Shown here: one piece after another, positions 1 to 64,000 of the stretch
How positions within the stretch are numbered: position 1 is the first letter of the stretch
How the letters are laid out: every line of letters begins with the position of its first letter
Source: an uncultured Roseivirgaceae bacterium
GTDB taxonomy: Bacteria > Bacteroidota > Bacteroidia > Cytophagales > Cyclobacteriaceae
DNA length: 64,000 nucleotides
Assembly: GCA_964488585.1 (NCBI GenBank)
Contig: CAZAWQ010000095.1
Coordinates: 531 to 64,530 of the forward strand
Direction of reading: 5' to 3'
Notes under the pieces: model-generated
What the model saw: only the letters and a program-made list of their open reading frames with translations
What the model was told of the DNA's origin: nothing
Databases searched by the model: none
Position numbers and translations under genes: made by a program

Positions 1-363
1 TCAGAGACTACAGTTAACACCCTTGAACAATTTAGATTGTATACACTGGTGCAATGTAAGCCCACGACGGGAAGAACACATCAGATAAGGGTGCATTTGT
101 CTGCATTGGGTGCCCCTATTGTCGGAGACCCTAGCTATGGTGGACATGAGCTTTTTTTGTCAAGCATAAAACGACACTATAATTTAAGAAAAGACACTGT
201 AGAACGTGCCCTCATAGCACGGCCAGCCCTTCACGCCCAAAGCCTTAGGTTTCAAATCTCGGAGAATAAGTCAGAAATATTTGAAGCAGAATATCCAAAA
301 GATATTAAAGTAACTCTGAAACAACTAGACAAATACAGAGCCTACAATCAAGGCTGGTGTTAA
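1..363 (+). CDS. RluA-family pseudouridine synthase, C-terminal part (5' end upstream of window)
   Basis: Frame 1 is open from base 1 and runs into the listed 37..363 ORF. It contains the [11 protein letters not shown] motif typical of RluA/RluD-type pseudouridine synthases. Confidence 0.8.
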
Positions 364-562
364 GTTCAGTATACTGTGTCGTATAAGTCGCAGGTATTTT
401 TGTCCCAGGCGATGCAAAAAATATACGCATAGCCATAGTTACGCAAGTATTTTTTAAAGAAGTATGGGGCAAAAAGAACAAGACTTGGTTTGGCTAAAGT
501 ATGCTTAACTTAACACTGGAATATAGGAGGCTAAATCTGCTTGAAAACTAAAGAGGCCACTA

Positions 563-593
563 TTGCATTTCAAATAATAAGCGTCTATCTTTG
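563..593 (+). promoter_or_regulatory. Candidate Bacteroidota-type promoter for rplM-rpsI
   Basis: TTG at 563-565 and TATCTTTG at 586-593, with a 20-nt spacer, fit the -33 TTG / -7 TAnnTTTG consensus described for Bacteroidetes. The site lies about 40 nt upstream of the rplM GTG start. Confidence 0.4.
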
Positions 594-633
594 TGACCCT
601 TTTTGAAGGCATTTTAAAGTTAAATGATAAGCA

Positions 634-1077
634 GTGGACACTTTAAGTTATAAGACATTATCCGCGAACAAGGCGAATGTCGACAAACAATGGGTAGTAG
701 TAGATGCGGAGGGGCAGGTTTTGGGGCGTATGTGCAGTGAAGTTGCCAAACGCATTAGAGGAAAACATAAGCCTAATTTTACTCCACATGTAGATTGCGG
801 GGACAATGTGATTGTAATCAACTCTGACAAGATCAGATTAACTGGCAAAAAGTGGGATGATAAGGTTTATATAAGTCATTCAGGGTATCCTGGAGGGCAA
901 AAAACCACCACTCTTAAACAGCTAATGGCTAAATCCTCAACCAAGGTCATCGAGAAAGCCGTTAGGGGAATGTTGCCCAAGAATCGGCTGGGACGGGCCT
1001 TGTTTCACAATTTATATATATATGAGGGTGCTGAACATCCTCATGAGGCACAGCAACCAAAGACTATTAACTTATAA
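634..1077 (+). CDS. rplM: 50S ribosomal protein L13
   Basis: The 147-aa product (MDTLSYKT...WVVVDAEGQVLGR...GKHKPNFTPHVDCGDNVIVIN) is a typical L13 sequence. It has a GTG start and is followed by rpsI, as in most bacteria. Confidence 0.97.
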   Translation: MDTLSYKTLSANKANVDKQWVVVDAEGQVLGRMCSEVAKRIRGKHKPNFTPHVDCGDNVIVINSDKIRLTGKKWDDKVYISHSGYPGGQKTTTLKQLMAKSSTKVIEKAVRGMLPKNRLGRALFHNLYIYEGAEHPHEAQQPKTINL

Positions 1078-1085
1078 TTCAATAA

Positions 1086-1472
1086 ATGGAATTGATCAAC
1101 ACTATAGGTAGAAGAAAAACCTCCGTGGCCCGGATCTATGTAAAACCAGGGAAAGGACGGATCGAGGTAAATAACAGGGAGATGGCTCATTATTTCCCTT
1201 CGCCTATTTTACAAACCATTATCAAACAACCTCTGGTATCCACAGATGTCGACAATAAATACGACATCAAAGTAAATGTTCTAGGTGGTGGATCCACGGG
1301 TCAAGCAGAGGCCATTAGATTGGCCATCTCCAGGGCTTTGTGTAAAATAAATAGTGAATTCCGGCCGATCTTAAAACAGGAAGGTTTTCTCACCAGGGAC
1401 CCAAGAATGGTTGAAAGAAAGAAATACGGAAAAAGAAAAGCAAGAAGAGCTTTCCAATTCAGTAAACGATAG
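1086..1472 (+). CDS. rpsI: 30S ribosomal protein S9
   Basis: The 128-aa product has [11 protein letters not shown] near the N-terminus and a C-terminal [16 protein letters not shown], typical of S9. Confidence 0.97.
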
Positions 1473-1494
1473 ATAGCTCAAAACAAGTTTTTGA

Positions 1495-2298
1495 ATGGCA
1501 AAATTAGAATACAACGATCTTCTAGAGGCTGGTGTCCATTTTGGGCACTTAACCCGTAAATGGGACCCTCGTATGGCTCCCTTTATTTTCATGGAGCGCA
1601 ACGGAATCCATGTGATCGATTTAAATAAGACACTCACTTCTCTTAACGAGGCTTCAAAAGCGCTGAGTCAGATCGTAAGGACAGGACGTAAAATTCTCTT
1701 TGTAGCTACCAAGAAGCAAGCAAAAGAGATTGTGTCAGATGAAGCGAAAAGACTTAACATGCCTTATGTGACCGAGCGATGGTTGGGAGGTATGTTGACC
1801 AACTTTGCCACTATTCGGCGATCCCTGAAGAAGATGTCAGGTATGGAGAAGAAGATGAAAGAGGATAGCTTCAAGAATCTGGCAAAAAGAGAGCGGCTTA
1901 TGGTTGACCGCGAAAAAACCAAACTTCACAAAGTATTGGGAGGAATAGCTGACTTAACACGATTGCCAGCGGCTTTGTTCATTATAGATATCAAAAGAGA
2001 ACACATAGCTGTTAAAGAGGCCTTTAAGCTCAATATTCCAGTGTTCGCAATGGTTGATACCAACTCAAACCCGGAACTAGTAGATTTCCCTATTCCCGGC
2101 AATGACGATGCATTTAAATCTATTGCTATTATCACCAAAGCAGTTGGCGCTGCTGTTGAGCAAGGTTTGAACGAACGCTTAAAGGAGAAAGAAGCAGCCC
2201 GCCTAAAACAAGAAGAAGAGAATAAGAGAAAGCTCGATGAAAACAATGCCATTGAGCAAGCAGCCGCTGCCGAAAAAGTAAAAGAAGAGTCTAAATAG
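1495..2298 (+). CDS. rpsB: 30S ribosomal protein S2
   Basis: LLEAGVHFGH...RKWDPRM...ERNGIHVIDL is the canonical S2 N-terminus. The protein has a Lys/Glu-rich C-terminal tail. Confidence 0.97.
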   Translation: MAKLEYNDLLEAGVHFGHLTRKWDPRMAPFIFMERNGIHVIDLNKTLTSLNEASKALSQIVRTGRKILFVATKKQAKEIVSDEAKRLNMPYVTERWLGGMLTNFATIRRSLKKMSGMEKKMKEDSFKNLAKRERLMVDREKTKLHKVLGGIADLTRLPAALFIIDIKREHIAVKEAFKLNIPVFAMVDTNSNPELVDFPIPGNDDAFKSIAIITKAVGAAVEQGLNERLKEKEAARLKQEEENKRKLDENNAIEQAAAAEKVKEESK

Positions 2299-2311
2299 GA
2301 ATCATAAAATA

Positions 2312-3145
2312 ATGAGTATTACCGCCCAAGATATTAACAAGCTAAGGAAGATGACCGGTGCCGGTATGATGGATTGTAAAAAAGCGCTTACCGAAGCAAA
2401 TGGTGATTTTGAAGTTGCCATTGACCTGTTGAGAAAGAAAGGGCAAAAAGTATCTGCTTCACGTGCAGATCGTGAGACCTCTGAAGGCTCTGTTTTTGTA
2501 AAAACTGATGCGAATGGCCATGAAGGGGTTTTGATCGCCCTGAATTGTGAAACGGATTTTGTGGCAAAAACCGAAAATTTCCAAACTCTGGGTGTTGAAA
2601 TATTAGCTCAAGCAGTATCTCAAAACCCCGGCAGTATTGATGAGTTATTGGCCCTGTCCTCAGGAGACTTGACCATAGGTGAAAAAGTTATAGATCTAAT
2701 AGGCAAGATTGGTGAGAAAATCGAAATCAGCGCCTACGAAAGATTGGAGGCCGATAAAATAGTTGCCTATATACATGCAGGCAACAAACTAGGAGTGTTG
2801 GTTGCTCTGAACGGAAGCAATGGTTCTGATGTTGACATTGCAGGAAGAGATGTTGCCATGCAGATTGCTGCCATGAACCCGGTAGCTGTCGACAAGGATC
2901 AGGTAGACACTACGGTGGTAGAAAGAGAGATGGCTATTGGCAGGGAGCAAGCCATTGCCGAAGGCAAGCCTGAAAATATCATTGACAAGATTGTCTCTGG
3001 TAAACTGAACAAATTTTATAAGGAGAATACTTTGTTGAATCAGACGTTTGTCAAAGACAATTCTCTGACAGTTTCCAGGTATCTCGAAACGGTGAAGCAA
3101 GGATTGACGGTTAAAGATTTCCGCCGGGTATCAATTAGTGGCTAG
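2312..3145 (+). CDS. tsf: Translation elongation factor Ts
   Basis: LRKMTGAGMMDCKKAL marks the UBA-like N-terminus of EF-Ts. The gene sits directly downstream of rpsB. Confidence 0.97.
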   Translation: MSITAQDINKLRKMTGAGMMDCKKALTEANGDFEVAIDLLRKKGQKVSASRADRETSEGSVFVKTDANGHEGVLIALNCETDFVAKTENFQTLGVEILAQAVSQNPGSIDELLALSSGDLTIGEKVIDLIGKIGEKIEISAYERLEADKIVAYIHAGNKLGVLVALNGSNGSDVDIAGRDVAMQIAAMNPVAVDKDQVDTTVVEREMAIGREQAIAEGKPENIIDKIVSGKLNKFYKENTLLNQTFVKDNSLTVSRYLETVKQGLTVKDFRRVSISG

Positions 3146-3149
3146 GAAT

Positions 3150-4529
3150 CTAATTCCCATACTTTTCAGCGATTGCTGCCAGTCTTTGTTCAATATGGTC
3201 CTGAGACATCCACCTGCCACGGATCATTATTCCTGACCTTTTCCCCAAATTCGAAATGTCAGTAAGCGGATTTCCGTCCACCAACAGCAGGTCAGCCTGA
3301 TATCCTTCCTTTATCAACCCCCGATCATTTTCTCTCCCAAAGTATTTGGCAGGGTTTACAGTTCCCGTCAACAACGCCTCATAAGGAGTCAATCCGGCGG
3401 CTACATACATTTCAATTTCATGCTGAATAGAAAACCCGGGTACATTAAATACCTGTGGAGCATCTGACCCCAGTAAAACACCAACACCGCTATCATACAT
3501 TGCTTTGATAATCCGCCTTCGGAGCTCAACGAAACGTCGGGCCCTGTTTGGGTCATAGGCAGCATTCGCCTGCATCTGTTTCTTGCTTTCTTCCCACCGT
3601 CCCAGGGTTTCCTTTGACATGTATGCCATTTCCTTATCGGCCAACAGAACCAAGGTTGACGAGGGACCTGCCCACCTTTCTGCCAGGCACTGCGTAGGCA
3701 CCACCCAAACATGGTGGTCAATGGTAGTCTGAATGAGGGCAGGCAATAGCGCTTCATCTACCAGATCTGTAAAGTTTATCCCAAAAAATCCATTTTCTTC
3801 AGGGTCAACTCCTTTTTCAGGGGGGACCAAGCCCTCCACATAACCATCAATGTGATCAATGCTGGCATAGTCCGAGTCTAGTGCATGGCGAACCCCAACA
3901 TCTCTTGAAACATGTCCAGCATAGGGGATTCCAACCTCCTTGGCGGTAATCACTATTACATCAAACACTTCCCTTTTTAATCCCGGATGTAACTTTAAGA
4001 AATCATAACCAGCTTCTTTGTGTTCTCTTACCATTTGGGCTGCAGTTTCAGTATCTGGCGCAGTGTTGCCATTAATTGATGGTCCTGAAGTATAGATATG
4101 GGGTCCCAATATCGAACCCTCGGCTACCTGGGTTCGTAACTCCAGATGTCTTGGATGTCCCAGCATTCCCCGAATGGTAGTTACTCCAGCGGCAAGATAT
4201 AAAAACAAGGTTTCCTGGATGAGCTCCTCACTCTGTTGGGGGATGTGGGCATGCATCTCGGCCAATCCAGGAATTAAATATTTGCCACTGCCATCTATCA
4301 GCTGTGCTCCTTCAGGATACTTTCCTTCCGGAGAAATATTGGAAATTATATCATTCTCAATGACTACAGTTTGTCTCATCAATGGCGTTTCACTCTCCAT
4401 TGTGATTACGTTCACATTAGTAAATACTACTACCTCCCCTATTGGATCAAGATTAGTTTCCTGGGCTGAAGGACCAGATTGACAGCCTGTGAAAAATATT
4501 GTCACCATGACTAATAAATGGAATCTCAT
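3150..4529 (-). CDS. Secreted/lipoprotein amidohydrolase-family metallohydrolase
   Basis: Signal peptide with a lipobox-like FFTGC. An EMHAHIP (HxH) metal-binding motif and a C-terminal GSDAP...ADLLLVDGNP pattern are typical of the amidohydrolase superfamily. Confidence 0.8.
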   Translation of the reverse strand: MRFHLLVMVTIFFTGCQSGPSAQETNLDPIGEVVVFTNVNVITMESETPLMRQTVVIENDIISNISPEGKYPEGAQLIDGSGKYLIPGLAEMHAHIPQQSEELIQETLFLYLAAGVTTIRGMLGHPRHLELRTQVAEGSILGPHIYTSGPSINGNTAPDTETAAQMVREHKEAGYDFLKLHPGLKREVFDVIVITAKEVGIPYAGHVSRDVGVRHALDSDYASIDHIDGYVEGLVPPEKGVDPEENGFFGINFTDLVDEALLPALIQTTIDHHVWVVPTQCLAERWAGPSSTLVLLADKEMAYMSKETLGRWEESKKQMQANAAYDPNRARRFVELRRRIIKAMYDSGVGVLLGSDAPQVFNVPGFSIQHEIEMYVAAGLTPYEALLTGTVNPAKYFGRENDRGLIKEGYQADLLLVDGNPLTDISNLGKRSGIMIRGRWMSQDHIEQRLAAIAEKYGN

Positions 4530-4652
4530 GACCAGGGAGTTATTTTAAATGAATAAATAATATAACGAAACTCAATTTAAACTAAAATCCTGCAGCAAAA
4601 TAATTTGGCCTATAAAGGATAATGCGTAATATGGACCTAAATATTCATTCTT

Positions 4653-5009
4653 ATGAAAAAGATTGGTGCGATATTTTGGACCCTACTTTTCACATTGTTT
4701 GCTGTTTTCCAATTCAATGATCCGGATGCTATGATTTGGATATTAATCTATGGAGCCGCAGCCTTATTGTCAATTTTGGTATACCTTGAAAAGGTTCGCC
4801 GACCAGTACTATGGATAGCATTAATAGCTTTCTTAGCTGGGGCTGGAATGCATTGGCCTGATACTTTCGAAGGTATATTACTGAAGGAAGATGGTAGCTA
4901 TACACCGGCGATTGAGGAAGCCCGTGAATCTCTCGGATTGCTTATTGGCGGATTAGCCATGGGATGGCATTTATTGGCTAACAAGGTCAAGCAGACTGCT
5001 GATTCGTAA
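4653..5009 (+). CDS. Small polytopic membrane protein (TMEM220-like)
   Basis: 118 aa with 3-4 hydrophobic helices. The FQFNDPDAMIWILIYG motif resembles the transmembrane-220 family. Its 3' end overlaps the convergent eboF-like gene by 23 nt. Confidence 0.55.
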   Translation: MKKIGAIFWTLLFTLFAVFQFNDPDAMIWILIYGAAALLSILVYLEKVRRPVLWIALIAFLAGAGMHWPDTFEGILLKEDGSYTPAIEEARESLGLLIGGLAMGWHLLANKVKQTADS

Positions 5010-6366
5010 GTTGATTCCAAATTACCTGGTATACTCCGGCAGCGTTCAGGGTGGCACCAGGAGACAAACCACTGGAAAATAATACCGGCCAGTCAACTGG
5101 GTCTTGTGGCACAATCCCATGTGACCCTTTGATCAAAGAAGGGTCCAGCGGTATGATATCCATCAGCACCCTGAATCCTAGTTTTTTCTTCAAAAGCTTC
5201 CATCCTACTTTAGCCATTAGCCATTTTATTTGTGGGTCGGCAAACATTTCTACGGGATCGTAACCCGGCTTCCGGTGTATGTCCACAGTGCGGGCAAAAT
5301 CCGGGGCCTTGGCGTCATCAAGCCAGTAGTAATACGTAAACCAACTGTCCGGTCGGGCCAAAACCATCAGATCGCCACTCCGGTGATGGTCCATTTGATT
5401 AATGCTCTTTTCCTCAGCTCCCCATACATCGGCTACTCCTTCTATTCTCTCTAAAGTAGATCTGACAGAAGAAATGTCTTGAGAATTCTTAATATAAACA
5501 TGAGCAACCTGATGATCAGCCACCGCAAAGGCCTTGCTGGCACCGGCATCCAGCAACTCCAGTCCACGTTCTTCTCGCACCTGTAGCCAACCGTTTTCCC
5601 TCAACACCCTATTTAAAGATATTGGATTGGATACTTCGGTAATGCCGTATTCTGAAAGCAAAACTACTCGTACACCTCGACCCTCATAGAAGACCACCAG
5701 TTTTTCAATTAGTTGGTCTATCTCTTTCAAGTCTGAGCCAATCTTGTCTGGATCATGTCCAAACTTTTGCAAGCAATAATCCAGATGAGGAAGATACACC
5801 AAAGAAAGTGTAGGTTGATGCTCTTCTTCAATGTTTATGGCCGCATTGGCAATCCACTTACTGGCCCGGATGGTAGTTTTTGGACCCCAAAAATCGAACA
5901 GGGGGAACTGACCAAAGCGCTGTTGCAGATGGTCACGTAGCTTCGGGGGATTGCTGTATACGTCAGGGATCTTCCGGCCATCTGCCAAGTAGTTAGGCCG
6001 TGGAGTAACCGAATAGTCAGTACTGGAATACATATTGTACCACCAAAATAGGTTGGCACAGGTAAAATCCGGGTCCAATTCCCGGGCGGCTTCCCAGATC
6101 TTAGGCGCTTCCACCAATTTATTTGATTGTCGCCAAAACTTTATCTCACATTCGTCTTTAAAGTACCACCCATTTCCAACTATTCCGTGTGTTCTGGGTT
6201 GTTGACCGGTAAGGAAAGTAGTCTGCATGGAACAGGTAACGGCCGGTACCAGGGGCTTGATATGATTTTTAGGCACTTGCTGTGACCACTTTTGAAGAAA
6301 AGGCGTGTGAGCTCCAATTACCCGGTCACTAAGACCCACTACATCAATGACAACTGTCCTTTGCAT
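4987..6366 (-). CDS. eboF: Alkaline phosphatase / nucleotide pyrophosphatase superfamily protein (EboF-like)
   Basis: 459 aa. The N-terminal VVIDVVGLS...TFLTGQQP..HGIVGNGW pattern is typical of type I phosphodiesterase/nucleotide pyrophosphatase. It is the last gene of the six-gene cluster. Confidence 0.8.
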   Translation of the reverse strand: MQRTVVIDVVGLSDRVIGAHTPFLQKWSQQVPKNHIKPLVPAVTCSMQTTFLTGQQPRTHGIVGNGWYFKDECEIKFWRQSNKLVEAPKIWEAARELDPDFTCANLFWWYNMYSSTDYSVTPRPNYLADGRKIPDVYSNPPKLRDHLQQRFGQFPLFDFWGPKTTIRASKWIANAAINIEEEHQPTLSLVYLPHLDYCLQKFGHDPDKIGSDLKEIDQLIEKLVVFYEGRGVRVVLLSEYGITEVSNPISLNRVLRENGWLQVREERGLELLDAGASKAFAVADHQVAHVYIKNSQDISSVRSTLERIEGVADVWGAEEKSINQMDHHRSGDLMVLARPDSWFTYYYWLDDAKAPDFARTVDIHRKPGYDPVEMFADPQIKWLMAKVGWKLLKKKLGFRVLMDIIPLDPSLIKGSHGIVPQDPVDWPVLFSSGLSPGATLNAAGVYQVIWNQLTNQQSA

Positions 6367-6371
6367 AACGA

Positions 6372-7577
6372 CTATTTCAGTTGCTCAATTACCCAAATCA
6401 ATTCCCTGGTGATGGATGTATTGATTTCAATTTGCAATTCTTCAGGAAGCACCTCCCAGGTGTAGGTTTCTACCTCCAAGTGACTGGTCATAGGTGAGTT
6501 GCTCCATAGTTGCAGCACTTCCCTTATATCAGCTTGTGTTGATTGCAGCAAGCCATAGGACTCAATAAATACCGGCACATGAAAATGTGTACGCCATTCA
6601 GCCGTTTCCGGGCGGTTAATGTACTCCAATGCCTGAGGCAGATCAGGATATTGATGTAAATTATTTCCAGAATCACGGGCTACCACCTGATGTAAATAAG
6701 TCGGTTCATCGAGTGACTCAAATATCTTTGAATAAACTTGCCGTGATTGCCGATGGTCGGTAAAATCACATTTAAGCGCTGAACTGATCTGGATTTTGCC
6801 TATGCCAATTCCTGCTTCCAAAAAACGGGACATTGCTTCAGCTGGTGACTCATAGGCCACAGCAAAATGACAAACATCATAGCAGACCGTTACATGTCTT
6901 CTTATGATCTCCTCTGCTTCATCCTTGGTAATTTCGAATTGTCCAATAAGGTATTTTTTACCTAACGGTATTAGCCAGTCATCAAAATACCGGATTGTTT
7001 CCAGTGAGTTTTCAATGAGTCCATCAGGCTCTGGTTCTATATCTAAATGAAGCGTAATGCCCTGATCCTGACGATAGCGATGTAACTGTACTACAATTTT
7101 TAATAAATTTTTAGTAGCAGCCCTGAAAACCTCATCATATTGCTCCCCTTTCCACCAGGGTTTGTAAGAGAGTGGGGAAGTACTAATACCACCATCCATA
7201 CCTTCTGGGAGCATTTGAGCTAAAAGATCAAACAACCTATTGGTGTATTTCACTCGTTCATCGGTAGTCCAGTCTGGTTGGTGTACCTGATCCTTAACAA
7301 GTTTTCTATGAAATCCGCCGTATGGGAAACCATTCATGGTGAACAGGTAGAACCCGTGCTCCTGCATCCACTCCAAAAAAGGACCGATTCCCAGCTGTGT
7401 AAGCTCAATGCTTGCCTGGTTGGACAGCCGCAAACCAATACCCATATCACCATCTTGTGACACCAGTTGCTTTACCACTGGCAAATGGGCTTGAAGTGAT
7501 GTGAACACCTCTACCCAAGTCTCGCCTGGATGTATGTTTGTACAGTAGGTTAAATGACCATTTAAAGGCAATCTCAT
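6372..7577 (-). CDS. eboE: Xylose-isomerase-like TIM-barrel protein (EboE-like)
   Basis: 401 aa, consistent with the sugar-phosphate isomerase/epimerase-like TIM-barrel family. Its ATG overlaps the stop of the upstream gene in an ATGA at 7574-7577, which suggests translational coupling. Confidence 0.8.
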   Translation of the reverse strand: MRLPLNGHLTYCTNIHPGETWVEVFTSLQAHLPVVKQLVSQDGDMGIGLRLSNQASIELTQLGIGPFLEWMQEHGFYLFTMNGFPYGGFHRKLVKDQVHQPDWTTDERVKYTNRLFDLLAQMLPEGMDGGISTSPLSYKPWWKGEQYDEVFRAATKNLLKIVVQLHRYRQDQGITLHLDIEPEPDGLIENSLETIRYFDDWLIPLGKKYLIGQFEITKDEAEEIIRRHVTVCYDVCHFAVAYESPAEAMSRFLEAGIGIGKIQISSALKCDFTDHRQSRQVYSKIFESLDEPTYLHQVVARDSGNNLHQYPDLPQALEYINRPETAEWRTHFHVPVFIESYGLLQSTQADIREVLQLWSNSPMTSHLEVETYTWEVLPEELQIEINTSITRELIWVIEQLK

Positions 7578-8725
7578 AAATCAAGGACGTTATTATTTTG
7601 ATAGTCCTCCAATAATTTAATGCTTTTCAATACCAGTTCTGAATCCATACGATGGACCTCTATACCAGTGCCAATGCTTTCCAATAGCGTAATAGTCAAT
7701 TGACCTCCCAAGTGTTCCTGAAAATCTCGAAGGCCTTGTAATAGTTCAGGATTGCTCAATCCAGGGTGATACAGGTCAAATCCCAGAAATTTCATCAAGT
7801 CAAGGAGCCGCTTGAGATCAGGCTTTGACAGTTTATTCTCCAGGCATGAGTATACAGAATCAAGGGCCATTCCCACCGCTACGGCCTCTCCGTGCCTGAT
7901 CTCATAGCCAGTCAGCTGTTCTAATTTATGAGCGGACCAGTGGCCGAAATCCAACGGCCTTGATGACCCCATTTCGAAAGGGTCACCGGAGGCAATGTGT
8001 TGCAAATGTAGATCAGCGCATCTATAGATTAAATGCTCCATCACCTTCATATCACGGTGTTTCAGTTTTTCGGCATTATCTTCAATAAACTTAAAATAAG
8101 CAGCGTCTTTTATCAAACCTACCTTGATACCTTCAGCTATACCTGATCTCCAGTCCCTGATGTCCAGGGTATGTAGGAATTCTTTGTCGTTTATAACCGC
8201 CACCGGCGGCGCAAAACTGCCAATGAAGTTCTTTTTACCAAAGGCATTCACCCCATTCTTAACTCCCACACCGGAGTCGTTCTGTGAAAGCACGGTGGTT
8301 GGAATCCTGATTAGCCGGATACCCCGATGACTGATAGCGGCAGCAAAACCCACCGCGTCAAGCACCGAACCACCTCCAATAGCGGCTACGTAGGAGTGCC
8401 GGTCAATTCCCAGATCGTTTATAGTCTGTATCAGCATCTCCACCAGCCTGTAGTCATTTTTACATTGCTCGCCACCTGGTATGACCATCGGAGTTTGCAC
8501 GCAAACGATCTGGTCGGAATGTTGGGTGGTGTATTGCCGTATATTTGGTAGCAGTTGTGGATGATGATCAATTACTCCCTGATCAACCACAAATAGTACT
8601 TTTTTGGGTCCATTTCCAGCATCCAGTACTTTGAGCAGAGAATTATTGTCTGTATTGAAAAGACTCTGGGTAAACAGTACATCATACTGATATGAGACAG
8701 TAAAAGATTGTTTCAAAGATTTCAT
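7574..8725 (-). CDS. eboD: 3-dehydroquinate synthase / sugar-phosphate cyclase family protein (EboD-like)
   Basis: AIGGGSVLDAVGFAA (nucleotide-binding Gly motif) and RHGEAVAVGMA (metal-binding His) are typical of the DHQS-like superfamily. Confidence 0.85.
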   Translation of the reverse strand: MKSLKQSFTVSYQYDVLFTQSLFNTDNNSLLKVLDAGNGPKKVLFVVDQGVIDHHPQLLPNIRQYTTQHSDQIVCVQTPMVIPGGEQCKNDYRLVEMLIQTINDLGIDRHSYVAAIGGGSVLDAVGFAAAISHRGIRLIRIPTTVLSQNDSGVGVKNGVNAFGKKNFIGSFAPPVAVINDKEFLHTLDIRDWRSGIAEGIKVGLIKDAAYFKFIEDNAEKLKHRDMKVMEHLIYRCADLHLQHIASGDPFEMGSSRPLDFGHWSAHKLEQLTGYEIRHGEAVAVGMALDSVYSCLENKLSKPDLKRLLDLMKFLGFDLYHPGLSNPELLQGLRDFQEHLGGQLTITLLESIGTGIEVHRMDSELVLKSIKLLEDYQNNNVLDL

Positions 8726-8733
8726 GAATACAC

Positions 8734-9657
8734 TTAGGTAACCGCAAACACTCTTGCCAATAATATGGAAAAAGGAAGCAATATTAATAACATTAAGCCG
8801 AAAAACCAGCCAGCAAATCCGGAAGCAACAGCAGCATTTAAAATTATCAGTCCCAAAACGCCGTTTTTTACCGCCAATCCGATTTTAAAAGGGTCATTGC
8901 TGCTTCTTGCCCTGAACAAAGGTGGCAACACTGCCAAAAGAAGGAATGCCAAATAAATTAAACTGTTCAATACTTCAAACTGTTTTAAAACGGCTAGCGA
9001 AAGTACCATTACCGTAGTTAGCAAGTACATTATCATCGCCAGATTAAAAGATGTTCTGCTACTTCCGTGTACTTCGCCCCGACTGACCAGCGTTATTGCT
9101 GAAATATAGATAATTGGGATGATTACCAAGAAGCCCAGAGGAACCACCTGCTGAGGATAAATACTTATGCCCAGCAATAAATTGCCTCCCCGGCATAATC
9201 CCATATTCAGTGGACCGAAAAAATCATTTCTCTTAGTAATGATATTGTAAGAGAGCACCAATGCACTCACACCCAGGGCAATCCAACCGCTGGTTAGGGT
9301 GGACAGAAAAGCCAATGTAACCCCTAGTAATAGCAGAGTGCCACCCATAACGCAAGCTCTTAAGCGAGATACCAGTCCTGAAGGAATGGGGCGTTCTGGC
9401 CGCTCCAATTGATCCAAGGCGGCATCAAAAAAATCATTAAGGACCACCCCTCCAGCATATAAACACATGCTCGCTACCCCGATCAACCCCAGTTTGTCCC
9501 ACGGCAAATCATGCCGGAAGAATCCAAAAATATCATTACCAACGGTATGTTGAAAAGCGAAAGATGCCGCAAAACCTGCCAGTATATCAGCCAGAGCAGT
9601 GAGTAGATTGGGTAGCCGCATTAGCGTAAGATATGCCCTGAATTTACTCATATCCAA
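8734..9657 (-). CDS. eboC: UbiA-family polytopic prenyltransferase (EboC-like)
   Basis: 307 aa with about 8-9 TM helices and the Asp-rich NDFFDAALD motif followed by RPIPSG, characteristic of UbiA prenyltransferases. Confidence 0.85.
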   Translation of the reverse strand: MDMSKFRAYLTLMRLPNLLTALADILAGFAASFAFQHTVGNDIFGFFRHDLPWDKLGLIGVASMCLYAGGVVLNDFFDAALDQLERPERPIPSGLVSRLRACVMGGTLLLLGVTLAFLSTLTSGWIALGVSALVLSYNIITKRNDFFGPLNMGLCRGGNLLLGISIYPQQVVPLGFLVIIPIIYISAITLVSRGEVHGSSRTSFNLAMIMYLLTTVMVLSLAVLKQFEVLNSLIYLAFLLLAVLPPLFRARSSNDPFKIGLAVKNGVLGLIILNAAVASGFAGWFFGLMLLILLPFSILLARVFAVT

Positions 9658-9662
9658 TGAGG

Positions 9663-10553
9663 CTATCTTATGATGTCGGATGCGGCGTCAGGTCGTTGTC
9701 CCCTCAGCACAGAATTTCCTTCAAAAAGCTGAGTTTGGTCCACTGACTCATCAGACCAGTCACTTTCATTCATTTGACCGCTTTGTCCATAGGCGGTAAG
9801 CGCATTCTGGTAGCATGTGAGCCTAATGTCTTCTTCCTTTATTCCACTTTTTGCCATAAGTCCTGCGGTTTTAGGTACCGCCAATGGATCGCTGATTCCC
9901 CAGTCAGCAGAGCTGTCAACAATGATCCTTTCACTTCCAAACTTTTGAACTACTGCCACCATTCGCTTATTGCCCATTTTAGTAAATGGATAAATAGTAA
10001 ATGCACACCAATACCCCCGGTCAAGTACTTCCCTTAAGGTCTCTTCATTGTTGTGATCTATGATCACTAACCCAGGGTCAATGCCATGTTCTTGTATCAC
10101 GTCCATGCTTCTAGTTGTTCCCCGTTTCTTATCTCTGTGTGGCGTGTGCACCTGCACCGGAAGATTTAACTCTTTCGCCAGTTCAAGTTGTTGTCTAAAA
10201 TATTTTTCTTCAATGTCAGTTTGATCATCAAACCCGATTTCACCTATACCCACTACACCCTCTTTACAAGCAAATAAGGGTAGAAGCTCCATTACTTCCT
10301 CAGCCAGGGCCTCGTTGTTGGCCTCCTTGGAATTGAGTCCAATGGTACAGTAATGCTTAATGCCAAACTGGCTGGCTCTAAATCTTTCCCAGCCCACCAG
10401 GCTACTAAAGTAATCCTTGAAAGAACCAGCGGAAGTACGTGGCTGACCAAGCCAAAACGCCGGCTCAATAATGGCGACAATCCCTGCTTCCTGCATACCC
10501 TGGTAATCGTCAGTGGTGCGTGAGGTCATATGTATATGTGGATCTATAAACAT
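9663..10553 (-). CDS. eboB: TatD-family metal-dependent hydrolase (EboB-like)
   Basis: Begins MFIDPHIHM (HxH). Internal VQVHTPH and IIDH motifs are typical of the TatD/amidohydrolase fold. Confidence 0.85.
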   Translation of the reverse strand: MFIDPHIHMTSRTTDDYQGMQEAGIVAIIEPAFWLGQPRTSAGSFKDYFSSLVGWERFRASQFGIKHYCTIGLNSKEANNEALAEEVMELLPLFACKEGVVGIGEIGFDDQTDIEEKYFRQQLELAKELNLPVQVHTPHRDKKRGTTRSMDVIQEHGIDPGLVIIDHNNEETLREVLDRGYWCAFTIYPFTKMGNKRMVAVVQKFGSERIIVDSSADWGISDPLAVPKTAGLMAKSGIKEEDIRLTCYQNALTAYGQSGQMNESDWSDESVDQTQLFEGNSVLRGQRPDAASDIIR

Positions 10554-10573
10554 GTCTATTATCTTAATTTTGT

Positions 10574-11479
10574 TCAGTTATGTTGCTCCCACCAACGTTT
10601 TCCAATGTCATCCCAGGTAACTTTATGCTCTAAAACATCAGCTGCGATTAAAGAATGATGATTCATGAAGGATTTAGCCTCCTCGGAGTTTAATGCTTTA
10701 GCAGCCAGCATAGCGGCTGCCTGCTGATCTGGATGGTCCATTGCTACAAGCTTTTCAAGATCTTTGTAAATACCCTCCGTTCCCTTGTTACCTATTGGTC
10801 TCCACATTTCCGGTGATGTTGAGCGCCCCGCCGCCCATCTTTCATGGGCGAAATTAGCTATCATTTTGCTCAATTCTTTATTGGAACGTTCTGCAAGACC
10901 GTAAATTTTGTACAGCGGTCTTTCCATAAAAAGAGCTTTCAACACCATTTGATTCCAGGCAGGCTGGTCCAAATACTCATAAGGGTATGGATTGTTTAGC
11001 ACTACTGCATCAAATACAACTGACATGTTGGTCCTAACTCCCTCTGAGGCCCTTGTAGTTAGCATATCCGGATAAGGTAATAGCGGCAGGGCACTGTAGA
11101 GTGCTACCAGTTCTGTAACTTCAGCAATACTAAATATTTGATCTAACAACCGGAGGAAGGCGCTGGCATCTTTAAATTGAAAACTGCAAAGCGCAAGTAC
11201 TCTCGCGGTCTGTGGTACCGTCCAACTTTCTAAACTGAAGCCCTTCCTTAATTCACTTGCTCGAATTTTATCATCATTGGTTACATCCAGATTGCTCTTT
11301 CCAATAAATCTAGGTATAGCACTAAACATCAAAAAGAGGTCTCTGGGCTGGGGCTGCCGGTTTAGTAGTTCTAATTTATCCAGAAGCCATTTTTGAGCAG
11401 GTTGATCAATCTGACGGATCAACAGTTTCTTTAAAAATCGGGTCAATGCGTCCGCATCTACCTGTAATTCTGTTCTCAT
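10574..11479 (-). CDS. eboA: EboA-like protein (no known catalytic motif)
   Basis: 301-aa helical protein and first gene of the cluster. The assignment rests mainly on position upstream of the TatD/UbiA/DHQS/TIM-barrel/phosphatase genes. Confidence 0.65.
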   Translation of the reverse strand: MRTELQVDADALTRFLKKLLIRQIDQPAQKWLLDKLELLNRQPQPRDLFLMFSAIPRFIGKSNLDVTNDDKIRASELRKGFSLESWTVPQTARVLALCSFQFKDASAFLRLLDQIFSIAEVTELVALYSALPLLPYPDMLTTRASEGVRTNMSVVFDAVVLNNPYPYEYLDQPAWNQMVLKALFMERPLYKIYGLAERSNKELSKMIANFAHERWAAGRSTSPEMWRPIGNKGTEGIYKDLEKLVAMDHPDQQAAAMLAAKALNSEEAKSFMNHHSLIAADVLEHKVTWDDIGKRWWEQHN

Positions 11480-11550
11480 TAATGAAACGACTTACGTATA
11501 AGGTTTTAAAGATAAATCAAATCGTAGAAACTTAATGGTCTGATTCAGCC

Positions 11551-11602
11551 AAAAAGACAAAAAAATTGCAGGTTAAAAATTCGTTTGAATTTTCAACCTG
11601 CA
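11551..11602 (-). terminator. Rho-independent terminator downstream of the bactofilin gene
   Basis: A 15-bp stem with one mismatch (11567-11581 pairing with 11588-11602) and a 6-nt loop. On the minus strand it is followed by ATTTTTTTGTCTTTTT. It separates the bactofilin gene from the ebo cluster. Confidence 0.8.
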
Positions 11603-11636
11603 TATATCAAAAAAATACTCAGCTAGATACTTATAT

Positions 11637-12047
11637 TTAATTTGCAGTCATCAAGCTTGGAGATTCCACATTGTCGCTCTCCAACTTGATCTCTTTGGTT
11701 TTGACACCCATAGAGCAATCACCGTTAAATGAGGCTCCATCCCGGACTTCCAGTTTATGGGCAATAATGTCTCCATGAACTTTACAACCTTCACCCAATA
11801 TTAACAACTCGGTTACTTCCAGTTTTCCTTTTACGGTACCCTGGATTTCCGCATTACGCGCAAATATATCTCCTTCAATCACCCCAGATGCACCCAAGAC
11901 AATTTTGGATTTAGTCTTTATGGTACCTTTTAATTTGCCTTCCACGCGCACATTATCCGAAGATTCAACATTGCCTTCAATTGAAGTACCTGTTCCAATA
12001 ATTGTGTTGGATTCTACCGTACCTTGAGCTTCTACTTTACTAAACAT
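11637..12047 (-). CDS. Bactofilin (polymer-forming cytoskeletal protein)
   Basis: Repetitive beta-helix pattern (IIGTGTSIEGNVES..VRVEGKLKGTI..IVLGASGVIEGDI..AEIQGTVKGKL) typical of the bactofilin/CcmA domain. I prefer the ATG at 12047 (MFSKVEAQG) to the TTG at 12101 listed in the ORF track. Confidence 0.85.
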   Translation of the reverse strand: MFSKVEAQGTVESNTIIGTGTSIEGNVESSDNVRVEGKLKGTIKTKSKIVLGASGVIEGDIFARNAEIQGTVKGKLEVTELLILGEGCKVHGDIIAHKLEVRDGASFNGDCSMGVKTKEIKLESDNVESPSLMTAN

Positions 12048-12454
12048 ATTTACCGAGTTTAATTTTTTATTTAAATTATTGATGCCCGAAGTTATGTACA
12101 AAATATGAGTCCAACTATTGGAAATACACGGATATATTACTCGGTTGAGATTATTACTGATAATGTGGTAAAATCTATTAAGCAGTCATAGGGTAAACCG
12201 AAAGTGAAGGCATTTAAATGCAGACTCTCGTTTTAAAACAAACTGGCAGCAGGCATACTGTTATCGGAGCAGCTGGTTTGGTGATCTTTGTCATGGAATC
12301 TTACATCAGTCTCACTATTAGCAGATGTTTCATCCATTATTAACCGGTATCCGATTTTAATGGAATTATTACATATGGAATATAGAAGCTGATTTTCCCT
12401 GGTTCGCTTTACTTGGTTTTAATACTTTGGAGTTCAATATTATTGGTGAGGTGA

Positions 12455-12868
12455 ATGAAACAATTGGATCATAAAAAGAACTATTTAAAACAACTTTTCC
12501 GTATTGCCCTGGCAGATGCTCATCTGGATCAGCGTGAAGAGGAGTACTTGTTATATACTGCGGAAAAAATGGGTATTAACAATATGGATTTCCAGAAGAT
12601 AAAGGAATCTACTGAACAGACTCATGTGTTAATACCCGACAACTATTATTTACGGTTTAGAATGATTTTTGACTTTGTTTGGATGATGATGATTGACGGT
12701 GAAATCGACCCAAGAGAAGAAACTGTTTGTAAGCAGTTGGTCAATCAACTGGATTTTGCTTCTGGAGTAGTTGATGACCTGGTCGAACATATAAACTACC
12801 ATCTAAGTTGCGGGATCAACCCAGAACATACTTTTAGCAAGTTTGAAGAAATGTTACTTGAAAAGTAG
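12455..12868 (+). CDS. TerB-like (tellurite-resistance TerB / DjlA N-domain fold) protein
   Basis: 137 aa with two helical repeats of the type ALADAHLDQREEEYL and MMIDGEIDPREETVC, the typical TerB-family signature. Confidence 0.6.
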   Translation: MKQLDHKKNYLKQLFRIALADAHLDQREEEYLLYTAEKMGINNMDFQKIKESTEQTHVLIPDNYYLRFRMIFDFVWMMMIDGEIDPREETVCKQLVNQLDFASGVVDDLVEHINYHLSCGINPEHTFSKFEEMLLEK

Positions 12869-12900
12869 GCCTGGCTCAGGTGGATGACCTGTCTGTAGTA

Positions 12901-13332
12901 TTAGATATACGGGTTAAATTTCTGGATTTTTTTCTTTAATGCTTCCCTGTCCTTTTTAAGATGCTTGTCCTCAAGTATCTCGGACCAAAGTTCGTCGATT
13001 ACTTCCTTGTAATAACCCAGTCGGAGCGCCATATTCTGACAAAAATGTATCTCTCGTTGATCAATCTCTTCATCAATATTCATCAGATGAACAATACTGT
13101 AAAGGTAATCGAACTTGACATCGTTACTTAATGCTCCCAAAGATTCGATCGGTTTTGGGTACAGAATCATTTCTTCAAGCTGAAATGCGCTTACGCCATG
13201 ATTAGCAGCAATACCTTCCAGCGTTTTTTTCTCTTCTTTTGAAATTTCCCCATCCACCATTGCCAGATGGATCAAGACATTGAGCTGCATTCTTAGAACC
13301 ACATCCATAACATTCAATAAATTTCTGATCAA
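12901..13332 (-). CDS. TerB-like protein (paralog of 12455..12868)
   Basis: 143 aa with LAMVDGEISKEEKKTL and LMNIDEEIDQREIHFC repeats. It is convergent with its paralog across a 32-nt gap. Confidence 0.6.
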   Translation of the reverse strand: MIRNLLNVMDVVLRMQLNVLIHLAMVDGEISKEEKKTLEGIAANHGVSAFQLEEMILYPKPIESLGALSNDVKFDYLYSIVHLMNIDEEIDQREIHFCQNMALRLGYYKEVIDELWSEILEDKHLKKDREALKKKIQKFNPYI

Positions 13333-13410
13333 CAGCTAGTGAGAAAAATAATACGGACCTATATAAACCCAGGCTAAATTAAGAAAATAATTATTAGTTT
13401 GTGTCTCGAA

Positions 13411-14618
13411 ATGGAATTCCTGATTGAAAACTGGATTTATGGACTTATCCCTATTATTAGTGGCTTGATTGGTTGGACCACCAACATCCTGGCGCTTAGA
13501 ATGACTTTTTATCCCCTTGAATTTATTGGAATTCCGCCGTACCTAGGATGGCAAGGTATCATTCCTTCAAAGGCTGGAGTGATGGCAGGAAAGGCTGTGG
13601 ACCTAATTACCAGAAATCTAATGAAAATCGAAGATCAATTCGCATATCTTGATTCTGATCAGATGGTGGTGGAAATGGCTCCTGAACTCGAGCGGGTGTC
13701 CAAGAAAATCATTGATGAAGTAATGAACACCCAGGCTCAGACTCTATGGTTGAGACTACCCGATACGGTAAAACAAAAATTTTATGATGCTGTTAAAGAG
13801 GACCTGCCCCTTACTGTTGAAAAATTGATGAAGGAGATAAATCTCAATATTTTAGAATTCTTCGATCTCCGTACTATGGTAATTTCCACGCTGGTAGCGG
13901 ACAAGGGATTATTAAATAAGATTTTCTTAAAATGTGGGGCAAAAGAGTTTAAGTTCATAGAAAGATCGGGGGCTTACTTCGGATTTATTTTCGGACTGGT
14001 TCAGATGTTGGTTTGGTATTTTTTTCAACCATGGTGGTTTTTACCTATGGCTGGTGTTTCCGTGGGATTCATTACAAATTGGCTGGCCCTGAAATTAATT
14101 TTCAAGCCACTGAAGCCCTGGAGGTTTGGCAATTTTCATATACAGGGTCTTTTCATTAAAAGACAAAAAGAGGTTTCTGAAGAATACGCCACCATAATTG
14201 CAGGACAGATATTGACCTCTTCCAAGATCTTGGATGATATATTTTTTGGTTCAAAGTCTGGTGCTGTTTCCAAATTGATAAAAAAAAACACATCGCCAAA
14301 GCAGTTGACACGGCCGCAGGAAGCTCAAAAGAACTGATTCAACTTATTACAGGATCAAAAAAATATGAAATTATAAAGAATATCGCATATTCCAGTTTTA
14401 TGGAAGATCTAAGAATAATCATTAGCCAGGCATTCAATTATACAGAAGAAGCCCTGGACCTGGAAAATACCTTGAGCAGAAAAATGCAAGCCCTGCCACC
14501 CTGGGAGTTTGCAAGCTTTTTACACCCCATCTTTGAAGAAGATGAGTGGAAGCTTTTCGCAGTGGGAGCTATCCTGGGTGGCCTGGCAGGACTTTCGCAA
14601 CTCTATTTACTATTTTAA
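13411..14618 (+). pseudogene. Tandem-DUF445 membrane protein split by a frameshift at an A9 run (pseudogene, sequencing error or -1 slippage)
   Basis: ORFs 13399..14337 (frame 1) and 14400..14618 (frame 3) join without a stop if the frame shifts by -1 at A9 (14280-14288). The joined 402-aa product has two DUF445-like halves: GWTTNILALRMTFYP...GAYFGFIFGLVQ and GFITNWLALKLIFKP...GAILGGLAGLSQ. Confidence 0.7.
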
Positions 14619-14632
14619 CACCCCGCATAAAT

Positions 14633-15145
14633 CTATCTGACGGTTAATGCACTGGGCTTATGATCAAACAATTCATCAATATAAAATATACGGGTTCTTT
14701 GAGAGTAGTTGTCCAAACAAGGACCATTCCCACTACGCATGATACTGGCACAGGCCCCATTGACCAGACGTTCTTCCAAATGCGGCCGGAACAAAAAGCA
14801 ATGACCCAACTCATGAAAGACCACAAACTCCCTGAAAAGGTCTGAGCCCCGCATCCAAAATGACTGATCGATTGTTACCCGGTTGGGTTGAGTACGAGGA
14901 AATGAACATCGTCCCAAAATATGATTTTCATCAATTTCCAGGATAGTCCCGGTAATACCCGTAGCGGTTAGGTCCACCGAAAGCCCTCTGGCAGCTGCCT
15001 GATCCTCAAATCTTTGAAAATAAATCCGTAGTTCACGATCTACATTGGGAAATTTTTCCGGAAGGGGCTCAATTTCATCGTGCTCACTACAGGAAAGTAC
15101 TACACCCATAAGAGCGCACCATATAAAAATTCTCTTAATACACAT
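14633..15145 (-). CDS. Putative zinc-metalloprotease-like lipoprotein (HExxH)
   Basis: Signal peptide with lipobox VLSC, an HELGH zinc-binding motif and several Cys residues. I prefer the ATG at 15145 to the TTG at 15154. Confidence 0.55.
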   Translation of the reverse strand: MCIKRIFIWCALMGVVLSCSEHDEIEPLPEKFPNVDRELRIYFQRFEDQAAARGLSVDLTATGITGTILEIDENHILGRCSFPRTQPNRVTIDQSFWMRGSDLFREFVVFHELGHCFLFRPHLEERLVNGACASIMRSGNGPCLDNYSQRTRIFYIDELFDHKPSALTVR

Positions 15146-15326
15146 AACACACAAAATTTAGAAATGAAAGTTATGTATGGCTTTTTCATATGGCGAGATT
15201 AATAATATGACTAAACGGAGGCAATTTTAGTGCCAAAAGTCTTCTGTTAGGGACGAGGGATGGACATGGAACCTGCTACACGAATCCTGCATATTTTGTA
15301 TCTTCCACAAACCGAATAAGAAAACA

Positions 15327-16247
15327 TTGAGAACATTTGCCATAGCAGCGCTGATTTATCTGACATACGGCTGCGCCCCTATAGAAAAGCAGGACTATAG
15401 CTCGCGGTTACTTTCTGAACTTGATGTACAGGGTCATCGCGGATGCCGTGGATCGTTACCGGAAAACTCCATTGCAGGTTTCATTCAGGCCTTGGAATGG
15501 GGAGTGAGCACCCTTGAAATGGATGTGGTGATTAGCAAAGACCATCAAGTAGTACTCTCACATGAGCCGTTCATGTCGCATCTAATTTGCCTGGACACTT
15601 CTGGCTCTACGATCGACTCCGCCACTCACTTTCAATACAATATATATGAAATGACTTACCAGGAGATCAAGGAATTCGACTGTGGCTCCAAACCTCCGGT
15701 AGAATTTATCCATCAGAAATCAGCTCCGGGGCCCAAACCTTTACTCAGAGAAGTAATTCGAGTAGTTGAAGGCAAAAGAATCCAATGGAAACTACCCGCT
15801 GTTAGATATAATATTGAAACCAAGAGCAATAAGGCGTTTGATGGTATTTTTCATCCCGAACCTGCCAAATTTGTTGAACTGGTGCTTGCCGTGGTGCGTG
15901 AAGAGAATATTACTGAACAAACAATTATTCAGTCCTTTGATCACCGTACGCTACAAGAGGTTAGGGCACAAGCGCCAAGTATAAAGACATCCCTGTTGAT
16001 AGAAAATAGCCAAAGGCCACTTTTTAATTTTATCCAACTTGGATTTGAGCCCAGCATATACAGCCCGGATCACAACCTGGTTACTGACTCTTTGGTGCAA
16101 TACCTGCACCAGAAAAACATCGCCCTTATACCCTGGACAATTAATGACCCAGTTGATATGAATAAGTGCATTGAAATGGGGGTAGACGGTATTATCACCG
16201 ACTATCCAGAAAGATTATTAAAACAATTGGGGCGATTACGGAAGTAA
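15327..16247 (+). CDS. Glycerophosphodiester phosphodiesterase (lipoprotein)
   Basis: QGHRGCRG..PENS...LEMDVVISKD..VVLSHEP and a C-terminal GVDGIITDYP are canonical GDPD motifs. The N-terminus has the lipobox LTYGC. TTG start. Confidence 0.9.
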   Translation: MRTFAIAALIYLTYGCAPIEKQDYSSRLLSELDVQGHRGCRGSLPENSIAGFIQALEWGVSTLEMDVVISKDHQVVLSHEPFMSHLICLDTSGSTIDSATHFQYNIYEMTYQEIKEFDCGSKPPVEFIHQKSAPGPKPLLREVIRVVEGKRIQWKLPAVRYNIETKSNKAFDGIFHPEPAKFVELVLAVVREENITEQTIIQSFDHRTLQEVRAQAPSIKTSLLIENSQRPLFNFIQLGFEPSIYSPDHNLVTDSLVQYLHQKNIALIPWTINDPVDMNKCIEMGVDGIITDYPERLLKQLGRLRK

Positions 16248-16349
16248 TAAGCGCTAACTGCAGAAATATTGCTATGCTTTAAACTCTGAAATGCCGGTTG
16301 ATGGTTGGGCACTTTTCATTTTGATATTTCAGTTTCTAAATCTAAACAA

Positions 16350-17519
16350 TTAACCGGCAGGATTAATTCGGTGGCCACGATACCCCTTTATCAAGAGCGG
16401 TATCCATCCTAAAATTGGGATATAAAATGCCAAAGTCAGAGGATTTTTTATCAGGTATAATAATCCAGACCAAAATCCCGTGTTCATACTAAAGTTCTGC
16501 CCTTTGTATTTTGTATAAAGACGGTGGTGCTCGTGAAACAACACAGGCCATCCGGGAGGACAATAGTAGTTCAAAGTGAGAATATTTCTTATACTATTTC
16601 CAATGAACTTGCCTGATGAATACTTTTTTTCTCCAAATTTCTCGACCGCTCGATTAAGCTCTGCCTGCATCTGATCTTTAATTCGGTCCCGTACCTTTCT
16701 AATATCTTCCTCGGTCAGTCTATCATAGGGCTTATCAACCAACTCATAGGGTTTAATTCTTTTACCCAGCACGTAGGTTAACCGAGCCGGAAGCGCAAAA
16801 TAAAAAAGCCAGGGGAAAAAGGGCAGTAGTAGCGTATGGAAACCCACTGGTATATACGGGATTCCAATTTTTTGAGACCATTTATTTAACCAAGGCCAAG
16901 AATAAACATACGGGTTTATATATTCGCCATTGACGGTGGCAAATGGGATAATATCTGTCTTGTACTTCAAGGCCATCCTCACAAACGAGGTAGCGAACCT
17001 TTGTAGTTGATATTTTCTATTAAACCCCTTTCCAATACCAGCAACTCCTTCCGGATAAATCAAAAGATTCGACTCAATACAATGCATCATGATTTCGAAA
17101 TTCTTGAATCGTGCGTCTACCGCACCATTAATTTTCCAGAAGTTCCTAATAATAAAGGGGTTCATCAGATTACTTTGAGACAATACGGGTGCTGCCAGTG
17201 TCCTTACGGCATTTCGAAAATTAAAATTTTCTTTCTTCAATATCATAGATGAAAACACCATTCCATCCCACGGAAAAGCCATTCCAGAATGATTGCTTAC
17301 AAAAAGCAGCGGTCTTTGGAGGTTGTTACGTTGAGGTAATTGATCAAATCCTATGAATTCACATTTAAAATAATGGTCGTTGATGGGTCCAATCACATTT
17401 GTTATCAAGCTTTCGGAAAAATCTGGATCGAAATATTGATTGAGAAATTTTTGGTTAGCCTCAATATCTTCCTGAGTAATTCTCTCTTGAGTAGCAGTTT
17501 GTGAATAAGATGTTGGCAT
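16350..17519 (-). CDS. Lysophospholipid/glycerol-phosphate acyltransferase-family protein (divergent)
   Basis: PlsC-like blocks are present: FVSNHSGMAFPWD, with a non-canonical H..D spacing, and LIYPEGVAG. The C-terminus carries hydrophobic helices. Confidence 0.65.
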   Translation of the reverse strand: MPTSYSQTATQERITQEDIEANQKFLNQYFDPDFSESLITNVIGPINDHYFKCEFIGFDQLPQRNNLQRPLLFVSNHSGMAFPWDGMVFSSMILKKENFNFRNAVRTLAAPVLSQSNLMNPFIIRNFWKINGAVDARFKNFEIMMHCIESNLLIYPEGVAGIGKGFNRKYQLQRFATSFVRMALKYKTDIIPFATVNGEYINPYVYSWPWLNKWSQKIGIPYIPVGFHTLLLPFFPWLFYFALPARLTYVLGKRIKPYELVDKPYDRLTEEDIRKVRDRIKDQMQAELNRAVEKFGEKKYSSGKFIGNSIRNILTLNYYCPPGWPVLFHEHHRLYTKYKGQNFSMNTGFWSGLLYLIKNPLTLAFYIPILGWIPLLIKGYRGHRINPAG

Positions 17520-17635
17520 ATCCTTTGAATTATTCTGGCACCAAAATTATTGGGCAGGGATATTAAAAATCATAATAGCAAATTCTAAGTAAAAGAATTG
17601 GTTTTTTGTAAATTGCGGTTTAACATTACACCTAT

Positions 17636-17657
17636 ATTGTTATGCATGCATAACAAT
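17636..17657. promoter_or_regulatory. Perfect 22-bp palindrome, candidate operator
   Basis: ATTGTTATGCATGCATAACAAT is self-complementary at all 11 pairs. It lies 56 nt upstream of the phasin-like ATG, in the divergent region shared with the acyltransferase gene. Confidence 0.5.
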
Positions 17658-17713
17658 TATTGCCTGGCAGCAATCCAGATAAACATCAATTTAACCAATA
17701 ACAATATATTACA

Positions 17714-18094
17714 ATGGAAGATCTAATTAAGAAGTTCGTATATACAGGGGTTGGGATAGCTTCGTTGACAGCAGAAAAGCTGCAAAAAAGTATCGACAAG
17801 TTGGTTAATGAGGAGAAAATTAGTGAAAACGAGGGCAAAAAAATCGTTGATGAATTTTTTCAAAAAACCGAATCCAAGAAAAAGAGCATTGAATCGCAAA
17901 TAAGCAAAATAACCAAAGAAGTTGTAAGTAAGTTTGACTTTTCAAAAGCCAAAGAAATACTTGATCTAAACAAGCGTGTAAAGGCATTGGAAAATAAAAT
18001 TTTAAAAATGTCCAAAGCAAGCGCTCAAGCCACCCGGGTGCCTAGAAAACCTGTGACTCCTAAAAGAGCCATTAAGAAAGCCACCGGAAAGTAA
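17714..18094 (+). CDS. Phasin-like coiled-coil protein
   Basis: 126 aa. The N-terminus KKFVYTGVGIASLTAEKLQKSIDKLV resembles the phasin / PHA-granule regulator family (COG3937-like). The tail is Lys-rich. Confidence 0.55.
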   Translation: MEDLIKKFVYTGVGIASLTAEKLQKSIDKLVNEEKISENEGKKIVDEFFQKTESKKKSIESQISKITKEVVSKFDFSKAKEILDLNKRVKALENKILKMSKASAQATRVPRKPVTPKRAIKKATGK

Positions 18095-18113
18095 AAGACT
18101 CTATTTATTACAG

Positions 18114-18149
18114 AAGGCAGTGTCTTAAATAAGGCACTGCCTTTTATTA
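18114..18149 (+). terminator. Rho-independent terminator after the phasin-like gene
   Basis: The stem AAGGCAGTG/CACTGCCTT (18114-18122 with 18135-18143) extends inward by four more pairs and is followed by TTTTATTATTTT. Confidence 0.8.
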
Positions 18150-18225
18150 TTTTGGCTTGCCATTATTCTCGTAGCCACATTTCTTACCTTTATTTTTCTA
18201 TTTTTACCAGGAATGTATCTGTATA

Positions 18226-19902
18226 GTGATTTTTAACCAGACAATTAAGAATATTAGCAGGATTCGGGATGTAATCCGGGTATTGCTAAAATATGGATTC
18301 GAAGATATAGTGGTCAATACACCACTAAAAAACCTTATCCGTCAAAATAAGCGACTTACCTGGTTAAGACATAATCGATCAGTCTTTGATTACAGTCGTT
18401 GGGAAAGAGTAAGGATGGTGACTGAAGAGCTTGGGGCCACTTTTATTAAACTGGGGCAACTTCTTAGTAATCGTCCTGATATTCTGCCACTGCCACTAAT
18501 CCAGGAACTCGAGAAGCTTCAAAACGAAGTTCCACCTTTCCCGAGTGATCAGGCAATAAAGATCATAGAAAAAGAAACTGGTCAAAGTATAGACTCATTG
18601 TTTTCCTACTTTGAAGAGAAACCACTAGGCTCCGCCTCGATAGGACAAGTCCACCGGGCCAGGCTGCAAAACGGACAGGACGTAGTTGTCAAGGTACGCC
18701 GGCCTAAAGTAAAGCAATTGGTATATACGGATTTGGAACTTCTAAAGGAAATAGTCAGGATAACTGAAAACTACCTAAAGAAGCAAGGTTTACTAAACCC
18801 CGTCGAAATCGTAAAAACTGTAGAAAAAGTTTTAATTAAAGAGTTGGACTACACCATTGAAGCCCGTAACCTGGAACACTTCAGAAGTTTCTACAAGAAT
18901 GAAAAAAGCTTCATTGTACCAAAACCATTCAAAGAGTTGTCTGGTAACAAGGTTTTGATCATGGAATTGATTCATGGCTGCAAGATTACCAATGTACAAC
19001 AGATGCTTGACTGGGGATTGGATCCCAGGAAAATTGCCGAACGGGGAATGGATATATACCTGAAGCAGATATTTGAGTTTGGCTTTTTCCATGCGGATCC
19101 CCATCCCGGGAATATCTTGGTCCAAAAAGACGGGGTAATCTGTTTGATAGACTTTGGAATGACTGGCAAATTATTGAAGCGCGACAAACTTGCATTTGGG
19201 GGGATTCTGCTGGGCATGGCCAATAAAAATCCCAGGGCTATGGCCATTAGTTTCAAGAAACTCGCCATTGATCACAATATCGAAGATATGCGCTCCTTTG
19301 AGTATCGGTTAAGTGAGTTAATTGAGGAGTTTGCCAGTCTGGAATTGGAGGAGGTCAATATGTCGGCATTGGCTCTTGGCCTCCAAAGGATCATCTATGA
19401 CTATCAACTAAAGGTTCCCGGAAGCATTTTTCTTATTCTTCGGGCCCTGGTGATCTTAGAAGGAATAGGAAAACGCATTCATCCTGAGTTCAAGACTTTT
19501 GAGTTTTTTAAACCATATGGAAAAAAACTGTTGTTAGAGCAGTATTCGCTAAAAGAAATAGGATCTGACTTGCTATTTTCAGGTTCCCAGTTTCTTTCAT
19601 TCCTAAACAAATTTCCTACTGAGCTCAAATATATCCTTAAAAAGATACGAAAAGGAGAACTCTATTATCATGTAGAATATCATGGTCTGGAGCCCCTGAC
19701 AAAAAAGCTCAACAGTATAGCCAACCGGTTGGTGCTTGCTATATTAATTTCCACTTTTGTTATGGCCTCAACATTCATATTAATCTATCAACCTGATGGC
19801 TCCACTTTTTATGGAGTCCCAGTATTAAGCTGGGTTGGCTATTTATTGAGTACATGGATGTCATTGCTTTTAATATTTTCAATGCTCCGAAACCGTCGCT
19901 GA
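18226..19902 (+). CDS. ABC1/UbiB (AarF) atypical kinase family protein
   Basis: 558 aa. FIKLGQLLSNRPD, PLGSASIGQVHRA, FFHADPHPGNI and LIDFGM are hallmark ABC1 kinase motifs, and the C-terminus has 2 TM helices. GTG start. Confidence 0.9.
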   Translation: MIFNQTIKNISRIRDVIRVLLKYGFEDIVVNTPLKNLIRQNKRLTWLRHNRSVFDYSRWERVRMVTEELGATFIKLGQLLSNRPDILPLPLIQELEKLQNEVPPFPSDQAIKIIEKETGQSIDSLFSYFEEKPLGSASIGQVHRARLQNGQDVVVKVRRPKVKQLVYTDLELLKEIVRITENYLKKQGLLNPVEIVKTVEKVLIKELDYTIEARNLEHFRSFYKNEKSFIVPKPFKELSGNKVLIMELIHGCKITNVQQMLDWGLDPRKIAERGMDIYLKQIFEFGFFHADPHPGNILVQKDGVICLIDFGMTGKLLKRDKLAFGGILLGMANKNPRAMAISFKKLAIDHNIEDMRSFEYRLSELIEEFASLELEEVNMSALALGLQRIIYDYQLKVPGSIFLILRALVILEGIGKRIHPEFKTFEFFKPYGKKLLLEQYSLKEIGSDLLFSGSQFLSFLNKFPTELKYILKKIRKGELYYHVEYHGLEPLTKKLNSIANRLVLAILISTFVMASTFILIYQPDGSTFYGVPVLSWVGYLLSTWMSLLLIFSMLRNRR

Positions 19903-19912
19903 AGATTCGTTA

Positions 19913-20515
19913 ATGTTGTACGTCATACCGTTCATTTCCGCTCTTATTGGCTACGTCACCAACTACGTTGCTATTAAAATGCTTTTTTATCCCCGCGAGC
20001 CAATCAATTTGTGGTTGTTTAGGTTACAAGGAATATTTCCCAAACGAAAAACTGTTTTGGCCCGTCGGATGGCAAAATTGGTATCCGAGGAGTTGCTGTC
20101 GATGGATCAACTAAAAGATGAGATCGATCGACAAGCCACGCAGGGTGATATAAGGGACGCCATAGAAGACGAAGTGGAAAACTATCTAAGAGAAAAAATC
20201 TCTTCTTTTAACCCGATAATTTCGTCCTTTATTAACGAGAATAGAATTCAGCAACTAAGAGATAAAATTTGCCTTGAAATTGAATCGTTTATTCCCAAAA
20301 TCACTCATCAATTTTTTAACCGGTTAGATATGGTGAATTTGGAAAACATAGTTTTCGATCAGGTAGCTTCCTTCACCAGTGATAAACTGGAAAATATGAT
20401 GATGGCGGTTATCCAAAATGAGTTGAGATTTATTGAATGGGCCGGAGCTTTCCTTGGATTTATAATTGGTTTGATCCAGGTGCTTTTGTTGCTTCAATGG
20501 GGTTATCGGATCTAG
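19913..20515 (+). CDS. DUF445-family membrane protein (single-unit paralog)
   Basis: N-terminal IGYVTNYVAIKMLFYP and C-terminal EWAGAFLGFIIGLIQ match each half of the 13411..14618 gene. It starts 10 nt after the ABC1 kinase stop. Confidence 0.75.
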   Translation: MLYVIPFISALIGYVTNYVAIKMLFYPREPINLWLFRLQGIFPKRKTVLARRMAKLVSEELLSMDQLKDEIDRQATQGDIRDAIEDEVENYLREKISSFNPIISSFINENRIQQLRDKICLEIESFIPKITHQFFNRLDMVNLENIVFDQVASFTSDKLENMMMAVIQNELRFIEWAGAFLGFIIGLIQVLLLLQWGYRI

Positions 20516-20633
20516 CCCATAATTAGCAAATCCGGGCTTTTGTTATACCCTTCTACTTTGTCTTCCAGGGGTTTTTTTATATATTTAACCCAATACCGTA
20601 CCTAGGTAAACGCGTACACCAATTTCACAAACT

Positions 20634-22181
20634 ATGCTTATTCCAAGCCTTTTACTTAAACAATTATACACTTTTGGAAGCCTAAAGAATGATAACGGTG
20701 GGGTATCCTTTTCATTGAAGAACCGTCTACAAGATGCCAAGTTAACGGAAATCATTCACCTTAAAATTGACGGCCGGGAAATATCCCTGGACAGGATCAC
20801 CCTGGATTTCGGAAACGGCCAGCTAATATCACCATCGGAAATATCCAAGGAATCGCCTGTTGACTTTCCACTACGGAAGTCATTTAATCTAATCGCTAAA
20901 ACCGATCCGTTGCAACTCGGTAAGCATAAAATTGAATTGAGGTTCAGGGCTAAGCCCTTTGGAAAACTTACTCTGAAAGTGGACGGTGGTATCTCAGACA
21001 CGCTTGAGTCATCTAACAAAATACCCCGTGACCCAGATAATGATTATGGTACTGAAGCAGTGAAGGCCAGGCTGGAATTTCTGGAGAAGTATTGCAACTT
21101 CTCATTAAATCACCTTAAACAATATTCTTTTGACCCCAACACCTTAAAAGGCAATATTGAGCATTTTACGGGGGTTGCACAAATTCCTTTAGGAATTGCC
21201 GGTCCAATAACCATCAACGGGGAGCATGCCCAAGGTGATTTCATTATTCCTATGGCTACTACCGAGGGCACATTGGTGGCTTCCTACAACAGAGGAATGA
21301 AGGTATTAAATGCCTGTGGGGGGGCAAAATGTACCGTAGTTGAGGATGCCATGCAACGGGCCCCTGTTTTCGTTTTTGAAGATGCCCGTGGGGCCAGGGA
21401 TTTTGTAAAATGGGTACGTAAGAACTTTGAAGAAATTTCAATAAAAGCGGAAGCAACCACCAGAGTGGGCAAGTTGTTATATATTGACGACTACCTGGCC
21501 AATAAATTTGCCTATTTGCGGTTTAACTTCACAACCGGCGATGCTGCTGGTCAGAATATGGTGGGTCGGGCAACTTTTACCGCCTGTAGTTGGATTTTAG
21601 ATCAATACAAAGAAAATAAAATCTTCCATTTTTATCTTGAATCCAATCTGGCTACTGATAAAAAAGCCAGCCAAGTAAATGTCATGCACACACGGGGTAA
21701 AAGGGTTACGGCAGAAGCTGTTCTTAAAAGGGATGTGCTAATACAATATATGCGGGTAGAGCCGGAAAGCCTTACCTATCATAGCCAGGTTTCTAACATT
21801 GGCGCAATGCTTTCAGGCGCTAATAACAATGGCGCCCATTCAGCAAACGCTATCACCGCCATTTTCATGGCCACCGGGCAGGATGTTGCCAACGTCTCAG
21901 AGTCATCTGCCGCTATTATGTACACAGAGCTTACTCCGGACAGAGATCTTTACATATCAATAACCATTCCTTCACTGATCGTGGCTACTTATGGTGGCGG
22001 CGTAGGACTGGCCACTCAGCGCGAGTGCCTGGAGCTTTTAGGATGTTATGGCCAAGGCAAGGTTCAGAAATTTGCAGAGATCGTAGCAGGTACAGTATTG
22101 GCTGGTGAAATCTCTTTGGCCGCTGCCATTTCCAGTTCAGACTGGGTCTCCAGTCACGAACAATACGGCCGTAACCGCTAA
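20634..22181 (+). CDS. Class I hydroxymethylglutaryl-CoA reductase with an N-terminal extension of about 130 aa
   Basis: The catalytic region carries IPLGIAGP, PMATTEGTLVAS.NRG, TGDAAGQNM and GGGVGL motifs of class I HMGR. The first ~130 aa are non-hydrophobic and unassigned. Confidence 0.9.
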   Translation: MLIPSLLLKQLYTFGSLKNDNGGVSFSLKNRLQDAKLTEIIHLKIDGREISLDRITLDFGNGQLISPSEISKESPVDFPLRKSFNLIAKTDPLQLGKHKIELRFRAKPFGKLTLKVDGGISDTLESSNKIPRDPDNDYGTEAVKARLEFLEKYCNFSLNHLKQYSFDPNTLKGNIEHFTGVAQIPLGIAGPITINGEHAQGDFIIPMATTEGTLVASYNRGMKVLNACGGAKCTVVEDAMQRAPVFVFEDARGARDFVKWVRKNFEEISIKAEATTRVGKLLYIDDYLANKFAYLRFNFTTGDAAGQNMVGRATFTACSWILDQYKENKIFHFYLESNLATDKKASQVNVMHTRGKRVTAEAVLKRDVLIQYMRVEPESLTYHSQVSNIGAMLSGANNNGAHSANAITAIFMATGQDVANVSESSAAIMYTELTPDRDLYISITIPSLIVATYGGGVGLATQRECLELLGCYGQGKVQKFAEIVAGTVLAGEISLAAAISSSDWVSSHEQYGRNR

Positions 22182-22187
22182 GCATCT

Positions 22188-24581
22188 ATGAAAATATTCA
22201 AATGGATTCTGATTGGGTTGGTGGTACTTTCATCAATCATGGTGTTTGGGTTATTTTGGTTGTTAGATTCCAGTAAGCCCACCTATAACGGTGAGGTAGT
22301 GTTGGACGGTCTACCAAATGACGTCCAGGTGTACTACGATAATTATGGTATCCCTCATATATACGCCAAGAATGAGGAAGACCTTTATTTTGCTTTGGGT
22401 TATGTGCACGCTCAGGACCGTCTGTTCCAAATGGAGCTTTTACGACGAGTTGGTGGAGGAAACCTGGCAGAGATTCTAGGACCAGACCTGGCGGAAACCG
22501 ATCGTTTTATGCGAACCATCGGCATTAATGAAACCGCCAAAAAATCCGCGGCCGCTTTTTTTTCCTCTAACAAAGAACCTTTTCAAAAGGCGGCATTAGC
22601 TTATCTTCAGGGGTTAAATACCTACCAAAAGACGGGAGCCACACCACCTGAATTTACTCTGCTAAATATCCCAATAAGGGATTTTACCCCAGTTGATCTC
22701 TACAGAATTATTGGTTACATGGGATTCAGTTTTAACACGGCTATACGAACGGACCCCCTGATCACCAGCATCGCTACTAAACTTGGCCCGGACTATATCA
22801 AAGACCTAAGGCTCAACACCACCACAGAAAACACCACAATTCCAACCAACCTGCAGGATACCACGGGTATTATGGGTATCACCAAAACTGCCTTGAATGT
22901 TTTGGAATCACTTCCGGTGCCACCCTGGATGGGCAGCAACTCTTGGGTAGTGGGACCTGAAAAAACCAAATCCGGCTACCCAATGCTGGCAAATGATACG
23001 CATATTGGTTTTGGACAACCGGCAGTCTTTTACGAGGCACATTTGAACAGTCCGGGTTTCAATTTCTATGGAAATCATTTGGCGGGGTTTCCATTTGCTA
23101 TAGTTGGGCACAACGATTACAGTGCTTGGGGCTTAACCATATTTCCCAATGATGATATGGATTTTTATCGGGAAAAACTTAATCCCAATAGCTCCAGGCA
23201 GGTTTGGAACAAGGACCACTGGGAAGATCTGAATAGCCGAAAGGAGACAATCGTCATCAAGGGTGGTGATGATCTGGAATTCATTGTTAGGTCCTCCAGA
23301 CATGGACCAATCATAAATGAGATAAACCCCGTAGTAGATTCACTGGAGCACCAGCCGGTAAGTTTTTTTTGGACCTTCAATAAATTTCCCAGTAAGATAT
23401 TGCAATTAGCCTATGGAATGGCACACAGCAAAAGTATTGATCAATTCAGGAGTGCAGTATCACTGCTGGAAGCCCCGGGACTAAATATTACCTATGCTGA
23501 TAAAGACGGAAATATTGCCTGGTGGGCTGCAGCCAGATTGATCAAAAGACCAGCACATGTGGAACCCAAAATGATTTTAGACGGCTCAAGTGGCCATGAC
23601 GACCCTCTGGGCTGGTATCCTTTTTCTGTAAACCCTAGATCAGAAAACCCCGATCATGGTTTTGTCTATTCTGCCAACAATCAACCGGATAGCTCATACA
23701 AGGTATTGCATCCCGGATACTATTATCCCGGCGCAAGGGGAAAGCGTATAACCCAACTGATTTCTGAAAATGACCAATGGGACTTAAAGGGTTTCCAGGA
23801 AATGGTAATGGATGATAAAAGCCTGTTATATCCTGATGTGGCCCAAACTATAACTTCACTAGTTTCCAGCGAGCTCACAGTTTTGGAACAGCATGTATTG
23901 GACCTCCTCAGTTCCTGGGATGGCAGCCATGGATTATCAGATATTGGCCCTACTATTTATTATCAACTAATCTATCGGGTGCAAACAAATATGATGGAAG
24001 ACGAATTGGGGGCAGATCAACTCAAAATATACTTAACTACTCTGGTTGCCCGGCGGTCACTTTCCCATTTAATCGCTAATGAACGTTCTGTTTGGTGGGA
24101 TAATGTTCACACCGCAGACCTGGAAACACGCGAACTGATAATCAACCGGAGTTTTAAAGAGGCAGTAAGTACATTGGCGAAATCCTTAGGTAATGATCCA
24201 AAAAATTGGACCTGGGACAGAGTTCATCTTTTGGAGCACGTGCACGCAATCGGTCGAAAGAAACCCTTCAATCTACTATTCAATGTTGGTCCATTTGGGG
24301 TCAGTGGCGGTGATGAAGTGATCAATAAGATGGACTTTGATAAAACCCAATCCCCGTATAAGGTTCTATCGGGTGCAGCAATGCGTATACTTATCGATCT
24401 TGCTGATATCGAAAATTCTTTGAGCGTACTTCCTACCGGCCAATCAGGACACCCAATGAGTCCTCATTACCAGGATCAGGCTGAATTGTATAACAGTGGA
24501 AGGTTTAGAGCACAATTAATGGATAAGGATGAGATCATTTCAGTATCCAAGCAACGGTTATTACTGAGAGCTATGGACTAA
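22188..24581 (+). CDS. Penicillin acylase / AHL-acylase family Ntn-hydrolase (N-terminal membrane anchor)
   Basis: 797 aa. GIPHIYA, HAQDRLFQME and the nucleophile context GSNSWVVGP are typical of penicillin amidase family S45. It starts 6 nt after the HMGR stop. Confidence 0.9.
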   Translation: MKIFKWILIGLVVLSSIMVFGLFWLLDSSKPTYNGEVVLDGLPNDVQVYYDNYGIPHIYAKNEEDLYFALGYVHAQDRLFQMELLRRVGGGNLAEILGPDLAETDRFMRTIGINETAKKSAAAFFSSNKEPFQKAALAYLQGLNTYQKTGATPPEFTLLNIPIRDFTPVDLYRIIGYMGFSFNTAIRTDPLITSIATKLGPDYIKDLRLNTTTENTTIPTNLQDTTGIMGITKTALNVLESLPVPPWMGSNSWVVGPEKTKSGYPMLANDTHIGFGQPAVFYEAHLNSPGFNFYGNHLAGFPFAIVGHNDYSAWGLTIFPNDDMDFYREKLNPNSSRQVWNKDHWEDLNSRKETIVIKGGDDLEFIVRSSRHGPIINEINPVVDSLEHQPVSFFWTFNKFPSKILQLAYGMAHSKSIDQFRSAVSLLEAPGLNITYADKDGNIAWWAAARLIKRPAHVEPKMILDGSSGHDDPLGWYPFSVNPRSENPDHGFVYSANNQPDSSYKVLHPGYYYPGARGKRITQLISENDQWDLKGFQEMVMDDKSLLYPDVAQTITSLVSSELTVLEQHVLDLLSSWDGSHGLSDIGPTIYYQLIYRVQTNMMEDELGADQLKIYLTTLVARRSLSHLIANERSVWWDNVHTADLETRELIINRSFKEAVSTLAKSLGNDPKNWTWDRVHLLEHVHAIGRKKPFNLLFNVGPFGVSGGDEVINKMDFDKTQSPYKVLSGAAMRILIDLADIENSLSVLPTGQSGHPMSPHYQDQAELYNSGRFRAQLMDKDEIISVSKQRLLLRAMD

Positions 24582-24825
24582 GGAGATCCCTTCCGCGCAG
24601 ATCAGCAGTCCGTATTCGAACAAATACCTGTCCGCTATTGTAACAGTTGTATTTCTTATTGGCTTAACTACTTTCTCAATCACTTGATTTAAAGTCATTT
24701 GAATATCAGGCACATCATTTGTTCCGAATTTATGAAAGATACTTCCGGTTTAATTAATCCTTGAAGTCCAGGGAATAATTTCAGGAAAGCTTTCGTTACT
24801 TTTTTAGGTGTGTTAAACAGTGTTC

Positions 24826-25887
24826 ATGAATTCACTGAAAGAATTTTTTTGGTTTTGCTCCGGCGCCAGTCCTGAGCTCCTTAAAAGATGTCCCACGGAA
24901 AACAGCAAATATACCGGAATCGGGGCCACGGTACTTTTTACTGGTATCTTAGCCGCACTAGCTGGAGGGTATGCTTTATTTACCGTCTTTGACTACTGGC
25001 TGCCTGCAGTGATATTTGGCATACTCTGGGGGGCTATGATCTTCAATCTCGATCGATATATCGTGTCAAGCATGAAAAAAGAGGACAACATATGGAAGGA
25101 AATCCGTACCGCTGTCCCACGAATCATTTTGGCGGTGCTGTTGGCATTTGTAATATCAAAACCCCTGGAACTCAAAATGTTTGAAAGGGAAATTAATGGT
25201 GAATTGGTCTTGATGGAGCAAGCACTGTTTAAGAAACAGGAAGACACCATAAAAGCACGATTCGTCCCAAACATTCAACTCCTTGATAAGGAAATTGAGC
25301 TGTTAAAAGCCGAGGTTACAGATAAAGAAGAAATTCGTGATGAACTTAGATTGACAGCACAACAAGAAGCGGACGGTACCGGGGGCAGTAAGAGGCGAAA
25401 TCTGGGCCCGATATATCGAGTGAAAAAACAGGATGCAGATCGTGTCGATCAGGAGCTTGCCACCCTTAAAACTAAAAACGACATTTTAATCGCTAACAAG
25501 CAAAGTGACATTGAAATGTTGCAAGTGTCTTACCGCAAAGAAATCACCGCCCTAAATAGGGAAAAGTACCATGGCCTGGCCGCCAGACTTGATGCATTAG
25601 GTAATCTGACTAAGAATAGTCAGCCTATATATTGGGCAAACCTGTTTATCATATTGCTATTTATTGCCATCGAAACCGCACCGGTATTTGTTAAACTGAT
25701 GGGGAGTAAAGGACCCTATGATGACCTTCTACACACTCATGAGCATGGCTTTGACCTATACCGGATAGAACAGACCACTAAATCCTCGCATGATACTGCC
25801 ACCAGACTGATGGACCACACCAGGGAAAAGAAGAATGATGATATAGCCGAAGAGCTTGACCCAGTATCTTACGCCAGTCAGACCTGA
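24826..25887 (+). CDS. DUF4407-like membrane protein with central coiled coil
   Basis: The N-terminal FFWFCSGASPELLKRCP..E..KY.GIGATV pattern, followed by TM helices, a long Glu/Lys coiled coil and a C-terminal TM segment, is what I recall for DUF4407. The listed ORF starts at the GTG at 24820. Confidence 0.65.
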   Translation: MNSLKEFFWFCSGASPELLKRCPTENSKYTGIGATVLFTGILAALAGGYALFTVFDYWLPAVIFGILWGAMIFNLDRYIVSSMKKEDNIWKEIRTAVPRIILAVLLAFVISKPLELKMFEREINGELVLMEQALFKKQEDTIKARFVPNIQLLDKEIELLKAEVTDKEEIRDELRLTAQQEADGTGGSKRRNLGPIYRVKKQDADRVDQELATLKTKNDILIANKQSDIEMLQVSYRKEITALNREKYHGLAARLDALGNLTKNSQPIYWANLFIILLFIAIETAPVFVKLMGSKGPYDDLLHTHEHGFDLYRIEQTTKSSHDTATRLMDHTREKKNDDIAEELDPVSYASQT

Positions 25888-25923
25888 TCAAACTTAAACC
25901 ATCACTTATTTGTTCCAGTGTCT

Positions 25924-26460
25924 ATGGGAAAAGTTCTATGCGCATTAACGTGGATATTTTTCAGCTTACAATTTGAGTCCAAGGCGCAGAATCACTCCAT
26001 ACATGAGATCCGGCATGAATTTTACCTCAGCACGCTCGACTACCTACACGCTTTTTCTCTTATTGAAAAATTGGATAAAATCAGTGATCCCAATGCTTTG
26101 GAGTTAGCCTACAGAGCCGCTACTCAAGCCATTCTAGCAAAACCCGGGTGGAACATTTTTAAAAAATTAAGCTACTTAAGGCACTCTCGCAACTCATTCC
26201 AGCAAGCTATTGAACTGGACATTAAAGATCTTGAAATAAGATTCCTGAGGCTATCTGTTGAACATCACATTCCCCATTATCTTGGCTTTAGTCGTAACAT
26301 GGCACATGATAAGCAGGTAATTATGGAGAATATTGACAGGTTTAAGCAGAAAGAGCTCCCTAAGGAAATTACTGACTACATCATTCTTTTCAGTGTTGAA
26401 TCAGGAATTTACACTACTGAGGAAATTGAACACCTGAGATCTCTTTTGGAAAACCACTAA
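25924..26460 (+). CDS. Hypothetical secreted helical protein
   Basis: Signal peptide (LTWIFFSLQFESKAQ). No family recognised. The stop overlaps the convergent rarA by 4 nt. Confidence 0.5.
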   Translation: MGKVLCALTWIFFSLQFESKAQNHSIHEIRHEFYLSTLDYLHAFSLIEKLDKISDPNALELAYRAATQAILAKPGWNIFKKLSYLRHSRNSFQQAIELDIKDLEIRFLRLSVEHHIPHYLGFSRNMAHDKQVIMENIDRFKQKELPKEITDYIILFSVESGIYTTEEIEHLRSLLENH

Positions 26461-27716
26461 TAATTATACTTATTATTCCATAAGGCCTTTAATCGCTTCC
26501 GCAGTTCATACTCTCTGGTATTTTCTCCCGGATCATAAATCTGTGTGCCTTCCAGACTTTCCGGAAGAAACTCATGTGGAATGAAATTTCCGGGGTGTTC
26601 ATGGGCATACTGGTAATCCTTTCCATAGCCTTGTTCACGCATTAATCCAGTAGGTGCATTTCTCAAAGACAGAGGTACCGGCAGGTCACCCCGTTCATTC
26701 ACCAATCTCTTGGCATTTTTAATGGCCTTATAGCTGGCATTACTTTTAGGGGAACAGGCCAGGTAGATAGAACATTGTGATAAAATGATTTCAGCTTCTG
26801 GATAACCGATCATATTTACGGCTTGAAAACAGTTGGTAGCCATAACCAAAGCTGTGGGATTGGCATTTCCTATATCCTCAGAAGCCAGGATCACCAGCCG
26901 ACGGGCTATGAATTTAACATCTTCGCCTCCCTCGATCATCCTAGCCAGCCAGTAAACAGCGGCATTAGGATCACTGCCTCTGATTGATTTAATAAAAGCG
27001 GAGATAATGTCGTAATGCTGCTCTCCCTGCTTATCATAGAGTACCACCCGCCGCTGGGCTGCTTCAATTATCTTTTCATCAGTAATAATCACCTTTGATT
27101 CCTTCGGATCTATCACCAATTCCATCAAATTCAATAGTCTACGTGCATCTCCCCCGCTTAATCTCAATAAAGCTTCATCTTCCTTTATCTCAACTTCGAT
27201 GTTTTTGAATTCTCCTTCCAGTGCTTTCTTAACAATAGATTTCAGATCCTGTTGCTCCAGCGATTTTAAGACATACACCTGACACCGAGAAAGTAAGGCA
27301 CTATTTACTTCGAATGATGGGTTCTCAGTGGTAGCACCGATCAAAGTTATTACTCCTTTTTCAACCGCTCCAAGGAGTGCATCTTGTTGTGATTTATTGA
27401 ATCGATGTATTTCATCAATGAATAAGATTACACCATGCTGTCTACTCCCTTTTGCAATTACTTCCCTTACATCTTTTACCCCAGAACTTATGGCGCTTAG
27501 TTTATAAAATGGTCTTTTTGTCTGATTGGCTACAATATTGGCAATGGTAGTTTTCCCCACTCCTGGAGGGCCCCATAAGATCATAGAAGGTATTGAGCCG
27601 CTTTCAATAGCCACCCTTAAAGGAGCCCCAGAGCCCAGCAAATGAGATTGTCCCAATAAATCATCCAACATATGTGGGCGCATTTTTTCAGCTAATGGTC
27701 TTTGGTCCTGCAACAT
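26457..27716 (-). CDS. rarA: Replication-associated recombination protein A (AAA+ ATPase)
   Basis: LAEKMRP..LDD..GQ.HL, Walker A GPPGVGKTT and Walker [13 protein letters not shown], plus a C-terminal MgsA domain (HYD.ISA..KS.RGSD). Confidence 0.95.
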   Translation of the reverse strand: MLQDQRPLAEKMRPHMLDDLLGQSHLLGSGAPLRVAIESGSIPSMILWGPPGVGKTTIANIVANQTKRPFYKLSAISSGVKDVREVIAKGSRQHGVILFIDEIHRFNKSQQDALLGAVEKGVITLIGATTENPSFEVNSALLSRCQVYVLKSLEQQDLKSIVKKALEGEFKNIEVEIKEDEALLRLSGGDARRLLNLMELVIDPKESKVIITDEKIIEAAQRRVVLYDKQGEQHYDIISAFIKSIRGSDPNAAVYWLARMIEGGEDVKFIARRLVILASEDIGNANPTALVMATNCFQAVNMIGYPEAEIILSQCSIYLACSPKSNASYKAIKNAKRLVNERGDLPVPLSLRNAPTGLMREQGYGKDYQYAHEHPGNFIPHEFLPESLEGTQIYDPGENTREYELRKRLKALWNNKYNY

Positions 27717-27717
27717 G

Positions 27718-28737
27718 TCAGATATGTAATTTTTTAACTACTTCTGAAAATCTATCCACCATAGTATCGTTAATTTCACGATGAGTTACCATCCTGATCT
27801 CTTGTCCTCCAAATGGCAGTGCTCGTATATCCTCCGCGCCAAGTTTTGTCAGTAACTGATTTGGAGATAACCCGTCTTCCAATTCAAATATCAAAATATT
27901 GGTATCCACCGGTTGTACACTGCTAACAAAGGGCAAGTTCCTGACGATTTCGCCCAGAGCCCGTGCCCGGTCATGATCATCGACCAGCGCCTTGATGTGA
28001 TGGTCCAGTGCATACAATCCAGCCGCTGCTAAATAGCCTGCCTGCCGCATCCCACCTCCCAATACTTTTCGAACTCTTTTGCCCATTGACATTGCCTGAC
28101 GGCTGCCACATAAAACCGACCCCACTGGTGCGCCCAACCCCTTAGAAAGACATATGGATATGGTGTCAAAAAGCCCGCCCCAGGCCGCGGTGTCATCTTT
28201 GGTTTCTGCCAGTGCATTGAATAACCTGGCTCCATCCAAGTGCATTTTTAAATTGTGTTCATCCGCTACATGCTTGATCTCTGCTACTTGCGACAACGGG
28301 TAGTAGCTGCCACCACCCTTATTAATTGTATTCTCCAACACCACCAATTTTGTGACAGGAAAATGTATGTCATGTGGATTTATGTTGTCTATTACATCCT
28401 GGGCGAAAATTCTTCCCCTGTCCCCATCTATCAATCTTACTGAAACCTGAGAATTGAAGGCCATCCCCCCACCTTCGTAGTTGTAAACATGAGATCTTCG
28501 GTCGCAAATAACCTGGTCCTGGGGGCTGGTGTTTATGCGGACAGCAATCTGATTGGTCATGGTTCCTGAGGGGCAAAACAGTGCTGCCTCTTTTCCAAAC
28601 ATAGTGGCCACTTTGGCTTCAAGGGCCTTAACAGAAGGGTCTTCATCAAATACGTCATCTCCAACTTCTGCTTGGATCATTGCTTCCAGCATTTCTGGAG
28701 ATGGTTTGGTCACTGTATCACTTCTTAAGTCCATCAT
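27718..28737 (-). CDS. ltaE: Low-specificity L-threonine aldolase
   Basis: DLRSDTVTKP...GDDV..EDP...FCPSGTMTNQ and a PLP-lysine region CLSKGLGAP are typical of the beta-eliminating lyase / threonine aldolase family. Confidence 0.9.
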   Translation of the reverse strand: MMDLRSDTVTKPSPEMLEAMIQAEVGDDVFDEDPSVKALEAKVATMFGKEAALFCPSGTMTNQIAVRINTSPQDQVICDRRSHVYNYEGGGMAFNSQVSVRLIDGDRGRIFAQDVIDNINPHDIHFPVTKLVVLENTINKGGGSYYPLSQVAEIKHVADEHNLKMHLDGARLFNALAETKDDTAAWGGLFDTISICLSKGLGAPVGSVLCGSRQAMSMGKRVRKVLGGGMRQAGYLAAAGLYALDHHIKALVDDHDRARALGEIVRNLPFVSSVQPVDTNILIFELEDGLSPNQLLTKLGAEDIRALPFGGQEIRMVTHREINDTMVDRFSEVVKKLHI

Positions 28738-28796
28738 GATTTTTTATCAACCGGGATCTGATCGCTGGACTAAGCTAGGGCTTTCCTGATTTTTTG

Positions 28797-28824
28797 TCAA
28801 AAAAAAGCCACGCTAAAGCGTGGC
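28797..28824 (-). terminator. Rho-independent terminator for the lipoprotein gene at 28848..29675
   Basis: GCCACGC-TAAA-GCGTGGC hairpin (28807-28824), followed on the minus strand by T8. Confidence 0.75.
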
Positions 28825-28847
28825 CCAAAAAAAGGTGGAGTTTTTTG

Positions 28848-29675
28848 CTAATTTTCTACGAATGCAATATTTCCCTGTGCGAGGATGGTATTCATTTCAA
28901 TGCCGGGACCCAAATGAATCCTTACAAATCCTTGAAAATCAACCATTGCTTCATACGGAGCCACCAAATCTCCATCCAATTGTTCCAAATGGGTTTGTCC
29001 AATTCCACTAGTTCCCTCAATTGGGCTTAGTGTTACTGCGCGTCCGGATTTGTGAAACATTGAACCAAAATTAAGCGTCACCGGATGTAGCTTACCTGGA
29101 ATACTTCCGTCTATATTAATTGTGATAAGCGAAAAACCACTTTCACGCTCTTCTATAGTAAAGATTCCACTTACACCTTGCACGTCACCCTCATACAGGT
29201 TGAACTGTTGGAAACGGCCAGTCAAAGCGTTCATCCCAATATCAGCCTGGGCAACTGTCATTCCAGTATCGTCACCTAATTGAATGTTCAGGTGACCATC
29301 AAATTGACGCAATTCATGGAAGGTAATGGTTCTTCCAGAATCCAGAGTTCGAATTTCGGTAACGCTGCTTTGCGAATGTCCATCCACTGGAGTAAGTGTC
29401 AGGGCTACACCCCCACCCTCCAGAGCATTGTTAAAATGTATGTAAGCCGGATAAGTACCGTCTGAATCCAGGTTATTCAACACAAGCTCGAGTTGGGTTG
29501 AGCCATCGTTTCTTTCCCTGATCTTTACGTGGCCATCAATGATTTGATCAGATACCGGATTTAACTCATACAGGTAATTCTTTCCGGTAACGTCAGACAT
29601 TTCTTCCACACAACTGAAAAGTCCTAATGTAAACGGGATTAGTAAATATGTTAAGATTTGCGAAATCGTTTTCAT
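28848..29675 (-). CDS. Lipoprotein with two tandem ~110-aa repeats (CHRD-like)
   Basis: Lipobox LGLFSC. The two halves align on G.V.I.ER..G...........P....F......G.AVTL.P..G.S.....LD......F.G...I.LG. I prefer the ATG at 29675 to the GTG at 29756. Confidence 0.55.
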   Translation of the reverse strand: MKTISQILTYLLIPFTLGLFSCVEEMSDVTGKNYLYELNPVSDQIIDGHVKIRERNDGSTQLELVLNNLDSDGTYPAYIHFNNALEGGGVALTLTPVDGHSQSSVTEIRTLDSGRTITFHELRQFDGHLNIQLGDDTGMTVAQADIGMNALTGRFQQFNLYEGDVQGVSGIFTIEERESGFSLITINIDGSIPGKLHPVTLNFGSMFHKSGRAVTLSPIEGTSGIGQTHLEQLDGDLVAPYEAMVDFQGFVRIHLGPGIEMNTILAQGNIAFVEN

Positions 29676-29906
29676 AGCAGGTGTTTTTTTTCTATTAATA
29701 CCCTGAAACCACTGGGGGTAGCCTCTCAATTCAACTTCATTTTGTACAATTAGCACCCATGTACTTTTTATTTATATTTTTATAACCATTTAGCTAAAAA
29801 TTGTACAAAAATCTCTTTAAATGATTACAACCTCAAAAGTTTAATCCAAAACGGCGAGGTTTGTATTTCACAATTGAGCAGTTATATTTAGAGAAAATCT
29901 TTCATA

Positions 29907-30464
29907 ATGAGTCTTGGAAAAAAGATAATTATTGGTATTGGTGTGATACTGATAGTTTTAGTTGGATATGTCAGTTACATAATGCTGTCTACCCGGTCTC
30001 ACAGCCCCTTAGCGGTTGAGGTACATGAACAAGATGGTATATCCATTCAAATTGAATATTGCAGACCATTTAAGAAGGAGCGTTTGATCTTTGGATCAAT
30101 GGAAGATGGGGCATTACTTCCTTATGGAAAATACTGGCGCCTTGGCGCAAATGATGCTACCAAGCTTATATTGGACACTAGTGTTGACTTCGGGGGGCAA
30201 TTATTAGCCAAAGGGAGTTATTCACTTTATGCTTTCCCTGAAGAAAAACATTGGGTGATTGGCGTTAACTCCGAGGCTGACCGATCAGGTGCTTCACCAC
30301 CGGATTTTAGCAAGGATGTTGGTAGAATTAAAGTTCCAGTGGTCCAGGACCCCAATAGTCAGGAGCAATTTACTATTAGCGTAGAAGAGAATGGATCAGA
30401 AGCATTAGTGGTATTGCAGTGGGACCAAACGCAGGTACGGATACCTGTTAAAACGACTAATTAA
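29907..30464 (+). CDS. DUF2911-like protein (N-terminal anchor)
   Basis: YCRPFKK.R.IFG....ALLPYGK.WRLGAN.AT and GSYSLYAFPEE..W match my memory of the DUF2911 family. Confidence 0.7.
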   Translation: MSLGKKIIIGIGVILIVLVGYVSYIMLSTRSHSPLAVEVHEQDGISIQIEYCRPFKKERLIFGSMEDGALLPYGKYWRLGANDATKLILDTSVDFGGQLLAKGSYSLYAFPEEKHWVIGVNSEADRSGASPPDFSKDVGRIKVPVVQDPNSQEQFTISVEENGSEALVVLQWDQTQVRIPVKTTN

Positions 30465-30646
30465 TATATTGCCACCCGTTTTCTGGTACTTTTATTCTTG
30501 GAGTACTTTTTAGCGGAATGCTTATATTGTATAGAATTATAGTATTCAAGCTTCTTTTTCCCAGCCTTAGTTTGACAAGCTGAACGATAAGGAGCACAGG
30601 CGCTGAATACGAACAAAACTAAGGTTATAACAATTAGTCGGCTCAT
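30461..30646 (-). CDS. Possible small basic lipoprotein
   Basis: About 61 aa counted from the ATG at 30646. Lipobox FSAC followed by a Lys-rich tail. Coding status is uncertain. Confidence 0.3.
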   Translation of the reverse strand: MSRLIVITLVLFVFSACAPYRSACQTKAGKKKLEYYNSIQYKHSAKKYSKNKSTRKRVAIY

Positions 30647-30798
30647 AATAATTAGGTTCAAAACTTAAATATAACAATATAAAATATAACTAAACAATGA
30701 TTTTGACAAAATTTGTTCGCCAATAGCTTTATGGTATAGTTGTATTTAAGTCTTTAAATTAGATTAATCCAAATCGTTACTTGCTCAAATCCGGAATC

Positions 30799-32124
30799 AT
30801 GACCCGCTATATTTTCACCCAATTCTGTCAATGGATATCGATTCTAAAAATTTTACTGTTTGTGATGACCCTGTTGGTAGTCAATCCTATCTGGTCTCAA
30901 AAGTTAAACCGCAAAGAAATACAAATATTGTCCATTGTGGAGTCCAACCATGCACGAGCTCTGGAATTCCTGGAAAAATCAGTCAATATCAACAGTGGTA
31001 CCATGAATTTGGAGGGGGTAAAAGCCGCCGGCAAGCAATTCATGGAAGCATACAGCGCTCTGGGATTTAAAACCACCTGGATTGAAATACTCCCTGACGT
31101 CAACAGGGCTGGTCATTTAATGGCTGAATATAAGGGTAGTAAAGGAAAACGGCTGCTGCTGATAGGGCATCTGGATACTGTTTTTGAAAAAGACAGCCCT
31201 TTTCAAAACTATGAACCTACGGATTCAGTGGCCAGGGGTCCAGGGGCAGTCGACATGAAAGGTGGGAATGTGGTGATGCTATATGCCTTGAAGGCCCTTC
31301 ATGAAGCAGGAGTTTTAAAAGGGGCCCAAATAACTATCATGTTACATGGTGATGAGGAAATTGCGGGCATTCCAATATCAGCCAGTAGAGGAGATATAGT
31401 GGCCGTTGCCAAACGCAGTGATATTGCTCTGGGTTTTGAAGGGGCTAGTGGATTTAGCCACGCCACGGTGGCGCGCCGTGGTTCCAGTGGATGGACATTA
31501 AGAGTAGTAGGGGCCAGAGGTCACAGCTCACTCATATTCACTAAAAAATTCGGTGCAGGTGCCATTTTTGAGACTTCCAGAATCCTCAATGCTTTCTATA
31601 ATGAAGTACCAGAAGAGTATCTTACGTTTAATCCGGGCCTAATCCTGGGAGGTACCTCGGTGAGTTATGACTCTGTTCAAAGTTCTGGTGCGGCCTTTGG
31701 AAAGTCCAATGTGATCTCCCAGCAAGTGATTGTGAAAGGTGGATTGCGATTTATTTCCGAAGTGCAAAAGGACCAGGCAAGAATTAAAATGAAAGCCATT
31801 ATATCAAAAAATCTGCCAGGAACCAGCGCAACAATCACCTTTAAAGACAGTTATCCTGCCATGAGTCCAACTCCGGGTAATATGGAAGTACTTCAGGTTC
31901 TTGACCAGGTTAGTCAGGATATGGGATATGGGCCAGTAGAAGCATATGATCCCGGTAAAAGAGGCGCCGGAGACATAAGTTTTGTTGCCGAATACCTGGA
32001 CTGCCTGGATGGATTGGGAGTCATGGGCCAGGGGGCACACTCCGAAGAAGAATTTGTGGACCTGCGGACCATGGAGGCGCTTACCAAAAGGGCTGCAGTT
32101 CTTATTTACCGATTGACGCGGTAG
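30799..32124 (+). CDS. M20-family metallopeptidase (carboxypeptidase G2-like)
   Basis: LLLIGHLDTVF, GPGAVDMKGG and HGDEE metal-ligand motifs typical of M20/M25/M40 peptidases. N-terminal signal/anchor. ATG at 30799 preferred. Confidence 0.85.
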   Translation: MTRYIFTQFCQWISILKILLFVMTLLVVNPIWSQKLNRKEIQILSIVESNHARALEFLEKSVNINSGTMNLEGVKAAGKQFMEAYSALGFKTTWIEILPDVNRAGHLMAEYKGSKGKRLLLIGHLDTVFEKDSPFQNYEPTDSVARGPGAVDMKGGNVVMLYALKALHEAGVLKGAQITIMLHGDEEIAGIPISASRGDIVAVAKRSDIALGFEGASGFSHATVARRGSSGWTLRVVGARGHSSLIFTKKFGAGAIFETSRILNAFYNEVPEEYLTFNPGLILGGTSVSYDSVQSSGAAFGKSNVISQQVIVKGGLRFISEVQKDQARIKMKAIISKNLPGTSATITFKDSYPAMSPTPGNMEVLQVLDQVSQDMGYGPVEAYDPGKRGAGDISFVAEYLDCLDGLGVMGQGAHSEEEFVDLRTMEALTKRAAVLIYRLTR

Positions 32125-32158
32125 GTCAATTATCATTTATCAGCCAACTTCCTAACTA

Positions 32159-34048
32159 CTAAAGCACCCCTGCTTGAATACTCTCCACCACCGAAGGATC
32201 TAACAACGTAGAAACATCTCCCAGGTTATCGTTTTCACCAGAGGCAATTTTGCGCAGGATACGACGCATGATCTTTCCTGAGCGGGTTTTTGGGAGCCCC
32301 GGCACGAACTGTATCTTATCGGGCTTAGCAATGGGCCCGATAGTCTCTGAAACCAGTGATAATATTTCTGATCGCAGTTCCTGCTCGTTCTCCACTGCCT
32401 CTCGGGTGATCACATAGGCGTAAACTGCATGTCCTTTGACATCATGGGGAAATCCCACTACCGCGGTCTCCACCACTTTTTGGTGCTCGTCAATGGCGCT
32501 TTCTATTTCAGCAGTACCCAAATTATGCCCGGAAACGATGATCACATCATCTACCCTGCCGGTGATCCGGTAGTATCCATTCTCATCTCTTTTGCATCCA
32601 TCACCCGTAAAATAATACCCTTCGTAAGCAGAGAAATAGGTTTCCTTATAGCGCTGGTGGTTGCCATATATGGTACGAGCCATAGAAGGCCACGGGAAGC
32701 TAATACACAGTCGCCCTTCCACCTGATTGTCATTAATTATGTTTCCATTTTCATCCATCAACACCGGTTGAACCCCAGGTAGAGGCAAAGTGGCAAATGC
32801 CGGCTTCAATGGAGTAATACCTGCTATGGGAGATATCATTATTCCTCCGGTTTCGGTTTGCCACCAGGTGTCCACGATAGGGCAGTTGTCCTTGCCAATA
32901 TTCATGTTATACCAGTGCCAGGCCTCTTCATTAATAGGCTCTCCAACCGTTCCAAGAACTCTTAAGGAACTTAGGTCATGTCGTTCTACATAACTAAGGT
33001 CTGCTTTTTCCAGGGCCCGGATGGCTGTGGGTGCGGTATAAAAGATATTTACTTGATGTTTGGCAATCACTTCCCAAAATCGTCCCATGTCAGGATAGGA
33101 TGGCACCCCTTCAAACATTACTGTAGTACCTCCAGCGGCCAATGGTCCATAAACGATATAAGAATGTCCGGTAATCCATCCGATATCAGCGGTACACCAG
33201 TATACATCACCTGGCTGGTATTGAAAGACGGTTTTGAATGTATAGGTTGTATAGACCATGTATCCGCCACAGGTATGTACCATCCCTTTGGGTTTGCCAG
33301 TAGAGCCTGAAGTATAAAGGATAAACAACATGTCCTCTGCATCCATGACCGTAGCATCGCAGTTGCTATCAACCTGGGCGATTTCGTCATGCCACCATAC
33401 ATCTCGTCCTGGTTCCATATGCACATCTGCCTTGGTGCGTTGTAATACCACAACTTTGTCAACCGAAGTACAATTCTTCAACCCTTCATCAACGATGGGC
33501 TTTAGATCAATCACTTTTGAACCTCTAAACGACCCGTCAGAAGTGATCACCACTTTACACTGGGAATCATTAACACGGTCTGCCAGAGCGCTGGAGGAAA
33601 AGCCTGCAAAAACTACAGAATGAACTACGCCAATGCGGGCACAGGCCAACACTGCAACCGCCAATTCTGGCACCATTGGCAAATATATACAGGCCCGGTC
33701 ACCCTTCTCCAGTCCGTTTTTCTTTAGCACATTGGCGAATTGGCAGACCTGCTCAAAAAGGTCTTTATAGGTAATGTGCAAAGCCTCTTCGCTGGGATCA
33801 TTAGGCTCCCAGATAATTGCTGTTTGATCTCCTTTGGCACTGATGTGCCTGTCCAGGCAGTTCTCAGTAATGTTTAGTTTACCACCCGTAAACCAACGTA
33901 CCTGGGGCTTTGTGAAATCCCATTCCAAAATTGATTCGGGTTTTTTATGCCATAAAAATTCCTTTGCTTCAGCGGCCCAGAATCCCTCTGGATCCTGTAC
34001 ACTATTATTATAGGTCTGATGGTATTCCTCGAATGATCGTATTTCCAT
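32159..34048 (-). CDS. acs: Acetyl-CoA synthetase
   Basis: 629 aa with FILYTSGSTGKPKG (AMP-binding), WWQTETGG and a C-terminal PKTRSGKIMRR, the canonical Acs pattern. Confidence 0.97.
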   Translation of the reverse strand: MEIRSFEEYHQTYNNSVQDPEGFWAAEAKEFLWHKKPESILEWDFTKPQVRWFTGGKLNITENCLDRHISAKGDQTAIIWEPNDPSEEALHITYKDLFEQVCQFANVLKKNGLEKGDRACIYLPMVPELAVAVLACARIGVVHSVVFAGFSSSALADRVNDSQCKVVITSDGSFRGSKVIDLKPIVDEGLKNCTSVDKVVVLQRTKADVHMEPGRDVWWHDEIAQVDSNCDATVMDAEDMLFILYTSGSTGKPKGMVHTCGGYMVYTTYTFKTVFQYQPGDVYWCTADIGWITGHSYIVYGPLAAGGTTVMFEGVPSYPDMGRFWEVIAKHQVNIFYTAPTAIRALEKADLSYVERHDLSSLRVLGTVGEPINEEAWHWYNMNIGKDNCPIVDTWWQTETGGIMISPIAGITPLKPAFATLPLPGVQPVLMDENGNIINDNQVEGRLCISFPWPSMARTIYGNHQRYKETYFSAYEGYYFTGDGCKRDENGYYRITGRVDDVIIVSGHNLGTAEIESAIDEHQKVVETAVVGFPHDVKGHAVYAYVITREAVENEQELRSEILSLVSETIGPIAKPDKIQFVPGLPKTRSGKIMRRILRKIASGENDNLGDVSTLLDPSVVESIQAGVL

Positions 34049-34100
34049 TTTTTCTTGGTAAAAGTGACCGGTACGTTATGAGTTCTAAATTGTTCTGCTG

Positions 34101-35765
34101 CTAAGGCTTGCGAATATTGGCAACCATTTCTCTGATATGTGGTGGTGGTGGTGGTGTAAACCGCGACACCAACAGTGCAACAACGAAGTTAATGAGCATG
34201 GCGATAGTTCCAAACCCTTCCGGGCTTATTCCGAACCACCAATCTCCCTCGTCCCCACCCCCCAGGAAGCCGAACTTGAACTTCAGTATATACAGAAGCA
34301 TACTGCTCAACCCCACGATCATTCCTGTGATGGCCCCTTCCTTATTCATTCTTGAGTAGAATATACCCAAAACTATAGCAGGAAAGAATGACGCGGCTGC
34401 CAGACCAAATGCCAACGCCACCACTGCGGCCACAAAATCGGGCGGATTAATTCCAAAGTATCCAGCTACAACTACTGCAAAAGCAGCGGCAATACGAGCT
34501 GCCAACAATTCTCCCTTTTCACTTATATTCGGGTTTATTTGCTTTTTAATCAGGTCATGTGAAACGGATGATGAGATTACCAGTAATAGCCCCGCGGCAG
34601 TACTCAATGCAGCCGCCAGGCCGCCAGCTGCCACCAAAGCAATAACCCAGTTAGGCAATTGAGCTATCTCCGGATTGGCCAGTACAATAATGTCCCGGTC
34701 AATGGAGAGTTCATTTTTTTCGGTATCCGCCAAATATTGTATTTTGCCGTCCTGGTTTTTATCTTCAAATTTGATCAGTCCCGTATCTTCCCACTTGGTG
34801 AACCACTCTGGCATGTTTTTGTAAGATTTCTCGCTTACAGTTTCAATAAGATTAGTGCGAGCAAATGCAGCCAGTGCCGGAGCGGTGGTATATAATATTG
34901 CTATGAATACCAGAGCATATCCTGCTGACAATCGGGCTTCCTTCACTCCGGGAACTGTGAAAAATCTGACAATTACATGCGGAAGGCCAGCTGTTCCAAT
35001 CATCAGGGCGGAAGTAATAAAGAACACATCCTGCATACTTTTACTGCCATCCGTATAGGCAGTAAATCCCAGCTGTCGGTGTAGGCCATCCAAATGATCT
35101 AATAAGTAGCTGCCAGATTCAGTGAGCTGAGCGCCAAATCCCAACTGTGGTAACCATTGACCGGTTAACTGAATGGATATAAAAAACACCGGCACCATGA
35201 AGGCAAAGATCAACACGCAATATTGTGCTACCTGAGTGTAGGTTATTCCCTTCATACCTCCCAAAACAGCATAAAAGAAGACGATTCCCATCCCTATGAA
35301 AATGCCTATATTAATCTCTACTTCAAGAAATCTGGAGAACACCACCCCAACCCCTCTCATTTGACCACTTACATAAGTGAATGAAACGAATAGGGCACAA
35401 ATAACCGCAACCGTTCTGGCAACGTTGGAGTAATATCGATCTCCGATAAAGTCTGGCACGGTAAATTTACCAAACTTTCGCAGATAAGGCGCCAGCAACA
35501 GGGCCAGTAAAACATAACCTCCGGTCCATCCCATCAAGTACACTGCGCCATCATAGCCCATAAAAGAGATGAGTCCTGCCATGCTGATGAAAGAAGCGGC
35601 CGACATCCAGTCTGCTGCCGTTGCCATACCATTAGCTAAGGGATGTACATTTCCTCCAGCAACATAAAATTCACCGGTTGATCCGGCCCTGGACCAAATA
35701 GCAATGCCAATATAGACTAGGAAAGTAATTCCTACAATAAGGTAGGTCCAGGTTTGTACATCCAT
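34101..35765 (-). CDS. Sodium:solute symporter family transporter (large subunit, acetate/monocarboxylate-type)
   Basis: 554 aa with about 13 TM helices and SSS-family architecture. It is preceded by a DUF4212 small subunit and followed by acs. Confidence 0.88.
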   Translation of the reverse strand: MDVQTWTYLIVGITFLVYIGIAIWSRAGSTGEFYVAGGNVHPLANGMATAADWMSAASFISMAGLISFMGYDGAVYLMGWTGGYVLLALLLAPYLRKFGKFTVPDFIGDRYYSNVARTVAVICALFVSFTYVSGQMRGVGVVFSRFLEVEINIGIFIGMGIVFFYAVLGGMKGITYTQVAQYCVLIFAFMVPVFFISIQLTGQWLPQLGFGAQLTESGSYLLDHLDGLHRQLGFTAYTDGSKSMQDVFFITSALMIGTAGLPHVIVRFFTVPGVKEARLSAGYALVFIAILYTTAPALAAFARTNLIETVSEKSYKNMPEWFTKWEDTGLIKFEDKNQDGKIQYLADTEKNELSIDRDIIVLANPEIAQLPNWVIALVAAGGLAAALSTAAGLLLVISSSVSHDLIKKQINPNISEKGELLAARIAAAFAVVVAGYFGINPPDFVAAVVALAFGLAAASFFPAIVLGIFYSRMNKEGAITGMIVGLSSMLLYILKFKFGFLGGGDEGDWWFGISPEGFGTIAMLINFVVALLVSRFTPPPPPHIREMVANIRKP

Positions 35766-35768
35766 AGC

Positions 35769-36026
35769 TTAGGGCGTCTCTTCTTCTGAGTGGGACTTAT
35801 CCAGCTTGTTCATCCAATAAACATATACAAAAATTATGGCCACAAATGCATAAATAGATCCCTGTTGAGCAAACCAAAACCCTAACTTGAACCCGCCAAT
35901 TTTAATTTGATTAAGGAAAGGAGCGAATAATATTCCACATCCGTATGAAACAAAAAACCACACCACCAATAAAATAAGGAGATAACGCTTGTTCTTTTGC
36001 CAGTACTTGGTATTAGAATCCGTCAT
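35769..36026 (-). CDS. DUF4212 / solute:sodium symporter small subunit
   Basis: 85 aa with two TM helices and a YW..N..L...LL.VWF pattern. It ends 3 nt upstream of the SSS large subunit gene. Confidence 0.8.
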   Translation of the reverse strand: MTDSNTKYWQKNKRYLLILLVVWFFVSYGCGILFAPFLNQIKIGGFKLGFWFAQQGSIYAFVAIIFVYVYWMNKLDKSHSEEETP

Positions 36027-36086
36027 AGGTCATTTGTAAGCCAGCTAAGATATAAATTTTAACAGGGAAAAAAAATAAAGCTCCGA

Positions 36087-36830
36087 CTAGCCTAAAAATT
36101 CAGTCAATAGTGCCAGGGTAGTGCCTGCGAAAATTACTAACAATTTGGCCCAGTTGAGCCTATGTCCCGGGCTGCTTTCCAATAAAATTGTAGTGCTGAT
36201 ATATAAAAAATTTCCTGTTACCAATGCAAATAAAATGGTCAACCAGGATGACTGTACCCAATCCATTTGAGCCAGGTACTCACCAAAGAATATGCCAGCT
36301 GGTGTCATTATGGAAAACAAAATCATCAAAAATACCGGCCATCTCCAACGCTGATAATTGCATCTGATAAGGGACATCAAGGCAAATGCCGCAGGCATTT
36401 TATGCAATATGATACCAGTCAATAGCCCGCCGGAGCGCTGATATGTATCAACTAAGCTTACATGACTTAATAAAATCCCCTCCAATAAAGCATGAACGGA
36501 CATGGCAGCCAGCAGGGTCACCATAGTCAAAGACCCATGCTGATGGTCGTCATCTGCCATATGGAGATGACCATGCTCCACGCCACTGGTAAAAAAATTC
36601 AAGAGAAGTTGCATAAAATAACCAATGATCACCCATAGCGCTACCTCCTGATGTCCCAGGTCCCCAGAGAAAAGTTCCGGCATCAAATGGACAAAAGTAA
36701 TTCCTAAAAGATAGGCGCCGGAAAACACCAGAGCCAGATGAAACATCGTTGAATTATTCTTTCTTATAAACAAAGGAGCTAACCCTGCAATAAGGGTGAG
36801 GGCAGTGAGTAATATCAAAGATATGGTCAT
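36087..36830 (-). CDS. ZIP-family divalent metal transporter
   Basis: 247 aa with about 8 TM helices, a central His-rich loop (HGHLHMADDDHQHG) and the HALLEG/HKMP motifs typical of ZupT/ZIP. Confidence 0.85.
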   Translation of the reverse strand: MTISLILLTALTLIAGLAPLFIRKNNSTMFHLALVFSGAYLLGITFVHLMPELFSGDLGHQEVALWVIIGYFMQLLLNFFTSGVEHGHLHMADDDHQHGSLTMVTLLAAMSVHALLEGILLSHVSLVDTYQRSGGLLTGIILHKMPAAFALMSLIRCNYQRWRWPVFLMILFSIMTPAGIFFGEYLAQMDWVQSSWLTILFALVTGNFLYISTTILLESSPGHRLNWAKLLVIFAGTTLALLTEFLG

Positions 36831-36839
36831 GGGTTGTTC

Positions 36840-37595
36840 TTATTCTTTCTCTAGAACAAAGATCATCCTTTCTGAGGATTGCCAATGATAGGGATTAAGT
36901 TGGTAATCACCGAAATTGGCTTTTAGTTTTAATCCTGCTTTAATAAAATACCTCATAAACTCTATTTTACGAATAGCCTTTACCCTTTCGGTAAATAAGT
37001 AGTCCCTACTTCCATCGGTAAACTTTATTTCTTTCATGATAAAACCTTGAGAGAACCTCCGGTTGATCTCGAAATCTATTCCCTTAATTGTCTTACGCTC
37101 ACAAGGCACCAATCGATCGATCACAGTATAGGGGTTTAGGAAATCGATCACCAATTGACCTTTGTTCTTCAGGGCAATCGCAGCGGCATGAATGGCCTGT
37201 TCATTTTCAACTACAGTGTCGAAATATCCAAAACTGGTAAAAAGGTTTAGAGCATAATCAAAGGCATCACGTTTAAATATCTGACGCATATCGTGGACAT
37301 GAAAATGCAATTTATTGTTTTCATAGGCCTTTGCATGGGCAATATTTTGAGGGGATAGATCGATCCCTACTACATTCAATCCCTTGCTGTTTAAATAAAT
37401 AGCATGACGTCCTTTTCCACAAGCAATGTCCAAAATATGATCATTTTTCTCGAAGTTGAATAAAGTGTTCAGGTTATTAATAAAAGCATGCGCCTCTTTT
37501 TCATCGCGATGTTCATACAAGATATGGTAGTAGGGAGAATCAAACCAAGACCCAAACCATTCTTTTGAAGACTCTATGGAGTTTCCATTGTTCAT
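36840..37595 (-). CDS. Class I SAM-dependent methyltransferase
   Basis: ILDIACGKGRH..YL...G..V.GIDLS is SAM-binding motif I. Confidence 0.85.
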   Translation of the reverse strand: MNNGNSIESSKEWFGSWFDSPYYHILYEHRDEKEAHAFINNLNTLFNFEKNDHILDIACGKGRHAIYLNSKGLNVVGIDLSPQNIAHAKAYENNKLHFHVHDMRQIFKRDAFDYALNLFTSFGYFDTVVENEQAIHAAAIALKNKGQLVIDFLNPYTVIDRLVPCERKTIKGIDFEINRRFSQGFIMKEIKFTDGSRDYLFTERVKAIRKIEFMRYFIKAGLKLKANFGDYQLNPYHWQSSERMIFVLEKE

Positions 37596-38620
37596 TCGAG
37601 GATTTGGTCTTTTATACCTGAGGTGGCTTTGGTTAAGAATTGACCGTCATCATCACTGTAAATGAAATATGCCTCCAGCTCTTCCTGGGCAGTTACTATA
37701 TCCAGGGCCTTTTTAAGTCCAAGCACCATGAACGCGGTAGCATAAGCGTCAGCGGTGGCACAATCCCCAGCAAATACTGATGCACTAAGCAGATTATGCT
37801 GTACAGGATGCCCGGTAAAAGGGCTGATAGTATGGGTGTATTTTTTACCATCCTTTATATGGAAATTTCGATAATTGCCAGAAGTAGCTATCGCGACATT
37901 GTCTAAGGAAACCATAGCCTGTACTGATTGTTGATGGTCCTCTGGTTTTTCGATAAATATCGCCCACGGTTTGCCCCTTTCATTAACACCCTTGGCTGCT
38001 ATTTCACCTCCTATTTCCACAAAGATGTTTTCCAGGTCTTTCTCCATTAGAAAATCCACCACCAGGTCTACTGCATATCCCTTAGCAATGGCGCTGAAGT
38101 CCAGTTGGACTTTGGATTCCAGTTTACATACGGCATATTCATCAAAAAATATTTTTTCAAAACCAACTTTGGTTAACAGGTAATCGACTTCATCCTGGTT
38201 TGGCAGCTCACTTTCCACCGGCCCAAAACCCCAGGCCACAACCAATGGCATAACAGTAGGGTCAAATGCACCGATTGTTTTCTGATAAATTGATCTGCTT
38301 TTAATCAGCATTTCATAAAAGTAAGGTCTCTCAAACTTATGTAGTGTGCTCTTGTTGAATCGACTGATCTCAGATTCAGGTATATAAGTAGAAAGGCATA
38401 GGTTAATGTCCTCCAGCAAAGAATCTATGGAGGTTTGATAACTAATGGATTCAGAAACGAGGTATTTGACTTGGTAGCTGGTGCCCATAGTGGCCCCAGT
38501 CAACTCTACCTTATCCCATTCTTTCAGGTTGTCCCTTGATTCCCTTAACCACCACACAAACCCCATCGCAATAATTAGTGCGAATGTGTAGAGGATATTT
38601 TTCCATTTGGATTTAGTCAT
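37592..38620 (-). CDS. apbE: FAD:protein FMN transferase (ApbE family)
   Basis: GAFDPTV, FSAIAKGYAVD, ATSGNY and a C-terminal TADAYATA are ApbE hallmarks. Its stop overlaps the methyltransferase start by 4 nt. ATG at 38620 preferred. Confidence 0.9.
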   Translation of the reverse strand: MTKSKWKNILYTFALIIAMGFVWWLRESRDNLKEWDKVELTGATMGTSYQVKYLVSESISYQTSIDSLLEDINLCLSTYIPESEISRFNKSTLHKFERPYFYEMLIKSRSIYQKTIGAFDPTVMPLVVAWGFGPVESELPNQDEVDYLLTKVGFEKIFFDEYAVCKLESKVQLDFSAIAKGYAVDLVVDFLMEKDLENIFVEIGGEIAAKGVNERGKPWAIFIEKPEDHQQSVQAMVSLDNVAIATSGNYRNFHIKDGKKYTHTISPFTGHPVQHNLLSASVFAGDCATADAYATAFMVLGLKKALDIVTAQEELEAYFIYSDDDGQFLTKATSGIKDQILE

Positions 38621-38745
38621 TACTCGAGCAGAGGACAAATATTAAATCCAAAGTTAAAGAAGTATTAATACAATTAACAATTGACAGACTCTGTTACTCC
38701 ACACTGTTGCTACACCCGCAGCCCGGAACCTGTAACGCGAATCGC

Positions 38746-38787
38746 GCGAAATGAAATTCATAATTTCTCATTTCTAATTCCTAATTG
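38746..38787 (+). repeat. Short interspersed AT-rich repeat (copy 1)
   Basis: Contains TTTCTCATTTCTAATTCcTAATTG (38764-38787). This matches 53262-53285 at 23 of 24 positions. Confidence 0.6.
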
Positions 38788-38826
38788 ATAATATGTTGGT
38801 TAACTTAAACCCGTCAATTTTTGAAT

Positions 38827-39852
38827 ATGCGAGAAGATTATCTCAGTGAAGACCCCTCTCAGTTAAGTCCGGCGAAAAAGGAATTTGAAAAAGCCCTTCG
38901 TCCACTAAGTTTTAAAGAATTTGCGGGTCAGCAGAAAGTCGTTGAAAATATAAAGATTTTTGTTCAGGCCGCTCAACTAAGAGCTGAACCGCTAGATCAT
39001 GTTCTCCTACATGGTCCACCCGGACTAGGAAAAACCACACTGGCTCATATCATAGCGAATGAACTGGATTCAAACTTAAAAATCTCTTCCGGGCCGGTGC
39101 TGGACAAGCCCGGTGACCTGGCAGGACTTTTGACTAACCTAGAGGAATGTGATGTATTGTTTATTGATGAGATCCACCGGCTGAACCCGGTGGTTGAAGA
39201 GTATCTGTATGCAGCCATGGAGGATTATAAAATTGATATAATGCTCGACTCCGGACCCAGTGCTCGATCTATCCAAATTACACTTAACCCCTTTACCCTG
39301 ATAGGAGCTACCACCCGGGCAGGATTACTAACAGCCCCTCTACGAGCCAGGTTTGGTATTAATTCCAGGCTGGAATATTACGATGCCAAAATATTGTATG
39401 GCATTATAAAAAGGTCTGCAGCAATCCTGGATACTCCAATCGAAGATGATGCCGCCTATGAACTAGCAAGACGTAGCAGGGGTACACCCCGGGTTGCCAA
39501 CAATTTGTTACGTCGTACCAGGGACTTTGCTCAAATAAAGGGTGAGGGACGAATTACTCAGGAAATTGCGAACATAGCGTTAACAGCATTGGAAGTGGAT
39601 GATAACGGACTGGATGACATGGACAATAGGATCTTAAATACTATCATAAAGAAATTTAATGGCGGTCCGGTGGGCATAAGTACCATTGCCACCGCCTGCA
39701 GTGAAGAAGCCGATACTATTGAGGAAGTGTACGAACCCTTTTTGATAAAAGAGGGGTATATTAAAAGAACCGCACGAGGCCGGGAGGCTACTGAGCTTGC
39801 CTATCGACATCTTGGCATAATGCCACCAGGGAAAACGGGAACTCTGTTTTAG
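38827..39852 (+). CDS. ruvB: Holliday junction branch migration DNA helicase RuvB
   Basis: LRP..F.EF.GQ..V, Walker [21 protein letters not shown] and RGTPR.ANNLLRR are canonical RuvB motifs. Confidence 0.97.
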
Positions 39853-39886
39853 TAGCCGGGCGCTTGGCGCGGGAGTCTTGGCGCTA

Positions 39887-39927
39887 CAATTTCAAATTCG
39901 TAATTTTTAATTATTAATCGTTAATTT
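39887..39927 (+). repeat. Short AT-rich repeat related to copies 1 and 3 (diverged)
   Basis: CAATTTCAAATTCGTAATTTTTAATTATTAATCGTTAATT repeats the AATTCnTAATT-type word seen at 38746-38787 and 53241-53287. It is preceded by a GC-rich segment, as in copy 1. Confidence 0.35.
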
Positions 39928-40536
39928 TCAATCCTTACGGTGCCTGGATTTCAACACATCCACAACTTCAGCAAGCGATACTTCTTTATGTTCCAACAAC
40001 ACTAACAAATGAAACAACAAATCCGCTGTCTCTTCTTTCAGCTTTTGGGTATTTGATTCTTTAGCCTCAATAACTACCTCCACCGCCTCTTCTCCTACTT
40101 TTTGGGCTATTCTATTAATACCTGAAGCAAAAAGGGAGGCCGTGTATGATCCTTCTGGTGCAGTCCTTTTTCGGTTTCCAATTATTTTTTGCAACTCTTG
40201 TAAAAACTGTATCTCATTTTCAATATTCTCGGACCCAAAACAGGTGTCTGTGCCCAAGTGGCAGGTAGGCCCAAGTGGTTGGGCTTTTATCAACAACGTG
40301 TCCCCATCACAATCTGCTTTTAAGGAGTCCAACTTCAGAAAATTTCCAGAAGTCTCTCCTTTGGTCCACAATCGTCGTTTAGAACGACTGTAGAATGTTA
40401 CTTTTCCGGACTTCCTGGTGACTTCCAGCGCCTGCTGGTTCATATAGCCTAACATGAGTACCTGTTTGGTTTTACTGTCTTGAATCACCGCTGGAATCAG
40501 CCCGTTATTCTTATCAAAATTTAGTTCCTTATTCAT
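39928..40536 (-). CDS. hisIE: Bifunctional phosphoribosyl-AMP cyclohydrolase / phosphoribosyl-ATP diphosphatase
   Basis: LIPAVIQD....VLMLGYMN..A (HisI) and a C-terminal EE..E.....[11 protein letters not shown] (HisE). Last gene of the his operon. Confidence 0.95.
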
Positions 40537-41288
40537 ATTCGCATTGGTAGGCCTGCTGCCCGTAATTGTTTCTTTAAATCCATAATATCCACTTCGTTAA
40601 AGTGGAAAATACTCGCTGCTAATGCCGCGTCAGCCTTTCCGCTGGTAAACACCTCAACAAAATGATCTACCCCTCCTCCTCCACCTGAAGCAATAATCGG
40701 GATGGTCAGTTTGGTAGACAATTGACAGGTGAGCTCATTTGCGAAGCCGGTTTTGGTGCCATCGTGGTCCATAGAAGTAAGTAAGATCTCACCTGCACCT
40801 CTTTCTTCAACCTCCAATGCCCAGCTAAGAGTTTCCAGGGTGGTGGGCCTGCTACCTCCATGAGTGTGCACCAAGTTTTTTCCGTGCTGATTTCTGGAAT
40901 CAATGGCTACCACAATGCATTGACTGCCAAAAGTAGCCGCCAGTTCGTTTATCAGCTGAGGCTGACCTACAGCAGCCGAATTCACCGATACTTTATCCGC
41001 TCCCGCGTTAAGCAAGTCCGATACATGCTTTACCTGTGAAATACCGCCACCCACGGTGAAAGGAATATTGATCTCCCTGGCCACTTTCCTTACTAGATCT
41101 ATCAGGGTTTTACGATTCTCAAGAGTAGCGGTAATGTCCAAAAAAACCAGTTCATCTGCACCGGCATGGGAGTAAACAGCCGCTTGTTCCACCGGGTCCC
41201 CAGCATCTATCAGCGACACAAAGTTCACTCCCTTTACAGTTCGGCCGTTCTTTATGTCAAGACACGGTATGATTCTTTTGGTTAGCAT
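40533..41288 (-). CDS. hisF: Imidazole glycerol phosphate synthase, cyclase subunit
   Basis: KRIIPCLD...GR.VKGV.F and GADKVS.NSAAV motifs of HisF. Confidence 0.96.
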
Positions 41289-41290
41289 TT

Positions 41291-42004
41291 CTAAAATTTA
41301 GATAGTTCCTTTAAGGTAATCCTTCCTTCATATATGGCCTTCCCTACAATAACGCCGGCTACTCCACTAAACTTCAAGTCTCTTAAGTCCTGTATGCTAC
41401 TGACCCCTCCGCTGGCAATTATTGACAGTTGGGGATATGCTTTTACCAGCCATTTGTACAAACCAACTGCGGGCCCTTGCAATAACCCGTCCTTACTCAC
41501 ATCGGTACAAATGACCTGACGAATTCCTTTCTGGAAATAATAGTCCAGAAAGTCACTTAAGTTCCATTCGGATTGTTCCTGCCAGCCGCTAATAGCGATT
41601 TTCTCATCCCGAACATCCGCACCTAGAATGATTTTCCCTGCTCCAAATTCATTTAGCCAACCTTCAAATTGGTCAGGCTTTTTTACCGCGATACTACCAC
41701 CTGTAACCTGTTTGGCACCTGCATCAAATACTTTTAAGAGGTCGTCCCTGGATTGAACTCCTCCCCCGAAATCTATTTCAAGATTGGTATTGTTGGATAT
41801 TTTTTTTAATACCTCAAGGTTAATTACTTTTTTGGCTTTTGCTCCGTCCAGATCCACCAGGTGTAATCTTTTTATACCCGCATCCTGAAACTCCAAAGCC
41901 ATTTCCAATGGATTATCCCGGTATACGGTTTTTTGCTGATAATCACCCTTAGACAGTCGAACACATTTTCCTCCAATGACGTCTATAGCCGGTATTATGT
42001 CCAT
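41291..42004 (-). CDS. hisA: ProFAR isomerase
   Basis: IIPAID...GKCVRL..GD and HLVDLDGA motifs. Sits between hisH and hisF. Confidence 0.95.
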
Positions 42005-42005
42005 G

Positions 42006-42593
42006 TTACAGTTTTAAAAAGTTTGCAAGAATGGTCTGACCAGAATCACTACTTTTCTCAGGGTGAGCCTGGACTGCATAGTAATTATCCTTATGCAATG
42101 CCCCACTAAATGGGATAATATACTCTGTGGTCCCAATAGTTTCTACTCCAAGTTCTGCATAATAGCTATGTACATAATACAGATAGGGGTTTTCAAGTCC
42201 TGAGAATAGGGGACTTTCGTTGATCTTTAGACAATTCCAACCCATATGGGGCACTTTGTAGGTTCTCTTTTCAGTTTGAAACTTTTTTACCTGAAGGTCG
42301 AACATACCCAAACATTCGGTATCACCTTCCTCGCTGTAACGACACATAAGTTGTAAGCCTATACAAATTCCCAGGAATGGTTGATGTAGTGAGGTAAGAA
42401 CCTGGTCCAAGCCCTTAGCCCTTAAATATGCCATGGCACTTTTAGCCTCTCCTTGCCCAGGGAAAATGACCTTATCTGCGGACTTGATCTCTTGATGATC
42501 ATCAGTATGCAGTGGATCTACTCCCAGTCGCTGTAGTGCGTAAATCACTGATTGGACATTTCCAGCATTGTATTTTACAACTGCAATTTTCAT
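42006..42593 (-). CDS. hisH: Imidazole glycerol phosphate synthase, glutamine amidotransferase subunit
   Basis: Y.AGN..S........G, the GICIGLQL catalytic Cys and VPHMGWN. Confidence 0.95.
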   Translation of the reverse strand: MKIAVVKYNAGNVQSVIYALQRLGVDPLHTDDHQEIKSADKVIFPGQGEAKSAMAYLRAKGLDQVLTSLHQPFLGICIGLQLMCRYSEEGDTECLGMFDLQVKKFQTEKRTYKVPHMGWNCLKINESPLFSGLENPYLYYVHSYYAELGVETIGTTEYIIPFSGALHKDNYYAVQAHPEKSSDSGQTILANFLKL

Positions 42594-43684
42594 TATAAAA
42601 CCCCTTTGGTACTGGGTAGTTGGTTGTTATTAATATCCTGTCCAACAGCCATTTTTATTGACCTGGCAAAAGCCTTGAAAATTGCCTCAATTTTATGATG
42701 CTCATTTTTCCCTTCAGCCTTAATATTAAGATTACATTTTGCCGTGTCGGTGAAACTCTTAAAAAAATGGAAGAACATTTCGGTGGGCATACCACCAACC
42801 ATTTCTCTTTTGAACCCCGCATCCCATTCCAACCAGTTCCGTCCTCCGAAATCAATGGCTACCTGGGCCAGGCAGTCATCCATGGGAAGACAGTACCCAT
42901 ATCGTTCTATACCCCTTTTATCTCCCAGGGCTCTGTAGAAAGCCTCTCCCAGGGCCAACGCGGTGTCTTCGATGGTATGGTGTTCATCAACTTCAAGATC
43001 ACCTTTGACGGTTACCTTAAGATCCAGTTGACCGTGTTTCGCCAATTGATCCAACATGTGATCAAAAAAGCCAATACCTGTATGGTTCTTTGACAGCCCC
43101 TGTCCATTCAGACGAAGATCAATGGATATCTCTGTTTCGTTAGTATTTCTTTTTACCTGTACCTGGCGGTCGGTGCCTATTAGGAAGGTGAATATTTCAC
43201 TCCAGTGAGCGGTGCACAACACCGTATCCGGTTCTATGTTTTTACCTATGAAAATTGCCTGAGCACCTAGGTTCTTCGCCAGTTGAATGTCAGATGCCCG
43301 GTCTCCAATTACAAATGAATTAGCCAGATCATATGACCCATCCAGGAATCTGGTGAGCATTGCCGTACCCGGTTTTCGGGTATCTGCTCCTTCCGACTCA
43401 AAAGTACGATCAATAAGTATGTCATTAAATTGTACTCCAGCACCTTCCAGTGTCTCTAACATCTTGTTTTGAGCTGGCCAAAACTGGTCTTCAGGAAAAG
43501 AAGAAGTACCCAGGCCATCCTGATTGGTTACCATAATCAGCTCATATGATAGTCTTTTGGATATATGGTGTAAGGCAACTAATGATCCGGGAAGAAATGA
43601 GAGCTTTTCAAGTGAATCAACCTGTTCATCAGGAGGTTCCTGTATGATGGTACCATCCCTGTCTATGAATAAAACCTTTTTCAT
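42593..43684 (-). CDS. hisB: Bifunctional histidinol-phosphatase / imidazoleglycerol-phosphate dehydratase
   Basis: N-terminal HAD motif LFIDRDGT. The C-terminal IGPD motifs are GIGFFDHML and HH..E..FKA.ARS. Confidence 0.95.
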
Positions 43685-44742
43685 AATTCAATTGTGTTTA
43701 GAATGTCCAGCAATCTTTGATTCTCTTCTTCGGTACCTACGGTAATCCTCAAACAGCCTTCACAAAGTTGGATCCTGCTGCGGTCTCGAACCACTATCTG
43801 ATTATCGATTAAGATATTGAATATAGTGGTTGCTTGTTTCACTTTAACTAATAGGAAATTGGCTTCAGAGGGATAAACTTGTTCTACGATTTTTAACTGA
43901 GAAAGCTCATTTCTCAGCCACTCCCGGCCATTTTGTACACGTGCCACCACCATATTGATCTCATGGGCATCTTCAATAGCGGTCAAAGCATGCATTTGAG
44001 TGAGTTGATTTACGTTATACGGTGGTTTGACTCTGTTGAGATAATACATTATTTCCTTTGAGGTATAACCCACACCTAATCGAATACCAGCAAGCCCCCA
44101 GGCCTTCGAAAAGGTCTGTATAACTACTAGATTAGCATGTTCTGTACACTGCTCAATAAAACCAGGGTCTTTTGCAAAATCAATATATGCTTCATCTATG
44201 ACTATAATGCCTCCAAATTCGTCCAGGATTTTTTGCACTTGAGACTTTCCCAACAAGTTGCCTGTCGGATTATTCGGAGAACAAAGGAAGATGATCTTTG
44301 AATGTTCGCTCACTGTCCGAAGCACCTCGTCAGCATTGAGCTCAAACAACTCTGACAATGGAACTTCATTTACTGCCACATTATTGATAGCTGCCGCCAC
44401 CTTATACATTCCATAGGTAGGTGTAGTGGTAATGATTTCGTTCCTTCCTGGTTCACAAAATATTCTTATGAGCAGATCTATGATTTCGTCACTGCCATTC
44501 CCCAAAAATATGCTATCCACAAGGTGGCCTTTTACTTCTGATAGCTTTTCTTTGATGGCCCTTTGATAAGGATCAGGGTATCTGTTGAGCATCTGATTAT
44601 TGTCAGCCATGCCTATGGAACCCCAGGCATTTTCATTTGCGTCTAGTAAGGTAAGTCCATAGTCCATATATTGCTCTCTTGCCGAAGTATATGGTCGCAA
44701 AGTCTTTATGTTATCACGTACTAACTGATCTATAGCTGTCAT
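43681..44742 (-). CDS. hisC: Histidinol-phosphate aminotransferase
   Basis: LDANEN, NRYPDP, NPNNPTG and the [13 protein letters not shown]-lysine motif. Confidence 0.95.
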
Positions 44743-44744
44743 GA

Positions 44745-46019
44745 CTATACTTTTGTGGATTTACGTCGTATAGATACCGCTCTTTTGTGGGCCTCCAGTC
44801 CTTCTGCTGCGGCCATAACCTCCACGGTGTCCCCCACCTGCTCAAGTCCCTCCCGGGTAATTTCCTGAAAAGTGATCTTTTTTAGGAAAGTATCCAGAGA
44901 AACACCTGCGTACATCCTGGCGTTACCATTGGTTGGTAAGGTGTGGTTAGTACCGGAGGCGTAATCACCGGCTGATTCCGGGGTATATGCCCCCAGGAAC
45001 ACCGAACCCGCATTAATCACCTTATCCGCCCACTGATGGGCGTTTTCTAGGTTTAAAATAAGATGTTCGGGAGCGTAGGTGTTTAAAAAGTCCATAGCCG
45101 TATTGAGCTCCTCGAAAAGCACAAATTTACTTTGATCCAGGGCTTCTTGAGCAATTTCTTTCCTGGGAAGAATCTCAAGTTGATCAATAATTGCAGCGTT
45201 TACCTTTTTGATCAGTTCCGGTGAATCAGTAGCCAATATCACCTGGCTGTCCGGACCGTGTTCAGCTTGTGACAACAGATCAGCTGCAATAAACTCAGGA
45301 TTTGCCTGATCATCAGCTAGGATAGCTACTTCAGAGGGCCCAGCCGGGAAATCGATGGCCACCATAGTGCTTACCAACTTTTTGGCCAAGGTCACATACT
45401 GGTTGCCCGGCCCCAGAATTTTATATACTTTAGGCACAGTTTCAGTACCGTATGCCATTGCAGCAATTGCCTGGGCCCCTCCAACCAGATATAATCTCTC
45501 GATCTTCAGCAGCTGGGCGGTATAAATGATAGCAGGGTGGATGCCACCATCAGCCTGAGGTGGAGTACACACCACTAGCTCCTTACATCCTGCCAACCGG
45601 GCTGGAATGGCCAGCATCAGCAGGGTCGAAAACAGTGGTGCAGATCCGCCGGGTATATATAGTCCGACACTTTCTATCGGAGTGGATTTTCTACAGCATT
45701 TGACCCCGGGCATGGTCTCAATCCAAGTGGTTTCTTCTTTTTGACTTTGGTGAAACGTCTGAATATTTTGAAAAGCTGTTTGAATGGCTTTTTTTAGTTC
45801 ACCTGAAATGGTCGGCTCACTCCGCTGAATTGTGAAAGTTAACGACAATCCACTTACACCGTCAAATTTTTCCGTATAGTCAATAAGTGCCTGATCGCCC
45901 TCCCGACGAACCTTGGCAATAATTTCCTGAACAACCCCTTCCAATTCAATTTCGGTTTCTATGGGTCTGCTAATTAATGAGTCCCAGGAACTTCTCATAG
46001 GATTGCTAATTATCTGCAT
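44745..46019 (-). CDS. hisD: Histidinol dehydrogenase
   Basis: [19 protein letters not shown] and [10 protein letters not shown] are canonical HisD motifs. Confidence 0.96.
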
Positions 46020-46021
46020 AG

Positions 46022-46879
46022 CTATAGCACCATCTTTTCAATTGGAATAACTAATATTCCCTCAGCCCCAGCTTCCCTGAGGTTTTCGATCACTTCCCAG
46101 AAATCATCTTCCTTGACCACTGAGTGCAACGAGCTCCACCCTTCCTGGGCTAAAGGTAATACTGTAGGACTACGCATACCTGGCAATAGCTCAGTAATTT
46201 TGGAAATGGACTCATTTGGGGCATTTAATAGTATGTACTTGTTGCTGTTAGCAGCCTGCACTGCGTTGATTCTAAAGAGCAATTGATCCAATATCTTGCG
46301 CTTAGTCCCCCTGAGATCAGGGCGGACAACCAAAACCGCCTCAGACTGCAAGATAATTTCAACCTCGGTTAAGCCATTACTCACCAAAGTACTTCCTGTG
46401 CTTACAATATCACATATCGCTGCTGCCAATCCGATACTGGGAGCGATTTCTACACTGCCGGAGATCTCATGAATGTCAGCGGAAACCCCTTTCTTTGATA
46501 AATATGAGGACAAAATATTTGGGTAAGAAGTCGCAATACTAAGACCCGCTAAACTTTCAATACCTTGATAGTTGAATTCTTTAGGAACTGCAATGGAAAG
46601 GCGACATTTAGAGAATCTCAATTTTTTAACTACCTCCAGATCATCTGTCTTCTCCAACAGTACATTTTCCCCCACTATACCAACATCAGCTACTTGATCT
46701 GAGACGTAGCCAGGGATGTCATCATCTCTTAGGTACAGGAATTCAATGGGAAAGTTAAAAGCCTGGGCTTTCAGCCTTGCGATTCGTGTAGGAAAAGTGA
46801 TTCCACATTCTTTTATTAGTTTTAAGGAAGAATCACTGAGTCTTCCAGATTTCTGGACAGCCAGTTTTAAAGTATTCAC
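46022..46879 (-). CDS. hisG: ATP phosphoribosyltransferase (long form)
   Basis: LK.A.QKSGRLS..S..L...CGI at the N-terminus and the DIVSTGSTL motif. At 285 aa it includes the C-terminal regulatory domain. GTG start. Confidence 0.95.
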   Translation of the reverse strand: MNTLKLAVQKSGRLSDSSLKLIKECGITFPTRIARLKAQAFNFPIEFLYLRDDDIPGYVSDQVADVGIVGENVLLEKTDDLEVVKKLRFSKCRLSIAVPKEFNYQGIESLAGLSIATSYPNILSSYLSKKGVSADIHEISGSVEIAPSIGLAAAICDIVSTGSTLVSNGLTEVEIILQSEAVLVVRPDLRGTKRKILDQLLFRINAVQAANSNKYILLNAPNESISKITELLPGMRSPTVLPLAQEGWSSLHSVVKEDDFWEVIENLREAGAEGILVIPIEKMVL

Positions 46880-46934
46880 AATGATTTGATTAGAGTCCTA
46901 AAGAGAAGTTTTGAATATCTATAATTATAGTTAC

Positions 46935-47018
46935 CTAACAGCAATGATGAAAATGGTGGTCCCATAGGTGCGGCTTTGAAAAAGCGAATGCTGGGCGATA
47001 TGTTGGTGTTATAGACAT
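46935..47018 (-). CDS. Candidate His-rich leader peptide of the his operon
   Basis: The 27-codon ORF reads MSITPTYRPAFAFSKPHLWDHHFHHCC, with 5 His in the last 11 residues. It ends 55 nt upstream of the hisG GTG on the same strand. It is below the ORF-track size cutoff and I translated it by hand. Confidence 0.45.
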   Translation of the reverse strand: MSITPTYRPAFAFSKPHLWDHHFHHCC

Positions 47019-47100
47019 TTCACTACAAGTATAGGACATTTTAATTTTTCAGAAAAGGATAACTATATTTAATAGCCAAAAGCGAATAACTGTAATCCCT

Positions 47101-48042
47101 ATGTCCGTTTCGTCCTCAAGTTCAGAAAATCGCTCTATTGTGGTTAAAAAACTAGCCCAAGAAGCTGGATTTGATTTTTGTGGGATTTCCAAAGCAGAAT
47201 TTCTTGAAGATCAGGTGGCTCCCATGGAACAATGGCTAAAAGGAGGGAAACAGGGGAAAATGAGTTATATGGAGCGATATTTCGACAAGAGATTGGATCC
47301 AACTCTTTTGGTTCCCGGCGCCAAGTCAATCATTACTTTGTTATATAATCACTATCCGCCCAAAGAATTACCAAAAGACCACAACTTTCATATTGCAAAA
47401 TATGCATATGGTCAGGACTATCATCAGGTTATAAAAAATAGGATGCGAAATTTATCGGAAAAAATGAAGGCCGCACTGGGTGATATTCAAGGAAGAGCAT
47501 TTGTAGATTCGGCTCCAGTAATGGAAAGGGTTTGGGCCCAACGTAGTGGAGCAGGATGGATTGGCAAAAACAGCTTGTTGCTTACCAGAGGTGGCGGTAG
47601 TTTCTATTTTATTGCAGAACTTATTACAGACCTGGAACTTAATCCAGATGGACCTATAGCAGATTATTGTGGAACCTGTACCCGATGTATTGATAGCTGT
47701 CCAACCGATGCCATAACACCCTATCAAGTGGACGGTTCCAAATGCATCTCCTACTTCACTATTGAATTAAAAGACGAAATACCTGAGACGGTGAAAGGCA
47801 AATTTGAAAACTGGATATTCGGCTGCGATATATGTCAGGATGTGTGCCCCTGGAATAGATTCGCTAAGCCCCACCAAGAAAATGAATTTTTGCCGGTTGA
47901 TGATCTATTCCATATGGATCAGAAAAAATGGAAAGAACTTAAAGAGACATCTTATAGCAAATTGTTTAAAGGATCAGCGATAAAACGCAGCAATTTCAAG
48001 GGTTTAACCCGTAATATTCGGTTTGTTAGCGATGCGAATTAA
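47101..48042 (+). CDS. queG: tRNA epoxyqueuosine(34) reductase
   Basis: GFDFCGI near the N-terminus, two 4Fe-4S motifs (CGTCTRCIDSCPT and CDICQDVCPWN) and a C-terminal HEAT-like tail. Confidence 0.92.
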   Translation: MSVSSSSSENRSIVVKKLAQEAGFDFCGISKAEFLEDQVAPMEQWLKGGKQGKMSYMERYFDKRLDPTLLVPGAKSIITLLYNHYPPKELPKDHNFHIAKYAYGQDYHQVIKNRMRNLSEKMKAALGDIQGRAFVDSAPVMERVWAQRSGAGWIGKNSLLLTRGGGSFYFIAELITDLELNPDGPIADYCGTCTRCIDSCPTDAITPYQVDGSKCISYFTIELKDEIPETVKGKFENWIFGCDICQDVCPWNRFAKPHQENEFLPVDDLFHMDQKKWKELKETSYSKLFKGSAIKRSNFKGLTRNIRFVSDAN

Positions 48043-48086
48043 AATTCGGAGTATCCCGGGGCAATATGCTAAGATTTGACCGCTTC

Positions 48087-48287
48087 CTATGCAGGTGCAA
48101 TACCTGATGCCATAAAGCATTTTTCGATGATTGCTTGGTATATATGCCCAAACTTACCATAACACCACCGCTGTAGTTCTTTGAGCTCTGCTGCTATTAA
48201 GATCTTAATAGCTTTGCCTAGCTCTTTTTCAAAAAGGTACTTACTGAAACTTACTTTTGACAAGATAGTTTTGAAGTATTCAAGCAT
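48087..48287 (-). CDS. Hypothetical small protein
   Basis: 66-aa ORF with an ATG start, convergent with queG. No family recognised. Confidence 0.35.
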   Translation of the reverse strand: MLEYFKTILSKVSFSKYLFEKELGKAIKILIAAELKELQRWCYGKFGHIYQAIIEKCFMASGIAPA

Positions 48288-48387
48288 AATTAAAAGGGTC
48301 TGTTTTAATTTTGGATGATTTTAAATATAAACAATTAGTTTCACATTTTTTAACATTTTCGGCTAGAATTTCTTGTGGCAATTAGTT

Positions 48388-48395
48388 TACCTTTG
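48388..48395 (+). promoter_or_regulatory. Candidate -7 box (TACCTTTG) for the BatD-like gene
   Basis: Exact TAnnTTTG match 40 nt upstream of the preferred ATG at 48436. There is no well-spaced -33 TTG. Confidence 0.3.
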
Positions 48396-48435
48396 TAGCC
48401 TGCAGAAAGTGGGAATATCAATTTTCACCTCTATA

Positions 48436-49884
48436 ATGAGAACGAACTTCGGTCAATTATTAGTATTAGGTTTGATCTGTTTATTGTGTTCCACGGGGTT
48501 GTGGGGTCAGAACATTAAGGTCAATATAGGAGCTGATGAAATTGCCGCCAACGAGGCATTCACCATAACTGTAGTGGTGGAAAATGATCCGCTAAAGAAC
48601 CTAAGCGGATTCCCTGAAATAGAAGGTATGGTCAAACGAGGAACCTCCTCCTCCACTTCCACACAATTCATCAATGGACAGGTATCTTCCACTCAAAGCC
48701 TAACTCAAAATTATGTAGCTCAACGACAGGGTACATTTAGACTTCCTACTTTTACTATTACTGTTAATGGTCAAAATATAAATGTACCCGGCAAGACCAT
48801 CACTGTGGGACCTCCTAAGCAAAGTAGAAGACAAGTCGACCCATTTGCGAATGATCCCTGGGAGGAGTTATTCGGTAACAGGAGAGGCAATGAAGAATTT
48901 ATGGATGTTAAAGCGGATGCTTTCTTCGCCCTGACAACAGATAAATCGGAAGTGTACGTGGGTGAAGGGTTTAATATCAGTCTGGCTTTTTATGTTTCAG
49001 AACAAAACCGGGCTGATTTAGAGTTCTATGACACCAGCAAGCAGTTGACGGATATTCTTAAACGCCTCAGGCCTTCCAATTGCTGGGAGGAAAACTTTAA
49101 TGTAGAAAACATTAAAAGGGAACAAGTAACTATTAAGAATAAGCGGTATCAGAAGTACCTGATGTATCAGGCTACATTTTTTCCTTTAAACAGCGAACCG
49201 GTAGAGTTTCCTCAGGTTGGTTTGAAACTCATAAAATACAAAATGGCCAAAAATCCCGCCTTCTTTGGCCCCTCCCGACTAGAGGATTTTAAAACATTCT
49301 ATTCACAACCTAAAGCGGTAACCATTAAGGAGCTACCTGAGCACCCTTTAAAGGACAAAGTAGCCGTGGGTGACTATCAACTGGTTGAGCAAATAAGTGA
49401 TGAGCAGTTGAGCACCGGAGAAAGTTTCAGCTATAACTTTAAGATCAAAGGAAAAGGAAACATTAGTGCCATAGGAAGTTTAGAATTGCCAGAAACCGAT
49501 AAGTTCGACCTATATCCTCCCAGTATTCAAACAACCATTCACAGACGGAATGGGGCAGTCACTGGAAGCCATTCGTTTGGATATTATGCCATTCCCAATG
49601 AACCCGGGGTGTATGATCTTGGTGATTATTTCAACTGGACTTATTTTGACCTCAGTTCTGAACAGTACCAAACACTGAAATCAAACATTTCTATTCAAGT
49701 AAGTGGTGAGAGCAAGAAAAATGAAACCATCCTGGCCACCGATCTTGGAAACTTTTATGATATCATTGATCTGCAAGAAAATAAACTCACAAATCGCAAT
49801 CAATATGAATATTTAAAGATCTTTGCTAACATATTTATTTTAGTTATGTTAGTACTCATGGCGATCTTTATCTTCAGAAAATAA
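48436..49884 (+). CDS. BatD-family protein (oxygen-tolerance family), orphan
   Basis: Signal peptide, repeated beta-rich modules ([16 protein letters not shown]...[12 protein letters not shown]...PGKTITV) and a single C-terminal TM anchor, as in BatD. ATG at 48436 preferred. Confidence 0.65.
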
Positions 49885-49888
49885 ATTC

Positions 49889-50965
49889 ATGGGTAATTCC
49901 TTTGGAAAACTATTCCGGATCACAACTTTTGGCGAATCCCATGGGCCAGGTATTGGTGTAGTTCTGGACGGTTGCCCAGCAGGTTTATCTATTGATTCAG
50001 AGAGCATACAATATCAACTGGATCGCAGGAAACCAGGACAATCAAAGATTACCAGTCAGCGTGGTGAGCCAGATGAATTTCAATTTCTTTCAGGAGTATT
50101 TGAGGGTAAATCCACGGGAACACCGCTAACTATGTTCATATGGAACAAGGACGCACGAAGTAAAGATTACAGCCATATTGCAAAAAAATTCAGACCCTCA
50201 CATGCTGATTTTACTTATCAAGAGAAGTATGGAATCAGAGATTACCGTGGCGGCGGCAGAAGCAGTGCCCGTGAAACTGCTGCCAGGGTTGCTGCAGGAG
50301 CCATAGCTATGCAAATGTTGTCAGAATATGGAATTGAGATACAATCTTATGTTTCACAGGTCGGAGAAATAACACTCGATGTTCCCTATCAGCAGCTGGA
50401 CCTCAAGAAAATTGATGACAACATTGTCAGATGCCCACATACCGAAACAGCTCAAAACATGATTGATCTTATTGAAGCTACCCGCAAATCCGGAGACTCA
50501 ATTGGAGGTGTTGTTACCGGTGTATTAACTGGCGTTCCGGTCGGCCTGGGCGAGCCTGTTTTTGACAAACTTCATGCCCAACTTGGAAATGCCATGCTGG
50601 GGATCAATGCGGTAAAAGGATTTGAGTACGGCAGTGGCTTTGAAGGAGTTAAAATGAGGGGGTCAGAACACAACGACCGGTTTGAGAAACAAGGTGACAA
50701 GGTAATTACTCGAACTAATTACTCTGGTGGCATCCAGGGAGGAATATCTAACGGTCAGGACATTTACTTTAACGTGGCATTCAAACCGGTAGCCACTATT
50801 ATGAAAGATCAGGACAGCGTGGATCAAAGTGGGCAACCTACTGTGATAAAAGGGAAAGGTCGTCATGACCCTTGCGTGGTTCCCCGGGCGGTGCCCATCG
50901 TTGATGCTATGGCCGCGTTGGTGCTTATGGACAGCGTATTACTAAACAAGTCAGTCAAACTGTAA
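49889..50965 (+). CDS. aroC: Chorismate synthase
   Basis: FGESHG...G.V.DG.P, RRKPGQS, RPSHAD.TY..KYG and [10 protein letters not shown] are canonical AroC motifs. Confidence 0.97.
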
Positions 50966-50966
50966 T

Positions 50967-52325
50967 ATGAAAAAGCTGGCCTTACATTGGAAGATTTTAA
51001 TTGGCATGGCTGTTGGAATAGCCCTTGGATTAGCGGCTATTATTGGAGGATTTGTAGACCTGGTTCAAGATTGGGTTAAACCGTTTGGGACTATTTTTAT
51101 TAACCTGCTGAAATTGATCGCAGTACCCCTCATTCTTGTTTCACTAATTGATGGAATATCAAACCTCACCGATCTTTCGAAATTGAACCGTATTGGCGGC
51201 AAAACCATAGGCTTTTACCTTTTTTCTACGGTATTGGCAATTAGCATCGGTTTATTACTGGTAAATATGGTTGAGCCTGGTAATTTTTTACCAGAAGAAA
51301 CCAGGGAAGAATTACGGATGAAATATGCCAGTGATGCCAATTTGAAAATGGAAACAGCTTCATCTGTGAAAGAAAGCGGCCCACTGAAAGTCCTGGTAGA
51401 CATAGTTCCCGATAACATTTTTGGTGCCTTTAGCAGTAACCAAAATATGCTACAGGTAATATTATTTGCTTTTCTATTCGGAATTGCCATGGTGATGACT
51501 CCCCAAGCAAAAGTACTGCCTGTAAAACAATTCTTCAACGGTGTCAACAGCGTGATCTTGAAAATCGTGAATCTGGTTATGAGAACTGCCCCACTGGGGG
51601 TATTGGCATTGCTTGCCGGGTTGATCGTTGACATCGCCGGAGATGATCCAGCCAGTGCAATTGACCTGTTCAAAGCACTTGGGGTATATACACTTACTGT
51701 ACTGGTTGGTCTGGCAATAATGATATTTGTTTTCTATCCCGCGGTACTTACTGCTTTTACTCCAATAAAATATCGTGCTTTTTTCAAAGGTATTTTCCCT
51801 GCTCAAATGTTGGCCTTTTCAACCAGCTCAAGTGCCGCGACCCTTCCAGTGACCATGGAACGAGTGGAACATAACCTGGGCGTTTCGGAGGAGGTCAGTA
51901 GTTTTGTATTACCATTGGGAGCCACCATCAACATGGATGGTACCAGCATTCACCAGGCAGTTTCGGCAGTTTTTATTGCCCAGGCATTTGGACATGATCT
52001 AACCATGATGGATCAACTTGCTATTGTGTTAACTGCCACCCTGGCCTCCATAGGAGCTGCCGCAGTTCCAGGTGCCGGTCTGATTATGCTGGTAATTGTA
52101 TTGGGTGCCATAGGTGTAGACCCCGAAGGGTTAGCCTTAATTATAGCGGTTGATCGCCCGATAGATATGTGCCGTACCATTGTTAATATTACCGGTGACG
52201 CAACCGTGGCCTCTCTGGTAGCTAGTACAGAAGGTGAAAAGATAGGAGTAGTGAATCCGGATCAACTGGTTAAAGAGACTAAACTTAAAGAACAATCCCG
52301 AGACGAGAACTATCCAATCAACTAA
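50967..52325 (+). CDS. Dicarboxylate/amino acid:cation symporter (DAACS family)
   Basis: 452 aa, polytopic, with SSSAATLP and NMDGT.....AVF.AQ motifs typical of GltP/GltT-type transporters. Confidence 0.9.
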   Translation: MKKLALHWKILIGMAVGIALGLAAIIGGFVDLVQDWVKPFGTIFINLLKLIAVPLILVSLIDGISNLTDLSKLNRIGGKTIGFYLFSTVLAISIGLLLVNMVEPGNFLPEETREELRMKYASDANLKMETASSVKESGPLKVLVDIVPDNIFGAFSSNQNMLQVILFAFLFGIAMVMTPQAKVLPVKQFFNGVNSVILKIVNLVMRTAPLGVLALLAGLIVDIAGDDPASAIDLFKALGVYTLTVLVGLAIMIFVFYPAVLTAFTPIKYRAFFKGIFPAQMLAFSTSSSAATLPVTMERVEHNLGVSEEVSSFVLPLGATINMDGTSIHQAVSAVFIAQAFGHDLTMMDQLAIVLTATLASIGAAAVPGAGLIMLVIVLGAIGVDPEGLALIIAVDRPIDMCRTIVNITGDATVASLVASTEGEKIGVVNPDQLVKETKLKEQSRDENYPIN

Positions 52326-52372
52326 AGAAAACTTATTGGTTCTATTATTCGTTTATCATATAGATTAAAAGC

Positions 52373-52978
52373 ATGGCGATGGAAACGTACAATCGTGACG
52401 AAATGTATAAAAGGACGGTAACCCTCTATATGGAGGCAAACCCGAATCCAAATTCTCTAAAATTTGTGGCCAACTATATGTTGGTAGAAGAGGGGACTAG
52501 TTACGACTACCCTGATCTTGAAAGTGCCAGGGAGGCTCCCCTGGCTTTGGAGCTTTTCAAGCTCGATTATGTAGAGCGTGTATTTTATATGAGCAACTTC
52601 GTTACCGTGACCAAAAATCCAGACATTGAGTGGATGGAAATACAGGATGAGATCCGGCAGTTCATTACCCGTTATCTTCAAGAAGAAAAGCCTCTATTGA
52701 ATGCTGACAAAGAAGCTTCAGATGAGTCTAAAGATATCGACTCAACCAGCCTTGAAAGTAAGATTAAGAATGTTTTGGACGAATATGTTAGACCTGCCGT
52801 AGAAATGGATGGTGGGGCCATTCAATTTCATTCATTTGAGAATGGAGTGGTGAAATTATTGTTGCAAGGTGCCTGCAGTGGCTGTCCGTCTTCAACAATA
52901 ACCTTAAAATCAGGAATAGAGAATTTGTTAAAGAGGATGGTGCCGGAAGTAAAAGAAGTTCTTGCCGAAGGTGTATAA
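52373..52978 (+). CDS. Nfu/NifU-like Fe-S cluster protein (Nfu_N plus NifU C-domain)
   Basis: The N-terminal domain has PNPNSLKF, and the C-terminal domain has RPAVEMDGG and the GACSGCPSS CxxC motif. Confidence 0.85.
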   Translation: MAMETYNRDEMYKRTVTLYMEANPNPNSLKFVANYMLVEEGTSYDYPDLESAREAPLALELFKLDYVERVFYMSNFVTVTKNPDIEWMEIQDEIRQFITRYLQEEKPLLNADKEASDESKDIDSTSLESKIKNVLDEYVRPAVEMDGGAIQFHSFENGVVKLLLQGACSGCPSSTITLKSGIENLLKRMVPEVKEVLAEGV

Positions 52979-53194
52979 CTAACCTTCTTCGTCTGATTTA
53001 TCCATTTTTCTTGCCGTCCAGGATGCCAGAATAGATCCGGTAATTACCAGTACATAACCCGGGATATCTAGATTTAGCGGACTGTTGAGTTCTAAAGCAT
53101 CCATTTCCCTTAATATTTCCACTACGACCAGTACTGTACCGATAAAAGCAACACCTACCGCTGTGTTATGTAACCCTTGATACTTCAAGATCAA
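52979..53194 (-). CDS. Possible small membrane protein
   Basis: 71 aa with two hydrophobic helices. Only a TTG start is available. Uncertain. Confidence 0.3.
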   Translation of the reverse strand: MILKYQGLHNTAVGVAFIGTVLVVVEILREMDALELNSPLNLDIPGYVLVITGSILASWTARKMDKSDEEG

Positions 53195-53240
53195 ATAAAA
53201 AAGTGTACTAAAGCTAAAAGTGCATTAAAGTTAATAAAAA

Positions 53241-53287
53241 TTTCGCATTTCGCATTTCGCATTTCTCATTTCTAATTCATAATTGTT
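53241..53287 (+). repeat. Degenerate heptamer tandem (GCATTTC)x3 merging into interspersed repeat copy 3
   Basis: TTTCGCATTTCGCATTTCGCATTTCTCATTTCTAATTCATAATTG. Its last 24 nt match 38764-38787 at 23 of 24 positions. Confidence 0.65.
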
Positions 53288-53339
53288 CTGCACATTTTCG
53301 TAATTTCACCTCTTTCTATGAAAAAATAAGGTGTTGGCT

Positions 53340-54077
53340 ATGGAATCTTTAATATCAATAGACGGCCTAATCAGCTTTTCCTCATTAGTTCTGATGGAAA
53401 TTGTACTGGGTGTTGATAATATTATTTTTATTTCAATTTTAACCGGACGTCTTCCCGCACATCAACAGGAAAAGGCCAGATTTGTGGGAATAAGCCTGGC
53501 CTTACTGATCCGGATTGCACTACTGTTTTTAATCACCTGGTTAATCGGGCTGAATAAAGTCCTTTTTTCAATTTTTGAATTGGAGATAACCGGTAGAGAC
53601 ATGATCCTTATTGCTGGTGGACTGTTCCTTATTTATAAGAGTACTACGGAAGTACATCAAAAGCTAGAGGGTCAGGAGGAATCGGATGAAAGCAAAGGAA
53701 CCTTGACTTTTAGAGCTGCCATAGTACAAATTATTTTACTGGACATCGTGTTCTCATTTGATTCCATACTTACCGCCATTGGGTTGGTTCAGAACGTAAT
53801 TATTATGGTGCTGGCGGTAATCATCGCAATGATTGTGATGCTTCTTTCAGCCAATAAGATCAGTGATTTCATTCATAAACATCCCACTGTTAAGATGCTG
53901 GCGTTGTCCTTTTTATTATTGATTGGAATATTACTGCTGGTAGAAGGGTTCCACGTCCATATACCCAGAGGGTATGTGTATTTTGCCATATTCTTTAGCC
54001 TGCTGGTGGAGCTTCTAAACATTAAGGTAAGAAAGCGCACAAAACCAGTACATCTAAAGCAGAAAATAAAAAAGTGA
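53340..54077 (+). CDS. TerC-family integral membrane protein
   Basis: LVLMEIVLGVDNIIFIS and LLDIVFSFDSILTA are the duplicated TerC motifs. ATG at 53340 preferred over GTG at 53331. Confidence 0.85.
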   Translation: MESLISIDGLISFSSLVLMEIVLGVDNIIFISILTGRLPAHQQEKARFVGISLALLIRIALLFLITWLIGLNKVLFSIFELEITGRDMILIAGGLFLIYKSTTEVHQKLEGQEESDESKGTLTFRAAIVQIILLDIVFSFDSILTAIGLVQNVIIMVLAVIIAMIVMLLSANKISDFIHKHPTVKMLALSFLLLIGILLLVEGFHVHIPRGYVYFAIFFSLLVELLNIKVRKRTKPVHLKQKIKK

Positions 54078-55070
54078 TCAGATTTCCATTGCAAATTTAA
54101 ATTGCGATGGAATTTCATTCAATATATCAAGCACTTCATTTTCGCCATCGGCCTCTACCAATTTCCTTCGGATTGATTTAAAATTGGGTATTCCTTTAAA
54201 GTAATTGGTGTAATGACGGCGCATTTCATATATACCTTGTTTGGGTCCTTTCCACTCCAATGAAAACAGCAGGTGCTTTTTAATTGTTTCTATTCTTTCA
54301 TCGATCCGGGGTGGAGGTAGCTTTTCTCCGGTTTTTAATAAATGCTTTATCTCCCGAAAAATCCAGGGATATCCGATGGCGACCCTACCCAACATCATGC
54401 CATCAACCCGATATTTTTCTTTATAGGTTTTGGCTTTTTCTGGTGAATCTATATCGCCATTACCAAATATTGGGATATTTATGTCCGGGTGATTTTTAAC
54501 CTCAGCAATAAAATCCCAATTGGCCACCCCTTTATACATTTGTTTGCGAGTCCTTCCATGTATGGTTAATGCCTGAATACCCACATCCTGTAGCCTCTTA
54601 GCTACTTCCAGTATCCTAATAGTATTATCATCCCAGCCCAGCCGGGTCTTTACAGTCACTGGTAAATGAACGCTATCAACAATCTCTTTGGTCATTGACT
54701 GCATTTTAGGCAAATCCAAAAGTATACCAGCACCGGCACCACGGCAAGCAACTTTTTTTACCGGACAGCCAAAATTTATATCAATAAGTTCCGGCTCTGC
54801 AGCGGCAGCAATAGCCGCAGCCTCTCTCATGGATTCGATTTTTTCCCCAAAGATCTGTATGCCTATAGGGCGCTCATAATCATAAATATCAAGTTTTTGA
54901 ACACTTTTGTACGCATCTCGGATCAAGCCCTCAGCTGAAATAAACTCTGTGTACATTACGTCAGCGCCATATTCTTTGCAAACGGCCCTGAATGGAGGGT
55001 CACTAACATCTTCCATCGGCGCCAACAACAGCGGGAACTCCCCTACCTCTAAGTATCCTATTTTTACCAA
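54078..55070 (-). CDS. dusB: tRNA dihydrouridine synthase
   Basis: LAPMEDVSD..FR, INFGCP..KV and HGRTR motifs of the Dus family. TTG start. Confidence 0.92.
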   Translation of the reverse strand: MVKIGYLEVGEFPLLLAPMEDVSDPPFRAVCKEYGADVMYTEFISAEGLIRDAYKSVQKLDIYDYERPIGIQIFGEKIESMREAAAIAAAAEPELIDINFGCPVKKVACRGAGAGILLDLPKMQSMTKEIVDSVHLPVTVKTRLGWDDNTIRILEVAKRLQDVGIQALTIHGRTRKQMYKGVANWDFIAEVKNHPDINIPIFGNGDIDSPEKAKTYKEKYRVDGMMLGRVAIGYPWIFREIKHLLKTGEKLPPPRIDERIETIKKHLLFSLEWKGPKQGIYEMRRHYTNYFKGIPNFKSIRRKLVEADGENEVLDILNEIPSQFKFAMEI

Positions 55071-55108
55071 TTTTTATATTTACTAGTTTCCTGTAAATTT
55101 AGGCTAAT

Positions 55109-56254
55109 ATGAGAAAAATTGGAAATGACCGGTTATTATTTGGTAACAGGAAACCTTGGTTGTCACTGATTTCTCTGATGTTGATTGCCTTTGGCGGACT
55201 CATAATTGGACAGTTTGTGGCAATTCTGATAGTCACTAAGGTTTATAACCTAAGTATATTTCAGGTTATGGAAATGGTGACAAACATTTCTGATTACCCG
55301 GAATATAAAGTAGCTATTTTCCTTCTTCAGGGTTTATCCGCGGTCTTCGGCTTTATATTGGCTCCCTGGTTTTATTTAAGGTTCATCGAAAAAAAACGTC
55401 TTAGGGCACTGAGCCCCAACGCACAGATAGAACTGCTGCCGGTAATATTGGCATTATTGATAAGTATTGTGTTTATGGCGGTGAATTTCAAGTTTGCTGA
55501 GTGGAATGCACAAATGGTTTTTCCGGAATTCTTGAAAGATGTTGAAACCTGGATGAGACTGCAGGAGGACAAATTAGAGGAAGCTACTTATTTTCTTACC
55601 ACCATCAACAATCCCAAAGAACTAGTACTGGCAATGTTGGTAATTGCCATTATTCCAGCAATCGGTGAAGAACTGCTATTCCGTGGCTTGATCCAAAATC
55701 AGTTGCTGAGTTGGTTCAGAAATACCCATTGGGCGGTTTGGATAACGGCAATCATATTTAGTGCCATTCATATCCAATTCTATGGTTTCGTCCCAAGAAT
55801 GTTACTGGGAGTGCTCTTTGGATATATGTACGTTTGGTCTGGCAATCTGCTATACCCTATGTTGGCACACTTTGCCAACAACGGATTTCAGATAGTAATG
55901 CTTTATCTATACAGCAATAGACTTACAGACTTCGATATGGAAAATGCCGACACTGTTCCATGGACGGTTTTTTTCACTTCTGCCTTGATCTCTACTTTAT
56001 TATTTATTTTCTTTAAACGCCATTTTTCTAAGGTCCCTAGCGAAAGCCTAGATTGGCAGAAAGTTTTCGCAACTGATCAGATCCATCGGGCAGAAATAGT
56101 GAAATCTGTGCTGACTGACCACCAGATGAATCCAGTACTAATCAACAAAAAGGATTCTTCTTACCATAATTTTGGTGAGATAGAAATCCATGTGACCGCA
56201 GAATACCTTCAAAAGGCACTTCATATTATCGAAAACGACATCAACTTTGAGTAA
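55109..56254 (+). CDS. CPBP-family intramembrane glutamic endopeptidase fused to a C-terminal DUF2007-like domain
   Basis: EELLFRG, FSAIH and HFANN are the three CPBP/CAAX-protease motifs. The last ~65 aa (VFATDQIHRAEIVKSVLTDHQMNPVLINKKD...IEIHV) resemble the small DUF2007 domain. Confidence 0.8.
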   Translation: MRKIGNDRLLFGNRKPWLSLISLMLIAFGGLIIGQFVAILIVTKVYNLSIFQVMEMVTNISDYPEYKVAIFLLQGLSAVFGFILAPWFYLRFIEKKRLRALSPNAQIELLPVILALLISIVFMAVNFKFAEWNAQMVFPEFLKDVETWMRLQEDKLEEATYFLTTINNPKELVLAMLVIAIIPAIGEELLFRGLIQNQLLSWFRNTHWAVWITAIIFSAIHIQFYGFVPRMLLGVLFGYMYVWSGNLLYPMLAHFANNGFQIVMLYLYSNRLTDFDMENADTVPWTVFFTSALISTLLFIFFKRHFSKVPSESLDWQKVFATDQIHRAEIVKSVLTDHQMNPVLINKKDSSYHNFGEIEIHVTAEYLQKALHIIENDINFE

Positions 56255-57071
56255 ATACCCCAATATCCATACAAGGATTCTCACAGCAACATTTGGCGCT
56301 GCCATCATTGTCATGAGCATTTTATATGGCCCTTGGAGTTATTTCGGAGTTTTTCTGATAATCGCGGTTCTCACTCAGTGGGAGTTTTATAGAATTATAG
56401 AAACCCCAGACTCACGTCCGTTAAAAATATGGGGTACTCTTATGGGTCTATTTTTGGTTAGCCTCTGTTTTCTATCCATTAATGGAAATTTGAGCTTTGA
56501 TTGGTTGATGATTCTTATTCCATTGGGAATGACCACTTTTGTTATCAAACTATTCCAAAAGCATGAAACAAATCCTTTTTTGGGTACTGCATATACCTGG
56601 TTAGGAATTATTTATATCGCACTCCCATTTAGTATGTTGCACTACATCGGTTATGCTCATGGCTCATACAATTTTCAATTGGTACTGGGATGCCTCCTAT
56701 TACATTGGGCCCATGACGTTGGTGCATATTTCGTGGGTGTGCGTTTCGGACGGACCAAGTTGTTTGCGCGCTTATCGCCTAACAAATCCTGGGAAGGCAG
56801 CGCTGGGGGTGCATTGCTGACATTGTTGGTAGTGTTCATTGGATCATTTTGGGCCGATGCCCTGAAACTATGGGAGTGGTTAACCATAGGTGTCCTGGTG
56901 ATAGTTGCGGGTACTTTGGGGGATCTGGTAGAATCGCAGTTAAAAAGAAGCCTGGAAATAAAGGACTCGGGCAATAGTATTCCTGGTCATGGTGGCTTTT
57001 TAGACAGATTCGATGGCCTGCTCATCTCAACTCCTTTTATAGCAGCATTTTTAAAGTTTATAGTTTCTTAA
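56247..57071 (+). CDS. cdsA: Phosphatidate cytidylyltransferase
   Basis: The C-terminal signature SQLKRS..IKDSG..IPGHGG.LDRFD is canonical for CdsA. The TTG start overlaps the upstream gene by 8 nt. Confidence 0.9.
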   Translation: MSKYPNIHTRILTATFGAAIIVMSILYGPWSYFGVFLIIAVLTQWEFYRIIETPDSRPLKIWGTLMGLFLVSLCFLSINGNLSFDWLMILIPLGMTTFVIKLFQKHETNPFLGTAYTWLGIIYIALPFSMLHYIGYAHGSYNFQLVLGCLLLHWAHDVGAYFVGVRFGRTKLFARLSPNKSWEGSAGGALLTLLVVFIGSFWADALKLWEWLTIGVLVIVAGTLGDLVESQLKRSLEIKDSGNSIPGHGGFLDRFDGLLISTPFIAAFLKFIVS

Positions 57072-57248
57072 ACCCAGAATTGTCATTAGATTTTGTAGCG
57101 AGGCTTCCAAGTTGCTGTTAGTCAGGTGCTAACGCAGCTTTTTGGCACGGAGACATAGTAAGATTATGGTGAGTACCAAAAAGTGAGTACGTGCCTGAAT
57201 GATAGTAAATTAGAAGCCACAGTAAATTTCTAGTGACAATTTTGGGTT
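57071..57248 (+). other. ~178-nt imperfect hairpin element (structured RNA or MITE-like)
   Basis: A 19-bp terminal stem (57071-57089 with 57230-57248, two G-U pairs), continued imperfect pairing inward, and an inner stem CTTTTTGGCAC/GTACCAAAAAG (57138-57148 with 57172-57182). The apical loop is about 23 nt. There is no ORF and no U-tract. Confidence 0.6.
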
Positions 57249-57359
57249 AAATTGTTGCATTAGTTATTATCTACCGGTTCATAAAAATGGGTGGTCATTT
57301 GAAGAAACTATTTAGTCAAAATAGTTACATTGCAAGCATCATAAACAACCTATTTAACT

Positions 57360-58634
57360 ATGGCCTATATTGAACCGGCCCCTATAAAAGATAAGGAAAA
57401 TCCCTTTGAGTCAATGATGTCCAGGTTTCACATTGCTTCGCAAGCTTTAGGACTGGATGATGAGGTCTATAATGTACTCAAGTCTCCCGCAAAACAAGTT
57501 CAGGTATCACTACCAATTACCATGGATGATGGTTCTCTCAAGGTATTTGAAGGTTTTAGAGTAATCCACTCTAATATTTTGGGACCGTCTAAAGGTGGTG
57601 TCAGGTATGATATGAGTGTACATATGGACGAGGTTAAAGCCTTGGCCGCCTGGATGACCTGGAAATGTGCAGTGGTTGATATCCCTTATGGGGGCGCAAA
57701 AGGTGGCATTAAGTGCAACCCCCGTCAAATGTCAGCCGGTGAGATCGAACGATTAACCAGAGCATATACCTTTGCTATGGCGGAAATATTCGGACCAGAC
57801 CGGGACATTCCTGCACCGGATATGGGGACAGGTCCCAGAGAAATGGCCTGGTTAATGGATGCCTATTCAAAGGTGCAGGGTATGACTGTAAATAGTGTGG
57901 TTACAGGCAAGCCATTGGTCCTAGGCGGCTCACTGGGACGAACGGAAGCCACCGGAAGAGGGGTAATGGTAACTACCTTAGCAGCGATGGCGAAACTAAA
58001 GATCAATCCCTACCAGGCAAGCGTTGCAGTGCAAGGGTTTGGAAATGTAGGATCTTTTGCTAGTCTATTATTAGAAGAAAGAGGATGTAGAGTTGTAGCC
58101 TTAAGTGACTTATCTGGAGCTTATTACAATGAGAAAGGAATTTCAGTGGAAAAAGCCATCGAATATCGGGATAAAAACAATGGACATTTGGAGGGCTTTG
58201 AGGAGGCCGAGAAAATATCAGGAGATGATCTTCTTACATTGAAAACTGATGTTTTAGTACCAGCAGCAACTGAAGATGTAATTACCACTAAAAATGCTGA
58301 TAAGATTAATGTCAGGTTGATTGTTGAAGGTGCTAACGGACCTACCTCGGCTAACGCGGATCCCATAATAAATGATAAGGGAATCATGGTAGCCCCTGAT
58401 ATACTGGCAAATGCCGGCGGAGTAACGGTATCTTATTTTGAGTGGGTTCAAAATAGATTGGGTTATAAGTGGTCGGCAGAGCGGGTTAATCGCCGTTCTG
58501 ATCGCATCATGAAAGACGCTTTCGACCGGGTATATCAGGTGTCACTGGAATACAAGGTAAATATGCGGATTGCGGCCTACATTGTGGCCATAGACAAAGT
58601 AAGTAAGACCTACAAATTCAGAGGCGGGTTTTAA
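57360..58634 (+). CDS. gdh: Glutamate dehydrogenase (Glu/Leu/Phe/Val dehydrogenase family)
   Basis: GPSKGGVR, KCAVVDIPYGGAKGG (catalytic Lys region) and the GFGNVG dinucleotide fold. 424 aa. Confidence 0.95.
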   Translation: MAYIEPAPIKDKENPFESMMSRFHIASQALGLDDEVYNVLKSPAKQVQVSLPITMDDGSLKVFEGFRVIHSNILGPSKGGVRYDMSVHMDEVKALAAWMTWKCAVVDIPYGGAKGGIKCNPRQMSAGEIERLTRAYTFAMAEIFGPDRDIPAPDMGTGPREMAWLMDAYSKVQGMTVNSVVTGKPLVLGGSLGRTEATGRGVMVTTLAAMAKLKINPYQASVAVQGFGNVGSFASLLLEERGCRVVALSDLSGAYYNEKGISVEKAIEYRDKNNGHLEGFEEAEKISGDDLLTLKTDVLVPAATEDVITTKNADKINVRLIVEGANGPTSANADPIINDKGIMVAPDILANAGGVTVSYFEWVQNRLGYKWSAERVNRRSDRIMKDAFDRVYQVSLEYKVNMRIAAYIVAIDKVSKTYKFRGGF

Positions 58635-58645
58635 TAGAAAGGAGC

Positions 58646-59305
58646 ATGAGCATACATCGGGAAGGATATGTTCCACTGCTGACTACTGCAGTGGTACTGT
58701 TAATTTTAAACTTATTAGTAATCCAGTTTTTAACCTGGCCTCCCCCTTGGCCGACATTGGTACATCTGACCAGTACTATATCATTTTTTATGATTCTGCA
58801 GTTTTTCAGGAACCCTAAAGTAAATACAGTTATTGATGATCGCAAAGTATACGCCCCCGCGAATGGAAAGGTAGTAGTAATTGAAGAAACCCACGAGCAA
58901 GAATACTTTAACCAACCCCGTAAACAAATAAGTATTTTTATGTCACCTGTAGATGTTCATGTTAACCGGAACCCTGTATCAGGTATCATAAAAATTCTTA
59001 ATTATCATGCCGGCAAGTACCTGGTGGCTTGGCATCCAAAATCAAGTATGGAAAACGAACACACCACTTTGGTTGTAGAGGCTACTCAGGGTGTCGAAAT
59101 ACTGATCCGCCAGATAGCCGGAGCCGTAGCCAGACGGATTAAATGCTATGTTACCGAAGGTGATTTAATAACCCAGGGTGAAGAATTTGGGTTCATTAAA
59201 TTCGGATCTCGAGTCGATGTATTTTTGCCTTTAGACGCTGAAATTAATGTAAGCATCGGTGAGAAAACCATAGCCGGCAAAACTGTAATTGCTCATTTAG
59301 TTTAA
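58646..59305 (+). CDS. psd: Phosphatidylserine decarboxylase proenzyme (short, membrane-anchored type)
   Basis: ISIFMSP.DVH.NR.P and the self-cleavage site context FGFIKFGSRVDVF (G-S). It starts 11 nt after the gdh stop. Confidence 0.9.
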   Translation: MSIHREGYVPLLTTAVVLLILNLLVIQFLTWPPPWPTLVHLTSTISFFMILQFFRNPKVNTVIDDRKVYAPANGKVVVIEETHEQEYFNQPRKQISIFMSPVDVHVNRNPVSGIIKILNYHAGKYLVAWHPKSSMENEHTTLVVEATQGVEILIRQIAGAVARRIKCYVTEGDLITQGEEFGFIKFGSRVDVFLPLDAEINVSIGEKTIAGKTVIAHLV

Positions 59306-59360
59306 TTTTTTTATAAATCTTGACCAGTTTAACAGAGGGCTTCCGTTAGAAACTGTTCCT

Positions 59361-59961
59361 ATGAACCAACCAAAGAAATTTCGTGAAGTAATCAATACCA
59401 GCTATAGTTTCAAAGGTGATTCTTTGTTGCTTGGAACCGCCATGGTGGAAGATACAACATGCATTAAGAGCATTTACTGCCAAAGATCGAAAGGCGATCA
59501 AACTGGCAGCAGAAAATTACCCGCTTACGGAATTCTATAATACTAGTGAAGAATTGACAAAACTAGGAATTGGTGAGGCTATGGTTACCGTGCTTAATGA
59601 AAAAGGGATACCGACTGCTCTGGTACGTACTTTATTAAGAGCACCTTATAGTCGGATGGATATCATAAATGAGACTGAATTTCAAGAAGTTCTAGGTCAA
59701 TCTAGCCTAAAGAACAGGTATAATAAGGAAATCGACAGAGAAAGCGCCTACGAAAAATTGACCCGGAAGCTGGAGCAAGTTGCCAAGGATCAAGACATAA
59801 CAGTTGAGAAGAAAAGTAAGCAAAAAACCTCTAAAACAGAGCTTACATTTTTTGAGACCCTCAGTAAAAACACTATGATCAGGCAAATGGGCAGAACTTT
59901 GATGCGCGAGCTGTCAAGGGGAATATTAGGAGTATTAGGGGCAACCACCAAACGACGGTAA
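59361..59961 (+). pseudogene. DUF853 (YjgR-like P-loop NTPase) remnant with a large internal deletion
   Basis: ATG at 59361 opens MNQPKKFREVINTSYSFKGDSLLLGTAMVE, a DUF853-like N-terminus. Around 59451-59460 the similarity switches frame to ALRAFTAKDRKAIKLAA...GIGEAMVTVLNEKGIP...MGRTLMRELSRGILGVLG, a DUF853 C-terminus. The ~300-aa Walker-A core is absent. Confidence 0.6.
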
Positions 59962-60064
59962 TCAAAAATAATGGTAAGATTAACGCCAAATTCAATAAAA
60001 TGTTTACCTTGATAAGTCTGAGTACCAAGTACTTCATGTTGCACCCTATGAACCTTACCTTGAT

Positions 60065-60265
60065 ATGAGTATACATAAAGTGATCGAACTCCTTGCAGAA
60101 TCGGATAAAAGTTGGGAAGATGCCGCCCAAAATGCAGTAAAGGAAGCGGGTAAATCCCTGAAAAACATAAGAGCGGTAAATGTAAATAACCAGAGCTGCG
60201 TTATTGTCAAGAACAAGATAAGTAAGTTCAGGGTCAATGTTAAAGTCACCTTTGAAGTAGAGTAA
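60065..60265 (+). CDS. Dodecin-family flavin-binding protein
   Basis: 66 aa. KVIEL.A.S..SWEDA...AV..A.K.L.NI........Q...V.......F.V.VKVTF is the typical dodecin pattern. Confidence 0.8.
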   Translation: MSIHKVIELLAESDKSWEDAAQNAVKEAGKSLKNIRAVNVNNQSCVIVKNKISKFRVNVKVTFEVE

Positions 60266-60275
60266 GACCCAATGG

Positions 60276-60947
60276 TCAGGCCAGGTCCAGGAATGGCTTC
60301 CAGTAGGGAGTTGAAGGTAAGGGAGCTTCTATTGTAAGGGATTCTTTTTTCACGGGATGTTCAAAGTGCAATCTTTTGGCATGCAATCCTATTGCTCGTG
60401 CAGGATTTCCTTTGTATCCATATTTCACATCTCCTGCAATAGGACATCCTACAGCGCTTAGTTGTGCACGAATTTGATGGGCTCTCCCAGTCAGTGGAAT
60501 TACCTCAAGTAAAAATTTACGGTTTCGTACCATTATTAAGGAATAATCAAGCTGAGACAATTTGGACCCTTTGGCTTCGCGATGAAAACTGGTGGTACGA
60601 TTCTTCTTACTGTTTTTTCTCAACCAATGAGTCAAAGTGTCGGACTCATTTGGAGGTGCATTCGCGGTTACCGCCCAATAGAGTTTGCCAACTTTTCTAT
60701 CGGTAAAGATCCGGTTCATTCGTGTAAGTGCTTTGGAAGTTTTAGTCAGTAACACTACTCCGCTAACTGGTCGGTCAAGGCGATGTACCAGGCCAACATA
60801 CACCTTACCAGGTTTATTATACTTAACCTTTAAATACTCTTTAGCACAATCCACCAAGCAGGTGTCTCCCGTTTGGTCTCCCTGGACCAACAACCCTGCT
60901 GGTTTATTTATGGCTAGTAGGTGATTGTCCTCATACAGTATTTCCAT
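60276..60947 (-). CDS. RluA-family pseudouridine synthase
   Basis: NKPAGLLV, the HRLDRPVSGV catalytic Asp motif and GRAHQIRAQL. ATG at 60947 preferred over TTG at 60992. Confidence 0.9.
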   Translation of the reverse strand: MEILYEDNHLLAINKPAGLLVQGDQTGDTCLVDCAKEYLKVKYNKPGKVYVGLVHRLDRPVSGVVLLTKTSKALTRMNRIFTDRKVGKLYWAVTANAPPNESDTLTHWLRKNSKKNRTTSFHREAKGSKLSQLDYSLIMVRNRKFLLEVIPLTGRAHQIRAQLSAVGCPIAGDVKYGYKGNPARAIGLHAKRLHFEHPVKKESLTIEAPLPSTPYWKPFLDLA

Positions 60948-61156
60948 ATTACTGTGTGCTGCAGCATTATCAAATTGGAAAAATTTTCTCAATATGATCG
61001 TAAATTTTGGTTCCAGCTCATTCGGATATTGTTTTTAATTCGTCATATATACCTGATATTCAATATAGTATAATATAATGACTTAAAATCAGTGTTAAAA
61101 ATAATCAAATAGGCATGGTAATGGCAAATTTAATTGGCGAACATGAACCTAGTGCT

Positions 61157-61693
61157 ATGAAAAGATTATTTTGTTCAATATTCGTCATCTGTTTTGCACT
61201 CCACGCGTTTGCTCAACAGAATCTGGAGGATGAAATACTTCAGGCCCGTGTTCACTACATGAATGCAGCTAAAGTAAGCTATATCACATCGGCTGAGGTA
61301 TATCGGGTTACCAAAGAACCAAAAAAAGAATCTGAAATACCCAATGACATTCAACAGTCCTTCAAAAACAAATATAAGGGAGCAAGAAATGTAGTATGGG
61401 TTATTAAAGAAGATAGGTACAAAGTTAATTTCATCTATAAGGGCAATGAGATGTTTACCTATCTCGACCGGCATGGACTATGGATGAAAAGTTTTACCAA
61501 GCTAAAGCAGGATGATCTTCCTAGGCAAGTAGTTTTGTACTTGGAGTCGCAATACGCTGACTACCAGCTTACCAAGTACTATTTGAAGGATAAACCTAGT
61601 GGTAAGTCCTATACGGTTGCCATCAAAGGAAACAGCGAGTATGTTTGGTTAGAGTTTGATGAAAACGGGTATATTCTAAACAACCCAACGTAA
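61157..61693 (+). CDS. PepSY-like (DUF2874-type) secreted protein
   Basis: Signal peptide ending AFAQ. Two repeats of the P..I...F...Y......W..E...Y.V.F type, as in PepSY-like beta-lactamase-inhibitor-like domains. Confidence 0.65.
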   Translation: MKRLFCSIFVICFALHAFAQQNLEDEILQARVHYMNAAKVSYITSAEVYRVTKEPKKESEIPNDIQQSFKNKYKGARNVVWVIKEDRYKVNFIYKGNEMFTYLDRHGLWMKSFTKLKQDDLPRQVVLYLESQYADYQLTKYYLKDKPSGKSYTVAIKGNSEYVWLEFDENGYILNNPT

Positions 61694-61736
61694 AATATTA
61701 ATCGTTTTTAAGAGCAATTGATCCACCTCAATTTCC

Positions 61737-61775
61737 AATTGGTTTGACCCCTCGGGGTCAAGCCAATTTCTTTTT
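61737..61775 (+). terminator. Rho-independent terminator (may also act on convergent prfC)
   Basis: A 14-bp stem (61737-61750 with 61755-61768, one G-U pair), a CTCG loop, then TTCTTTTT. The T-run overlaps the prfC stop codon. Confidence 0.8.
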
Positions 61776-63354
61776 AAAATTCGGAGGTGTTATGAAAATT
61801 AATCTCTGGAAAATTTTCCTCCACCATCTGCATCCAGGCTTTGGTCTCCGCCATAAATACCCATTTATCATCCTTGTCTTTAGCGATATGACGATACTTC
61901 GAATCAATAAATTCTTTTATCTTTTTCTGATCCTCCCCACCAATCCAACAAGCCTTGTATAAATTTACCGGATGAAATTTACATTTGGCTCCGTACTCGT
62001 TTAGTAATCGGTGTTGAATCACCTCGAATTGAAGCTGCCCAACCGTACCAACCACTTTACGGGCCCCCATTTCATAAGTAAATAATTGTGCTACTCCTTC
62101 ATCCATCAACTGTCGCAAACCTTTGTTAAGCTGCTTGGTTTTCATAGCATCAAGATTTAATACCTCCTTAAAAATTTCAGGTGAAAAGCTAGGAATACCT
62201 TTGTAACTACCGCGCTCCCCTTCCGTCAAAGTGTCGCCTATTTTTAAGTTCCCCGTATCATACAGACCAATGATATCACCGGGAAACGCTTCGTCAATAA
62301 TCACTTTATTTTGAGCCATGAAAGCGGTAGCATTGGAAAATCTAAGCTTTTTATTCAGACGCACGTGGTGATAGTTATTTCCTCTTTGAAAACGTCCGGA
62401 ACAAACTCTCACAAAAGCGATTCGATTTCGATGCTTGGGATCCATATTTGCATGAATCTTAAAAACAAACCCACTATATTCTGACTCTGCTGGCTGTACC
62501 TCCCGGGTCTCAGTATTTCTTGGCAGAGGAGGCGGGGCAATTTGAATAAAACAATCCAGTAGTTCTCTAACGCCAAAATTATTTACTGCACTACCAAAAA
62601 ATACCGGAGCAATCCTCCCTTCCAGATAGTCCCGCACCTTGAACTCAGGATAGACCCCTTCAATCAGTGTTACCTCTTCACGCAAGATATCCGCATCTGA
62701 ATGGCCAATCTCCTGGTCCAACCTGGGATCTTCCAAATCATCTATTTGCAGGAGATCTTCGGTTAGCTCAGTTTTACTAGGTTGAAACAGCAATAGCTTC
62801 TTTTGATAAAGATCATAAACACCTTTGAACGATTTACCCATGCCAATTGGCCAACTCAATGGTCGAACTGCTATATTCAGTTTTTTCTCAATTTCATCCA
62901 ACAAATCGAACGGGTCCTGACCTTCTCTATCCAATTTATTAATAAATGATATTACCGGTGTTTGACGCATTCGGCAAACTTCCATTAGTTTTTCAGTCTG
63001 GGTTTCTACCCCTTTGACACAATCAATCACCATTATAGCACTGTCTACCGCAGTTAGGGTGCGGTATGTATCCTCTGCAAAATCCTGATGTCCCGGGGTG
63101 TCAAGCAGGTTAACCTTTACGTTTTTATATTCAAATCCCATGACAGAAGTAGCTACTGAAATACCCCTTTGTCTCTCTATTTCCATAAAATCGGAAGTAA
63201 CATGACGATCAATCTTGTTGCTCTTTACCGCGCCTGCCTTTTTTATGGCACCACCAAAAAGCAATAACTTTTCCGTTAATGTGGTCTTTCCGGCATCTGG
63301 GTGACTTATGATGCCAAAGGTTCTTCTTCGCGCTATTTCTTGGTTAAAACTCAT
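61774..63354 (-). CDS. prfC: Peptide chain release factor 3
   Basis: [20 protein letters not shown] (G1), DTPGH (G3) and NKLDR (G4), at a length of 526 aa. Confidence 0.97.
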
Positions 63355-63577
63355 ATGCTAAAAATGATCCGCAAAGTTAGGGATTTTAACTTCATTTACA
63401 TGACTCGGCTGGATGTAAAACTGTCAATGCAGTACCACAGTAAGGAAATCAGTTGTAGTTCCCTGACAATTTGGCACAAAAATTTGCGCGATTAGCTGTT
63501 GGCATAACCCTTGTTGGTATGGTTAATGACAAAAAAATAGTTTCAGCTTAGGCTAAATAATATTTAATAAAAATATC

Positions 63578-64000
63578 ATGGGAAAAATTATAGGAATTGA
63601 TTTAGGAACCACGAACTCGTGTGTAGCGGTTATGGAGGGAAACGAGCCTGTGGTAATACCTAATAGCGAAGGCAGGAGAACAACACCATCTATCGTGGCT
63701 TTTCTTGACGACGGAAATGGAGAGCGCAAGGTGGGTGATCCTGCAAAGCGGCAGGCTATTACCAATCCAACCAATACTATTAGTTCAGTTAAAAGATTTA
63801 TGGGAAAAAAATTCTCTGAGGTTGCAGAAGAGAGAAAAAATGTTTCTTACAAATTGGAGAAAGGAAATAACGACACGGTCAGGGTCAAAATTGGAGACCG
63901 ACTTTATACCCCACAAGAGATCTCTGCTATGATCTTACAAAAAATGAAGTCAACTGCAGAGGACTATCTTGGAATTGAGTTAAAAGACGCGGTAATAACG
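63578..64000 (+). CDS. dnaK: Molecular chaperone DnaK, N-terminal 141 codons (3' end beyond window)
   Basis: Hand translation from the ATG at 63578 gives [42 protein letters not shown], the canonical Hsp70 N-terminus. The frame stays open to the window end, which is why it is not in the ORF track. Confidence 0.95.

Follow-up and report, generated by a model that had tools for sequence, protein, structure and literature searches.

A complete six-gene ebo operon in an uncultured Cytophagales bacterium, probably for a farnesylated quinoline of the saccharoquinoline/thallusin type

The analysed window, a continuous stretch of 64 kb, carries the widespread ebo operon in a complete and ordinary form, with all six genes. 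The host is an uncultured Cytophagales bacterium of marine type, and loci of this kind are already known. Examination of the open reading frames confirms six genes at 4987-11479, all on the minus strand, which are listed here in the order of transcription together with the features at both ends.

eboA: 10574-11479, minus strand, 301 aa
eboB: 9663-10553, minus strand, 296 aa, TatD-fold protein
eboC: 8734-9657, minus strand, 307 aa when read from TTG, UbiA-like protein
eboD: 7574-8725, minus strand, 383 aa, DHQS-like cyclase
eboE: 6372-7577, minus strand, 401 aa, TIM barrel
eboF: 4987-6366, minus strand, 459 aa, phosphodiesterase family
TMEM220-family gene: 4653-5009, plus strand, small membrane protein, PF15071
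Putative ebo promoter region: 11480-11556, minus strand, intergenic
Intrinsic-terminator-like hairpin: 11557-11602, minus strand, 16-bp stem followed by a T-run

The genes are tightly packed, as the earlier note described, with junctions from A to F of 20, 5, 8, -4 and 5 nt, where the negative value is an ATGA overlap at 7574-7577. The motifs MFIDPHIHM, NDFFDAALD, GGGSVLD and HGEAVA are all located in the encoded proteins. Profile searches give E-values of 1e-49 to 1e-171 for the ebo families, which rules out chance matches. The earlier note had recognised a complete eboA-F cluster from gene order and folds, and had proposed a comparison with Ebo family models and a survey of relatives. Both bear it out: the EboA domain, EboC, EboE and EboD-type models are matched above their cut-offs, the Pfam folds agree, and among 80 related Bacteroidota loci 60 keep the six genes co-directional and colinear from A to F, most of the others being cut by contig ends. 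In five of these relatives genes are inserted within the cluster, with nothing recurrent or biosynthetic among them; by inspection they resemble a PIN-like protein, a MutS-like ATPase, a TPR histidine kinase and outer-membrane or lipoprotein ORFs. Residues of catalytic type are conserved across 57-81 orthologues of the Ebo proteins, and the best EboE match among species-representative genomes has 78% identity.

We infer that a promoter within 11480-11556 most likely drives the six genes as a single transcript. The Bacteroidota -7 box (TAnnTTTG) does not occur there in exact form, and the only candidates, each with one mismatch, are found 28 nt (TATCTTTA) and 48 nt (TAAGTTTC) upstream of the eboA ATG. 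A sigma-70 scan gave fewer matches than in shuffled sequence. Searches for riboswitches, tRNAs and other RNA elements gave no hits, and 11480-11556 contains no Rfam element. The strong upstream terminator of the earlier note is recovered: a hairpin at 11567-11602 has a perfect stem of 16 bp with a T-run behind it and a folding energy of -21.7 kcal/mol (z = -6.4; none of 200 shuffles was as stable). It is situated 35 nt past the stop codon of a bactofilin gene (11637-12101) and would thus terminate that gene, and it is predicted to insulate the ebo operon.

Multiple hydrophobic segments are found only in EboC, and the other Ebo proteins look cytoplasmic. EboA, which lacks hydrophobic segments, is modelled as a soluble all-alpha helical-repeat protein (AF2 pLDDT 95, 18 helices). 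It scores 165.5 bits with the NF035938 EboA_domain model (cut-off 50), lies under the cut-off of the stricter subfamily model NF035937 EboA_family (265.7 against 320) and has a PF28008 EboA match recorded in precomputed Pfam data. A fold search of EboA against PDB gave no significant match (best E = 0.13).

There is no dedicated curated model for EboB or EboF, and orthology to the genes of other clusters was judged by Pfam match and positional identity, both of which support it. EboB (PF01026, 72.7 bits) is predicted to be a metal-dependent hydrolase of the TatD/amidohydrolase fold; its positional counterparts in 68 loci share 70-92% identity with it, and conservation reaches at least 98% at most residues. 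Among solved structures the uncharacterised AF_1765 (3guw, E 1e-23) comes nearest, and the true TatD DNases follow far behind (E = 2.5e-8 or worse). EboF (PF01663, 196.5 bits), which shares 55-83% identity with its positional counterparts in relatives, is by its sequence a predicted phosphodiesterase or pyrophosphatase of the alkaline-phosphatase superfamily.

EboC is predicted here to be a membrane-embedded UbiA-like aromatic farnesyltransferase. It matches the NF035940 equivalog with 343.2 bits (cut-off 250), and the NDxxDxxxD motif is conserved as N74-D75-x2-D78-x3-D82. It is the only ebo gene with an ambiguous start, which may be TTG 9657, ATG 9651 (305 aa, as called on the sister contig PVMK01173061.1) or ATG 9621 (295 aa, the JGI call). 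An upstream start is favoured because the model alignment begins at residue 8.

EboD scores 571.3 bits with NF004852 (cut-off 333) and also matches PF01761 and PF24621. The PDB chains of DHQS, EEVS and DOIS are distant relatives only, with E-values from 1e-42 to 1e-23. EboE matches the NF035939 equivalog with 484.1 bits (cut-off 250), and its AF2 model (pLDDT 91) is a TIM barrel for which the best PDB folds are IolI (1i60), the Art22 isomerase (8z1i), AsbF (3dx5) and xylose isomerases. IolI is an inosose isomerase and AsbF is a 3-dehydroshikimate dehydratase. Judged from the model, EboE is a metal-dependent TIM barrel of the xylose-isomerase kind that most likely acts on an inosose, as isomerase or dehydratase. 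Sequence searches of PDB with EboE and EboF found no relatives.

The neighbours of the operon in the window are ribosomal, bactofilin, TerB, DUF445, GDPD, UbiB, HMGR, his and aroC genes. A scan covering nearly all ORFs of 150 aa or more in the window found none that is scy-like, and no scyA-F genes adjoin the operon. The HMG-CoA reductase gene (20634-22181), 9.2 kb from eboA, had been suggested as a source of prenyl donors. This link has no comparative support, since the gene adjoins ebo in only one of 80 loci, and its role as a dedicated supplier is rejected.

The TMEM220-like gene is convergent with eboF and overlaps its 3' end by 23 nt. The encoded protein scores 78.3 bits with PF15071 (cut-off 27). 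In 25 of 80 loci a member of the family is located no more than 600 bp from the edge of the ebo cluster. Its placement takes three forms: upstream of eboA, codirectional with eboF and downstream of it, or convergent with eboF as here. The family is not exclusive to ebo clusters, as three more distant homologues are found in unrelated contexts. This adjacency may be a new observation and makes the gene a candidate accessory gene. It is conceivable, albeit doubtful, that this protein of about 115-125 aa with conserved ND-x-D and P-x-IE-x2-RE motifs is an unrecognised seventh ebo partner in many Bacteroidota; if so, it could work with EboC or help to release a lipophilic product. The recurrent neighbour is in any case a cheap lead for groups working on thallusin.

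Earlier ebo genetics concerned scytonemin monomer export and nematode repellence. According to a preprint of May 2026 (bioRxiv 10.64898/2026.05.21.724671), production of thallusin, a growth signal for seaweed, depends on the ebo genes. Deletion of eboB, eboC, eboE or eboF abolishes thallusin in Stieleria maiorica, and the ebo genes were present in 27 of 27 producer strains and in none of 8 non-producers. Labelling showed that L-aspartate is incorporated and excluded a shikimate origin. EboC from three phyla farnesylates a 6,7,8-trihydroxyquinaldic acid ester, and farnesylation of hydroxyquinaldic acids has been reported (2022, 2026) for the enzymes of Maribacter, Zobellia, Algoriphagus, Stieleria and Saccharomonospora. 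The Bacteroidota producers in the preprint carry eboABCDEF, and among those listed is Algoriphagus machipongonensis PR1, which belongs to the Cytophagales as does the present host and whose EboC farnesylates 8-HQA (PMC9235831). A second-hand account of Tanoeyadi 2024 (PMC11567786) states that EboD orthologues form DEI and not dehydroquinate.

With assignments of the cyclase and prenylation steps and of an end product between 2022 and 2026, ebo is no longer an orphan pathway, and the statement in the earlier note that it has no identified product is out of date. Its guess of a prenylated cyclitol derivative was right in part, in that the product is built on a farnesylated aromatic core from a cyclitol and L-aspartate. 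Nor does a non-photosynthetic host call for a different native role, as the note had held, since the archetypal producers of thallusin are Bacteroidota that carry eboABCDEF.

By analogy with these strains, the locus, a standard Bacteroidota-type eboABCDEF operon, probably makes a meroterpenoid of the saccharoquinoline/thallusin type with a farnesylated quinoline. Thallusin itself was assigned to the pathway in a single preprint that is unreviewed, and the link to this uncultured host is orthology to the tested strains. Points that count against it are the moderate identity of EboC and EboA to their Algoriphagus orthologues, the EboA score under the EboA_family cut-off and the other phenotypes of the earlier genetics. 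EboE, to judge from its IolI/AsbF-like metal-binding TIM barrel, would isomerise or dehydrate an inosose toward an aromatic ring. The ring and L-aspartate would then be joined into a core of the trihydroxyquinaldic acid type by some combination of EboB, EboF and EboA, for which hydrolase or cyclase activity, phosphoester hydrolysis and a helical-repeat scaffold, respectively, are candidate roles. A genetic need for eboB, eboE and eboF has been shown in another organism. In the membrane, EboC would attach to the core a farnesyl group from FPP, supplied by the general cellular isoprenoid pool, and possibly also cyclise that group. The final step to thallusin would be an oxidative ring cleavage.

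This final step gives room for a different end product. By the same pathway logic the cluster might make a relative of thallusin, another farnesylated quinoline or cyclitol meroterpenoid such as saccharoquinoline, for a bacterial function like metal chelation or membrane-associated redox chemistry instead of algal signalling. The preprint assigns no enzyme to the ring cleavage and no candidate dioxygenase for the oxidative rearrangement is found within the 64-kb window, and the pathway might therefore end here with a saccharoquinoline-like compound. The nearest relatives of the locus are metagenome-assembled Flammeovirgaceae and Cyclobacteriaceae, which are not known algal symbionts, and most Bacteroidota orthologues of EboC share only 37-49% identity with it. 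However, every ebo-carrying strain tested in the preprint, from five phyla and including terrestrial Nostoc, made thallusin, the last step is suggested to be perhaps non-enzymatic or iron-assisted, and the function of EboC is kept across far larger divergence than here. A different end product is rather unlikely.

Synthesis of the thallusin type also has to be weighed against a role in metabolite traffic, in which the Ebo proteins would build a prenyl-linked carrier or move the intermediates of another pathway across the inner membrane. Such a role was proposed for scytonemin monomers in Nostoc punctiforme by Klicki et al. 2018 (PMC6282210), it survives in the NCBI names of EboA and EboE ('metabolite traffic protein'), and the small TMEM220-like membrane protein recurring beside the cluster would suit it. 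Against this, neither scytonemin genes nor another cargo pathway adjoin the cluster, the flanking genes are conserved in close relatives only and five of the six Ebo proteins have soluble enzyme folds. Moreover, N. punctiforme makes thallusin according to the preprint, where the scytonemin phenotype is explained anew as an indirect effect (bioRxiv 10.64898/2026.05.21.724671), which leaves this role improbable.

A primary-metabolism locus, with EboD as the housekeeping aroB and EboC as a UbiA/MenA quinone prenyltransferase, is rejected on model cut-offs and literature. The earlier note had itself raised the housekeeping aroB as an alternative. EboD is annotated as '3-dehydroquinate synthase' both by the source and by NF004852, and the window has no second aroB, but EboD stays below the cut-off of the aroB equivalog TIGR01357 (229.5 against 305) and lies far above that of the EboD-type model. 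Its substrate-pocket motif is LDFGHWSAHKLE, conserved in 72 EboD orthologues, and not the LNLGHTFGHAIE of DHQS. The formation of DEI by its orthologues and the labelling results on thallusin point the same way, and the shikimate gene aroC is 39 kb away in an unrelated context. For EboC, the UbiA, MenA-type, ChlG and GGGP models give 41-78 bits, far under their cut-offs (TIGR01474 ubiA, 40.8 against 275; no MenA model among those listed for the quinone prenyltransferase comparison), whereas the EboC model gives 343. Equally hard to credit is the idea, speculated on similarly in a yatakemycin preprint that puts EboB at about 24% identity to the AP endonuclease YtkR4, that EboB acts as a TatD nuclease like YtkR4, in a cluster that helps cells to withstand a DNA-damaging natural product of other origin, since eboB deletion abolishes thallusin, an uncharacterised hydrolase and not a DNase is the nearest solved relative of EboB, and neither a YtkR5-like partner nor a genotoxin cluster is found nearby.

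The preferred reading, an operon for a farnesylated quinoline, suggests that this uncultured Cytophagales lineage can make a thallusin-type signal. Reports of ebo clusters already cover more than 3,000 genomes, to which this lineage is added. Comparisons with known systems place the locus among those of the Bacteroidota. The actinomycetotal cluster of Saccharomonospora sp. CNQ-490 shares the core eboB, C, E and F and a farnesyl-quinoline product, but lacks eboD and reaches the cyclitol through flanking ino1-3, whereas the present window has eboD and no ino genes. The EDB cluster for nematode repellence in Pseudomonas fluorescens NZI7 has homologues of the six ebo genes but differs in three extra genes, another gene order and indole-derived repellents, none of which applies here. 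The families in Nostoc punctiforme are homologous, and the NCBIfam names echo the role proposed by Klicki et al. 2018 (PMC6282210). There, the ebo genes are split, with two eboD copies, and located near scy genes; in contrast, the present locus is one compact operon in a non-photosynthetic host and has no scy context. The eustigmatophyte plastid operon (Yurchenko et al. 2016) has the same ABCDEF order and was probably acquired from Bacteroidetes; it is encoded in the plastid of an alga and not, as here, in a bacterial chromosome among housekeeping genes.

The closest likeness is to the Bacteroidota producers Maribacter sp. MS6, Zobellia spp. and Algoriphagus machipongonensis PR1. The present host differs in being an uncultured Flammeovirgaceae/Cyclobacteriaceae-like lineage known from sequence alone, and the TMEM220-like gene that abuts eboF here is absent within 10 kb of four Algoriphagus loci examined. 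Identity to the orthologues in the genus Algoriphagus is 34-39% for EboA, 71-73% for EboB, 44-46% for EboC, 55-57% for EboD, 51-53% for EboE and 58-60% for EboF. The phylum is the same, as is the order in the case of Algoriphagus, the EboC and EboE equivalogs are likewise matched, and the same six genes are found in the same order, on the same strand and with the same tight packing.

The six genes of the ebo operon were found as minus-strand open reading frames exactly where the earlier note had put them, and all of the peptide motifs it cited are present in the translations:

10574-11479, minus strand: eboA, predicted all-helical protein
9663-10553, minus strand: eboB, TatD fold (Pfam)
8734-9657, minus strand: eboC, UbiA fold (Pfam)
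7574-8725, minus strand: eboD, DHQ-synthase fold (Pfam)
6372-7577, minus strand: eboE, predicted TIM barrel
4987-6366, minus strand: eboF, type-I phosphodiesterase fold (Pfam)

From eboA to eboF the intergenic gaps are 20, 5, 8, -4 and 5 nt, the -4 nt junction between eboD and eboE being an ATGA overlap (7574-7577). The start is ambiguous only in eboC, with TTG at 9657, ATG at 9651 (305 amino acids, annotated on a sister contig) and ATG at 9621 (295 amino acids, annotated by JGI) as candidates. An upstream start is favoured because the alignment to the EboC model begins at residue 8 of the longest form. The proposed upstream terminator is borne out by a hairpin at 11567-11602 whose 16-bp stem is perfectly paired and leads into a T-run (-21.7 kcal/mol, z = -6.4). 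It lies 35 nt past the stop codon of a bactofilin gene (11637-12101), so it serves as the terminator of the bactofilin gene and insulates the ebo genes. Upstream of eboA there is no exact match to the Bacteroidota -7 box, and thus we infer from gene spacing only that the genes share a single transcript with a promoter upstream of eboA. Searches of the window for RNA families and tRNA genes gave no hits.

Comparison with family models agrees with the identification of the proteins, in that EboC, EboE and the EboA domain pass the curated cut-offs.

Scores of the window proteins against NCBIfam models
EboC, equivalog model: 343 bits (cut-off 250)
EboE, equivalog model: 484 bits (cut-off 250)
EboA, domain model: 165 bits (cut-off 50)
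EboA, stricter family model: 266 bits (cut-off 320, below threshold)
EboD, PRK06203-type model: 571 bits (cut-off 333)
EboD, true aroB model: 229.5 bits (cut-off 305, below threshold)

The catalytic-type residues that would be expected are conserved across 57-81 Bacteroidota orthologues. They comprise the HxH start of EboB, N74-D75-x2-D78-x3-D82 in EboC, GGG together with K, N, E and His residues in EboD, a dense His/Asp/Glu set in EboE, and D8, T44, H193, D195, D284, H285 and H416 in EboF. EboC is the only one of the six proteins with membrane segments, and none has an N-terminal hydrophobic leader.

EboB, with 70-92% identity among orthologues in 68 loci, is far better conserved than the other Ebo proteins (30-76% for EboA and 37-82% for EboC). 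Across Bacteroidota the majority of its positions are at least 98% invariant, which suggests unusual constraint on its active site or an interface with several partners. EboC orthologues retain the first Asp-rich motif, NDxxDxxxD. Their C-terminal half has no conserved Asp where UbiA enzymes have a second such motif, and a nearly invariant S-R-G-E-V-H-G (residues 192-198) is found in its place. Two metagenome proteins join neighbouring genes: in P0014 (620 amino acids, 2.9-kb contig) full-length EboB and EboC are fused in frame, and P0069, in which EboA residues 1 to approximately 229 are joined to the C-terminal two-thirds of EboB, looks like a deletion or an assembly chimera. Both proteins may be artefacts.

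Identical Ebo proteins are encoded by a 65,310-bp contig present in both NCBI and JGI, as well as by two JGI metagenome contigs. In PVMK01173061.1 EboE is 97% identical and the whole neighbourhood is syntenic with the window, and the nearest named genomes are the Flammeovirgaceae MAGs SZUA-3 and SZUA-212 and Cyclobacteriaceae MAGs (56-78% EboE identity), which makes the host an uncultured member of the Cytophagales. The six genes are co-conserved, being colinear as A-B-C-D-E-F in 60 of the 80 best related loci, and contig ends interrupt most of the others. The flanking genes (rpsB, tsf, amidohydrolase, bactofilin, TerB-like and DUF445) are common only to the closest relatives. It follows that the cluster has been inherited vertically amid housekeeping genes and that its flanks do not belong to the ebo system. 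Two small convergent TerB-like genes (12455-12868, plus strand; 12901-13332, minus strand), one over the Pfam cut-off and the other just under it, are both conserved in relative L007.

Some related loci are rearranged. In three Cytophagales and Cyclobacteriaceae MAGs (L009, L031 and L073) eboD is missing between eboC and eboE, and unrelated genes sit between eboB and eboC. In Adhaeribacter aquaticus (L025) eboE-eboF is separated from the remaining genes, an arrangement previously noted by Yurchenko et al. 2016. Unrelated insertions inside the cluster (L006, 4905-5956 and 8314-9975; L039, 6562-8709; L019, 5208-6632) resemble, on sequence inspection only, a PIN-like protein, a MutS-like ATPase, a TPR-containing histidine kinase and outer-membrane or lipoprotein ORFs, and no family recurs among them.

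A 118-amino-acid ORF (4653-5009, plus strand) encodes a TMEM220-family membrane protein (PF15071) that is convergent with eboF and overlaps it by 23 nt. An iterative search of all ORFs in the 80 loci found this family in 26, in 25 of them less than 600 bp from the edge of the cluster (L001, L004, L007, L020, L022, L027-L029, L032, L036-L038, L041-L043, L051, L053, L055, L057, L063, L066, L067, L069, L074 and L075). The gene is immediately upstream of eboA and co-directional with it in 14 loci (Pedobacter, Daejeonella, Mucilaginibacter, Salegentibacter and Autumnicola), and upstream of eboA on the opposite strand in one (Chitinophaga, L055). In seven loci it follows eboF directly and in the same orientation, and in three it converges on eboF, as it does in the window. 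It is by far the most recurrent ebo neighbour, the next family occurring in nine of the 80 loci. The ebo literature searched does not mention it, and it is the only element of the locus that may be new. Three more distant homologues have contexts unrelated to ebo and no TMEM220 gene lies within 10 kb of four Algoriphagus ebo loci, which argues that the protein would be an optional accessory at most. In L084 (7953-9366), with no ebo genes nearby, the distant homologue P0320 begins 2 nt downstream of a xylose-isomerase-like TIM-barrel gene (PF01261). Since EboE is of that fold superfamily too, the arrangement could hint at a TIM-barrel/TMEM220 pairing.

Other genes noted in the window are:

20634-22181, plus strand: class-I NADPH-type HMG-CoA reductase (363 bits to TIGR00533, below the cut-off of 441.8)
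within 20634-24581, plus strand: 797-amino-acid penicillin-amidase/PvdQ-like acylase (PF01804, 689 bits), directly 3' of the reductase
27718-28737, minus strand: PLP-dependent aldolase scoring above the curated cut-off for the GntG (guanitoxin-type) family (364.8 bits against 230), also similar to low-specificity threonine aldolase
39928-46879, minus strand: complete hisG-D-C-B-H-A-F-IE operon
49889-50965, plus strand: chorismate synthase gene aroC

The reductase had been suggested as a prenyl source for the cluster, a link that comparison of the loci does not support, since it adjoins ebo genes in only one of the 80 (beside eboF in Cesiribacter, L024); most plausibly it belongs to the general isoprenoid supply. 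For the acylase, activity as an acyl-homoserine-lactone amidase or some other N-acyl amidase is possible. The his operon and the separate aroC show that eboD lies apart from the aromatic amino-acid genes.

The view that the product is unidentified is outdated, since a May 2026 preprint (10.64898/2026.05.21.724671) assigns the cluster to thallusin, a seaweed growth signal. Among 35 strains, ebo genes were present in 27/27 producers and 0/8 non-producers, and two ebo-carrying Nostoc strains also make thallusin. According to the same preprint the quinoline core incorporates labelled L-aspartate, EboC from three phyla farnesylates a 6,7,8-trihydroxyquinaldic acid ester, and thallusin is lost in Stieleria maiorica after single deletion of eboB, C, E or F. 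Farnesylation of 8-hydroxyquinoline-2-carboxylic acid by EboC ("UbiA-297") of Maribacter, Zobellia and Algoriphagus had been reported by Amiri Moghaddam et al. 2022 (PMC9235831), and cyclitol chemistry for EboD comes from 2024 work cited in PMC12904256.

By analogy, EboD of the window would form a cyclitol, EboC would attach farnesyl at the membrane, and EboB, EboE and EboF would each be required. The predicted EboE structure is a confident TIM barrel (pLDDT 91) with inosose isomerase IolI, isomerase Art22 and the aromatising 3-dehydroshikimate dehydratase AsbF as best structural neighbours, which fits a role in converting inosose towards an aromatic ring. EboA is modelled very confidently as an all-helical repeat (pLDDT 95) with no significant neighbour in the PDB, so a scaffold or adaptor would fit better than an enzyme. 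The window holds no candidate gene for joining aspartate or for the final oxidative ring opening.

It is unlikely, though worth bearing in mind, that the end product differs, for example if the pathway stops at saccharoquinoline, a related farnesylated quinoline. A "metabolite traffic" role, proposed in PMC6282210, is rather improbable: there is no cargo pathway at this locus, and the phenotype has been reinterpreted by the preprint. Scarcely any weight can be given to EboB as a nuclease in a resistance-linked cluster, which is at odds with the deletion phenotype and with the nearest solved relative of EboB, an uncharacterised archaeal hydrolase and no DNase. EboD as the housekeeping aroB, or EboC as a quinone prenyltransferase, is just as improbable, since the scores fall below the cut-offs of the corresponding models.

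The survey in the preprint yielded 3,403 ebo clusters in 3,304 genomes, and its Bacteroidota producers, including the Cytophagales strain Algoriphagus machipongonensis PR1, have eboABCDEF. Among these clusters the complete operon in the window, correctly recognised from the sequence at the outset, is a typical case; it is of an already known kind, with a recently assigned product.

Follow-up and report, generated by a model that had tools for sequence, protein, structure and literature searches.

A short open reading frame (ORF) rich in histidine codons lies directly upstream of hisG in the stretch of DNA considered here, which raises the question of whether it serves as a sensor of histidine supply and, if so, how its reading could be passed on to the genes downstream. 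The window, by which we mean the whole stretch of 64,000 nucleotides that was analyzed, carries on its minus strand a tightly packed his operon in the order hisGDCBHA, with hisG first. The features of the locus are as follows.

46935-47018, minus strand: leader ORF, with ATG at 47018-47016, TAG at 46937-46935, and the peptide MSITPTYRPAFAFSKPHLWDHHFHHCC
46944-46958, minus strand: His-codon cluster CAC CAT TTT CAT CAT, codons 21 to 25, the presumed stalling site
46935-46968, minus strand: block CCTATGGGACCACCATTTTCATCATTGCTGTTAG, encoding LWDHHFHHCC and the stop, near-invariant in the genus alignment
46022-46879, minus strand: hisG, ATP phosphoribosyltransferase, long form, with a GTG start (NCBIfam equivalog above cut-off)
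44745-46019, minus strand: hisD (NCBIfam equivalog above cut-off)
43681-44742, minus strand: hisC (NCBIfam equivalog above cut-off)
42593-43684, minus strand: hisB (NCBIfam equivalog above cut-off)
42006-42593, minus strand: hisH (NCBIfam equivalog above cut-off)
41291-42004, minus strand: hisA (NCBIfam equivalog above cut-off)
47101-48042, plus strand: queG, tRNA epoxyqueuosine reductase (NCBIfam), the divergent neighbor, given as context outside the element

The leader comprises 27 codons followed by TAG. The His codons are CAC at 46970-46968, CAC at 46958-46956, and CAT at 46955-46953, 46949-46947, and 46946-46944, so that His makes up 5 of the final 11 residues, and a gap of 55 nt (46934-46880) separates the leader stop from the hisG GTG at 46879. 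These coordinates and codons bear out what an earlier note on this DNA had reported. The ORF list also gives a 34-codon form that begins at an in-frame ATG at 47039; we retain the 27-codon form because that ATG falls inside the predicted promoter, with the -33 element on one side and the -7 element on the other, and because L019, a relative, has TTG at this place. Random 220-nt pieces of the same genome contain at least four His in eight codons at a rate of 1.4%, so the ORF taken by itself is just mildly unusual, and it is the comparative data that carry the case. The sequencing data gave a side observation: the DNA run contains the sequence of this region, and in one RNA run 4% of the sampled words occurred, with no read that could be placed on the region.

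The HisG protein has its best named relatives among Cytophagales metagenome-assembled genomes, at 78 to 85% identity, and is about 67% identical to those of Marivirga, Algoriphagus, Belliella, and Pontibacter, which places the genome in the order Cytophagales of the Bacteroidota. The adjacency to queG is kept in the genus of the window, in the sister genus, and at locus L117. We sampled hisG upstream regions from 30 relatives, 80 named records, and 24 further family members, and searched them for a short ORF with at least four His in eight codons. Such an ORF was found on 68 of 109 sense strands, on none of 109 antisense strands, and in 1 of 109 shuffles, counts whose independence is overstated by the relatedness of the genomes. 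The earlier note would have counted the lack of a conserved His-rich ORF in relatives as a refutation, which the comparison does not bear out; after removal of duplicates, 77 of the 116 distinct Cytophagales hisG upstream regions carry one (again from related genomes). It ends 50 to 190 nt before hisG at all seven loci of the same genus, all three of the sister genus, and most other Cytophagales loci. The four-in-eight threshold was missed at, among others, L008, L009, L010, L017, L020, L022, and L026, which come mostly from different families within the order, and at L110, a named locus from Rhodocytophaga.

The alignment that the earlier note had proposed shows a His-rich ORF that is kept while its flanks and its N-terminal half vary. 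All seven same-genus leaders end in LWDHHFHHC(C/Y), and the three sister-genus peptides are MSITRNISFIELRSHRFHHHHCH, MSIINNISRITAMATQYHCHHHGK, and MSMIKHNNSRTKLMAHHHHHHHSL. ORF length, His block, promoter box, and a helix that we call P1 (see below) are kept across the two genera, whose hisG proteins are 78 to 89% identical, while the neighboring intergenic DNA diverges. A pattern scan of metagenomes added four loci, all near L001, L002, or L005, which brought no new covariation; together with the genus they make 11 sequences, and each of the 11 has an uninterrupted ORF of exactly 27 codons, the other two reading frames being mostly interrupted by stops. Variable columns among these sequences number 35 in codons 1 to 17 (13, 9, and 13 by codon position) and 7 in codons 18 to 27, for a total of 14, 12, and 16 by codon position. 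Such an even spread points to selection on translation and on the His block rather than on the N-terminal peptide, and the pattern of variation is that expected of a translated leader presenting His codons and not of a functional peptide. Farther out in the order the peptides are otherwise unrelated (poly-His, HHFHHSS, or HHSSF endings), yet the His-rich ORF tracks hisG, and where Algoriphagus, Belliella, and Indibacter have a leader of 27 codons, HHFHH stands at the codon positions that it occupies in the window. The C-terminal CC is swapped for CY, SS, SL, or CA in relatives. From these comparisons the leader ORF is conserved and not a product of chance, and it very likely is a hisL-like gene for a histidine-sensing leader peptide.

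Immediately upstream of the ORF are sequences that resemble a promoter of the Bacteroidota type.

47026-47033, minus strand: -7 promoter box TATACTTG, 7 nt ahead of the leader ATG, which fits TAnnTTTG, the sigma-A consensus of Bacteroidota
47050-47056, minus strand: -33-like element TTTTCTG, 16 nt upstream of the -7 box, a likely promoter element by the Bacteroidota consensus
47018-47022, minus strand: predicted transcription start, at about 47020, from the spacing in Flavobacterium psychrophilum, giving a 5' UTR of 0 to 4 nt

The consensus is that quoted in PMC9723704. The -7 box lies within TATACTTGTAGTGAAATG, a block that is invariant in the genus alignment, and a box of this type is found 3 to 12 nt before the leader ATG in 66 of the 77 His-rich leaders. 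The -33-like element, which reads TTTTTTG in the sister genus, is conserved in both the genus and the sister-genus alignments. At the hisG promoter of F. psychrophilum, transcription was mapped to begin 6 nt downstream of the G in the -7 box, according to the supplement of PMC9723704. With just 7 nt from the -7 box to the ATG, the leader mRNA in the window is probably close to leaderless, and by analogy with F. psychrophilum its start probably falls near 47020, which would leave 2 nt ahead of the AUG. Few mRNAs of the phylum have a 5' UTR of such length, the share being given as 5.5% in F. psychrophilum (PMC9723704) and, for 5' UTRs under 10 nt, as 3.7% in Bacteroides thetaiotaomicron (PMC7366714). 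A genome-wide motif scan for other near-leaderless leaders recovered the his leader, but its output was otherwise too noisy to be of use.

Folding of the leader region, which the earlier note had recommended for 46880 to 47060 in the hope of alternative structures with covariation, yielded a covarying helix, P1, and no alternatives to it. The elements of the leader RNA are listed here.

47009-47019, minus strand: P1 5' strand AAUGUCUAUAA, which includes the leader start codon (predicted in the MFE, centroid, and RNAalifold consensus structures; covariation)
46914-46924, minus strand: P1 3' strand UUAUAGAUAUU, 10 to 20 nt after the leader stop (predicted by RNAalifold, covariation, and the MFE and centroid structures)
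46973-46985, minus strand: inner hairpin P3, GCUUU-UUC-AAAGC, weakly supported, with 74% of cells paired
46992-47003, minus strand: ACATATCGCCCA box, C-rich and predicted to be single stranded (nucleotide conservation and fold)
46880-46913, minus strand: 34-nt spacer from P1 to the hisG GTG, A/U/C-rich and G-poor, predicted to be unpaired (folds and composition)

In the RNAalifold consensus of the seven genus sequences, AUGUCUAUA at the start codon pairs with UAUAGAUAU, 12 to 20 nt after the stop. P1 appears with 11 bp in both the MFE and the centroid structures of the window RNA (-21.7 kcal/mol, z = -2.08, with 6 of 200 shuffles as good). Compensatory changes are seen in L003 (GUCUGC/GCAGAC), L004 (AUGUCUA/UAGACAU), L006 (AUGACUGUC/GACAAUCAU), and L113 (GUCUAUG/CGUAGAC). 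In an alignment of 10 sequences from the two genera, in which MAFFT misaligned L111 to the detriment of P1, 85% of P1 cells pair, and in 4 of 10 pairs both partners have changed, a count inflated by relatedness. P1, P2, and P3 taken together have 78.5% of cells paired in this alignment, compared to 25 to 40% when the partner is slid by 1 to 3 columns, and the inner helices P2 to P4, as modeled, are weakly supported. P1 tolerates G-U pairs, as would be expected if it forms in the sense RNA; neither a DNA repeat nor an antisense RNA would account for them. The earlier note had pointed to an AT-rich palindrome, CTATAATTATAG (46930-46919), and to a GCTTT/AAAGC stem (46985-46973), and both are present; the palindrome is not itself conserved, but its 3' half belongs to P1, where it overlaps the 5' part of the 3' strand. 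The ACATATCGCCCA box recurs, in differing reading frames, about 16 to 25 nt into his leaders, and this genome's trp leader has it as well.

The pairing of the leader's 5' end with its own downstream segment extends beyond these two genera. Against shuffled 5' segments, the P1 duplex gave z of -2.6 or below in all 12 genus and sister-genus rows and likewise in L038, L069, L076, L080, L083, and L087, with L073 at -2.5. Among short-spacer leaders, the 5' end binds its own post-stop tail with a mean of -8.9 kcal/mol versus -5.6 kcal/mol for foreign tails. The own tail outdoes 95% of the foreign ones in 11 of these 29 leaders, compared to 1 of 37 leaders with a long spacer. Short poly-His leaders have P1 sequences specific to their lineages (AUGAAUUAC/GUAAUUCAU, AUGAAAGAAGC/GCUUCUUUACAU, and AUGAAUUGGAA/UUCCAAUUUCAU). 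Pairing of this type is absent from the long-spacer leaders that end in HHFHHSS, where own tails give -5.75 and foreign tails -6.3 kcal/mol. In a subset of leaders with the longer spacer, the start codon pairs instead with the first His codons (AUGAACAG/CUGUUCAU), an arrangement that beats 95% of foreign partners in 5 of 35. Sequestration of the leader start codon by a downstream segment is thus, in these predicted structures, a recurrent theme.

A classical attenuator would be expected to have a terminator, and here the locus departs from the type. The terminator scan of the window found no terminator-like site on the minus strand, and the folds of 10 genus and sister-genus sequences contained no intrinsic terminator, in agreement with the earlier note, which had seen no GC-rich hairpin with a U-tract between leader and hisG. 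Consensus folding under ribosome constraints (none, on the His codons, or on the stop) gave no alternative structure, and mutually exclusive terminator and antiterminator pairings chosen by ribosome position were not encountered in the consensus folds. In the constrained folds a ribosome placed on the His codons leaves P1 intact, as does one on the stop, and P1 disappears only under a ribosome at the 5' end; stalling at codons 21 to 25 of the 27-codon leader would cover neither P1 strand. The predicted structures thus hold no classical switch that would link stalling to output. Databases did not recognize the element either: Rfam searches of the window and 10 relatives' loci at permissive E values (up to 10) gave chance hits at most and no RF00514 His_leader, and the leader peptide matched no family in Pfam and none in NCBIfam.

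The same genome provides a useful control. Upstream of trpE (contig C94) is a leader, MNSTLHISIWWHFRDYYNR, that contains Trp-Trp and carries the canonical terminator AACCCGCTGTTTAGCGGGTTTTTT, with 9 nt between a -7-like box and its ATG; its match to the Rfam Trp_leader is below threshold (31.9 bits versus a gathering score of 41). Since this genome uses classical attenuation at trp, the missing terminator at his is a real difference. The upstream regions of leuA and ilvB in the same genome showed no clear leader.

The his leaders of the sampled Cytophagales fall into at least three architectures. Class A leaders have a spacer of 50 to 90 nt and no terminator; they include those of the window's genus and the sister genus and many poly-His leaders of 12 to 17 codons. 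Class B leaders have about 27 to 32 codons, lie about 100 to 130 nt before hisG, and end in HHFHHSS (Algoriphagus, Belliella, Indibacter, and Pontibacter) or HHSSF (Marivirga). Their downstream modules are a stop-codon hairpin (UUCCUCC-UAA-GGAGGAA), a second C-rich box, and a covarying second hairpin, and their U tracts are poor. Class C (L024 and L027 to L030) consists of attenuators of the classical type, in which a U tract accompanies a GC-rich hairpin. The window leader has in common with class B its length, HHFHH at codons 21 to 25, and the ACATATCGCC box, and it has none of the class B downstream modules.

The explanation that we favor, and that we consider moderately probable as a whole, is a His-sensing leader closed by P1, read by the first ribosome only and acting through premature termination, for which Rho is the likeliest agent. 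A sigma-A promoter would start the transcript 0 to 4 nt before the leader AUG, placing the leader at the extreme 5' end of the hisGDCBHA mRNA, and a ribosome would load on the nearly leaderless AUG while transcription proceeds. Its speed over the His codons at positions 21, 22, 24, and 25 would report the charge of tRNA-His. Once the segment 10 to 20 nt past the stop has been transcribed, at about 105 nt, it would pair with the start region as P1, closing the entire leader ORF into a loop and hiding the AUG. With the AUG hidden by P1, sensing would probably be limited to the first, co-transcriptional (pioneer) round, and such pioneer-round sensing points to a transcriptional output. Plentiful histidine would lead to termination before hisG or early in it, and a stalled ribosome would allow read-through. 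That the output is premature transcription termination of some kind seems to us slightly better than an even chance.

Given that no canonical intrinsic terminator is present, Rho, which the earlier note had also suggested, is the most likely effector, an assignment that is nonetheless tentative and that we rate somewhat short of even. Rho would load on the C-rich, G-poor leader RNA after the ribosome has departed. Stalling on the His codons would leave a ribosome in Rho's way; at codons 21 to 25 it would have the C-rich 5' half behind it and the polymerase ahead. The C-over-G skew of leader plus spacer is 0.29 to 0.38 in the genus, which is in the top 1 to 4% of genome windows but is not extreme; part of it comes from the His codons (CAC/CAT) and from the scarcity of G in 5' regions of Bacteroidota. 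Attenuation of this kind calls for some 70 nt or more of C-rich, G-poor RNA with little structure ahead of the termination zone, and most of the leader RNA is predicted to be folded. The genome contains rho, as two adjacent TIGR00767 matches (449.6 and 196.9 bits) on contig C368, neither of which is over the cut-off alone; the split may be due to a frameshift in the draft assembly.

Termination might also be achieved by P1 itself, acting as the stem of an intrinsic terminator with the ORF as a giant loop and the U-rich stretch as the release site, and with the stem masked by ribosomes in the loop or on the start codon. Several short poly-His leaders look suited to this, since the 3' strand of P1 either is U-rich or has a U run immediately after it (L087 pairs GAAAAAGACA with UGUCUUUUUUC, and L088 and L044 are similar), and in leaders of the L087 type the His codons at positions 5 to 14 put a stalled ribosome directly on the P1 5' strand. 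A U-rich stretch (UUUAAUUUUU or CUUAUUUAAUUU) also follows P1 at five of the seven genus loci (L003 to L006 and L019) and at the sister-genus locus L111. In the window, however, this stretch is poorer than in relatives: the tail UCAAAACUUCUC has 5 U in 12, and the sister-genus loci L112 and L113 have CAGCUCAAC. The P1 stem is A-U rich with 2 to 3 G-C pairs and a loop of about 85 nt, and the empty minus-strand terminator scan argues against a long-range terminator. Since a ribosome at codons 21 to 25 covers neither strand of P1, a queue of three ribosomes must be assumed. A masked long-range terminator therefore fits L087-like leaders well and the window poorly, and we regard it as unlikely here. 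Stabilization of the mRNA, in which P1 would pair the 5' end and stalled or queued ribosomes would shield the leader so that starvation prolongs the life of the his mRNA, is in keeping with the position of P1, 1 to 2 nt from the predicted 5' end, and with the finding of neither a terminator nor a structural switch. Stall-dependent stabilization is established for ermC and ermA in Bacillus. P1 should form, however, in fed and starved cells alike, which leaves no obvious difference between the two states, and a search of this 88%-complete genome with TIGR00649 did not find the RNase J family; we consider stabilization quite improbable.

Control of translation was raised by the earlier note as translational coupling or occlusion of the hisG start. 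The leader would occlude that start until a ribosome stalls, or would deliver ribosomes to it by coupling or re-initiation, and the missing terminator, the weak hisG GTG just 55 nt after the leader stop, and a description of Bacteroidota initiation as not led by Shine-Dalgarno sequences (PMC6847099) all count in its favor. The constrained partition-function folds speak against occlusion: the hisG start region is predicted to be 42 to 70% unpaired in every ribosome state in all 10 sequences, unchanged by ribosome position, and pairing between the His block and the hisG start is no better than in shuffles (within the genus, z ranges from +1.1 to -1.9). Re-initiation, for its part, would act the wrong way, with starvation reducing hisG output. 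Altogether we find translational control highly unlikely, and both it and mRNA stabilization are less likely than the termination readings. Other candidate pairings were set aside as well. The His block as an anti-start element pairs at shuffle level in the window's genus and in most groups, and the 7-bp UUUCCAU/AUGGAAA pairing of the Algoriphagus type is invariant and not above shuffles. Pairing of the His block with hisG codons about 280 nt downstream (LRDDDIPGY, GAUGAUGA) was taken as a by-product of a conserved protein motif, and in L005 and L006 it falls outside the best hits. We give very little credence to the ORF being a relic or chance ORF that has no regulatory role in the genus, or a functional micropeptide that binds metal through its His and Cys residues. 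The window does lack the relatives' expression platform (stop-codon hairpin, second box, second hairpin, or terminator), and the C-terminus HHFHHCC does resemble a metal-binding motif, but the ORF's length, His block, promoter box, and P1 have outlasted the divergence of the intergenic DNA across two genera, and the association of His-rich ORFs with hisG holds for unrelated peptides, in which CC is replaceable and for which there is no peptide-family match.

Returning to termination with the ribosome as sensor, it is conceivable, though we would not call it probable, that many Cytophagales use a minimal attenuator that needs no terminator, in which the start codon of a leaderless leader ORF is sequestered by pairing and the pioneer ribosome is the only one to read the His codons and is itself the anti-terminator. 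In such a design the partner of the start codon may be the segment after the stop, as in short-spacer leaders, or the first His codons, as in HHFHHSS leaders; the ribosome may be a roadblock to Rho or a mask of a long-range stem, with no need for an antiterminator RNA. If this is true, it would add a third design of amino acid attenuation to the two known from the classical four-segment attenuator and the T-box. Textbooks describe leader-peptide attenuation from work on enterobacteria, and the promoter type of Bacteroidota differs from theirs; to our knowledge, leader-peptide attenuation in Bacteroidota is known only through hints from sequence and transcriptomes. The His-sensing leader appears to be widespread in Cytophagales, and the architecture in the window is one with neither a terminator nor a predicted switch, just a self-closing helix. 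Should its output prove to be Rho-dependent or ribosome-masked termination, it would offer a simple system for transcription-translation coupling in a phylum without Shine-Dalgarno-led initiation. Rfam, Pfam, and NCBIfam all miss such leaders, which therefore stand unannotated in thousands of genomes.

Rho-dependent attenuation by leader peptides occurs in tnaC of Escherichia coli and in mgtL, mgtP, and corL of Salmonella. The window leader may resemble the tnaC/mgtL type in that ribosome position would gate Rho, in the lack of an intrinsic terminator, and in its C-rich leader RNA. tnaC itself, however, stalls at its stop codon on free tryptophan, and the mgt leaders switch between two stem-loops, a switch that is not predicted for the window leader. 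With the enterobacterial hisL (RF00514), the window leader shares a short ORF with clustered His codons before hisG and presumed stalling when charged tRNA-His is scarce. It differs in having 4 to 5 interrupted His codons rather than 7 in a row, in matching neither RF00514 nor a peptide family, and in the finding of no terminator or alternative antiterminator pairing.

A literature search that covered sources other than subscription journals found no paper on Cytophagales his leaders or on a helix between start codon and post-stop segment. The 2004 abstract of Vitreschak and colleagues is said to mention attenuators in Bacteroidetes/Chlorobi. The earlier note's remark that Bacteroidota have no curated equivalent holds for Rfam, Pfam, and NCBIfam, but a leader from F. 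psychrophilum is already published: Table S7 of Guerin et al. 2021 (PMC9723704) lists a leader peptide attenuation element at the hisG operon, for which the authors report no Rfam hit. As described there, it resembles the window leader in belonging to the same phylum, in its His-rich sense ORF before hisG (19 amino acids, MSLNQLHHHHFHICSQAKC), and in its sigma-A TAnnTTTG promoter. The F. psychrophilum element has a 14-nt 5' UTR and a GC-rich hairpin (CCCGTTTGAG...CAAACGGG) and lies about 183 nt before hisG (PMC9723704), whereas the window leader is predicted to be nearly leaderless, has no such hairpin, stops 55 nt before hisG, and is closed by P1. His leaders before hisG are thus already known in the phylum, and what is new is the variant that has no terminator and is closed by P1.

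Also close in kind are the class C his attenuators and the genome's own trp leader, which share with the window leader the order, a promoter-proximal leader ORF, and the ACATATC box. Among the cis-regulatory motifs of Bacteroidetes, a table in PMC2864571 includes Bacteroid-trp (RF01692). The class C leaders have a GC-rich hairpin and U tract (e.g., GGGGCTTGTC...GACAAGCCCTTTTTT) and the trp leader has its terminator, neither of which is found in the window, but in these classical members of the family (L024 and L027 to L030) a helix encloses the His codons, as it does in the window.

The ACATATC(GCC) box of the his leader, the 27-codon His-rich ORF upstream of hisG, recurs in a trp leader of the same genome (G000), and the features concerned are as follows.

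Window 46992-47003, minus strand: ACATATC(GCC) box, within the his leader
Contig C94 of G000, upstream of 11968 (locus L139, about 2903-2998), minus strand: classical Trp leader, MNSTLHISIWWHFRDYYNR, upstream of trpE

The box lies about 16 to 25 nt past the leader AUG in the trp leader as well as in the his leaders, and its reading frame differs among them; it is an element kept at the nucleotide level. The trpE leader is accompanied by a canonical terminator, and its match to the Rfam Trp_leader model is below threshold (31.9 bits, E = 0.001).

The class B his leaders (about 27 to 32 codons, ending HHFHHSS or HHSSF about 100 to 130 nt before hisG) have a second copy of the box (L012, L062, L091, and others), located after a hairpin at the stop codon. 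This hairpin, UUCCUCC-UAA-GGAGGAA, is built from two Ser codons and the stop in the HHFHHSS leaders (L012, L014, L043, L049, L062, L066, L070, L089, L091, and other class B loci), and it contains a perfect Shine-Dalgarno-like GGAGG. Such sequences are ignored by the ribosomes of Bacteroidota. Ahead of the hisG start, the class B loci with HHFHHSS have a conserved CGTAnnTTGCnnnCATG, which in sequence resembles a second -7 box, the sigma-A promoter element of the phylum.

The His block itself varies within the window's genus. L005 and L138 have HPDHH or HPGHH in place of HHFHH, with the C-terminal block down to three His, and L137 has HHYHH; the block can thus do without its Phe codon and without one of its His codons.

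The his leader has a divergent neighbor, as follows.

Window 47101-48042, plus strand: queG, tRNA epoxyqueuosine reductase

The same arrangement is found in L002 to L006 and L019 of the window's genus, in L111 to L113 of the sister genus, and in L117; it was not seen in the remaining loci. Queuosine is formed on tRNA-His, tRNA-Asn, tRNA-Asp, and tRNA-Tyr, so that in queG a gene that tunes His-codon decoding would lie divergently next to a sensor of His codons.

In G000, rho (contig C368, 33889-35503, minus strand) is matched in two neighboring segments that overlap slightly, at model positions 2-300 and 292-414; the split may come from a frameshift, or the draft assembly may be in error here. 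The L038 record is titled as a Rickettsiales MAG, a label that looks wrong: its hisG is of the Cytophagales type (68% identity), and its poly-His leader has almost the same design as the leader of a Marinoscillum MAG (L069).

What the first reader, a model, noticed from the sequence alone, without database searches (positions are those of the whole stretch)
57071..57248. ~178-nt imperfect hairpin starting in the cdsA stop codon (structured RNA or MITE-like insert)
The element begins at the last base of the cdsA TAA.

Structure:
- AACCCAGAATTGTCATTAG (57071-57089) pairs with CTAGTGACAATTTTGGGTT (57230-57248) over 19 bp.
- Pairing continues inward, with bulges and internal loops, through GGCTTC/GAAGCC and TCAGG/CCTGA.
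- The inner stem CTTTTTGGCAC/GTACCAAAAAG (57138-57148 with 57172-57182) closes a ~23-nt loop.

Most departures from a perfect DNA palindrome remain G-U pairs in a plus-strand transcript. I count about 7 G-U against 3-4 C-A mismatches, which mildly favours a plus-strand RNA.

No U-tract follows the element, so it is not a standard intrinsic terminator. It contains no ORF. No second copy and no obvious target-site duplication is visible in this window.
Basis: seen in the sequence. Interest (0 to 1): 0.6.

Follow-up and report, generated by a model that had tools for sequence, protein, structure and literature searches.

The report
IS1380-type miniature transposon after cdsA
The 178-nt hairpin after cdsA is a small non-coding transposon (a MITE of the IS1380 insertion-sequence family) that landed on the gene's stop codon; it is an ordinary kind of element, not a dedicated regulatory RNA.

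Summary
The hairpin is real: RNA fold -77.3 kcal/mol, z -9.8 on +; -57.9 on -. It is a mobile element, not a locus-specific RNA.

- **Boundaries.** The element proper is 57073-57246 (174 nt). It ends CCCAG...TTGGG, has 17-nt terminal inverted repeats, and is flanked by a 5-bp target duplication, TTAAA, at 57068-72 and 57247-51. The left copy contains the cdsA stop codon.
- **Parent family.** The same ends bound 1.45-1.49-kb elements that encode an IS1380-family DDE transposase, as well as many 117-340-nt miniature derivatives. These occur in Bacteroidota, Ignavibacteriota and Nitrospirota assemblies. 48 of 123 exact arm matches sit at contig ends.
- **Other copies.** This 174-nt subfamily (88-93% identity) lies on three contigs of one Flammeovirgaceae MAG and on 22 metagenome contigs, all with unrelated flanks.
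- **Empty site.** A ~99%-identical contig in one metagenome joins 57067 directly to 57247. It lacks the element and one TTAAA.
- **Strand asymmetry.** All 13 subfamily copies fold better on the same strand, so the G-U asymmetry is inherited. It shows no orientation bias relative to flanking genes (12 co-oriented, 9 anti) and no significant covariation.

The verdict is an ordinary MITE. Any effect on cdsA or gdh expression is untested.

The parts
57068..57072 (.). Left copy of the 5-bp target-site duplication TTAAA; it contains the cdsA stop codon TAA (57069-57071)
   Evidence: Identical pentamer on both sides. The 5 letters fit either side of the empty-site joint ('both' = 5).
57073..57246 (.). 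MITE proper, 174 nt, a non-coding whole-length foldback with termini CCCAG...TTGGG
   Evidence: It is 93% identical to L011 851-1024 and 88% to L119 3412-3594, at unrelated loci.
57073..57089 (+). Left terminal inverted repeat CCCAGAATTGTCATTAG
   Evidence: It matches exactly the ends of full-length IS1380-family elements, e.g. L047 5937-7416.
57230..57246 (-). Right terminal inverted repeat (CCCAAAATTGTCACTAG on the - strand; 15 of 17 identical to the left one)
57247..57251 (.). Right copy of the target-site duplication TTAAA
56247..57071 (+). cdsA (CTP_transf_1), upstream host gene; its stop codon lies in the target site
   Evidence: PF01148, 1.6e-57
57360..58634 (+). Glutamate dehydrogenase gene, downstream host gene, 113 nt beyond the element's last base (57246)
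   Evidence: PF00208, PF02812

Best explanation
The hairpin is a non-autonomous miniature inverted-repeat transposable element (MITE) derived from a clade of IS1380-family insertion sequences. An IS1380-type DDE transposase supplied in trans recognises the ~17-bp terminal inverted repeats (CCCAGAATTGTCATTAG) and inserts the element into an AT-rich pentamer, duplicating it. Here the pentamer is TTAAA, which overlaps the cdsA stop codon, and the left copy of the duplication preserves that stop. The long hairpin is a by-product of the element's foldback architecture, in which the left half is roughly the reverse complement of the right half. When the cdsA-gdh region is transcribed, the + strand RNA would carry a very stable stem-loop just after the cdsA stop.

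Shown here: the ends, the TSD, shared ends with transposase-bearing elements, copies at unrelated loci, and a presence/absence polymorphism. Inferred: mobilisation in trans by that transposase, and the consequences at the RNA level.
For: They come from Bacteroidota, Ignavibacteriota and Nitrospirota, plus single Gammaproteobacteria and Endomicrobium MAGs. 48 of 123 exact matches lie within 150 nt of a contig end with the element running off it, which is how assemblies break at repeats.

(2) The same ends bound 1452-1483-bp elements in L047, L107, L006, L036, L085, L023, L120 and L025. Their ORF is an IS1380-family transposase: NF033539 scores 254 bits against a cutoff of 180, and PF13701 gives 3.4e-50.

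(3) The termini are CC..GG and the TSD is 5 bp. The TSD is identical in 25 of 46 paired copies, including covarying non-consensus pentamers (ATAAA x5, TTTAT x2, TTGAT, ATTAA), and is TTAAA/TTAAA in the window. These are the published family traits (PMC10045372).

(4) The window's subfamily recurs at 93%, 88% and partially at 96% identity on three contigs of one Flammeovirgaceae MAG. It also occurs on 22 metagenome contigs, and none shares flanks with the window. TSDs are identical in 10 of 13 complete subfamily copies.

(5) Empty site: a 519-nt contig in run X4 lies on 56800-57067 (1 mismatch) and then directly on 57247-57323. It skips 179 nt, which is the element plus one TTAAA. The filled allele is present in the same run at similar depth.

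(6) Summed word depth is ~6 on the flanks and 45-270 over 57064-57255. Loose ends at the element's borders run into several different flanks.
Against: Only one copy lies in the 64-kb window, and the window has no IS1380 transposase gene. No full-length IS sharing more than the ~25 terminal bases with this particular subfamily was found. The depth and loose-end evidence comes from metagenomes, so those copies may lie in other organisms.
Confidence: 0.93

Rival explanations
1. Exapted MITE: the element is a MITE by origin, but at this locus its RNA hairpin now has a function. It might act as a 3'-end stabiliser of the cdsA message, an RNase III processing site, or a partial transcription barrier that uncouples cdsA from gdh-psd.
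For: The more stable strand (-77 against -58 kcal/mol) is the one co-transcribed with cdsA and gdh. The hairpin starts immediately after the stop codon. Single-sided changes in the subfamily often keep G-U pairing, with 98% of cells paired.
Against: The strand asymmetry is present in all 13 subfamily copies whatever their orientation, so it is inherited rather than selected at this locus. Across the family, the stable strand is co-oriented with tandem flanking genes 12 times and anti-oriented 9 times (p 0.66). Only 2 pairs show changes on both sides, and 45 of 500 shuffles do as well. The empty allele coexists at equal depth in run X4. No U-tract or terminator was found. No RNA data cover the locus.
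Confidence: 0.08
2. A single-copy, locus-specific structured RNA (a cis-regulatory element or sRNA) conserved downstream of cdsA.
For: There is a strong fold z-score and plus-strand G-U bias.
Against: Related copies sit at many unrelated loci. There is a TSD, and the TIRs are shared with transposase-bearing IS elements. A near-identical strain lacks the element precisely. There is no Rfam match.
Confidence: 0.01
3. A REP/BIME- or ERIC-like host repeat spread by a RAYT-type (IS200/IS605-like) enzyme or by recombination, not by a DDE transposase.
For: It is an intergenic palindromic repeat lying after gene 3' ends. Insertion contexts were convergent 7 times and divergent once.
Against: The ends are identical to those of full-length IS1380 elements, and there is a regular 5-bp duplication. 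REP elements do not make such a duplication.
Confidence: 0.02
4. An assembly artefact: a chimeric or foldback misassembly.
For: Repeats do break these assemblies.
Against: An independent JGI contig carries the same filled site at 99.9% identity over 12.2 kb. A 427-nt contig in run X2 spans the whole element and both flanks.
Confidence: 0.01

Closest known systems
MITEs derived from bacterial insertion sequences (e.g. MITEPye1 of Paracoccus yeei from the IS1182 family, PMC11578231; from my own knowledge also Correia/NEMIS, ERIC, RUP and Nezha)
   Same: It is small and non-coding, has TIRs matching an IS family, carries a TSD, lies between genes, and folds into a long stem-loop as RNA. It is presumed to be mobilised in trans.
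   Different: The parent family here is IS1380. I found no paper describing an IS1380-derived MITE in the library searched. The short subfamilies (117-183 nt) are end-to-end foldbacks, not just TIR-bounded deletions.
IS1380 family insertion sequences (ISEcp1, IS1247, IS942 and others; the closest annotated relatives found were Aliarcobacter plasmid IS1380-family transposases at ~41% aa identity)
   Same: It has CC..GG termini and a 4-5-bp AT-rich TSD. Full-length elements with the same ends encode an NF033539 transposase.
   Different: The window's copy has no transposase. It is 174 nt long, against ~1.5 kb for the full-length elements found here.
Eukaryotic piggyBac transposons (distant relatives of IS1380; PMC5718144, PMC10045372)
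   Same: The ends are CCC...GGG, and the preferred target contains TTAA (TTAAA and TTTAA make up 15 of the 25 identical TSDs). The empty allele is seamless.
   Different: The duplication is 5 bp, not 4, and other AT-rich pentamers such as ATAAA and TTTAT are also used. Whether the empty site arose by excision is unknown.
Intrinsic terminators or 3'-UTR stabiliser hairpins
   Same: It is a stable stem-loop directly after a stop codon.
   Different: It has a 174-nt foldback, no U-tract and no hit in the terminator scan. It is mobile and polymorphic.

Membership tests
MITE | Small size (roughly under 500 bp) with no coding capacity | tested here: met
   The element is 174 nt with no ORF of 20 aa or more.
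MITE | Terminal inverted repeats | tested here: met
   The TIRs are 17 nt with 15 of 17 positions matching; chance expectation in the window is 0.02.
MITE | Target-site duplication of the length made by the parent transposase | tested here: met
   TTAAA lies on both sides. The 5-bp TSD is identical in 25 of 46 family copies and 10 of 13 subfamily copies.
MITE | Several copies at unrelated sites | tested here: met
   There are three contigs in one Flammeovirgaceae MAG and 22 metagenome contigs, all with unrelated flanks. Depth spikes and loose ends agree.
MITE | Several copies within this same genome | not testable with these tools
The window holds one copy.
MITE | Presence/absence polymorphism with an intact empty site | tested here: met
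   A contig in run X4 joins 57067 to 57247, skipping 179 nt with 5 shared letters at the joint.
MITE | An autonomous element with the same ends | tested here: met
   Elements of 1.45-1.49 kb have the same TIRs and an intact 443-aa transposase, e.g. L047 and L107. None shares the subterminal sequence of this subfamily.
IS1380 family (as the source of the ends) | DDE transposase matching the IS1380 model | tested here: met
   NF033539 scores 254 bits (cutoff 180) and PF13701 scores 171 bits, in full-length relatives but not in the window.
IS1380 family (as the source of the ends) | 5'-CC..GG-3' termini and a 4-5-bp TSD | tested here: met
   The termini are CCCAG...CTGGG with a 5-bp TSD. The trait is as stated in PMC10045372.
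IS1380 family (as the source of the ends) | Transposase binds and mobilises these ends | not testable with these tools
   This needs a transposition assay.
Rho-independent terminator | GC-rich stem followed by a U-tract | tested here: not met
   No terminator-like sites were found, and the sequence after the stem is TTAAATTGTTGC.
Any Rfam RNA family | Score at or above the family's gathering threshold | tested here: not met
   The best score was 17.4 bits against a threshold of 48, E 0.1.

The most novel reading that the evidence does not exclude
The foldback itself may be under selection as a nucleic-acid hairpin. Every copy of this subfamily, and several other short subfamilies of the same IS1380-derived MITE group, keeps an end-to-end stem that is 5-20 kcal/mol stronger on one strand. 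One copy (L127) changed both termini in a compensatory way. This could mean that the transcript hairpin is processed and acts on neighbouring genes or on the parent transposase. Alternatively, the element may move, and excise seamlessly as piggyBac does, through a hairpin intermediate, in which case the empty allele would be an excision product.
Probability: 0.08. Interest if true: 0.5.

Novelty: new member of a known kind. Interest (0 to 1): 0.2.

Why it matters
For annotation, this removes a candidate 'novel structured RNA'. It also gives exact boundaries, the TSD and the parent family of a MITE group that is widespread in sediment Bacteroidota, Ignavibacteriota and Nitrospirota and that fragments their metagenome assemblies. 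It is a documented natural insertion polymorphism inside the cdsA-gdh-psd gene row, so it could serve as a strain marker and as a natural test of what a 174-nt hairpin does to a polycistronic message. The CCC...GGG ends and the TTAA-containing target add a prokaryotic example to the known link between IS1380 and piggyBac. None of this would surprise a specialist in mobile DNA.

Tried and rejected
- **Rfam.** A scan at permissive E-value gave only sub-threshold noise.
- **Promoter and terminator scan.** It found no terminator. A weak TTGGCA-17-TATGGT match sits inside the element, but I did not weigh it because Bacteroidota promoters differ from the sigma-70 type. Bacteroidota-type TAnnTTTG motifs matched only with one mismatch.
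- **Plasmid collection.** There was no DNA match to the element.
- **Covariation.** Twelve complete subfamily copies are too similar and not independent; only 2 pairs changed on both sides, which is not significant.
- **Orientation test.** The stable strand showed no bias relative to flanking genes.
- **RNA runs.** No true RNA run holds the locus, so transcription could not be checked.
- **Transposase in the window.** A tblastn search found none.
- **IS982 family.** I first considered it from memory, on the ACCC ends. I dropped it once the true ends (CCC) and the transposase family were determined.

Full report
**Observation.** The stretch 57071-57248 folds into one long imperfect hairpin. As RNA the + strand gives -77.3 kcal/mol (dinucleotide shuffles -38.6 +/- 4.0, z -9.8, none of 200 as good). 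The - strand gives -57.9 (z -7.9). As DNA it gives -31.8 (z -6.5). The 19-nt outer arms occur only here in the window, once on each strand. The element contains no ORF of 20 aa or more, no terminator-like site and no credible Rfam match.

**Context.** On the + strand the gene order is an Rce1-like protease gene, cdsA (56247-57071), the hairpin, a glutamate dehydrogenase gene (57360-58634) and psd (58646-59305).

**What it is.**
They come from many Bacteroidota families, Ignavibacteriota and Nitrospirota, plus single Gammaproteobacteria and Endomicrobium MAGs.
- 48 of the 123 exact matches lie within 150 nt of a contig end with the element running off the contig. That is what a multi-copy repeat does to short-read assemblies.
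- Pairing left and right arms in the fetched loci gave two classes. Elements of 1452-1483 bp form one class. Miniature elements of about 117, 165, 174-189, 217-235 and 290-340 nt form the other.
- The long elements carry one ORF. In L047 it is 443 aa and matches the NCBIfam IS1380-family transposase model at 254 bits (cutoff 180), and Pfam DDE_Tnp_1_4 at 3.4e-50.
- Transposases in the other full-length copies are 52-99% identical to it.
- The nearest annotated plasmid relatives are Aliarcobacter IS1380-family transposases at about 41% identity.

**Boundaries and target duplication.** Comparing flanks shows that the conserved ends are CCCAG...CTGGG. The two bases outside them on each side vary together with the opposite flank. 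A 5-bp duplication is identical in 25 of 46 paired copies: TTTAA 9, TTAAA 6, ATAAA 5, TTTAT 2, and TTGAT, ATTAA and TAAAA once each. In the window the element proper is 57073-57246 (174 nt), flanked by TTAAA at 57068-57072 and 57247-57251. The cdsA stop codon (57069-57071) lies in the left copy, so the insertion kept the reading frame and the stop. CC..GG termini and a 4-5-bp duplication are the published hallmarks of IS1380, which it shares with its distant eukaryotic relative piggyBac (PMC10045372; PMC5718144).

**The window's subfamily is mobile.**
- Its closest relatives among the genome loci are L011 (93% over all 174 nt), L119 (88%) and L087 (partial). All three are on different contigs of one Flammeovirgaceae MAG, and their flanks are unrelated to the window.
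- A metagenome scan with a 25-mer from inside the element (57208-57232) found 22 further contigs, 19 of them from one assembly. None shares flanking sequence with the window.
- Complete copies there are 174-203 nt (one is 267 nt). TSDs are identical in 10 of 13 complete subfamily copies, counting the window's.

**Empty site.**
- Laying contigs of four sediment and marine metagenomes on 56800-57500 showed summed word depth of about 6 on the flanks and 45-270 across 57064-57255.
- Loose ends at both borders of the element lead into several different flanks.
- In run X4 a 519-nt contig lies on 56800-57067 (1 mismatch) and continues directly at 57247-57323.
- That joint skips 179 nt, which is 174 plus one TTAAA, and 5 letters fit either side of it. 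The filled allele is present in X4 at the same depth.
- At 95% likeness or more, other near-identical copies with different flanks appear in further runs; runs X5 and X10 show the same foreign flank.
- An independent JGI contig carries the filled site at 99.9% identity over 12.2 kb. A contig in run X2 spans the whole element. The insert is therefore not an assembly artefact.

**Is the RNA hairpin selected?**
- All 13 complete subfamily copies fold 5-20 kcal/mol better in the orientation that corresponds to the window's + strand. The asymmetry was therefore inherited from a master copy and not acquired at this locus.
- Short subfamilies (117-183 nt) are end-to-end foldbacks, while longer ones are not.
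- I defined the 'stable strand' for every complete miniature element with at least 5 kcal/mol of asymmetry. That strand is co-oriented with tandem flanking genes 12 times and anti-oriented 9 times (p 0.66). Seven copies lie between convergent genes and one between divergent genes.
- In a 12-copy alignment, 98% of cells pair. Only two pairs changed on both sides, and 45 of 500 shuffles do as well.
- I therefore see no evidence for RNA-level selection, although the data are few and not independent. No RNA run covers the locus.

**Mechanism.** The shown facts are the TIRs, the TSD, the shared ends with transposase-bearing elements, dispersal to unrelated loci, and the presence/absence polymorphism. 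I infer that an IS1380-type transposase acting in trans moved the element into TTAAA at the cdsA stop. I also infer that any read-through transcript from cdsA now carries a -75 kcal/mol stem-loop before gdh. Whether that alters expression is unknown.

**Limits.** The copy number and the presence of an autonomous partner in this genome are therefore unknown. The window itself has no IS1380 transposase. The host was not identified. The evidence on host is ~42% GC, BatD, Rce1-like and cdsA-psd gene content, and a MITE subfamily shared with a Flammeovirgaceae MAG. This suggests a Cytophagales-like Bacteroidota, but I did not test it.

**Novelty.** MITEs derived from IS families are well known, for example the IS1182-derived MITEPye1 (PMC11578231). 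A full-text search for 'IS1380' together with 'MITE' returned 21 papers. None of the 15 listed titles describes an IS1380-derived MITE, and the one I read on this point (PMC11578231) does not. This is best filed as a new member of a known kind. Interest is low.

Noticed in passing
window 357-517: A second, unrelated foldback of about 161 nt (arms GTGTTAAGTTCAGTATACT / AGTATGCTTAACTTAACAC). RNA MFE of 350-523 is -62.6 kcal/mol, z -6.3. It overlaps the last 7 nt, stop codon included, of the ORF ending at 363. Metagenome word depth jumps from ~3.5 to 50-190 across it, and loose ends at 357 and 517 lead into different flanks. It is probably another MITE family.
   Followed up: partly
window 56247-59305: gdh lies between cdsA and psd. 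The empty-site contig keeps the cdsA-spacer junction up to 57323, so the MITE insertion is a separate and later event than the placement of gdh there.
   Followed up: partly
L127 2686-2860: One subfamily copy has changed both termini in a compensatory way (CCCGG...CCGGG instead of CCCAG...CTGGG).
   Followed up: no
L122, L129, L138, L141 (alignment A2, columns 141-161): One sub-lineage of the MITE carries a nested ~20-nt GC-rich palindrome (GCCTGCCTG..CGGTAGGCAGG) inserted in the loop region. L131 and L119 carry other small insertions.
   Followed up: no
window 57142-57170: A sigma-70-like TTGGCA-17-TATGGT match lies in the centre of the MITE and points towards gdh. It is conserved in the closest copies. 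Its relevance is doubtful in a Bacteroidota-type host.
   Followed up: no
L001-L120: The 17-nt TIR is conserved exactly in elements whose transposases have diverged to 52-59% aa identity and that lie in different phyla. This suggests strong constraint on the ends and/or horizontal spread.
   Followed up: partly
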